A stretch of DNA of 64,000 nucleotides, taken from an uncultured Chlamydiales bacterium (GTDB lineage: Bacteria; Chlamydiota; Chlamydiia; Chlamydiales; FEN-1388). Below the pieces are notes generated by a model. The model had not been told where the DNA came from. It searched no databases and saw only the letters and a list, made by a program, of their open reading frames with translations. The position numbers and the translations under genes were made by a program. Within the stretch, counting starts at the first letter, position 1. Each line of letters starts with the position of its first letter. Positions 1 to 64,000 of the stretch are shown one piece after another. The stretch spans positions 78,167 through 142,166 of the forward strand of contig CAWAUW010000002.1 in assembly GCA_963785335.1 (NCBI GenBank), in the 5' to 3' direction.

Positions 1-462
1 CAGGCCCAGATAGCGCACCTTGCCTTGCTGAATAAGTGAAGCCATGACGCCTATTACATCTTCAATAGGAACTGCTGGATCGATTCGATGTTGATACAGA
101 AGGTCAATACAGCTAACACCAAGGCGTTTTAACGACCCGTCTACTGCCTCAATAATATGCTTGGGTTCACTCGTAACACCCGACATGGCGCCATTTTTTT
201 CAATACGAAAGCCAAACTTTGTGGCTATGATTACTTTATCGCGAATGTTCTTGAATGCCTTGCCAAGTAGCTCTTCGTTAGTATATGGCCCATACATTTC
301 TGCGGTGTCAAAAAAAGTAATGCCTTTGTCAACTGCGTGGTGAAGTGTTGCGATGGATTCTGCATCATCAAATGTGCCATATGACTGGCTCATGCCCATA
401 CAACCGAGGCCAAGTTCAGAAACTTCAAGTCCTTGCGATCCAAGCTTGCGTTTTTTTAACAT
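1..462 (-). CDS. aldo/keto reductase, N-terminal part; the C-terminus lies beyond the window edge
   Basis: Minus-strand ATG at 460-462 opens a frame that stays open to position 1. It is absent from the ORF track because there is no stop in the window. Translation reads MLKKRKLGSQGLEVSELGLGCMGMSQSYG...GITFFDTAEMYGPYTNEELLGKA...LKRLGVSCIDLLYQHRIDP, a typical AKR N-terminus. Confidence 0.85.
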   Translation of the reverse strand, partial: MLKKRKLGSQGLEVSELGLGCMGMSQSYGTFDDAESIATLHHAVDKGITFFDTAEMYGPYTNEELLGKAFKNIRDKVIIATKFGFRIEKNGAMSGVTSEPKHIIEAVDGSLKRLGVSCIDLLYQHRIDPAVPIEDVIGVMASLIQQGKVRYLGL

Positions 463-536
463 AGGGGACTCCATAGTATTAATGAGTTACTATATGGGGT
501 GGAAACAAAATTTTGCAACTGACAATGGGATTAGTG

Positions 537-1604
537 CTAGTTGTTAAGCCATGCTGGAATAACGGGGTGGTCTCCAATGATTTTATTGAAATCAGCTAAA
601 GTAGGTTTTTCAAGTTCAAAAAGTGCAATGAGACTTGAGTTTTTAGAGGCTTGTGCAAGGCTGAAAGGAGTTTCTCCTTTAGAATTTTTTGCGAATTTAT
701 CAGCACCTTTTTGCAAAAATACAAAGCATTCAAAGATGGCAATAAGATTTTCCTTTGTAAATTCGACAACTGCATCATGAAGTACCGTGCGACCTGTAGT
801 TGGCATAACATAGGTAACAACTTTTTCGTGTGTTGTATAGAAGGCAAAAACTTTGTTATATATATCGCTATGATTTTCTTCGATCTGATCAAGAAATCTA
901 GGACAAGCTTTATAAAAATCTACCCAAAACGTTGGATATTCCAAAAAATCTATTAATGAATCTAGATTATACTCTTTTGCAAGTTCAAAAAGAGTGGCTT
1001 TGCAAGGCTTTTCATGGGTAAATAGTCGAAAAAGGAGTTCATTTTCCAGATCAAGTGCAAGCATAAAGGGAGTTATTTGTTCTGAATTAATAAATTCCTT
1101 GTCTAGGCCTGCCTCAAGTAGACAAGTGATAAGTACGAGCAACCGATCTGTCAACTTAGGCTCTTTTTTCAAGTATTTAAGGGCAATGTGCAAAGGAGTA
1201 CTGAAGGTTACCTCATGTATTTGAGGCATGTGCCCCAACATTGACTGAGTTGTTTCATAGGATATGCCAAGAGCCCGCCAAATATGATAATTGAATACTT
1301 GTGTATCGGGATCAACAACTTCAATACTGTTATTGTTAACATTATTGTTATTAACAGTTTCATTATTGTTATTGCTGTTAATAACATTATTGTTATTATT
1401 TACTGATGTAACAACTCTTCTCTGAGTTGGGGGAGATATTCTCTCATCTTGAATCCATTCATAGACATTCACTAGGGGAACTTCTGCGGTGCGAACTTGG
1501 GCCTCTCGCCCATCAATTGTGAGAGTACCAAATGCTGCATTTACGTCATATTCTTCGGGGCGAGGGGTCGATGGTCGAGATGATGGCGATCTTGAGGGTT
1601 CCAT
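537..1604 (-). CDS. ankyrin-repeat protein with an Asn-rich low-complexity tract
   Basis: 355-aa ORF with GGAG upstream of the ATG. ANK-like repeats are present (TPLHIALKY...LLEAGLD; GRTVLHDAV...LQKGADKFAKNSKGETPFSLA). Poly-Asn segment: NNNNNVINSNNNNETVNNNNVNNNS. Confidence 0.8.
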   Translation of the reverse strand: MEPSRSPSSRPSTPRPEEYDVNAAFGTLTIDGREAQVRTAEVPLVNVYEWIQDERISPPTQRRVVTSVNNNNNVINSNNNNETVNNNNVNNNSIEVVDPDTQVFNYHIWRALGISYETTQSMLGHMPQIHEVTFSTPLHIALKYLKKEPKLTDRLLVLITCLLEAGLDKEFINSEQITPFMLALDLENELLFRLFTHEKPCKATLFELAKEYNLDSLIDFLEYPTFWVDFYKACPRFLDQIEENHSDIYNKVFAFYTTHEKVVTYVMPTTGRTVLHDAVVEFTKENLIAIFECFVFLQKGADKFAKNSKGETPFSLAQASKNSSLIALFELEKPTLADFNKIIGDHPVIPAWLNN

Positions 1605-1701
1605 AAAAGTTCTCCATTAGCATTAAGAGAAAAAATGATATCGATTACCACACTATGTTTGCAAGGCAAAGCTAAAAGATGCTCTCTCTTAGCCTTTTCG
1701 C

Positions 1702-2019
1702 CTAAAATCTATAGCGTCGTCGTTTTTCTCTTTTTTCTGCTTTACGATGGATAACTCTTAAGTTGAGCTCTTTTTTATCTTTCATAAGCTCTTCGTAGCC
1801 TTTAGGTAGGCTTTGAGCAAGAGGATGAGTTGGTAAAAGTATATTTTTGGCAATTTGGGCGCGACCACCCATGGCACAGTAGATATATAAAACTTCATCA
1901 GTTGGTAAATCTTGCGGAATTGCTTCTTTCAGCATGCTTAATGGACAGTGAATTGCCCCTTTGATATGGCCTTGATCCCATTCGTCTTTTTCGCGTACAT
2001 CTACATAAATACCTTCCAT
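1702..2019 (-). CDS. single-domain rhodanese (sulfurtransferase) with a basic C-terminal tail
   Basis: VDVREKDEWDQGHIKGAIHCP and the active-site loop CAMGGRA (CxxGxR). I chose the internal ATG at 2017-2019, 1 nt downstream of the rnr stop at 2021-2023. The longer ORF to 2109 would overlap rnr. Confidence 0.7.
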   Translation of the reverse strand: MEGIYVDVREKDEWDQGHIKGAIHCPLSMLKEAIPQDLPTDEVLYIYCAMGGRAQIAKNILLPTHPLAQSLPKGYEELMKDKKELNLRVIHRKAEKREKRRRYRF

Positions 2020-2020
2020 A

Positions 2021-4312
2021 TTAACGCCCTCTTCTTTTGCTGCGGTTTTTATCTTTTTTTGGCCTTTGTGATCTAATGTCTGGTCTTTTCTTAGGCAAAC
2101 TTTGCCCACCTTCCATATCTGAATGGGAAATAAGCTGCCAAGAGCAGTCCTGCAGGATAAAATCGATATGCCGTACTGATACGCTCACTTTATCACCTGC
2201 TTTATAACTTAAGCCTTTATAGCGGCCTAAAAGCATCATTTCTTTTTCACTATAGTCAAAAAAGTCTTCATCAAGCTCAGACACATGCAAAAAGCCTTCT
2301 AGCATAAATTCAAGCACATCAAAATATATGCCAAATGGCTTTACGCGGGTAACTACGCCCTCAAAGGTGCGATAACGCTCATGCTGACAACTTGCCGAAA
2401 GAAGCCTTAACTTCTTTAAGAAGGTGACTCCACCTTCGGCTCTTGCAGAAATACGCTCTCTTTCTGAGGCATCATCACTTATTGCCTGAAGCTTGTCGCG
2501 GTCTATATTGCCTTCAAAAAGTAATCGATGAATTATTGTATCAACATAGCGTCGAATGGGGCTTGTAAAGTGAGTATAATGCTCGAGGCTAAGTCCATAA
2601 TGGCCAATGTTGTCAGGGGAGTAGCAGGCAAGGCGCATACTGCGGATATAACATGTGGCAAGATACTGTGCAGATCGTCCTTCGTCAAGTTCAGAAAAGA
2701 AGGCTTGAATATCTTGTGGAGTAGGATCTTGTGGCAAATTATACCCAAAAGCGCAAGCAAGAGTGGCAAATTCGCGAAGTGATTCTTTGGCAGGCTCTTC
2801 GTGCACTCTAAAAGTAGCATTTTTGCCTTGTTTTGTAAGGGCAATGGCTACAGTTTCGTTTGCTTTAAGCATAAATTCTTCGACTAGCTGGTGCGTAATG
2901 TCATACTCAATGATTTCTGTACCAAAAGGCACTCCTGATTCGTCTACCTTTACTTTAAATTCGGGCATAAAAAGCTGCACGCTACCACGCTCTGAGCGTT
3001 TTTTCTTTAGCAAGTAGCAAAGCTCAAGCATTTGGTGCAATTTTGGCTTGTGGATACTTTCTAATTCGCCATCTAGTACTTTTTTGGCCTGTTTGTACGT
3101 AAAGCGTTTTTGACTTTTGATTACGCTGCGTACTATACGATACTCTTTTACATCGCCCTGATCATCGATATGGATAAACACGCTCACAGTAAGACGCAAA
3201 ACACCTTCTCGCAGCGAGCAGAGATTGTCTGACAACTCTGAAGGCAGCATGGGTATGCATTTACCAGGAAAGTATGTTGAATTGCAGCGTAAAGAGGCTT
3301 CACGATCTAATGCGGACTTATCTTTTACATAGTGCGATACATCAGCAATATGTACGCCAAGTACATATAATCCTTTTTGCATTTCAAGAGAGATGGCATC
3401 GTCATAGTCTTTTGCAGTATCTGGGTCGATAGTAAAGCATTCAAGCTCTCTGAGATCTTCGCGGCCTTCAAGATCTTCCTTTTTAACGCGCGTGCCATAC
3501 GAAAGCGCTTCTTCAACAGCATCTTGAGGAAATTCAGTACGTAGTTCGTTTTCTAAAATTGCTGCAGGAATATCGGTAGCAGGATCTGATATGTTGCCGA
3601 TTATTTTTGAAAGCTCGCCCTGCGCGCCTTCTTCCTTATTTCCCCATTTATTAACATCAAGTAGCACCCTATCGCCAATAACGAGCTTTTTATCAATATT
3701 TGCTACTTCTACAGTGCGCTTTTCACCAAGCAAGCTGCAATAAGCAAAAGCTTTGTTATCTGCTACATCCGCAATGGTGCCAACGATGGTTTTACGTTTA
3801 CGGGAGATAATGGATAAGATTTTACCTTCTGGTCCTCTTTCGGAGACAGCTTCTAAATTAATGAGAACTTCAACGACATCGCCGTCAATAGCATCGTTTA
3901 CATAAGGTTTTGGGATAAAAACATCAGGGTCTTGAGAATTTTTAATAACAACAAAGCCAAAGCCTCTTGGGTGCATTTTGATGGTGCCCACGACTATTTT
4001 TTCTGTGACTTTATCATTTTCATCGGGAGCTACAAGTCTATTACCTGTTTCTGCTACTTTCCCGGCACCTTTAAGGTCTTTTAGCACTAGATCAAATATT
4101 TCAAGATGTTCAGGATGAATTTTTAGACGCTCAATGAGTGATTCTTTATCTTGAGGGGAATAGTGCCTTCCTTTGAGATACTCGTAGGTAACTTTAAGCA
4201 GGTTCTGGAAGAGACGTTCTTGTTTTGCGCTTCCCTTGTGAGCACTTGCGTTTTGAACGCTAACAGGAGAGCTTTGTGAAGTTTCGCCGCTTTTGCGACG
4301 TTTTTTGGGCAT
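2021..4312 (-). CDS. rnr: ribonuclease R (VacB/RNase II family)
   Basis: 763 aa. Cold-shock-like N-terminal region, RNB catalytic core (FTIDPDTAKDYDDAISL, HIADVSHYV, YFPGKCIPMLP, FTSPIRRYVD), C-terminal S1 domain and a Lys/Arg-rich tail. Confidence 0.95.
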   Translation of the reverse strand: MPKKRRKSGETSQSSPVSVQNASAHKGSAKQERLFQNLLKVTYEYLKGRHYSPQDKESLIERLKIHPEHLEIFDLVLKDLKGAGKVAETGNRLVAPDENDKVTEKIVVGTIKMHPRGFGFVVIKNSQDPDVFIPKPYVNDAIDGDVVEVLINLEAVSERGPEGKILSIISRKRKTIVGTIADVADNKAFAYCSLLGEKRTVEVANIDKKLVIGDRVLLDVNKWGNKEEGAQGELSKIIGNISDPATDIPAAILENELRTEFPQDAVEEALSYGTRVKKEDLEGREDLRELECFTIDPDTAKDYDDAISLEMQKGLYVLGVHIADVSHYVKDKSALDREASLRCNSTYFPGKCIPMLPSELSDNLCSLREGVLRLTVSVFIHIDDQGDVKEYRIVRSVIKSQKRFTYKQAKKVLDGELESIHKPKLHQMLELCYLLKKKRSERGSVQLFMPEFKVKVDESGVPFGTEIIEYDITHQLVEEFMLKANETVAIALTKQGKNATFRVHEEPAKESLREFATLACAFGYNLPQDPTPQDIQAFFSELDEGRSAQYLATCYIRSMRLACYSPDNIGHYGLSLEHYTHFTSPIRRYVDTIIHRLLFEGNIDRDKLQAISDDASERERISARAEGGVTFLKKLRLLSASCQHERYRTFEGVVTRVKPFGIYFDVLEFMLEGFLHVSELDEDFFDYSEKEMMLLGRYKGLSYKAGDKVSVSVRHIDFILQDCSWQLISHSDMEGGQSLPKKRPDIRSQRPKKDKNRSKRRGR

Positions 4313-4443
4313 ATTTTGTCTTGGTTAAGGTATTAAACTTTTAGTATAATTTTTACTATAAAGACAAATTATACCAGAATCCTGCCGAAAAGAAAAGGGT
4401 TTAATTTGTTTTTGATACATAGGCGAAGCCTTTGTGGCGTTGC

Positions 4444-4636
4444 TGCATAATTCACCACCGAGTCACAGAGCTCACTGAGATATTCGAGAAAACTGAGATT
4501 GCTTACCTAGACAATTAAGCAACTAAGACAGTATTCCGATTTGAAAATCTAGAGATTTAAATACCTAGTTGCCTATTAATTTTTCTCCCTATCTCATACA
4601 CCTCAGTGAGCTCAGTGACTCCGTGGTTATTTATGC
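4444..4636. repeat. long imperfect palindromic intergenic element (~190 bp)
   Basis: Left arm tgcataattcaccaccgagtcacagagctcactgaga pairs with right arm cctcagtgagctcagtgactccgtggttatttatgca. The inverted symmetry continues inward (tgagatattcgagaaaa / ttttctccctatctca). It ends 8 bp from the stop of the 4644 gene. Confidence 0.7.
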
Positions 4637-4643
4637 AACAAGG

Positions 4644-6527
4644 CTATTGTGGATTGCAGCAAACATTTGACCCAGCAACTGCAGGGCTTGCACCCGGCAC
4701 CTGGGAAGGACTTACGTTTGTGCAATTGTGCACGCTATTGTTGCAGCTTGTGTTAAAATATGTTTCTGTAAAACCGGCAAAAGAAAGAGAAATGCCTGAT
4801 CTTGAGCCCCATACGCTGTTACCTGAAAGGTGGTTAGCCTTTTGGTCTGCTACAACAATACCGTTTACAGTGTTGTCATAAACTAAGCAGTTTTCAATAG
4901 AATTTTTGTCGCCACCTGCGCCATTGTCAATAAAAATCCCGCTATCACCATTGAAGATATTGGAATTTTTGACTACGCAGCTGGTTGCATCAAGCAAATA
5001 AACGTTTACATTTGTGCCACCGGATATTTGGCATTCATCTAAAGTGATTTTGTCGCCCACTTCTATATACACCGTTCTTCCGTTGCTGCCTTTTATTATG
5101 CAGTCTCTTGCCACAAGGTTTGTATAAGGAGTGCAAGCAGGCATACCAAAGTGAACAGCTGCTGGTAAATAGCCATTGGGAATATCTAAAGAAGAGGTAT
5201 CTATCAGTAGATTTTCTAAAAGACATCCGCTGCCGCCAAGTATTAAAAATCCATCAAAGCCTTGCACCGCAGTTGTCTGTGTAAAATTTGAATTTTGTAT
5301 AGTAACATCATTTGCATTGTTGGTTGGATCGCAGCTTCCAAGCTGTACAATATTTAAGTTTGAAATAGGGGAGGCTACTGCAATGCAGTGGTCAATTAAA
5401 AGACCCGTTACATTAAGCACCTGAATGGTACCAAGCCAATTGGTAAATGTGTCATTTGTTACTATAATATCTCGTGAATCACCTTCAATATGGAGTCCAA
5501 AAGATGTTCTTGATGGATCAAAAGTCAGATCTGCACCTACAAATGCACAAGAGTCAATAGTTACACCGGTAGAGCCATTAATCCAAATTCCACCCCCATT
5601 TCCAGATCCTGCAAGAGTGGCAGGGCTTGGAAAGTTTATCTGAACGATGCCTTCATGAGCTTCTACGTGTGAGTACTGAACCAGTACATCTGATGAGTTT
5701 TCAATTTCAATACCGCGTGTGGTATTTTTGGTATAAATATTGTTAATGGTTGCCTTTTGTACATTAATCAAATGAACCGCTGCACTTGTAGGGGATCTGA
5801 AAATACTTGCGCCCTGTATAATATCATTTTCTAAGGTAAATTCTGATACATTTAAAGCTACAATACCTTGTGCTGCACTATCAGTTAATGTAAGGCTATG
5901 GTTTTCAAAATTTATACTTACGTTATCGGCGGTAACGGTAATAGCAGTTCCTGGTCCATTGTATGTTAAATCGCGTGTAACGCAGTATTTTCCTGGCGCT
6001 GTAATAATTATAGGCACATTGCTAATTGCCATTTCATTACTGCATGGAAACTGCGTCTCTAAAAACGTAAGAATTTCAGCAAGATCTCTTTTAATATCTA
6101 CACAGCAATTCTTAAATTCAGATTCAATTTTGCCAATATCACCGCAAATATCGCATTGACCAGAACTACCACTATGATTATGCGATACGTGCAAAACATC
6201 ATTTTGATAGGTCGCTGTAAGCAGCTGCTGCATAATTGAATGAGCTTTTCTTACCTTTTCAGGTGATGCATTTATACCAGCGCGAAGCACCATTTCCGTG
6301 CTTTTAAGAGCGGCTTTGATTTTATTTTGAATATCGGGATCTTTTATTTTTCTTCCCAATGTTTTGAGCTTGGCTCTTGATGCCTTAAGACTTGTAAGTG
6401 TTATAGGCGCATCTTTTTCACTTTTGGCTTTTGCACTTTCAGCAGTATCCGCCATGACCGTGGAGGCAGTACATACAGCTAATAGTACTGCTAAGAGGCT
6501 AAAATTTTTTCGAAAGTTGATGTTCAT
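4644..6527 (-). CDS. secreted parallel beta-helix repeat protein with conserved Cys motifs (paralog A, type 1)
   Basis: Signal peptide MNINFRKNFSLLAVLLAVCTASTVMA. Lys-rich helical region, CDICGDIG...CCVDIK...FPC motif, GKYCVT, then repeated NxxI/V beta-helix rungs. C-terminal FNTSCNNSVHNC...AGSNVCCNPQ. Start set at the ATG at 6527 (GAGGAA 6 nt upstream). Confidence 0.8.
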   Translation of the reverse strand: MNINFRKNFSLLAVLLAVCTASTVMADTAESAKAKSEKDAPITLTSLKASRAKLKTLGRKIKDPDIQNKIKAALKSTEMVLRAGINASPEKVRKAHSIMQQLLTATYQNDVLHVSHNHSGSSGQCDICGDIGKIESEFKNCCVDIKRDLAEILTFLETQFPCSNEMAISNVPIIITAPGKYCVTRDLTYNGPGTAITVTADNVSINFENHSLTLTDSAAQGIVALNVSEFTLENDIIQGASIFRSPTSAAVHLINVQKATINNIYTKNTTRGIEIENSSDVLVQYSHVEAHEGIVQINFPSPATLAGSGNGGGIWINGSTGVTIDSCAFVGADLTFDPSRTSFGLHIEGDSRDIIVTNDTFTNWLGTIQVLNVTGLLIDHCIAVASPISNLNIVQLGSCDPTNNANDVTIQNSNFTQTTAVQGFDGFLILGGSGCLLENLLIDTSSLDIPNGYLPAAVHFGMPACTPYTNLVARDCIIKGSNGRTVYIEVGDKITLDECQISGGTNVNVYLLDATSCVVKNSNIFNGDSGIFIDNGAGGDKNSIENCLVYDNTVNGIVVADQKANHLSGNSVWGSRSGISLSFAGFTETYFNTSCNNSVHNCTNVSPSQVPGASPAVAGSNVCCNPQ

Positions 6528-6549
6528 CCGCATTTCCTCAATAAAATTT

Positions 6550-8514
6550 TTATGGTGTGCAGCAAATATTTGATCCAGCAACAGCAGGAGAGGCTCCAGG
6601 CAATTGTGATGGACTTACACCAATACAGTTGGTGCTTGTGTTTTTACATGATGTATTAAAAAATAGCGCAGTTGTTGGTTCGCTACTTTCAATACCGAAA
6701 TTGCCATTAGCATGTACGCTATTGCCATTGATTTGATTTTTTTGCGCATACTGAGCAATCACAATTCCATTTTGAGCGTTATTGCTGATATCGCAAGTGA
6801 TAATAGCATTAGTATTTGCTCCTGGATTTATAAGAATGCCCGTACCAGTGCCTGCTGCATTTGTAATTGTTGAATCTTGAATAATGCATCCTTCAGCTCC
6901 AAAAATGCTCTGATGAAAGGTTGGGTCGACAGCCCCATCAAAAAAGACATTGGCCAAAGAAGCATCGGTAAATTGACTATTTGTAAAGGCAATGTAGGAA
7001 CCATTTTCAATAAACAAACCATACTGGTTTTCTCCTTTTACGATGCAAGAATCAGCTACAATATCGCTGAAAGCTAAAATAGGAGTACATACTACGTGAC
7101 CGTTAACAGCACAGCCTACATGTATGGCACCGGGAAAGTAGGGGTTTACATTGCCATCATTTACCGTGGTAACATCCACAATAACATTTTGTAACAGACA
7201 TCCTGAGCCATTCAAAAATAGCAGACCATCAAATCCTGGAACGGCTGTATTTTGGATAAAACTTGAGTTTTGTATTGTGATATCATTTGCAGCCGTTGTT
7301 GCAGTTCCTAGCTGCAACAAATTGCTGTTAGAAACAGGGGAGGCAACAGCCAAGCAGTCCTGAATCTGCATTCCAGTAACTTCATTTATGGTAAATGTGC
7401 TCATCCAGTTGTTAAAACTGCTTGTTTTAACCATAACAGCACTTGACGCGCCCTGTACCAAAATGGCGTTGGAGGCTTCGTTATTACCTGGAGCAAGTCC
7501 AGCGCCAGCAAATGTGCAGCTATCAACTACCACACTTGTTGAACCATCAATTAAAATACCAGCTCCTATACTTGCAGCTGTTGGTACAGATGTACCTTCA
7601 TGGGTATTTAGCAAAGAGTTTTGCACAAGTACATCGTTAGAATTTAGGATATGCACACCTTTTGTAGTGTTAAAGGTATATATGTTTTTAAGTGTTGCCT
7701 TTTGAACATCTATAAGAGATACAGCTGCACTTGTTGGCGTTTTAAAAATTGAAGATCCTTGGATGATGTCATTTTCGAGTGTAAACTCAGATACATCCTG
7801 TGCCAGAACGCCCACTGCAGTGCTATCGTTAATGGTAAGAGAGTGATTGTGAAAGTTTATGCTAACATTATTAGCAGCCACCGTAATAGCCGCGCCGGCT
7901 CCATTGTAGACTAGATTTGTTGTAACGCAGTATTTACCAGAAGTGCGTATGACTATAGGAACACTGGAAATTGCAATTGGGGCACTGCACGGAAAATCTG
8001 CTTCTAATACACTTAAAATATTAACAAGTCCGCTTGTAACGTCTTTACAGCAGCCAGAAACATCGGATTTAAGTTCGCTAAGATCTGAACAAATATCACA
8101 TGATGATGAAGAACTTGAAGAAGAGGTAGAAGAGGTAGAAGAAGAGGAAGAATCGCTGGAGCTACTTTTGTGATGACTTTTTTTCTGTTTTATCTTGCTT
8201 GTAGCCTTTTGAACAGCATTTAGAGCCTTTTTTACTGCTTCTGGTTTTGCCTTAGGACCTGCTTTAAGCACTGCAGTGGCATGCTTTAAAATACTGTGAA
8301 CCGCTTTTTTTGTGTTTGGATCAGCAATCTCTATAGACAACCTTTCAAGGCGAGGCACATCAAGTTCAAGTGTTGCAAAAGTGACTCTTTTTTGATCAAA
8401 GGCCTTGGAATGAGCTTTTGAAGCCTCTGGTGCAGCTTGCAATACTTGCGTAGTTGTAAAAATTGCAATAAGCACTGCTATAAAGTGGTATTTTTCTTGC
8501 GAAAAGATATTCAT
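6550..8514 (-). CDS. secreted parallel beta-helix repeat protein with conserved Cys motifs (paralog B, type 2)
   Basis: Signal peptide ending VLQA. 25-aa Ser tract. CDICSDLSEL...CCKDV...FPC, GKYCVT, beta-helix rungs, tail FNTSCKNTSTNC...AGSNICCTP. Three tandem ATGs lie at 8514/8517/8520 and the start choice is uncertain. The stop is 20 nt upstream of the paralog A start. Confidence 0.8.
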   Translation of the reverse strand: MNIFSQEKYHFIAVLIAIFTTTQVLQAAPEASKAHSKAFDQKRVTFATLELDVPRLERLSIEIADPNTKKAVHSILKHATAVLKAGPKAKPEAVKKALNAVQKATSKIKQKKSHHKSSSSDSSSSSTSSTSSSSSSSSCDICSDLSELKSDVSGCCKDVTSGLVNILSVLEADFPCSAPIAISSVPIVIRTSGKYCVTTNLVYNGAGAAITVAANNVSINFHNHSLTINDSTAVGVLAQDVSEFTLENDIIQGSSIFKTPTSAAVSLIDVQKATLKNIYTFNTTKGVHILNSNDVLVQNSLLNTHEGTSVPTAASIGAGILIDGSTSVVVDSCTFAGAGLAPGNNEASNAILVQGASSAVMVKTSSFNNWMSTFTINEVTGMQIQDCLAVASPVSNSNLLQLGTATTAANDITIQNSSFIQNTAVPGFDGLLFLNGSGCLLQNVIVDVTTVNDGNVNPYFPGAIHVGCAVNGHVVCTPILAFSDIVADSCIVKGENQYGLFIENGSYIAFTNSQFTDASLANVFFDGAVDPTFHQSIFGAEGCIIQDSTITNAAGTGTGILINPGANTNAIITCDISNNAQNGIVIAQYAQKNQINGNSVHANGNFGIESSEPTTALFFNTSCKNTSTNCIGVSPSQLPGASPAVAGSNICCTP

Positions 8515-8654
8515 CATCATCTTCCTTTTCTAGATATGTAAAATATTGGACAGGCAAGGCAAAATATGCGCCAGATCCCATATTACGCACAATGAACAAT
8601 CAGGCAATAAATTTGAACTATTATTTTATATTTTTTCCTCAGAAGCACGAGTTA

Positions 8655-8850
8655 GGTGCCCGGTCCAATCCCGTTCACTTAATCAAAATTTCAAGGCGAT
8701 AAAAATGATAGAACGATAGGAACGATAAAACGATGAAACATAAAAAACAAATTGTTGATAGCTTATCCAACGCTAAAACTAGGACAGCTCTTTTTCTTTT
8801 TCATCGTTTTTATCGTTCTATCGTTTTATCGTTTTATCGTTTTTACTATT
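8655..8850. repeat. palindromic intergenic element, GATAAAACGAT-word family
   Basis: Arms gcgataaaaatgatagaacgataggaacgataaaacgatgaaa (8697-8738) and ttcatcgtttttatcgttctatcgttttatcgttttatcgttttt (8800-8845). The centre and the left flank (ccgttcacttaatcaaaat) are homologous to the inner part of the 10439-10821 element. Confidence 0.75.
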
Positions 8851-8862
8851 AAAAGGTAGGGC

Positions 8863-10359
8863 CTAAAGCACGCTTTCCAACGAGCTATTTAAAATGTGTT
8901 CTTGCAAAAGACTTTTTTCTCGAAGTTTCTCCTGCCAGTAATGAAGTGCAAATTCAAGCACGGTAATAAGTTGATCCCCAAAGGCAATCATGCCATATCG
9001 CTGCTGCCGAAGGGCTCTAACTAACTCCTCAAGATTTATAATCAAAGTTTCAAGTGATGCTGCCTTGTCCATAAGCTGCTTTAAGAGCAAGCAGGCAAAT
9101 ACTGTGCCAGTCCTGCCATAACCACTCATGCAATGAATAACTGTTTTGCCGGGATTGGCCTTTTCAAGCTCACCAAGTGTTTGCAAAAAAGGCAGCAGCC
9201 GTAAAAGCGTAATGCCGTGCCCATCTACCCAGTCAAGTTGTATCTGATAAACTGTTTTATCATTAATCTGAAACTTGCGCTTAGAGCTTTTATTTAAGGG
9301 GTCAATATCACAGCTTGTACATGATACAGTTATGTTGTCATCATATTTTACCGAGTCATCTTTGTTTTGTGGAAAATAGCCCTTTTTATTCATTTCCTTT
9401 ACCATAACAATTACTGAAACATCGTTATCTAGTATATACTTCCAAAATTGCAAATATTGCCCTTCTTCAGGCTCTTCAGCAGCAATGCGAGTGCGATTAT
9501 CCAGACATTTGATAGGGCTTGCACCATAAAGTTCACAAACATTATGCGTAAATACACTGCCAAAATCTCCCGTCCTTTTCCAATTATTGTCTTCATGCCA
9601 TCCTTCTCGAAAAAGTAATCGGTCTAAAGAAGTTTCTGTCCATCTCTTATTTTGTAAATCATCTAATGAATAACAATGTCTACTCATTTTTTGTGAACTA
9701 AGCACCCCTTGATAATGAGTCCTATCAACTGAAGATTCAGGTTCTTTTGCTACAATCGCTACCAAAGGCATTTGCCTTTGTAAAGAACATACAAGGCCCT
9801 TAAAACTACTAACAGGCCAAGGATCAAGTTCTCCTGAAAGCGTTCCCTTTAGATTAAGTGCGCTCAAAGATGTAAGAGCTTTCCAATGGCGCTCATAAGG
9901 AGCGGTGTGCAAATGCGATCTTTCTAAACAAAGATACTGCAATTTCTCAAAGGCAGAAGGAATTTGCAAAAAATCGCCAACTATCTGGGCGTTGATAATA
10001 GTAAGCGATGTTAGTGTTGTAACAGCTTTTTTTTCTGGAAAAGCCACTACCTTTCCTACATCTGCATCATCTTTACCACGCAGCGAAAGCTCCTGAAGCT
10101 TGCTGCACGTCAAAAATACACTAAGCGGAAGATCGCATGTCATATGAAGTGCTACATCAATAACTTGAACCACATTTGCAAGCTTTACAAGTGGTATAAA
10201 ATGATCAGGCGTTAAGGGCATTTCAATAAAAAGATGGGTAACTGTTTTTAACCGGTCATAATAAGTAGGCAAATTAGCAAGCGTTTCGTCTTTGGGAATG
10301 CGCACTTCAGAGGGTTCTGTAATTGTTAAAGTTGCTAACGCTTGTGTTGCTTCAATCAT
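8863..10359 (-). CDS. leucine-rich-repeat protein fused to a classical protein tyrosine phosphatase domain
   Basis: The N-terminal half has LRR-like LxxLxL units (LQELSLRG, LTSLTIIN, LQYLCLERS, LSALNLKG). The C-terminal half has the PTP signature VIHCMSGYGRTG (HCx5R[ST]) and a WPD-like loop LDWVDGHG. Start set at ATG 10359; the ORF track begins at an upstream TTG at 10377. Confidence 0.8.
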   Translation of the reverse strand: MIEATQALATLTITEPSEVRIPKDETLANLPTYYDRLKTVTHLFIEMPLTPDHFIPLVKLANVVQVIDVALHMTCDLPLSVFLTCSKLQELSLRGKDDADVGKVVAFPEKKAVTTLTSLTIINAQIVGDFLQIPSAFEKLQYLCLERSHLHTAPYERHWKALTSLSALNLKGTLSGELDPWPVSSFKGLVCSLQRQMPLVAIVAKEPESSVDRTHYQGVLSSQKMSRHCYSLDDLQNKRWTETSLDRLLFREGWHEDNNWKRTGDFGSVFTHNVCELYGASPIKCLDNRTRIAAEEPEEGQYLQFWKYILDNDVSVIVMVKEMNKKGYFPQNKDDSVKYDDNITVSCTSCDIDPLNKSSKRKFQINDKTVYQIQLDWVDGHGITLLRLLPFLQTLGELEKANPGKTVIHCMSGYGRTGTVFACLLLKQLMDKAASLETLIINLEELVRALRQQRYGMIAFGDQLITVLEFALHYWQEKLREKSLLQEHILNSSLESVL

Positions 10360-10438
10360 TTGATAACCTTTTCCCAAATTTTAGCGGGTGATAATAGGGG
10401 ATTTACCAATAAAACTGCACATAAATTAATTATAAATA

Positions 10439-10821
10439 GGGGTCAGGTCTGGATGAAACGAATAGCTCTTTAAAGAATAACATCAACGAATTTATCCCCC
10501 GAAATCTACTCCTTTTTTTTCCGCAGCCGTGCAATACCGTTCACTTAATTAAAATCTAGAGAGAAAAAAATGATAAAAACGATAGAACGATAATAACGAT
10601 AAAACATAAAAAATTAAATTTCTTAACAGCTCATCTGCCGCTAAAATCTTAGTCATTTTTTATCGTTTTTATCGTTCTATCATTCTATCGTTTTACCTTT
10701 GATAGTAGAATTAATTGAACGGTATTGCGCTGCCGTGGGAACAACAGAACCAAATCTAGGAGGATTTTAGAGAGAAAAACCATCTTGTTTTAGGCTATTT
10801 GTTTCACTCCAGGTCTGGGGC
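10439..10821. repeat. composite nested palindromic element (three layers)
   Basis: Outer layer: ggggtcaggtctggatgaaacgaatagc / gctatttgtttcactccaggtctggggc. Middle layer: ccgcagccgtgcaataccgttcacttaatt / aattaattgaacggtattgcgctgccgtggg. Inner layer: the GATAAAACGAT-word palindrome shared with 8655-8850. Confidence 0.8.
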
Positions 10822-10837
10822 TGTTAAACATTAAAGT

Positions 10838-11551
10838 TTATTGCTTGCAGCAGGATGCGATTGCTTCTTTTAAATCAGGTATTGCTAATAAGGCGCGAAA
10901 GTGTGCTTCAAGATCTGGAATCTGAAGTTTCATTTCTCGTTCTTGATTTTGGGACCAGGTATTGTTTTTAATATCATTAAAAAACAAAGGGACTTCTTCG
11001 TTTTGTTTAAGCCAGCCGCTTTGGCTGATGATCTCAGAAAACTGACGAGCGCTAATCACGTCTGTGACATTGCGCAAGTCTTCAACTTTTTTATTTAACC
11101 ACTCCAAGCATTGCTTTGGTGTGCTTATGCTAAGTGCACTTTCTATCAAAGCTGTAATGTACTGACCATTGAAACGAGTAATTGGATTTTCAATACCATA
11201 CCAGGTCTTCCAAATAGTATATTGAATCATAGTAATACAAAGTTTTGGATGATCCTTTATTTTATCAAGCGGCACTGCTGCAAATTTGCTATTTTCATAC
11301 CTATACTCTTTTGCATTTCGCTCTTCTTCTCTTAGTGTTCCAGGTTCAGATTTTTTAGGAGCACAAGCTGCTTCATATATAGAATAAGTCGTCTTTTCTA
11401 AATTGCCAAAGCTAACGCAACGCCTAAGGGCTGGTTTTTTTACATGTGCTTCTTGCTCATTTTCAAAACTTTCACTGCGCTTAAGCGCAGATTTTTTCGG
11501 TGCGACCTGGTAAACAGAACTTGCTGCCGACTGTAAAGATACAGAACTCAA
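10838..11551 (-). CDS. hypothetical protein (237 aa)
   Basis: Long ORF with a TTG start preceded by GGGG. I recognise no domain. The N-terminus carries duplicated ALKRSESFEN / ALRRCVSFGN motifs. Confidence 0.55.
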   Translation of the reverse strand: MSSVSLQSAASSVYQVAPKKSALKRSESFENEQEAHVKKPALRRCVSFGNLEKTTYSIYEAACAPKKSEPGTLREEERNAKEYRYENSKFAAVPLDKIKDHPKLCITMIQYTIWKTWYGIENPITRFNGQYITALIESALSISTPKQCLEWLNKKVEDLRNVTDVISARQFSEIISQSGWLKQNEEVPLFFNDIKNNTWSQNQEREMKLQIPDLEAHFRALLAIPDLKEAIASCCKQ

Positions 11552-11638
11552 AATAAAACCCCAATAATTTGAGCAATCATAGCATTTCTTACAATAAACG
11601 CACAGTTATTTTTTGATTTTATTTTAATTTCAGAACAT

Positions 11639-12085
11639 CGGGGTCAGGCATTACGACATTCTATAGTTTGGAATGTGAATGTCAGGCCTAACCCAATGTT
11701 GACCCAATGTTTGACCCAAATGTTCATGTTGGGAATCAGGCCTAGGGTGAAACAAATTGAAGATATTCGAAGAAAGCTTTGTCAATTTCCCCTTGATTGT
11801 TGTCCTGAAAGGACAAATTTATTAATAGCCCATGGTAAAACCGTGGGTATAGTTATAAATGAAGATTGAGTCGCTTCGCGACGACTTAATAAATGGGGAG
11901 TAGAATGTTAAGTTAAAATAATAAGCCCCCCTGAAACGACTTAATTTTATTTTACAATAATACCCACGGTTTCACCGTGGGCTATTAATAATTTTGTCCC
12001 TACAGGACAAAAGGCTTTCGTAGTTTGGAAACATAAAAAATCAGAAGCAAATGAACATTGACATTGAACATTGGGGTAACCTGTT
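11639..12085. repeat. composite nested palindromic element in a divergent intergenic region
   Basis: Outer word repeats: acccaatgttgacccaatgtttgacccaaatgttcat / atgaacattgacattgaacattggggt. Inner arms: ttgtcctgaaaggacaaatttattaatagcccatggtaaaaccgtgggtat / atacccacggtttcaccgtgggctattaataattttgtccctacaggacaa. It contains the shared motif cctagggtgaaacaaat. Confidence 0.7.
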
Positions 12086-12176
12086 TCTTTGCTGACGTAA
12101 AAACAAAGAATCTTCATACTTCCTTTATACTTTTATGCGATAAATTTATTAATGTTTATTTAAATAAGGCAATACT

Positions 12177-12572
12177 ATGCAACCATTACAAACAGTAGGA
12201 CAAAGCGGATATGTACCTGAAGCTGAAAAAGTACCTGAAGATGTTCTAAAGGCATTTCAAAAATCTTGCGGAACCTCAGGTGTAAGCATTCTAAAAGCTA
12301 TTGTAAACGTAATTCCTGAAGCTATGAGTATAAGATTTGTGAATACAATTGGTGTTCATGAAATGCACTTTGACTATCCAAACGGGGCAAAGTGCCTTGC
12401 GTGCATGAATGCAATTAATACACTCAATATGCCTTCTGATGCCTGGAAAGTCCTACTACGGAAGACTAACGATAATGTTGTAATCGTAGGATTTACTACT
12501 GAGAGCTTTAGTGACATGGTTAGAATAACTCATTATGGCAATTATGGCAGTCATAACAATATTATAATCTAA
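12177..12572 (+). CDS. hypothetical protein (131 aa)
   Basis: ORF with AAGG upstream of the ATG. No recognisable motif. Confidence 0.45.
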   Translation: MQPLQTVGQSGYVPEAEKVPEDVLKAFQKSCGTSGVSILKAIVNVIPEAMSIRFVNTIGVHEMHFDYPNGAKCLACMNAINTLNMPSDAWKVLLRKTNDNVVIVGFTTESFSDMVRITHYGNYGSHNNIII

Positions 12573-12620
12573 GAGAATTATACAAACTATATGGGGCTAG
12601 ATTCAGTGGTTTCTTTAAAG

Positions 12621-12646
12621 TAAAAAGCGGAGCCCTAGGCTCCGCT
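12621..12646 (-). terminator. stem-loop with a T-run on the minus strand, downstream of paralog C
   Basis: agcggagcc-cta-ggctccgct, flanked by aaaaa on the plus strand, which reads as a U-run for the minus-strand transcript. Confidence 0.5.
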
Positions 12647-12663
12647 AAATGTTAACTAAAAGT

Positions 12664-14556
12664 TTAAGTACCCTCTGAATTACAACAAATGTTAGATCCA
12701 GCCAGTGCCGGATAATCTCCGGGATTTTGTGCAGAGTCTACATTTATGCAATTGGTGCTATTGTTGCAAGCCGTATTAAAATAGGCTTCAACCGGTGTAC
12801 CTGAAGGAAATGATATTCCAGTAGAATTGTTATAGACACTGTTTCCAGAAATATGGTTGCCTGCACTGTCAACTACATTTATACCTACCGTTGAACAGTT
12901 AAAAATTTGACAATTCATAATAGCATTCTTTCCTGTAGTGTTAAGATAAACTCCTACTTCTCCTCCAGAAATAACACAATCCTTCACAACACAAGCTGCA
13001 GCATCTCTCATCTCTACGGTTCTAAAGAATGAAGAAAGCTGACTATTTTCGACAGTGACATTTCTGCCAGCATCAATATATAAAGTATTTGTATTAAAAC
13101 CTTTGATGATAGACTGTCGCACCAGTACATTGCTGTATAGCGCACATTCAGCAATGCCTATATGCAAAGCAGCTGCGCTATAGCCTTCAGTGCCAAATGA
13201 AGATGAGTCTACCACAACATTTTCAATCAGGCAGCCAGCACCATTTGCTAAAAGAATGCCATCAAAATCAATGACTTCTGTAGGATACTTTTTGAAGGTT
13301 GAATTTCTGATGATGGCATCATTTGCAGTATGGGTTTCATCACAATCACCAAGCTGCACAAAGTGAAATGATGAAAAAATATTGGCTTTTACAACGCAGT
13401 GGTCAATCAATAGTCCCTCTACCTGCAATACATTGATAGTGCAAAACCAGTCAAAGAAACTACTGTTAAATATAGAGATATTTTCTGAGGCCAACTCTAC
13501 GTGAATAGCGGTATTCGTTCGAAAAGGATTATAATTTTCAATAGTGGCCGACTGAAAAGTACATGCATCTACAGTAACACCAGTAGAGCCCGCTATCCAG
13601 ATACCCGCACCATTGCCAGATCCGAGCACCAAAAAGCTAGCTGTTGTAGATGGGGGAGGAGTAAGATCTGAGCTTTCATGTGCCTCAAGTAACGAATGCA
13701 GCACTTCAATATCAGTTGAATCTTCTATAAAAATACCTCGGGTAGTATTTTTAGTATAAAGATTTTTAAGCGTTGCTTTATTAACCCTTACCAAATGAAC
13801 TGCAGCACTTGTTGCTGTTTGAAAGATTGTAGAGCCCTGAATGATATCGTTTTCCAGCGTAAATTCACTTACGTCTTGGGCCACGATGCCTTGGGCTAAA
13901 TTATTAGTTAAAGTCAGACTATGATTATGAAAATTAATGGTTACATTATCGGCAGTAACCAAAATGGCTGTGTTTGGGCCATTATACACTAAATCGGTAG
14001 TAACGCAGTACTTACCAGATTCAGAAATAATAACCGGAACCGTGTTAATAACCTTGGTCATCTCACACGGAAATTGTGTTTGCAAAAACTCTAAGAGCTC
14101 AGTAAGTTCATGTTTAATGTCTTCACAGCATTCTTCAAAATCCGAAGCAAGCTCGCTTAGATCGCTACAGGCATCACATGATGATGATGATGAGCTATGC
14201 AAATGAGTCTGCTGCTTTTGCGCTCCAAGCACGGCAATTACTTTTTGAACGCTAGAAAGAGCATTCTTGGTTGTCTCGAGTGTAGCATTTTTACCAGCTC
14301 GACCTACTTGAGCTGCACTTTTAAGTGCTTCTCTAATAATTTTTTGTAATTGAGGATCTTTTACATTTTTTGCCTTAGATTTAAGGCGCGCAACAGCACC
14401 TTCTAGTGAAGTTGCCGTGCGAATTTTCTCTTTATGAAGAGGGTTTGGATCTTTTGCAAAATTTCTGGCAGGTACAGCCTGAAGCTGTGCAGCCATAGTT
14501 ACCGCGCCTAATAGCATAGCTAAAAAGCGAATTTGTGTACAAAAATTGGTGTTCAT
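12664..14556 (-). CDS. secreted parallel beta-helix repeat protein with conserved Cys motifs (paralog C, type 1)
   Basis: Signal peptide MNTNFCTQIRFLAMLLGAVTMAAQLQA. Ser tract, CDACSDLSEL...CCEDIK...FPC, GKYCVT, beta-helix rungs, tail FNTACNNSTNC...AGSNICCNSEGT. Its C-terminal half is most similar to paralog A. Confidence 0.8.
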   Translation of the reverse strand: MNTNFCTQIRFLAMLLGAVTMAAQLQAVPARNFAKDPNPLHKEKIRTATSLEGAVARLKSKAKNVKDPQLQKIIREALKSAAQVGRAGKNATLETTKNALSSVQKVIAVLGAQKQQTHLHSSSSSSCDACSDLSELASDFEECCEDIKHELTELLEFLQTQFPCEMTKVINTVPVIISESGKYCVTTDLVYNGPNTAILVTADNVTINFHNHSLTLTNNLAQGIVAQDVSEFTLENDIIQGSTIFQTATSAAVHLVRVNKATLKNLYTKNTTRGIFIEDSTDIEVLHSLLEAHESSDLTPPPSTTASFLVLGSGNGAGIWIAGSTGVTVDACTFQSATIENYNPFRTNTAIHVELASENISIFNSSFFDWFCTINVLQVEGLLIDHCVVKANIFSSFHFVQLGDCDETHTANDAIIRNSTFKKYPTEVIDFDGILLANGAGCLIENVVVDSSSFGTEGYSAAALHIGIAECALYSNVLVRQSIIKGFNTNTLYIDAGRNVTVENSQLSSFFRTVEMRDAAACVVKDCVISGGEVGVYLNTTGKNAIMNCQIFNCSTVGINVVDSAGNHISGNSVYNNSTGISFPSGTPVEAYFNTACNNSTNCINVDSAQNPGDYPALAGSNICCNSEGT

Positions 14557-14579
14557 TATAGATTCCTTGTATAAATTTT

Positions 14580-16430
14580 TTAATCTTCTATTGGGCAGCA
14601 AACGTTAGATCCTGCTTCAACACCATCGTTTGGTGCTTGCGCTGGATTTACTCCTATGCAGTTTGAAAAGAAGTTATTGCATGAGGTGTTAAAATAAGTT
14701 TCAGTGGTTGCACTTTGATTAAAAATACCATTAGAATTACCAAAAACGCGATTACCTCTAACTTGGTTACTAAAACAAGAAGTATCAATATAAACGCCTG
14801 CATTTCCGCTATTTGTAACTTCGCAGTTTACTATGGCATTGCTCCTGGCAAAATCATCCATAACCACTCCAAACTCACCACCATTTGCAATAAGTGAATC
14901 TTTAATTTGGCAAAAAATAGCTCCGCCTGATTCTCCTCCGCCTTCAAGAAGTACATTTATAAGAGCCGCATCTGTAAATTGGCTATTTGTAAAGGTGATG
15001 TTAAATCCATCTTCAACATAAAGCCCAAAAAGATTTTGCCCACGTACAATGCAATTTATCCCAAGTAAATCGCTATAGGTTAAATGGGGATCACAATCAC
15101 CATTTGCACCGCAGCCAATGTGAAAAGCTGCAGGTAAATAGCTACCTTCACCTTCTGATCCTGAAGTAACATCTACAATTACATTATCAAGCAAGCAGCC
15201 TGAACCTTGATAAAAAAGTAATCCATCAAATTCAGGTATAAATGTATTTTGTATAAATGTTGCATTTCTAATGAGTACATCATTTGCTAGCTCACCCTCA
15301 TTAAAACCACCTATTTGAAGAAGACTTAAATTACTCATTGGAGAAGCAATTGCCAAGCAGTCTTCGATAATAAATCCTGTAACTTGCAAGGCGCTAATTG
15401 AAGTCATCAAGTTTGTAAAAGTATTATTTGACAAAGTGACATTTGCACTATTTGCAAAAATTGATGCACCAATAGATTCGATAGACTCAGCACTACCATC
15501 AAATATGCTGCTATCAATTCTAACGCCGGTGGATGATTCAATGGCAAGGCACACTTCATGAAATTTCATAAACGAATGTTCAACCAATACATCAATTGAA
15601 TTTACGATATTAATGCCAAATGTGGTGTTAAGGGTGTAAATATTACTGAGAGTTGCTTTGTTTACATTTTCAAGATGAATTGCCGCACTTGTAGCTGTTT
15701 GAAACAAGCTTGAGCCTTGAATGATGTCATTTTCGAGGGTAAACTCATTTACATCTTGTACGAGTATGCCTTGGGCATTTGGATCAAGCAGGGTAAGGCT
15801 GTGATTTTCGAAATTAATCGTAACATTATCAGCCTGCACTATAATTGCAGTTGCAGCACCAAAATAGGTAAGATCTTTTGTAACGCAGTATTTACCAGAC
15901 TCAAGTATGGTAAAGGGCACATGATCAATAGCTATTGATGCACCGCATGGAAACTCAGCTTGCAAAACTTCAAGAATATCTAAAATTTCTGCCTTAATTG
16001 CTTTACAGCAGTCATCAATTTCAGATTCAAGCTCGCTAAGCTCTGAGCAAACATTGCACGATGATGAAGATGATGAGCTTGAATGTCTTGCCTTCTTTTG
16101 TTTAAGATATGTCATGGCTTTTTGGACTGTACTTAAAGCCTTTTTTACTGCTTCAGGCTTGGCTTGTCTTCCTGCTTTAATAATTTTTTCTGCATGTTTA
16201 ATGACTTCTTTTACATTTTTGATGGTGGCAGCATCCTGGACACCTTGCATGAGCCTTGAAAGACGTGGCACGTCAGCTTCGAGAGTACCAAGTGTAATTT
16301 TATCTTGGTCATGAAACGCTATTTTGTGACTTTTATGCTTAACATCTTCGTGAGGCCCAGCTTGCAGTGTACTTGATGCCACAACAGCCCCTAAGAGCAT
16401 TGCAGCAAGGCAGAATTTTCCTATATTCAT
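14580..16430 (-). CDS. secreted parallel beta-helix repeat protein with conserved Cys motifs (paralog D, type 2)
   Basis: Signal peptide MNIGKFCLAAMLLGAVVASSTLQA. AKPEAVKKAL helix as in paralog B, SSSSSSSS, CNVCSELSEL...CCKAIK...FPC, GKYCVT, tail FNTSCNNFFSNC...AGSNVCCPIED. The stop is 21 nt upstream of the paralog C start. Confidence 0.8.
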   Translation of the reverse strand: MNIGKFCLAAMLLGAVVASSTLQAGPHEDVKHKSHKIAFHDQDKITLGTLEADVPRLSRLMQGVQDAATIKNVKEVIKHAEKIIKAGRQAKPEAVKKALSTVQKAMTYLKQKKARHSSSSSSSSCNVCSELSELESEIDDCCKAIKAEILDILEVLQAEFPCGASIAIDHVPFTILESGKYCVTKDLTYFGAATAIIVQADNVTINFENHSLTLLDPNAQGILVQDVNEFTLENDIIQGSSLFQTATSAAIHLENVNKATLSNIYTLNTTFGINIVNSIDVLVEHSFMKFHEVCLAIESSTGVRIDSSIFDGSAESIESIGASIFANSANVTLSNNTFTNLMTSISALQVTGFIIEDCLAIASPMSNLSLLQIGGFNEGELANDVLIRNATFIQNTFIPEFDGLLFYQGSGCLLDNVIVDVTSGSEGEGSYLPAAFHIGCGANGDCDPHLTYSDLLGINCIVRGQNLFGLYVEDGFNITFTNSQFTDAALINVLLEGGGESGGAIFCQIKDSLIANGGEFGVVMDDFARSNAIVNCEVTNSGNAGVYIDTSCFSNQVRGNRVFGNSNGIFNQSATTETYFNTSCNNFFSNCIGVNPAQAPNDGVEAGSNVCCPIED

Positions 16431-16613
16431 CTTCGTTTTTCCTTTGGTAGTTGATTCGATAAAAAAAGCGGCGATCTTCAAAAACAAACACGCCGGTTGG
16501 TGGTGAGAATGGATAATTGGCGAATTATTTTGTACAAAGATTTTATACCAATTTCAAAAAAACTGCAGACTTTGCTACACTTCATGGTCACTACACTATT
16601 TAAGGCAAGCCTC

Positions 16614-35621: not shown

Positions 35622-37451
35622 ATGTATAAGCACACTATGAACAGCTGCGTACAACCTTATATTGAAAAAAATGGTTTCACTGCAGCACTTGGAAAAGTGG
35701 TGCACTCCGATAAAACCCTCACGTGGGGAGCACCCTACGATCAACTCCGCCTAGGTGTAAAAAAGAAGCGAAAAATAGAAGTCATTTATGCCGATGGCAG
35801 TCATGATTATAAAAATATGTTTAAAACAGGTTGTACTAATTTTTATATTGCCGGCAGTAACATTAAAGTTCGCGGCGGAAATTATGACATCATGCAAGGG
35901 ACTCTGCCAGAAGGTTACGGAAAAGTTTCTACCACGCACGATTTTTGGACATCAATCACCATGCGCGCCTCCCCTATAATCGTAACAGTAAATGACCCCG
36001 AAGAAAAAAGAGCAGTAAGGGGATATCCAGAAACAACCGAATACTGGAAAGAAAGCCTCTTTCCCCTCAAACTTGAGAATGATTGGACTGTTGTGCGTGA
36101 AGGTGATGAGGAATTAATTGCTACCAGCAACTATTATCCTGATACAAAAATCGTAAAGCGAACCTTTGTTGCAATGCATGCTGACAAAGAACCGCAAACT
36201 ATCACACAGTTTCATTATCTAGGCTGGCCAGATAGTTTGGGGCCATCAGATTATGAGTTACTCGAAGCCTTGCATGAGGCAGTCGACAAAGAAAGTACTA
36301 CAAGAGCTCTTTCAAAGAAATCCCCAATTACTGCCCACTGTGGTAATGGACTTGGCAGATCTGCCCTTTTTGCCATATCTCACCTTTTTCATCGTGAAAT
36401 ACAAGAACGGGTAAGTGCCGGCGAGCAAATCGACACGATGGAGCTTGATGTAATCAATACGATCTACGAATTTAACAAACAGCGGCCGCTACAGCTAAGT
36501 GAAGGCGTGCAGTGGCAGGGACTATTTGTTGCACTACGCCGCATGTTATTAAAACACAAAGGCGAATCAAATAAAATAATACGTGCATTTGAAGAAAAAA
36601 TTGAGCAAAAAACCTTTGCAAAAGCAGCTGAAAAGCTGGAAAGCGCCAAGAAAAAATTAATAAAGGAAAACAATATGTCATTTGATGTTATTATGATTAA
36701 ATCGTTCCCGAGCAGCACAAGGCTTGGCTTAGAAAACCAAGCTGAAAAAAAGTATGTAAGTACAAGTGGTAAGCCATTATCAGATGTATCTATTGAAAAG
36801 GCCAAAAAACTTGGCGAATTTATTCAAAAAATGGGCCCTTTTGCAGGAGTTTTCAGCGCAGAAAGTGCTACATCCTACGGATCTGCACTCTACGCAGCAG
36901 ATGCACCCCCTGTAATAGTCAAAGGGTTTAACCAAATCCGACTTGGTGTTTTTGAAGGAGTTGAAGCAGGAGATATTCAAAAAGCTTATACTAAGGCTCA
37001 TCCCACAGCCGCCTTTGTTCCCGAACCTAATGACTGCTTGAATAAACCTTGGCCAAACTTACCTGCCGATGCTTTTGAATCATATGACGATGTAGATGCA
37101 CGCGTGCTGGATGCCTTCAAAGCTTTAAGTGTTGATGCCAAAGGCGACAATTCTGTATTTGTCGTATCTGCTGCCAAAGAGCCTGTGCGATCAATAATGC
37201 TGCACTCTACGCTTGCTGAATCTGTACGCAATAGTCAATTTTACAAAGACTTAGTCATGCATATTCAACGAGAACCGGGTGTAGAACAACCCATAGGCGA
37301 GTTTGCTGTACGCGGCCAGCTTAACCCAAAAGATGGCTCATGGATTAGGTTGCATTATGAAAACGGCAAAATATCGCTTGTTGCGGTCTCTGAAGATGTC
37401 GAATTCCGAAAAATGCCGCCTGTTCCTGGTTATTTTAGAGAATTAAAATAA
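35622..37451 (+). CDS. classical protein tyrosine phosphatase domain fused to a ~270-aa C-terminal domain of uncertain function
   Basis: WPD loop HYLGWPDSLGP. Signature ITAHCGNGLGRSALF (HCx5R[ST]). Q-loop-like QRPLQL. The C-terminal half loosely resembles a histidine-phosphatase fold, but the RHG position reads KSF. Confidence 0.8.
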   Translation: MYKHTMNSCVQPYIEKNGFTAALGKVVHSDKTLTWGAPYDQLRLGVKKKRKIEVIYADGSHDYKNMFKTGCTNFYIAGSNIKVRGGNYDIMQGTLPEGYGKVSTTHDFWTSITMRASPIIVTVNDPEEKRAVRGYPETTEYWKESLFPLKLENDWTVVREGDEELIATSNYYPDTKIVKRTFVAMHADKEPQTITQFHYLGWPDSLGPSDYELLEALHEAVDKESTTRALSKKSPITAHCGNGLGRSALFAISHLFHREIQERVSAGEQIDTMELDVINTIYEFNKQRPLQLSEGVQWQGLFVALRRMLLKHKGESNKIIRAFEEKIEQKTFAKAAEKLESAKKKLIKENNMSFDVIMIKSFPSSTRLGLENQAEKKYVSTSGKPLSDVSIEKAKKLGEFIQKMGPFAGVFSAESATSYGSALYAADAPPVIVKGFNQIRLGVFEGVEAGDIQKAYTKAHPTAAFVPEPNDCLNKPWPNLPADAFESYDDVDARVLDAFKALSVDAKGDNSVFVVSAAKEPVRSIMLHSTLAESVRNSQFYKDLVMHIQREPGVEQPIGEFAVRGQLNPKDGSWIRLHYENGKISLVAVSEDVEFRKMPPVPGYFRELK

Positions 37452-37461
37452 TCTTTAAAAG

Positions 37462-37495
37462 CCTAACTGTTTTCCCCAGGGGAAAAACAGTTAGG
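37462..37495 (+). terminator. stem-loop downstream of the PTP gene
   Basis: cctaactgttttcccc / ggggaaaaacagttagg with a one-base bulge. There is no clear U-run, so its function is uncertain. Confidence 0.35.
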
Positions 37496-37535
37496 GGGAC
37501 TTGAATTCTATACCTATATATTGGAGCTGCTTTTT

Positions 37536-39008
37536 ATGGTAAACTTTCCACAAAATACACCATTGTCCATTACCGATTTATGTCAAAGGTGTAAATCAAA
37601 TTATGATGTTGTCATAAGCCTTCAAAGATATCCACGGATTTTTATTGAATTTTTTAAAATTGCAACAAATGATCCACTTTGGAGAAATGAAAATAAGGCT
37701 TGCATGGAGAATATGGTCGAGCACGTTGGTCGTCTGTTTACTCAAGAAGGACTTCTTGACCTCCCACAGGCAAGAATAATCATCCAAGCAACAAAAGCTG
37801 TTTCTGATATCTTTCCGGCATTCAAAAATCTTTTGAATGAAGGTAGCGTACAAATTTTTGTAAAAGAGGCAGGTGAACGAGTAGCCTTCGATCGATTACT
37901 TTTATGTAGTGCAAGCTCCTATTTTACTAAAGCATTATGCGGTAGTTTTGTTGAATCTTCACAAAGAACCATTATCCTTGAAGATCTAACAAAAAATACC
38001 CTTATCGCTATAAAAGAATTTTTAGAAACAGGAAAGATTGAAGATATTACAAAGCTAGATTTATCAGAACTTTTCGAAGCATCTCGCCGCTGTACAATTC
38101 CCTCACTAACAGATTATTTATCAAAAAGTGTTATATCAGCAGACAACGTATACGAAATGACGCAAATTGCCTATACGCATAAGCTTGACGGATTAAAGCG
38201 GCGATGTTTTAGCTTTATAAATGAACAATCTGAGCTAGTGACCATTTCATCCGACTTTTTGAATGTTAGGTTTGTTTTTTCAAAATTGGACAAACCACCT
38301 CAAATTTATTCAGAAATAACAGCGTTAAAAGGATACATTAGCTTGTTATCCGAGCTTACTGAATCGGAAAATGTTCGTCTTTGGCTTATATTCAATGGTG
38401 TAGACCTTAAACCCCAAGAAAATTTTAATGCAGGCATGCTTTTTCAAATGTTCCCTCGAGTGGCCCATGTAAAATTTGTTAATTTAACTTCTGAATTGGA
38501 TGATACAGTAGAGGCATTATGTACCCACTGTCTCCAGCTAGAGTCGATTAACGCATCGTATGTTAAGATTACCGATCGGAGTTTACGCGCAATATTAGCA
38601 TTACCCAAACTTACTGCCTTAAATCTTGAAGGATGCCGTGGCATTACAGGTAGAGATATAACAAAAGTAGCATGTTTAGGGCTTGACGAATTAAATCTTA
38701 GATTATGCGACTTTACAGATGAAGGCATAGAAGTTATATCTAATAATTTACACAACCTCACTAAGCTAAATCTTGGTGACTGTACAAATATTACAACAGC
38801 TGGTTTGCAGCGCTTATCGAGCTTAGCAAAACTTTCTGATCTTGATCTATCTAGGTGTACTGTTACAGGTCCGGTCTTGAAAAGCTTGTCTGGTTTAACT
38901 CAGCTTACTCATCTTTGCCTTTTTAGATGCATTGGACTAGAAAAAATTGCCCTCGAAGAAATCCGGTCACATCTACCCAAACTGAAAGTTGACGTAAGGT
39001 ATCACTGA
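37536..39008 (+). CDS. BTB/POZ domain plus Cys-containing leucine-rich-repeat protein
   Basis: BTB: VQIFVKEAGERVAFDRLLLCSASSYFTKALCGSF...IILEDLTKNTLIAIKEFLETGKIE. C-terminal LRRs of the F-box/AMN1 type: LNLEGCRGITGRDI, LNLRLCDFTDEGI, LNLGDCTNITTAGL, LDLSRCTVTG. Confidence 0.85.
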   Translation: MVNFPQNTPLSITDLCQRCKSNYDVVISLQRYPRIFIEFFKIATNDPLWRNENKACMENMVEHVGRLFTQEGLLDLPQARIIIQATKAVSDIFPAFKNLLNEGSVQIFVKEAGERVAFDRLLLCSASSYFTKALCGSFVESSQRTIILEDLTKNTLIAIKEFLETGKIEDITKLDLSELFEASRRCTIPSLTDYLSKSVISADNVYEMTQIAYTHKLDGLKRRCFSFINEQSELVTISSDFLNVRFVFSKLDKPPQIYSEITALKGYISLLSELTESENVRLWLIFNGVDLKPQENFNAGMLFQMFPRVAHVKFVNLTSELDDTVEALCTHCLQLESINASYVKITDRSLRAILALPKLTALNLEGCRGITGRDITKVACLGLDELNLRLCDFTDEGIEVISNNLHNLTKLNLGDCTNITTAGLQRLSSLAKLSDLDLSRCTVTGPVLKSLSGLTQLTHLCLFRCIGLEKIALEEIRSHLPKLKVDVRYH

Positions 39009-39020
39009 GGATTCCCTAAA

Positions 39021-39461
39021 TTATCGCGGGTCGTAAACGCTTATGAATTGATTTTTTCCATATTCTAAGATTTTTTCATCACAGGTGACTAATACTGCAT
39101 GAGTTTCGAAGGCTGTAGCGATGAGTATTCTATCTACAGGATCACCATGTACCTCACCCGGAAGCCGCGAGCTCATGATAGCCACTTGCGGTGAAAAAGA
39201 GGTCATTGTAAAGCCCGGATCTGTGAGTGCCTGCTCTACCCATTCTAGATAATCCATTTCAAGTGAGATTCTGTTACGTTGGGCAAACATGCCAATCTCC
39301 CAAATACTCATTGGTGAGATGAGTATCGGATGTAATTTCTGGACGCGTGAAATTTCATTTTGGAATTTTTGAGAAAACATGGGTTTTCCAAACATATACC
39401 ACAAAAAGACATGAGTGTCGAAAATAACCTTATGTTGCTGCAATACTTTAATGTTCGGCAT
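39021..39461 (-). CDS. vapC: VapC-family PIN-domain toxin
   Basis: VIFDTHVFLWYMFG...ISPMSIWEIGMF...DPVDRILIATAFETHAVLVTCDEKI. Start set at ATG 39461, which overlaps the antitoxin stop. Confidence 0.8.
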   Translation of the reverse strand: MPNIKVLQQHKVIFDTHVFLWYMFGKPMFSQKFQNEISRVQKLHPILISPMSIWEIGMFAQRNRISLEMDYLEWVEQALTDPGFTMTSFSPQVAIMSSRLPGEVHGDPVDRILIATAFETHAVLVTCDEKILEYGKNQFISVYDPR

Positions 39462-39681
39462 TCCATGCCTCATCGATCGGCTCAATTATATCGCCAATAA
39501 CGTGGCCAGTACCTTCCATCCACCCAAAACTATTCCTTGGTTTTTCTTCAATAGGGATCATCTCTGCAACAGGAACATTGCGTTTAGTGATGATAATATG
39601 GATTTTTTTTTGCTGAACATCATCCATAATTTTAAGGCATTCAGCCTTAAATTTACCTGCTGGGATTTGCTTACGTAACAT
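39448..39681 (-). CDS. Phd/YefM-like antitoxin
   Basis: 77 aa. IPAGKFKAECLKIMDDVQQKKIHIIITKRNVPVAEMIPI. Located immediately upstream of the PIN toxin. Confidence 0.75.
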   Translation of the reverse strand: MLRKQIPAGKFKAECLKIMDDVQQKKIHIIITKRNVPVAEMIPIEEKPRNSFGWMEGTGHVIGDIIEPIDEAWNAEH

Positions 39682-39799
39682 AATAATACCTATCTTAGGT
39701 GTCTATAGTCATATTATCATGGACACATTTTTTTTTGCAAGGACGTTTACACTTAGACAAAACTTCTTTATTTTGTTATTTTGGTCTTCTTGTTAATAA

Positions 39800-40711
39800 T
39801 TATTTTCTCACATACGAAAAGAGTTTATGCGCCAGCATATGAGCATACTCATCAAGAGTTGTTATTCCTCTATGAGTTGGTTTTATTTCTTGGCTTGGCA
39901 CAATAAGTCCTGAATTAAAGCCTTCATACATTTCAATCATTAAGTCTGTAATTTCAGGTTGCATTCCCGAGCCGAGCATTTCTTCTCTAGCTACGTTCAT
40001 AGAGATTTCGTCATACCATAATTCGGGATGATCAAAGACCTGGCCAAAAATTTCGGCAACATAGTTCATGGTTATATTTTTTGGCCCGATAAATTCAAAA
40101 ACTAAATTCCCAAATGGCGCCGTGCTATCCATAAAATCAGCTGCTTTCCAGCCAATATCACGGGTAGCTATCATCGCTATGGGTAAATTTTGATCAATCG
40201 GGGCTTGAATTACCCCAGCGTTTTTGATCATTGGAAGATATTTTTCGAGATTTTCCATGAAAAAGTCAGGTCTTAAGTGAATAAGTGTCTCAAGAGAAGA
40301 TATGTTATTAAGTTTTTTTTCATGGTTATGCAGGCCTATAATTGGTCCTGTTCCAGCGTCTAAATCAGCTCCAATGCTACTCAGGTTAATAACGCGTCTG
40401 CATTCGGAATCGCTTACGGCGGTGCAAATAGCCTTACTTACGGTTTCTTGAAAGGCAGAATAATTTTTTTCGGTATACGCGGGTGGAAGTAATGAAAATA
40501 TGGCAAAAGTATCTCTAAAAGCTTCAGTTAAAGCCTTAGAATCGTCATAATTGATAGAATAGGTATCAGCACCTTTAAGCTCTAATTGATATAATTTGCC
40601 TTCATTACGACCTATTGCTCGTACAATATGACCCCTTTTTAGAAGCTCCTCTACGATAACACGGCCTATATGCCCAGTAGCTCCCATTACGGCAAATATC
40701 TTTTGTTTCAT
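39800..40711 (-). CDS. NmrA-like / atypical SDR NAD(P)-binding protein
   Basis: AGGAGG RBS. MKQKIFAVMGATGHIGRVIVEELLKRGHIVRAIGRN is a Rossmann GxxGxxG motif. Confidence 0.75.
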   Translation of the reverse strand: MKQKIFAVMGATGHIGRVIVEELLKRGHIVRAIGRNEGKLYQLELKGADTYSINYDDSKALTEAFRDTFAIFSLLPPAYTEKNYSAFQETVSKAICTAVSDSECRRVINLSSIGADLDAGTGPIIGLHNHEKKLNNISSLETLIHLRPDFFMENLEKYLPMIKNAGVIQAPIDQNLPIAMIATRDIGWKAADFMDSTAPFGNLVFEFIGPKNITMNYVAEIFGQVFDHPELWYDEISMNVAREEMLGSGMQPEITDLMIEMYEGFNSGLIVPSQEIKPTHRGITTLDEYAHMLAHKLFSYVRK

Positions 40712-40773
40712 AAAGCACCTCCTTACTCTACCCCTATATTACTCCCCTTTACCTGATTTTTCAAATAAATATT

Positions 40774-41502
40774 TTATCCCTTGTTTAGCAGATCTTCAAC
40801 TCTTTGCCAATCCACCACTTTCCAAAAGCCTTCAAGGTATTGATCGCGGCGGTTAAGGTATTTAAGATAGTAGGCGTGTTCCCAGACATCGCAGTTTAAA
40901 AGAGGCTTCCCCTGAACTTCGGCTTTGTCCATAAGAGGATTATCTTGATTATGCGAAGAGGTAATTTTTAGTGAACCATCGGGCATTTTTACAAGCCATG
41001 CCCAGCCGCTGCCAAACATTGAAAGACCTGCCTCTTGAAATTTTGCTTTAAACTCACCAAGACTACCAAAATTTTTGACTAATTCATCAAGCAGCTTTTG
41101 GCTAGGTCCGGGATTGGCATTTGGAGATCTCATGATATTCCAGTAAAATGTATGATTCCAGTGGCCACCAGCATTATTACGAACGCCTGCAGGAAGCTTA
41201 CTTGCCTCTGAAAAGAGCTCTTCTAGCTTCATTTTTTGCCACTTTGCATTACCTTTGATGGCTTTATTCAGGTTATCAACGTAGGCTTTATGATGTCTGC
41301 TATAGTGAACATCTACTGTTTTGGCATCAATAACAGGCTCTAGGGCATCAAATGCAAAAGGCAAGGGCGGCAAAGTAAATGGGTAAGTCTCGCTATTTAC
41401 TTGCACAAGAATATTATCATTTTTTGGCTGCATCTGCATTGCCGTTATAATAGTTAATACTGCAGCCACTGCAAAGCCACTCACCACTTTACGCCAGTTC
41501 AT
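40774..41502 (-). CDS. Fe/Mn superoxide dismutase with an N-terminal signal or anchor sequence
   Basis: LPPLPFAFDALEPVIDAKTVDVHYSRHHKAYV and DVWEHAYYLKYLNRRDQYL, preceded by the hydrophobic MNWRKVVSGFAVAAVLTIITAMQ. Confidence 0.9.
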   Translation of the reverse strand: MNWRKVVSGFAVAAVLTIITAMQMQPKNDNILVQVNSETYPFTLPPLPFAFDALEPVIDAKTVDVHYSRHHKAYVDNLNKAIKGNAKWQKMKLEELFSEASKLPAGVRNNAGGHWNHTFYWNIMRSPNANPGPSQKLLDELVKNFGSLGEFKAKFQEAGLSMFGSGWAWLVKMPDGSLKITSSHNQDNPLMDKAEVQGKPLLNCDVWEHAYYLKYLNRRDQYLEGFWKVVDWQRVEDLLNKG

Positions 41503-41623
41503 ATCACTTCTCCATTAATATAAAATTTGATATTTAGAAGGAAAATTTTTTTGAGTCAAGTGCAAATTTGACAAAATTACCGAGCATAAGGTATTTTTAT
41601 GTAAAACAAACCGAACCAGAAAT

Positions 41624-42448
41624 ATGATTAACCCTAAAGACAAAGATTTATTTTTAAAGCATCCAAACGATTTTGTACTGCGCCTTGACAATAGCAATCA
41701 ATTTTCCGTCGAAAAAAAAGGCATATGGACATGGTTTAAGGCACATACTTTTTGGAGTAATGAATATGACCTGCACAGAATCGTTGGTACAATCGAAAAA
41801 TTTGCTCAAAATTTTGAGAATGTTTTTTTGAGAGAAGTTAATAATAAAATTTACAATTACAATACAACTCGCGTTATAGATAAACAAATTCCCCCTTTGC
41901 AATTGACTAATATTTCATTCGTTGCCCGAAAAACACTCTCTTCGGAACATGCCCAAAAAGAAATCTCAGATGAGGACACTTTCATACATCGTGCAGTTTT
42001 GGAACATTTGCAGCCCTATTTAGATGGAAAAATTACTCGTAATAATGAAAATATTCATAGACCCCCTTTAGTCCCTTATATTCTTGATAAATTGCAAAAT
42101 GAATTTCCTTATAAGTCATTTGATGTAAAATTTGTATATAGCGCTGTACTTAAAGAATATATTGATATTGCTGCCTGGAGCGGTTGCTTTGCAGTATCAT
42201 CTGTATTTGTAAGCCAGCATACAGAACGAATTTTTCCAAAAACAAGTGACATTGTACAGCAAATTAAAGAGCCATTCCTGCATGCAATTCTAATAGACTT
42301 TAGAGATCAAGAGCTCCCAGATAATTTGGAAGCCCGGCTTAATATTGCTGTAAATAATTTTAAAACTCAATACAGCGCTGTCATCAAATCTGATAAAACA
42401 CCCTCCTCAGCAGGTAGACACCCAACACGCAAAATTTATGCGTCTTGA
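41624..42448 (+). CDS. hypothetical protein (274 aa)
   Basis: Long ORF with no recognisable motif and no clear RBS. Confidence 0.45.
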   Translation: MINPKDKDLFLKHPNDFVLRLDNSNQFSVEKKGIWTWFKAHTFWSNEYDLHRIVGTIEKFAQNFENVFLREVNNKIYNYNTTRVIDKQIPPLQLTNISFVARKTLSSEHAQKEISDEDTFIHRAVLEHLQPYLDGKITRNNENIHRPPLVPYILDKLQNEFPYKSFDVKFVYSAVLKEYIDIAAWSGCFAVSSVFVSQHTERIFPKTSDIVQQIKEPFLHAILIDFRDQELPDNLEARLNIAVNNFKTQYSAVIKSDKTPSSAGRHPTRKIYAS

Positions 42449-42516
42449 GCAGCAATTGAAACAAGATCCAAAAAATTTATTCTTATAAATTAGGGGGGAA
42501 GGCGCGGCATCTCTAC

Positions 42517-42962
42517 GCAGAAGTGTGAGATTTTTTTCAACACAGAGGCACAGAGAACACAGAGAGAGAGAGAGAGAAATACAAAAACAAAAGTGCTTCG
42601 CATAGAAAGTCACGTTAAGGAAATTGTATTAGCTCTGATAGAGCGTTATATCATAGCCCAGGTTGCAGCGAAGCGGAGGCCTGGGTAAACGACAAATAAT
42701 TAATAGAGACCTGTAGGGGCGGTATCTGGGCTATTGTTTGCAATCTAATATGTCGCCCCTATAGGGCTCAATCAATTACTTCATGGTTACCCAGGCCTTC
42801 GCTGGCGCTGCAACCTGGGCTACGAGATCTCGCCCTTTCAGGGCTAATACAAATTTCCTTAAGTTGCCTTTCTATGCGAAGCACTTTTGTTTTTGTATTT
42901 CTCTCTCTCTCTCTCTGTGTTCTCTGTGCCTCTGTGTTAAAAAAAAATCTCACACTTCTGCA
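42517..42962. repeat. CAGAG-word family palindrome (copy 3) carrying three further nested palindromes in its centre
   Basis: The outer arms match 19169-19378 and 24762-24945 (agtgtgagatttttttcaacacagaggcacagag...(ga)n...caaaagtgcttcgcat). Nested layers lie at about 42613-42866, 42650-42825 and 42710-42765. Confidence 0.85.
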
Positions 42963-43076
42963 ATAAGACGCTAACCCCTCGAATCTCTCTCTAGACACCT
43001 CTCACCGCTAAATCTTGTGCTATACCGGCTGATTTAGTATACTGTAGGCTTGCAAGTCTTTTATTAAGGATAAATC

Positions 43077-62311: not shown

Positions 62312-62724
62312 GGGTCAGAAACAGGATCAGAAACGGGGTCAGCCCAGACCTAGGGTGAAACAAATAGCCTAAAATTGCATAGTTTCCCACCCTAAAATTA
62401 CCTCCAAATTTAGTCCTGTTTTTCCAGCGGCAGCTGGAGTAGTGGGAAGCCCCGCATGCAGCGAGTTAGCGAGCGGAATGTGGGGGATAGGTGATAAATA
62501 AATATGAGCGGCGGCAGCTCGCGAAAGGAGTCTCGCAGCTGCCGCCGCTCATATATTTTATGTACATAACCCCACGTTCCATTATAGGCCTACCGGCCTG
62601 TCATTTCACGCGGGGCTTCCCGCTACTCCAGCTGCAGCTGGAAAAACAGGGCAAAAACTAGAGGGAAAAATATGCCAAGGGTTTATTAGAAAATCTTCGA
62701 TTTGTTTCACCCCACCCCTGACCC
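62312..62724. repeat. composite palindromic element nested at least four layers deep, in a divergent intergenic region
   Basis: Layer 1: gggtcag...cctagggtgaaacaaatagcc / cgatttgtttcaccccacccctgaccc. Layer 2: gtcctgtttttccagcggcagctggagtagtgggaagccccgc / gcggggcttcccgctactccagctgcagctggaaaaacagggc. Layer 3: gcggaatgtgggg / ccccacgttcc. Core: atatgagcggcggcagctcgcga / tctcgcagctgccgccgctcatat. Confidence 0.85.
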
Positions 62725-62974
62725 AATCGCCTAAATCCTTCAGCATCCCTGAATATGTTTCCAAAGACTATTCTTTTAGAAATTAGTATTGGTATAACAA
62801 CGATATTATGTGGTAAAGATAAAATCAATGCCCGCTTTACCTGCTACATATGAGATCGATAATAAGATCCTTCTTGCACGCTATTGCTGGCTCAGCATTC
62901 TTCTCAAAAATTTGTGATTAATTCACTTAAAAAGGCTGATTGCTACACTGGATAAACTAAAAACAAGACTTATC

Positions 62975-64000
62975 ATGAATACCATACTCCAAGAGTTACT
63001 TCTTGCGCGTGGACCATGCGGACAAGAAGATGAAGTTCGCACACTAATCCAAAGGCATCTCAAAAACCTCGTCGATGAAACCTGGGTTGACCCTGCCGGA
63101 AACCTCATCGGCAAAATCAAAGGAAAGTCTGCAAAACCACCCATACGGTTAATGGCGCACATGGACGAGCTTTCTATGATTGTTAAGCGCATTAACGAAG
63201 ATGGAACATTGCGTGTCGATCCCCTTGGAGGTATATTGCCAGGATCAATCGGGCAAGGTCCCATTGAAATTTTGGGAAAGAGCAAAATCATCCCAGGCAT
63301 TCTTTCCTTCGGGTCAATGCACAGCACAACTGAAACGCCCATTCCTAACAAAATGGCACCAACATCAGATCAAGGACAGGGTAAATCCCTAACGTGGGAA
63401 GATGTTATCATCATCACTCGCATGAACCCGAAACAACTCGCTCAGGCTGGCGTACACGCAGGATCGCGCGTAGTAATTGCCCAATGCCGAAGAAATCTTT
63501 TTTACCTTCAAGACTGTATTGGAGGATATTTTTTTGACAATCGTGCTAGTATTACAGCGTGCCTTATGGCGCTAAAACTCCTTTCACAACCGCCCGAGCA
63601 GGATATTTATTTTGTAGCTAGTGCATGTGAAGAAATTGGCGCTGTTGGAGCTTCATACGCTGCACGTACGCTGCCAGGAGACCTTACGCTTGCTGTGGAT
63701 ATTGGGCCAGTCGCAAAGGAGTATCAAACTGTTTTGTCAGCCGACCCAATTATCGTCTATCAAGATAGTTACAGCCTTTATGATCAGAAAACAAATGATC
63801 AACTATTAGTACTTGCAAAAAAGCTCAAAATCCCTGTTCAAACTGCCATTTGGGGTAATTACGGCTCTGATGCTTCTGTTGCAATGCAGCGAGGCCAGTC
63901 AGCAAAAGCTGCTCTTATTTGTTTTCCAGTAGAAAACACCCACGGCTTTGAAATCATGCATAAAGAATGCTTGGATACCTTGTCGAGGCTTCTGGCTGCA
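62975..64000 (+). CDS. M42-family metallopeptidase (FrvX / glutamyl aminopeptidase-like), 3' end beyond the window
   Basis: ATG at 62975 opens a frame that stays open to 64000, so it is not in the ORF track. MNTILQELLLARGPCGQEDEVRTLI...VDPAGNLIGKIKG...IRLMAHMDELSMIV...GGYFFDNRASI...ACEEIGAVGA is typical M42 sequence. Confidence 0.85.
   Translation, partial: MNTILQELLLARGPCGQEDEVRTLIQRHLKNLVDETWVDPAGNLIGKIKGKSAKPPIRLMAHMDELSMIVKRINEDGTLRVDPLGGILPGSIGQGPIEILGKSKIIPGILSFGSMHSTTETPIPNKMAPTSDQGQGKSLTWEDVIIITRMNPKQLAQAGVHAGSRVVIAQCRRNLFYLQDCIGGYFFDNRASITACLMALKLLSQPPEQDIYFVASACEEIGAVGASYAARTLPGDLTLAVDIGPVAKEYQTVLSADPIIVYQDSYSLYDQKTNDQLLVLAKKLKIPVQTAIWGNYGSDASVAMQRGQSAKAALICFPVENTHGFEIMHKECLDTLSRLLAA

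Follow-up and report, generated by a model that had tools for sequence, protein, structure and literature searches.

The proteins described here have their closest known counterparts among proteins of the pectin-lyase-fold or CASH class (Pfam Beta_helix, PF13229, clan CL0268), the chlamydial Pmps, phage tailspikes and depolymerases, giant-virus β-helix proteins, and periplasmic or secreted β-helix proteins such as AlgG, AlgE and NosD. The PF13229 label denotes a fold or repeat class and not a function. Pmps are multi-copy, fast-evolving, Sec-dependent, β-helical and Cys-containing proteins, and they have been reported to form hetero-oligomers. In a 64,000-nucleotide stretch of DNA from an uncultured Chlamydiales bacterium (the window), four genes, A to D, encode proteins that resemble the Pmps in all of the former traits. 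With the CASH class they have in common profile matches above cut-off, and a predicted single-stranded right-handed β-helix that has ladders of Asn and Gly, a helix as its N-terminal cap and a further cap at the C-terminus. What distinguishes them from that class is apparently Cys-stapled caps, a three-helix module with a poly-Ser tether, and an obligate operon in which a type 2 gene is followed by a type 1 gene.

The region consists of two bicistronic operons of ancient origin, one in which D is followed by C and one in which B is followed by A. ORF calls and translation yield four intact genes on the minus strand that encode paralogs of 616-654 residues. Genes D (14580..16430; 616 aa) and B (6550..8514; 654 aa) are the upstream, type 2 members of their pairs, and genes C (12664..14556; 630 aa) and A (4644..6527; 627 aa) the downstream, type 1 members; all four also match a β-helix profile and carry the family motifs, and A and B were modeled with AlphaFold2 (AF2). 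The start codons are likely to lie at 6527 (A), 8514-8520 (B, where in-frame ATGs are also found at 8517 and 8520), 14556 (C) and 16430 (D), as judged from the spacing of ribosome-binding sites, with AAGGA 9 nt before the ATG of D; the end coordinate 16487 initially proposed is merely the TTG of the longest ORF. Measured from stop codon to ATG, the spacers are 22 nt for B-A (6528..6549, minus strand; GAGGA 7 nt ahead of the A start codon) and 23 nt for D-C (14557..14579, minus strand; AAGGA 7 nt ahead of the C start codon), and not 20 and 21 nt as stated in the earlier note. The spacing between D and C suggests translational coupling. A terminator-like hairpin with a 9-bp stem, 7 GC pairs and a T-rich tail (12626..12646, minus strand), 18 nt past the C stop codon, probably ends the D-C operon, and an inverted repeat directly past the A stop codon (4437..4644; 53-nt arms, 81% complementary) possibly ends the B-A operon.

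The two operons are separated by a lineage-specific insert of 4.1 kb (8521..12663, minus strand) that lies outside the β-helix family and harbors a tyrosine-phosphatase gene (8863-10377; Pfam Y_phosphatase, E 1.6e-23), an orphan gene (10838-11551) and palindromic repeat elements; the earlier note was silent on it. The corresponding gap between C and B is 166-168 nt in the relatives L009 and L001 and 4.2 kb in L007, at the same junction and with different genes. The neighbors of the locus are leuS, rnr, the phosphatase gene and orphans, the flanks being chlamydial housekeeping genes, and the host lineage of the family is uncultured chlamydial.

All four proteins are built in the same order, with a signal peptide, a three-helix module, a poly-Ser linker, a Cys-bearing helix, a right-handed β-helix of ~440 residues and a Cys tail. 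They are 44-51% identical in pairs over ~600 aligned residues, with at least 130 invariant columns, each scores >1000 bits against the family HMM, well beyond chance, and CxxC, CC, FPC, GKYCVT and a poly-Ser run are present in every one, in agreement with their first description as motif-sharing paralogs in two minus-strand pairs. Signal peptides are predicted at residues 1-24 of D (cleavage between TLQA and GP), 1-27 of C (QLQA and VP), 1-27 of B (VLQA and AP) and 1-26 of A (TVMA and DT), with a charged n-region, a 12-aa hydrophobic core (KD 2.2-2.7) and AXA-type cleavage sites, from which we infer Sec-dependent export. The Lys-rich three-helix module (A residues 44-112; 6192..6398, minus strand) is modeled by AF2 as helices 44-60, 64-86 and 89-112 with pLDDT 78-88; in B it has a weak FIVAR-like Pfam match (E 4e-4, under the gathering cut-off), and the sequence AKPEAVKKAL is found in B and D only. 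Since the module is missing from the type 1 genes of L002, L006, L007, L008 and L009, it cannot be a universal dimerization element. The poly-Ser linker, longest in B, is followed by an amphipathic helix that carries CxxC, then CC, then FPC (A residues 125-162; 6042..6155, minus strand) and is interpreted as capping the N-terminal end of the β-helix (A residues 166-603; 4719..6032, minus strand). The best-conserved part corresponds to rungs 165-295, with 58-64% identity between paralogs. The C-terminal tail, FNTSCNN..NC..V.P.Q.PG...AGSNVCC in A (residues 591-627; 4647..4757, minus strand), conforms in all four proteins to the family motif FNT[SA]C.N..NC..V...Q.P...AGSN[IV]CC.

In contrast with Pmps, the four proteins have no C-terminal β-barrel and stop 2-5 residues past the CC motif, and they contain only 0-1 GGA[ILV] and 2-3 FxxN motifs each. 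No Autotransporter or Pmp profile (Chlam_PMP, PF02415) matched them at E<=0.1. The few repeats, missing barrel and missing profile match led us to reject them as members of the Pmp family, of which they are analogs at most. A hydrophobic C-terminal segment was not found in any of them, and β-barrel, lipobox and known anchor are all missing, which provides no evident means of surface attachment.

Profiles and models agree on the predicted fold. PF13229 matches all four proteins with 57-84 bits (58.6 for D; cut-off 25.9), and the AF2 models of A and B (whole-model pLDDT 83.7 and 81.1, respectively) contain a β-helix of regular three-strand rungs with pLDDT >90. The PDB matches listed by Foldseek are all right-handed β-helices, except 8egr_B, a phage upper-tail structure retrieved with A, and the search gives generic carbohydrate-active β-helices, with TM <=0.45 and identity <=14%. 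Nearly all significant PDB fold neighbors bind or cleave carbohydrate, including tailspikes, capsule depolymerases, AlgE, AlgG, FdlA and the adhesin PfbA. At the sequence level, PDB matches are limited to AlgG (E ~1e-3, over ~70 residues of generic repeats) and NosD (E 0.75), and no family-specific profile scored above its cut-off in the profile searches of the four proteins. The earlier view that these are exported β-helices devoid of an autotransporter barrel holds, and so does its failure to recognize a named family: the profile, sequence and fold searches give only generic β-helices, and the proteins belong to none of the named families, enzyme families included, in any specific way.

Pairing is conserved among the relatives. 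In 18 of 18 pairs from 12 sources, a type 2 gene precedes a type 1 gene with a gap of 1-30 nt, and these pairs occupy at least five genomic contexts that have no other neighbor in common. No close-family gene was found alone among the relatives examined. The synteny comparison advocated in the earlier note thus bears out the conserved pairing, and the independent occurrence of the two types, which according to that note would speak against its proposal, was not seen. The pair moves between contexts as one and may be regarded as a putative functional unit. Raw identity separates the types only marginally (51% for B/D and 49% for A/C, versus 44-47.5% across types). Phylogeny does so robustly once eight long-branch sequences are removed, with 198 of 200 bootstraps in favor of the split, against 86 of 200 when they are included; the assignment of B and D to type 2 and of A and C to type 1 is thereby upheld. 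A bicistron of type 2 followed by type 1 as the duplicated unit is likewise supported. The clades of D, C, B and A (six members) are found in 123, 200, 186 and 197 of 200 bootstraps, respectively. The duplication, first described as segmental, is ancient rather than recent, because metagenome-assembled genomes of other, uncultured Chlamydiales have an ortholog of each of the four genes, with the order leuS, D-C-B-A, rnr conserved, and because the DNA of the paralogs is <=72% identical. The family evolves fast relative to its surroundings: orthologs are 39-61% identical to the β-helix proteins of the window, and the third, short pairs of L010 and L011 30-41%, against 80-87% for the flanking LeuRS and RNase R in the same comparison.

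Our best guess is that this undescribed family serves in sugar binding or adhesion. The reading that we favor, tentatively and with somewhat less than even confidence, is that of an exported, co-translated and probably hetero-oligomeric pair that is glycan-binding or adhesin-like and non-catalytic. The two types would be translated together from one mRNA and act as a pair, most likely as a hetero-oligomer, in the periplasm, at the cell surface or after secretion; a heteromer of type 2 and type 1 is plausible. In each protein, a disordered poly-Ser tether would join the three-helix module to the amphipathic, Cys-bearing helix that caps the β-helix, and two intramolecular disulfides would hold its C-terminal cap. 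The pair would bind glycan or another ligand of the host or the envelope by way of the polar face that is conserved on rungs 165-295. Such a role would be functionally analogous to that of Pmp passenger domains or of the receptor binders of phage tailspikes. Several observations sit uneasily with an adhesin-like pair, among them the polar patch of the close family, the solitary distant relatives, the missing anchor, the type 1 proteins devoid of the three-helix module and the small number of Cys-loss events.

A serious rival, which we nevertheless consider rather unlikely, is that the proteins are secreted polysaccharide-active enzymes of the pectin-lyase fold, such as lyases, glycosidases or epimerases, that cut or modify a glycan, be it that of a protist host or the bacterium's own, with two specificities or two consecutive steps divided between the types. 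All PDB fold neighbors other than PfbA and NosD are enzymes or enzyme-type tailspikes, secreted enzymes that act on carbohydrates typically have poly-Ser linkers, and the weak match to AlgG is accompanied in C by one to Pect-lyase_RHGA_epim (PF12708; 22.7 bits, below the cut-off of 27). In the close family, moreover, a polar patch made of H210, E229, E233, D235, K258, D280, H291 and E292 is at least 90% conserved and could be an active site. However, the columns that are conserved among 94 distant members consist almost entirely of Gly, Asn, aliphatic residues, Pro or Tyr. Of the polar residues, H210 (70%) and D186 (63%) alone exceed 60%, and E229, E233, D235, H291, E292 and H459 each fall below that level; the wider superfamily has no acidic or His catalytic set in common. 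The syntenic B and A orthologs of L007 and L009 have other residues in place of E233 and D235, and the catalytic motif of alginate epimerases was not identified in the four proteins. The distance in structure and sequence from the enzymes of known fold and the missing family-specific match also argue against catalysis, and enzymes of this sort do not usually come in strict heterotypic pairs. As for membership of a well-characterized enzyme family, which the earlier note would have held against its own reading, no family-level match was found.

That intermolecular disulfides link the two types with one another and with the envelope, as part of a lattice like the chlamydial outer-membrane complex, seems improbable to us. 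The Cys content of 2.8-3.3% and the chlamydial host lineage are in line with such a lattice, and the earlier note had seen in the terminal Cys motifs a suggestion of cross-links. Co-occurrence among 124 superfamily members nevertheless favors intramolecular staples, with phi values of 1.00 for C595/C624, 0.97 for C602/C623 and 0.73 for C162/C182; we infer that the tail cysteines form two disulfides within the chain, C595-C624 and C602-C623, that staple the C-terminal cap, and their use as intermolecular cross-links is unlikely. The N-cap cysteines (CC..FPC..C) are also found in P0245, a signal-less relative whose contig is giant-virus-like or eukaryote-like, and they are thus a feature of the fold rather than of the chlamydial envelope. 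The only candidates that remain for intermolecular bonds are the helix cysteines C125, C128, C141 and C142, which sit on a low-confidence helix; C128 is missing in most orthologs of the A clade, which leaves an odd cysteine. In L007 and L009, the CC, FPC and GKYC cysteines are gone from B as well as from A, but they are still present in the D-C pairs of these two genomes; the L010 and L011 pairs have lost them in each of their two members. This joint loss by the two partners may reflect co-evolution at the level of the pair, in two or three independent events only, and would suit cross-linking; yet several lineages have dropped most cap cysteines and retain the pair, and OmcA, OmcB and MOMP-type profiles of Pfam and NCBIfam have no match in the four proteins.

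It is still less probable that the paralogs are independent of each other and have only their regulation in common. Their adjacency would then stem from tandem duplication and common promoters, and the two types would be coupled neither physically nor functionally. L001 has tandem arrays of up to six β-helix genes, L002 has an additional type 1 copy, and distant members of the superfamily occur as single genes, which speaks for such a history; against it, no lone gene of the close family was found, and the order of the types is invariable despite the diversity of contexts and ~45% identity between types. Finally, a NosD-like role in the periplasm, as accessories to an ABC transporter or to the assembly of copper-sulfur clusters, to which the NosD profile PF05048 (25-51 bits, cut-off 23.6) and the presence of NosD among the fold matches might point, is effectively refuted and has a negligible probability, since the PF05048 match reflects generic CASH repeats, the equivalog TIGR04247 is missed by far (21-31 bits, cut-off 300), and no nosF, nosY, nosL, nosZ or ABC-transporter partner is found among the neighbors that match ORFs of the window or are common to the loci examined.

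The nearest structural parallels come from viruses. The best PDB fold neighbors are tailspikes and depolymerases of similar length, Dettilon gp208, HK620, Sf6, CBA120 TSP3, K64-1 S2-4 and K1 lyase (E ~1e-5), from which the four proteins differ by their low similarity and by their signal peptides; no PHROG matched them, there is no phage context around them, and no relatives were found in IMG/VR. The wider superfamily (219 representatives at E<=1e-30) includes Klosneuvirus-type proteins, and the top match over the PDB and viral fold libraries is A0A1V0SKK2 of Klosneuvirus KNV1, annotated 'NosD' (E 6e-19, target TM 0.79, 20% identity). Another giant-virus β-helix protein that resembles the four is a 'pectin lyase' of Fadolivirus. 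The metagenomic P0245 is 27% identical over 504 columns, including its N-cap; the surroundings of P0245 and P0269 are giant-virus-like or eukaryote-like, and the contexts of L015 and L016 hint at a giant virus. Signal peptide, three-helix module and Cys tail, as found in the chlamydial proteins, are missing from the viral-type ones, which often have a Lys-rich end. A bolder proposal, to which we give little credence, is that the pair is an obligate heterodimeric, disulfide-stapled adhesin, a barrel-less substitute for Pmps in this chlamydial lineage that would have its ancestry in common with surface-fiber or attachment proteins of the Klosneuvirus type. Were it true, intracellular bacteria and giant viruses with the same protists as hosts would have exchanged a host-attachment module.

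The four paralogous β-helix genes lie on the minus strand of the window. Their longest open reading frames (ORFs) span positions 4644-6581 (A; ATG at 6527, 627 aa), 6550-8520 (B; three consecutive ATGs at 8520-8512 with AAGGAA ahead, 654 aa), 12664-14601 (C; ATG at 14556, 630 aa) and 14580-16487 (D; ATG at 16430, 616 aa). Shine-Dalgarno sequences, GAGGA or AAGGA, can be read in the DNA 7-9 nt 5' of the ATGs of A, C and D. D-C and B-A are two intact operons, whose stop-to-start spacers measure 22 nt (B-A) and 23 nt (D-C), rather than the 20 and 21 nt reported in the earlier note. The proteins can be aligned end to end, with identities of 44-51% and more than 130 invariant columns, and all the motifs previously listed for them were found. 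CxxC, CC, FPC, GKYCVT and a poly-Ser run are common to A-D, AKPEAVKKAL is confined to the upstream, type 2 proteins (B and D) and the tail FNT[SA]C.N..NC..V...Q.P...AGSN[IV]CC leaves 2-5 residues before the stop. Their N-termini have a charged n-region and a 12-residue hydrophobic core (mean Kyte-Doolittle value 2.2-2.7), followed by AXA-type cleavage sites positioned by eye, VMA|D in A, LQA|A in B, LQA|V in C and LQA|G in D. These predicted signal peptides argue for Sec-dependent export of all four proteins, which have neither a second hydrophobic segment nor a lipobox. Lipoprotein anchoring was rejected for the family at large, as no lipobox is consistent and an LGGC-like site is present only in L004_5015 and P0019, two relatives. 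In the 64-kb window, no fifth family copy was detected by HMM scan, and the Rfam search returned neither rRNA nor tRNA.

Close relatives of these proteins are few. Only 23 came out of 5.8 billion proteins searched with a profile, every named one being a 'Chlamydiales bacterium' MAG protein, and 185,579 scanned species genomes yielded 11 loci (L001-L011), all in uncultured Chlamydiales MAGs, one of which is labelled Verrucomicrobia. By HMM scan these loci contain 33 family ORFs, to which the window adds 4. On the coding strand, the gene order is D C B A in the window, L007 and L009, D C D C B A in L001, D C D C in L008, D C in L006, B A in L003, L004, L005, L010 and L011, and B A A in L002. Type 2 precedes type 1 (the downstream gene, A or C) in 18 of 18 pairs from 12 sources, including the window, with gaps of 1-30 nt within pairs and of 10-408 nt between them, except in the window and L007 (~4.1-4.2 kb). 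The array is flanked by a divergent leuS and by rnr in the window, L002, L005, L007 and L009; in L004 it adjoins leuS, and the contig stops inside the A gene, short of any rnr. Elsewhere, pairs occupy no fewer than four further contexts (L003, L006, L008 and L010/L011), and no dedicated accessory gene coding for a chaperone, secretin or Dsb protein is common to their surroundings across contexts. The heterotypic gene pair is conserved and behaves as a unit. Neither type occurs without the other in close relatives, and only distant superfamily members that cannot be assigned to a type stand alone. The six-gene array of L001 (JAFEGT010000023.1) belongs to the MAG labelled Verrucomicrobia, a label also borne by an RNase R (P0034) sharing 82% identity with that of the window. 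In both cases the sequence is probably chlamydial and wrongly binned or labelled. A search with the window RNase R gave Chlamydiales or Verrucomicrobia-labelled MAGs at 77-83% identity, the next matches being at 69% or less.

In a neighbour-joining tree, the family separates into four orthologous clades with one window gene each (bootstraps of 200/200 for C, 186/200 for B, 123/200 for D and 197/200 for a six-member A clade). The pairing of B with D and of A with C, first drawn from their C-terminal halves, is recovered in 198/200 bootstraps without eight long-branch sequences and in 86/200 with them. Together with the invariable gene order, the four clades indicate that it was a type 2-type 1 bicistron that duplicated, as had been proposed. 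In contrast, a recent segmental duplication or gene conversion was rejected, since even the best-conserved stretch of paralog DNA does not exceed 72% identity, with nothing to suggest recent conversion, and every paralog has orthologs of its own. The duplication is, judging from the tree and these identities, older than the divergence of these chlamydial lineages. While LeuRS and RNase R, encoded on either side of the array, share 80-87% identity between the window and the MAGs, the β-helix orthologs are 39-61% identical to the window proteins, and the third, short pairs of L010 and L011 30-41%. The family thus evolves markedly faster than its neighbours, at an estimated pace of about twice that of these housekeeping proteins.

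Between the two operons of the window lies a tyrosine-phosphatase gene (8863-10377, minus strand) coding for a 504-aa protein without signal peptide, with a C-terminal Y_phosphatase domain (Pfam E-value 1.6e-23) whose HCMSGYGRTG sequence fits the C(X)5R motif; its N-terminal region is leucine-rich-repeat-like by eye and has no profile match. The gene is flanked at 8663-8850 and 10494-10765 by direct copies of a palindromic element of AACGATA-like heptamers, which has just these two copies in the 64-kb window, and the whole looks like an inserted effector-type cassette. The insert also harbors an orphan ORF (10838-11551, minus strand, 237 aa) with no Pfam, NCBIfam or PHROG match and, in the non-coding stretch between it and gene C, an inverted repeat (11800-12010) whose two arms of 92 nt are 79% complementary and separated by 27 nt. 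At the same C-to-B junction, L007 has a different insert of 4.2 kb (3898-8089) that by eye contains genes for a P-loop protein (GAPGAGKS), an endonuclease/exonuclease/phosphatase-like protein and three orphans, and this site looks like a hotspot where accessory genes insert. Elsewhere in the window, leuS (16497-19137, plus strand) is broken into ORFs of 592 and 300 aa, whereas relatives have a single ORF of ~840 aa. Around 18246 it reads GTA CTT G CAT CTT TTA where a conserved 16-residue motif requires GTA CTT CAT, which implies that one G was inserted: either this essential gene is frameshifted or the assembly is in error. A 355-aa ORF (537-1604, minus strand) with weak ankyrin-repeat matches under the cut-offs (E-values 0.004-0.01) may represent another eukaryote-like effector candidate.

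As to function, the reading that we tentatively prefer is that type 2 and type 1 proteins would assemble into an exported hetero-oligomer, adhesin-like or glycan-binding, that would act in the periplasm, on the cell surface or once secreted. AlphaFold2 models of A and B built from family alignments (pLDDT 83.7 and 81.1, respectively) have the same layout, in which the signal helix is followed by three helices (A 44-112), a disordered Ser-rich segment, a long lower-confidence helix with the CxxC and CC motifs and ~440 residues of very confident β-helix rungs, onto the last of which a short C-terminal segment folds back. A-D score 57-84 bits with Pfam Beta_helix (gathering score 25.9) and match no Pmp, autotransporter or Omc profile in Pfam, in keeping with the initial description of β helices devoid of an autotransporter barrel. 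In PDB sequence searches the three-helix module matched nothing significantly, its best hits being designed helical proteins and Emb (E-values 0.1-0.8), and its FIVAR match in Pfam is under the cut-off. With Foldseek, nearly all PDB matches are carbohydrate-active or -binding β-helix proteins (E-values ~1e-5, TM scores up to 0.45, identities up to 14%), including phage tailspikes, capsule depolymerases, the epimerases AlgE and AlgG, the fucoidan lyase FdlA, GH87, GH110, inulin fructotransferases, NosD and the adhesin PfbA.

Such a list also invites a serious though less likely alternative, that these are secreted polysaccharide-active enzymes; yet the searches matched no characterised family of enzymes with its catalytic residues intact. 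The best-conserved region, rungs 165-295 (numbering of A), has 58-64% identity between paralogs versus 32-50% in the rest of the helix, and its polar set H210, E229, E233, D235, K258, D280, H291 and E292 is at least 90% conserved over 24 close-family sequences. Among 94 distant members the conserved columns are almost all Gly, Asn, aliphatic, Pro or Tyr, H210 (70%) and D186 (63%) being the only polar residues that stand out, and in L007 the syntenic B/A orthologs have other residues in place of E233 and D235. We read this polar face as a changeable surface that would bind a ligand or partner rather than as a fixed active site.

The disulfide cross-linked envelope lattice put forward in the earlier note is improbable in light of how the cysteines co-vary over 124 superfamily members. 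Of these members, 74 have all four tail cysteines and ~44 have none of them, rare partial patterns being C595+C624 (three members) and C602+C623 (two). Their co-occurrence (phi 1.00 for C595/C624 and 0.97 for C602/C623) is characteristic of two disulfides within one chain that would staple the C-terminal cap. C162 of FPC and C182 of GKYC (phi 0.73), often the sole N-cap cysteines, suggest a third internal bond. In this putative disulfide map of A-D, the terminal motifs would most simply be capping staples and not links between proteins. C141 and C142 (phi 0.88) each co-occur with C125 (phi ~0.65), and most A-clade orthologs have another residue at C128; these four cysteines, on a helix modelled with low confidence, are the only candidates for intermolecular bonds. 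Cys-count parity was discarded as a test for such bonds, because buried core cysteines make it uninformative.

That A-D might be independent paralogs, merely co-regulated, is a still more doubtful proposition. CC, FPC and GKYC have been lost from both B and A in L007 and L009, while D and C of the same genomes keep them, and from both pair members in L010 and L011; such joint losses, in only two or three independent events, point to coupling at the level of the pair. A NosD-like role can hardly be entertained, as A-D match the generic NosD/CASH domain in Pfam but score 21-31 bits against a cut-off of 300 with the NosD subfamily model TIGR04247.

Beyond the paired forms, HMMER retrieved 219 proteins at E-values up to 1e-30 and 2,734 up to 1e-10 in an exhaustive scan of 1.84 billion cluster representatives. 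Many are 450-700 aa long and match from the FPC/GKYC helix start through the tail, and their names, where any, are generic ('parallel beta-helix repeat protein'). Two distant members placed on contigs are both single, unpaired genes, and a protein search with 72 distant members added no named organism. A 482-aa distant member (P0299) lies on the same 1.1-Mb contig as the D-C-D-C array of L008, and thus paired and more distant forms coexist in one genome. A sub-group has no signal peptide and Lys-rich C-terminal tails, and two such signal-less homologs, at 6001-7452 of contig L015 and 5009-6508 of contig L016 (GC 43-46%), have giant-virus-like or eukaryote-like neighbourhoods, and these contigs may be viral. 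One such context is a 287-kb contig with aminoacyl-tRNA-synthetase genes, a WD40 gene and many orphans; in the other, the relative adjoins GMC-oxidoreductase, F-box and BTB genes. Consistent with these contexts, the best match in either fold library, PDB or viral, is a protein of Klosneuvirus KNV1 (BFVD A0A1V0SKK2; E-value 6e-19, target TM score 0.79, 20% identity), the next viral matches being proteins of Fadolivirus, Barrevirus, Hyperionvirus and other Klosneuvirinae. A is 27% identical to the signal-less relative P0245 over 504 columns and has the CC..FPC..C N-cap cysteines in common with it; an IMG/VR scan with the close-family alignment gave no match. This distribution suggests that the β-helix family has been exchanged between Chlamydiae and giant viruses or protists, and the homology and common Cys N-cap make it a testable case of gene exchange within the same protist hosts. 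Similarly, the co-variation of the cysteines supplies a disulfide map open to direct experimental check.

To our knowledge, environmental chlamydiae mostly do not have the well-studied adhesins of pathogenic Chlamydia, and we know of little on their means of attaching to protist hosts and entering them. The family is a concrete candidate for host interaction, given its predicted export, its fast evolution, the strict pairing maintained across relocations and its carbohydrate-recognising fold relatives. Databases already name relatives 'right-handed parallel beta-helix repeat-containing protein', and the fold is known. In the literature we found no description of the family, its Cys-stapled caps, its strictly ordered two-gene unit or its distribution over chlamydiae and giant viruses, nor is the family described in a general work on outer-membrane prediction (PMC2811131). 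The sole PDB sequence match is a repeat-level one of 70 residues to AlgG (E-value ~1e-3), and PHROG has no match for A-D. Profile, fold and sequence matches all being generic, no characterised family covers A-D, which agrees with the first impression that they do not belong to a named one. Membership among the Pmp proteins, autotransporters, NosD, tailspikes or Omc proteins fails in each case on a defining feature. Compared with chlamydial Pmp proteins, A-D contain the characteristic repeats in small numbers, GGA[ILV] occurring 0-1 times and FxxN 2-3 times per protein.

Follow-up and report, generated by a model that had tools for sequence, protein, structure and literature searches.

In the 64,000-nucleotide stretch of chlamydial DNA analysed here (the window), two independent repeat families are nested, one of them occupying the hairpin loop of the other. 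We consider it moderately probable that the composite palindrome concerned, P8 (42517-42962), combines two unrelated non-coding hairpin repeats, a REPIN-like cargo in the loop of a shell built of CRCARAG words, and that it arose through single-stranded DNA. Nested palindromic repeats are already known, and P8 adds a variant to those of the REP/MITE type. It is rare to see host palindromes both empty and filled; here both states occur within one 64-kb window.

P8 is 446 bp long and internal to the window, flanked by a 274-aa ORF (41624-42448, plus strand) and a 1202-aa ORF (43077-46685, plus strand), both of which are intact. It is predicted to fold as a single hairpin (dG of -195 kcal/mol for 42505-42975, against -52 +/- 5 for shuffled sequences, z = -29.9), and its outer arms at 42531-42625 and 42852-42946 comprise 95 nt each with 96% complementarity. 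The left arm of the outer CAGAG-word element (42517-42609) consists of the terminus GCAGAAGTGTGAGATTTTTTT, the words CAACACAGAGGCACAGAGAACACAGAG, an (AG)8 microsatellite (42561-42576), an A-rich tract and the inner core AAAGTGCTTCGCATAGAAAG. The right arm (42868-42962) is its reverse complement, with 97% identity over the stretch compared, and holds a (TC)8 tract (42900-42915) that mirrors the (AG)8. The sequence-only reading that preceded this analysis had already pointed to (GA)n/(CT)n microsatellites in the arms; the two tracts are equally long and the arm alignment is free of gaps there. Homopolymers differ in length between the arms (T7 vs A9).

Between these arms, an apical insert of 258 bp (42610-42867) stands in place of a 17-nt loop found in another copy, P6, and is itself palindromic with about 80% complementarity. 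On its left side lies a two-hairpin unit resembling the Acido-Lenti-1 RNA (42631-42685, minus strand; cmscan RF01687, 31.7 bits, E = 2.6e-5 over 681 nt), in which a CTA(T) tag and then an AT-rich linker lead from hairpin 1 (CCCAGG..CCTGGG) to hairpin 2 (GCTCT..AGAGC). A second unit, inverted relative to the first, occupies 42790-42846 on the plus strand; its limits come from our alignment A2, it includes a local cmscan match of 22.7 bits (42814-42845), and its reverse complement starts with GTAG. The apex of the whole structure is a central GTAG-tagged hairpin (42710-42765) in which CCTGTAGGGGCG and CGCCCCTATAGG enclose 32 nt. Within the window, sequence similarity revealed no further copy of the three inner layers, and neither the rest of the window nor 2 Mb of loci gave a similarity match to the insert; the units were found by structure-aware search. 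Our preferred reading of the insert is a REPIN-like pair of inverted copies of one two-hairpin unit around a central GTAG hairpin, which is more economical than three successive insertions of three families. The earlier description of three further palindromes from other families is right about nesting and concentricity, but two of its three layers are one unit type in an inverted pair.

The outer family has three members. The pattern AACRCAGAGGCRCARAG matches six times in the window, once in each arm of three elements, against none expected from 100 shuffles, in agreement with the proposal of three copies with common termini at 19169-19378 (P5), 24762-24945 (P6) and 42517-42962. The elements measure 184-446 bp, contain no internal ORF of at least 100 aa, and have terminal inverted repeats, with arms of 51-95 nt that are 84-96% complementary and are made of purine-rich 7-9-nt words behind a TT(C)AAC-type terminus. 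P6, which lies between convergent genes, carries no insert: its P8-type inner core, with AAAGTGCTTCGCAT common to both sides of P6 and P8, closes on the 17-nt loop, as had been noted for the inner arm that the two copies have in common. P5 has a different inner core (CATAGGGCTTTGCC..) and lies between convergent leuS and pterin-4a-carbinolamine dehydratase genes. A one-base frameshift interrupts leuS near 18240, so that the assembly probably has indel errors. The relatives of its product, LeuRS, are Chlamydiales and Parachlamydiaceae, and on this ground a cyanobacterial host with small dispersed repeats or Nezha-type MITEs was rejected. The exact terminus patterns gave no match in genome-contig and metagenome-contig collections. 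One match in the window, at 48211-48229, was taken as chance, because it lies in coding sequence and has no partner arm. Target-site duplications, which the sequence-only reading had put forward as a check, are not in evidence: no direct repeats are visible by reading at the ends of P5, P6 or P8. IS200/IS605-type and REPIN elements make no target-site duplication.

Judged by its sequence, the outer family is part of a wider class of CRCARAG-word hairpins, which spans phyla and has no name as a family. The class is defined by a TT(C)AAC-type terminus, at least three CRCARAG words behind it and a reverse-complement partner arm, all of which the window arms possess. Among 125 seeds from 120 loci in many phyla, 93 fold as the same hairpin type and 32 are solo arms without a partner within 230 nt, while CRCARAG word arrays are absent from 1.85 Mb of unrelated loci. 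Inner palindromes form the apex cargo of outer-class hairpins at three further loci (L193, L231, L272). Acido-Lenti-1-like cargo was not found in CAGAG hairpins of other phyla. For the hairpins in Polaromonas, the Burkholderiales-1 motif was considered as an identity and rejected, since the sequence differs.

The same arms accompany genes for GxxExxY PD-(D/E)XK nucleases (TIGR04256 / PF13366 PDDEXK_3). They were present beside all seven GxxExxY clusters examined, with the same terminus (TTCAAC/TTAAC/TTGAC) and CRCARAG words as in the window, as the flank at L295 (TTCAACACAGAGGCACAGAGGCACAAAG) and the window sequence (TTCAACACAGAGGCACAGAGAACACAGAG) illustrate. In four cases (L222, L285, L295, L309), the GxxExxY gene lies between a left-type and a right-type arm; of the 120 pattern-selected loci, only L222 has a gene as cargo. 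At L222 and L290 arms are multiplied on one side only, so not every event was symmetric. The window and the chlamydial loci examined differ from these cases in that tblastn revealed no GxxExxY gene in them. Literature searched by sequence words and by 'GxxExxY' yielded no published description of this association. It offers a testable starting point for finding out what a very large, uncharacterised family of proteins does.

The inner family also exists on its own. Inverted dimers of the two-hairpin unit occur four times in the 64-kb window, and three of them, P4 (11800-12010), P7 (32022-32253) and P10 (52450-52695), stand alone without CAGAG arms, just as the outer family occurs without insert at 24.8 kb; it is the stand-alone occurrence of the inner units at 11.8, 32.0 and 52.5 kb that makes the two nested families independent. 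P10, like P8, shows a minus/plus pair of RF01687-like matches (52456-52500, minus strand, 28.2 bits; 52645-52689, plus strand, 34.7 bits), and P4 shows a single match in its right arm (11963-12009, plus strand, 25.2 bits); alignment A2 alone is the basis for assigning P4's left-arm unit and the two units of P7. All five scores in the window (34.7, 31.7, 28.2, 25.2 and 22.7 bits) are below the gathering score of 37. Matches to miRNA precursors in Rfam were dismissed as generic long-hairpin matches. Alignment A2, which comprises eight units from P4, P7, P8 and P10, has conserved ACCCA..TGGGCTAY, and the stem sequences vary between loci while the pairing is kept, both in hairpin 1 (CCCAGG/CCTGGG, CCTAGGGC/GCCCTAGG, CCCACGG/CCGTGGG, CCCATAG/CTATGGG) and in hairpin 2 (GCCCT/AGGGC, GCTCT/AGAGC, CAGCC/GGCTG, GTCC/GGAC, GGCGC/GCGCC). 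The unit tag is GTAG in the right P8 unit and both P7 units, ATAG in the left P8 unit and the P4 units, and ATAG in one P10 unit with AAAG in the other.

The earlier statement that the insertion sits exactly at the apex is correct, because the inverted-repeat pairs of P8 are centred at 42738.5, 42738 and 42737.5, within 1 nt of each other. Concentric layering extends beyond P8: six palindromes of the window have several layers (10.5, 19.2, 24.8, 42.5, 52.5 and 62.5 kb), all of them concentric within 5 nt, and there was no case of eccentric layering among the 20 inverted-repeat pairs of the window. In the outer family, P8 is the one nested case in this window (n = 1).

How did the inner element come to occupy the outer element's loop? 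We infer either single-strand transposition into exposed loops or the survival of loop insertions only. The inner element would have moved as single-stranded DNA by means of an HUH/Y1 transposase (RAYT or IS200-type) encoded elsewhere in the genome; the 64-kb window holds no transposase of any kind, RAYT (Y1 HUH) included. Entry would have been at the apical loop of the shell strand folded at the replication fork, since the loop would be the sole unpaired part of a long palindrome folded there. Loop insertions would also be the only ones to spare the host palindrome, and the apex location could reflect survival instead of targeting. The sequence-only reading had seen in P8 direct evidence that these elements target hairpin apices; this claim goes too far, as survival of loop insertions, variable cargo or arm-to-arm templating fit equally.

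The arms of P8 call for a further step. Its outer arms are 97% alike and its inner layers about 80%, which opposes a simple clock in which the outer element is older, so that our preferred account needs arm homogenisation as an extra assumption. Later arm-to-arm templated correction, through template switching at a quasi-palindrome or through repair of the strand in its folded state, would best explain the near-identical outer arms and the mirrored microsatellite. As a general property, however, homogenisation finds no significant backing, with identity between arms higher within than between copies in only six of nine genomes (p = 0.3).

The difference between layers could also indicate that palindromes grow outward: replication would stall at a hairpin, and the nascent strand would fold back and copy one flank onto the opposite side, so that an older palindrome gains a new and perfectly complementary layer outside. 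Layers would then be concentric of necessity, and no insertion at the apex would be needed. Arm identities in P8 (97-100% in the outer arms against about 80% inside), the equal lengths of (AG)8 and (TC)8, the solo arms of the wider class (32 of 125 seeds without partner within 230 nt) and the signature 'GAAATACAAAA', which is specific to the right arm in P5 and P6 yet lies on the left arm in P8, all speak for such templating. We nevertheless regard it as improbable, given that the same termini and words at three unrelated loci and the P6-type core halves on both sides of the cargo would be left unexplained, that a half-element beside the REP dimer would be required beforehand, and that the effect is not general (6/9 genomes, p = 0.3).

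Another view is that the shell is a pair of terminal inverted repeats around variable cargo, a GxxExxY gene in other phyla and a REP-type dimer here, with P5 and P6 as internal-deletion derivatives as in classical MITEs and with no targeting of apices. Long palindromes do undergo centre-symmetric deletions through SbcCD-dependent processing, which could yield such derivatives, and the arms near all seven GxxExxY clusters examined, with GxxExxY genes between left- and right-type arms at four loci, would fit a cargo that varies. This view is possible but unlikely in our judgement. The repeat family of the P8 cargo exists alone (P4, P7, P10), so the cargo must have entered the CAGAG shell at some time; moreover, no direct repeats surround it that could drive precise deletion, and the differing small cores of P5 and P6 are hard to obtain from one deletion series.

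A bolder and unlikely reading joins these elements to the nuclease genes: the CRCARAG hairpins would be the empty shells of a selfish element that spreads horizontally and homes, and whose full form carries an apical GxxExxY nuclease gene. An empty shell, extruded as a hairpin or cruciform, would be cut by the nuclease at its loop or close to it, and repair from a filled copy, with the word-repeat arms as homology, would copy the cargo into the apex, in effect a homing process with the dispersed hairpins as 'landing pads'. The shells in this chlamydia would be remnants or would depend on functions supplied in trans, and one of them would have been taken by a REP-type dimer. If true, this would explain central cargo of any kind, the same arms across phyla and how arms can become perfectly complementary.

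Returning to our preferred account of two nested repeats, relatives bear on their mobility. At the site orthologous to that of P5, both L081 and L164 have leuS overlapping with the pterin dehydratase gene and so no room for the element, and L164 has no spacer at the ExoD site that harbours P6 in the window. As a query for orthologous loci, the 1202-aa gene next to P8 retrieved two; the Pyr_redox gene retrieved only 60-66% matches in unrelated phyla, and LeuRS patterns only distant relatives with at most 61% identity. Long inverted repeats number 0 in 22.5 kb of L164 against 11 in the 64-kb window. Some environmental chlamydiae thus fill their intergenic spacers with such repeats, and near relatives have none.

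The position of these repeats leads to the question whether they serve the host, as stabilisers of RNA 3' ends, bidirectional terminators or small RNAs, with layering as the assembly of functional modules. All 11 long palindromes of the window, which represent several families, are intergenic and start near stop codons, the small unit hairpins stay paired through changes on both sides, and by eye the P6 core reads, on either strand, as an 11-bp stem between an A-tract and a T-rich tract. However, a terminator scan called none at P5, P6 or P8, an A-run follows the outer stem on both strands in these three copies, and a separate, ordinary terminator stands beside P7 (31922-31963). Neither strand folds significantly better among the 93 related hairpins (G-U pairs and folding energy, p = 0.13), and relatives do without the elements at the same sites. 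We therefore give a host-serving role a low probability.

Could the palindromes have been created by assembly, with fold-back or chimeric long reads producing a false palindrome? The leuS frameshift and the unequal T7 and A9 homopolymers in the P8 arms would be compatible with faulty sequence. Yet there are eleven palindromes of several families, confined to intergenic spacers, P8 lies in the window interior with intact ORFs on either side, and elements related to these are present in short-read assemblies made independently for other organisms (contig names in MEGAHIT or SPAdes style, k141_ and NODE_), all of which makes an artefact extremely improbable.

Among known systems, REP/REPIN sequences are short hairpins with a GTAG (or CGTC) tag at one end and their inverted doublets, mobilised by RAYT Y1 transposases. 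They have in common with the inner element that they are non-coding, intergenic inverted pairs of short hairpins without target-site duplication; the inner element is multi-copy, with four dimers in 64 kb, and GTAG in some of its units, or ATAG in others, directly precedes the stem on the reverse strand. The inner units differ in having two hairpins, connected by an AT-rich linker, instead of the single hairpin of a REP, in a tag that is not always GTAG, and in the lack of a RAYT gene in the 64-kb window. In Anabaena variabilis, Thermomicrobium roseum and Halothiobacillus neapolitanus, GTAG REP dimers have been described in the middle of longer palindromes, and Chlamydiota are not among the phyla given for GTAG REPs (PMC3733652). 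In contrast to the Anabaena and Halothiobacillus cases, the window also contains 'empty' host palindromes, P5 and P6.

Acido-Lenti-1 (RF01687) has the same order of hairpin 1, GCUA(Y), AU-rich linker, hairpin 2 and U, and partly the same sequence; the two hairpins with a GCUA..UAU linker are present in the window units according to the cmscan alignments and A2, and a unit in L081 (20823-20883) shows the same likeness. Acido-Lenti-1 occurs in several copies per genome, sometimes beside group II introns, and is found in Lentisphaerae, which belong to the same PVC superphylum (Weinberg et al. 2010, PMC2864571). The window units differ in their sub-threshold scores (22.7-34.7 vs 37 bits) and in being arranged as inverted pairs inside palindromes, an arrangement that a DNA repeat fits better than a trans-acting sRNA. 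An Rfam 'sRNA' thus behaves here like a DNA repeat of the REP/REPIN type. This behaviour and the GxxExxY association may outweigh the P8 locus itself in importance.

The outer element resembles MITEs (Nezha, Correia/NEMIS, RUP and nested MITEs) in that it is small, non-coding, dispersed and bounded by inverted repeats, and in its absence from orthologous sites of relatives. It differs from them in lacking a target-site duplication and in being a palindrome of short tandem words over its whole length, not terminal inverted repeats around unique sequence; its gene-bearing relatives also differ, as they carry GxxExxY. To our knowledge, PD-(D/E)XK proteins of the GxxExxY type are not a recognised transposase, and we know of no IS with ends matching the outer element.

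Insertion specific for loops or hairpins has precedents in IS1397 and ISKpn1, which enter REP loops, and in class C group II introns, which insert after terminator hairpins; intervening sequences of 23S rRNA sit in the loops of helices 25 and 45. Insertion of IS elements into REPs has likewise been reported (PMC1525189). As in P8, a mobile sequence lies in or just after a hairpin whose stem stays intact, but those systems consist of coding elements or introns with known enzymes, whereas both partners in P8 are non-coding. With independent copies of both partners, and with empty and filled shells in one window, P8 is a clean case in nature for the question whether single-strand mobile DNA lands preferentially in hairpin loops. 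In the relative L091, a group II intron begins about 35 nt after a palindrome cluster.

The CAGAG-word palindromes at 19169-19378 (P5), 24762-24945 (P6) and 42517-42962 (P8) form one family, as the sequence-only reading had claimed: each of their six arms has one match to the pattern AACRCAGAGGCRCARAG and the window has no others, whereas 100 dinucleotide-preserving shuffles give a chance expectation of 0. P8 folds as a single unbroken hairpin of about 446 nt with a dG of -195 kcal/mol, compared with -52 +/- 5 in shuffles (z = -29.9). Its outer arms (42531-42625 / 42852-42946; 95 nt, 96% complementary) enclose an inner inverted-repeat pair (42612-42670 / 42806-42864) and an innermost pair (42672-42721 / 42754-42803), each 80% complementary, and with pair centres at 42738.5, 42738 and 42737.5 the layers are concentric within one base. 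The inner core AAAGTGCTTCGCAT is common to P6 and P8 on both sides; it closes with a 17-nt loop in P6, and P8 carries 258 bp (42610-42867) at this point. The shared inner arm, the short P6 loop and an insertion exactly at the P8 apex are thereby confirmed, as are the microsatellites in the P8 arms, where (AG)8 at 42561-42576 mirrors (TC)8 at 42900-42915. Because the outer arms are 97% alike, the microsatellite is equal in length on both and the left arm bears a motif that is right-arm-specific in P5 and P6, the likeness suggests that one arm served as template for correcting the other, during the event or later, a feature peculiar to P8 and not the rule across the outer family.

A search by plain similarity finds nothing else like the 258-bp insert, either in the window or across 2 Mb of loci from other genomes. 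A structure-aware scan with the Rfam Acido-Lenti-1 model (RF01687; threshold 37 bits) gave five sub-threshold matches in the window: in P8 at 42631-42685 (minus strand, 31.7 bits) and 42814-42845 (plus, 22.7 bits), in the 52.5-kb palindrome P10 at 52456-52500 (minus, 28.2 bits) and 52645-52689 (plus, 34.7 bits), and in the 11.8-kb palindrome P4 at 11963-12009 (plus, 25.2 bits). Eight units from the 11.8-, 32.0-, 42.6- and 52.5-kb palindromes, once aligned, follow a common plan of ACCCA, stem-loop, TGGGCTA(Y), AT-rich linker, second stem-loop and A-run, in which stem sequences vary among loci and pairing is kept in both stems. Read on the opposite strand, the units start with (G/A)TAG, except for AAAG in one P10 unit, and the stem follows directly; GTAG itself is present in the right P8 unit and in both P7 units. 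This resembles the signature of GTAG-tagged REP elements, and the two-hairpin units lie in inverted pairs, as in REPINs. Judged from the aligned sequences, the two outer layers of the P8 insert are the two hairpins that make up a single unit type, present twice in inverted orientation, around a small GTAG-tagged hairpin at the centre (42710-42765). Since the units are tagged much like REPs and paired like REPINs, two of the three further palindromes that had been assigned to separate families would be one inverted unit pair; their concentric arrangement and their independence from the outer family stand. Two independent hairpin families are nested in P8, as each occurs in the window without the other: the unit family lacks CAGAG arms at three other sites, and the CAGAG family lacks the unit insert at two. 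The original description of Acido-Lenti-1 places the motif sometimes near group II introns (PMC2864571), which is echoed in locus L081, where a unit-like match (33.8 bits) lies just 5' of a group II intron reverse transcriptase gene (20823-22523), and in a Waddliaceae MAG (L091, 2920-3544), where a group II intron (RF02005, 109 bits) lies about 35 nt past a palindrome cluster.

How could the inner dimer have reached the apex? Y1/HUH transposases work on hairpin-bearing single strands and produce no target-site duplication. As they are, besides, the accepted mobilisers of GTAG REPs (PMC3733652), we infer that the dimer travelled as single-stranded DNA via such an enzyme supplied in trans. The 64-kb window encodes no transposase, recombinase or HUH protein, and a check for target-site duplications found none visible at P5, P6 or P8. 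Where a long palindrome folds in the lagging-strand template, its loop would be the sole unpaired target, and it would also be the sole insert position that keeps the host palindrome intact, so that targeting and survivorship would both favour the apex. Of the proposal that these elements target hairpin apices, the data establish that independent hairpin repeats nest exactly in the loop; active targeting is one of two readings that fit equally well, and an inverted dimer is more economical than three separate insertions.

The window contains eleven long palindromes of 150-450 bp, every one intergenic. The eight without CAGAG arms occupy most of the larger spacers (4437-4644; 8660-8860, of an ACGATA-word family; 10438-10822, with the same family inside; 11640-12090, around P4; 32022-32253, P7; 51433-51614; 52450-52695, P10; 62334-62725). 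Insertions at random positions along arms had been named as the contrary case; within the window all six multi-layer palindromes (10.5, 19.2, 24.8, 42.5, 52.5 and 62.5 kb) are concentric within 5 nt, and overlapping inverted repeats with shifted centres are absent except for microsatellite register variants. If insertion were uniformly random along hosts of 180-270 bp, six central insertions would have a probability of about 1e-8, a figure that ignores loss or oversight of off-centre insertions as well as fold-back copying. Concentric layers can also be obtained by fold-back copying, without insertion, and outward growth of this kind accounts for the perfect outer arms of P8; it fails, however, on the dispersal of the outer family, and we regard it as distinctly unlikely. 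Outer arms are common to the 10.5-kb and 62.5-kb palindromes, whose interiors differ, and an ACGATA-word inner palindrome is common to those at 8.7 and 10.5 kb, whose exteriors differ; deletion alone cannot, on these sequence comparisons, yield such a combinatorial pattern. The arms of this second word-built family (8697-8845, 10567-10694) consist of tandem ACGATA(A/G)A words; the 10.5-kb copy lies inside two more palindromic layers, and the 8.7-kb copy has an outer arm on one side only (GTCCAATCCCGTTCACTTAAT). GGGTCAG words followed by CCTAGGGTGAAACAAAT form an extra outer layer flanking the palindromes at 10.5, 11.8 and 62.5 kb (10438-10465, 10786-10822, 11735-11760, 62310-62365, 62690-62725).

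The window LeuRS is 83-86% identical to metagenomic bacterial homologues, with Chlamydiales, Parachlamydiaceae and Verrucomicrobia MAGs as named relatives among the lower matches, and the gene set (beta-helix proteins, eukaryote-like kinases and phosphatases, an LRR/BTB protein, toxin-antitoxin pairs) fits an environmental chlamydia; a cyanobacterial host is rejected. A flagellar hook FlgE/F/G D1 domain, encoded by an ORF at 57568-58797, is unexpected here. Palindrome load is very uneven: L081 (LeuRS 86% identity) has four, shorter than the window's, in 22.5 kb, and L164 (84%), with overlapping convergent genes, has none in 22.5 kb. Both loci are too distant from the window for base-exact empty sites. 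In both, leuS overlaps the gene convergent with it, for pterin-4a-carbinolamine dehydratase, by some 20 bp, whereas the window has a 263-bp spacer containing P5. At the ExoD site the genes overlap in L164 and a different palindrome is present in L081. The 122-bp spacer between the superoxide dismutase gene and a 1200-aa gene in L164 has both ends traceable in the window, flanking a block of about 1.48 kb, so that a 274-aa ORF without Pfam or NCBIfam matches and P8 (within 41503-43076) form one indel. With sites empty or otherwise occupied in relatives, there is evidence that the outer family was dispersed by insertion. P6 sits 3' of a cNMP-binding/glutaredoxin/pyridine-nucleotide-disulphide oxidoreductase gene, which together with a HEAT-repeat gene (both within 21375-24453) is missing here in L081 and L164; this puts two of the three CAGAG copies, P6 and P8, at the 3' ends of lineage-specific genes. 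The best matches of the oxidoreductase (60-66%), in Nitrososphaeraceae, Acidobacteriota and Gemmatimonadota, suggest horizontal acquisition. L081, the closest relative, also has word-built palindromes (9803-9918, 881-981), but with CGCGAAGAT (arms of 49 nt, 100% complementary) and AAGGAC as their words, so the architecture is constant while the words vary.

That the elements serve the host as terminators or RNA stabilisers is improbable: the terminator scan gives no support, relatives lack the elements at the same sites, and an ordinary terminator is separate, beside P7. There (31922-32012), the stop codon of a 533-aa gene lies within a perfect terminator-like palindrome of 42 bp, and a (TA)n microsatellite separates this palindrome from P7. 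An assembly artefact is very unlikely, since independent short-read assemblies contain related elements, although a frameshift in leuS (16497-19137) warns that homopolymer and microsatellite lengths may be inexact. One extra base near 18240, in GTACTTGCATCTT, splits this gene, a single 840-aa gene in relatives, into two overlapping ORFs; its removal restores a conserved 11-residue motif, and an indel error in the assembly is the probable cause of the frameshift, a pseudogene being less likely.

In a species-representative genome collection, the arm-derived query AGGCRCARAGN{2,3}RCARAGN{2,4}RCARAG matches at least 120 loci, with about 26 chance matches expected for the whole collection by information content, not from shuffling. 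Loci listed belong to Acidobacteriota, Planctomycetota, Verrucomicrobiota, Proteobacteria, Chloroflexota, Bacteroidota, Gemmatimonadota and others. Among the matches listed, the ten bases preceding the pattern, outside the query, are conserved (TTCAAC, TTCACC or TTAAC, then RCAR), and 93 of 125 seeds have a folding partner arm within 230 nt. No CRCARAG-word array turns up in 1.85 Mb of unrelated loci. Two such hairpins, one of them nested, are present in L085, a more distant chlamydial MAG. The two strands of the listed cross-phylum hairpins do not differ in folding strength (p = 0.13), which argues for a DNA-level palindrome or both-strand use rather than a one-strand RNA. Inner palindromes lie within outer-class hairpins in L193, L231 and L272, and the L222 hairpin has at its apex a gene for a GxxExxY protein (TIGR04256, E = 1.3e-39), of the PD-(D/E)XK nuclease family (TIGR04256 / PF13366).

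We read the DNA around homologues of this gene in six further clusters (67-76% identical; Lentisphaerae, Anaerolineaceae, metagenomic bacteria). In each of the six, CRCARAG-word arms with this same terminus lie no more than about 100 nt from the gene, which together with L222 gives seven of seven. In L222, L285, L295 and L309 a left-type arm stands on one side of the gene and a right-type arm on the other, and in L313 the gene is flanked by two complete small hairpins at the hsdS-hsdR junction of a type I restriction system; the L295 arm TTCAACACAGAGGCACAGAGGCACAAAG nearly equals the window CAGAG arm. Such relatives strengthen the possible, though unlikely, view that a CAGAG shell holds variable cargo and that short copies are deletion derivatives; a REP-type dimer must still have entered the shell once. 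Word arrays are often seen as N-terminal extensions of GxxExxY and four-helix-bundle proteins; this prompted the search, and the link itself rests on the seven loci. The P8 finding is real, and nested palindromes of REP/REPIN- and MITE-like kind are already known. Added interest lies in the chlamydial host, in an Rfam 'sRNA' motif (Acido-Lenti-1) that behaves REP-like, and in the tie of the outer hairpin class to GxxExxY nuclease genes, of which we found no published description and which is apparently undescribed. Across assemblies of polysaccharide loci, the gene with its hairpin arms has different neighbours (L285 versus L286/L290), and arm copies are unequal on its two sides, with 3-4 on the left and 2 on the right, for example in L290 and L222.
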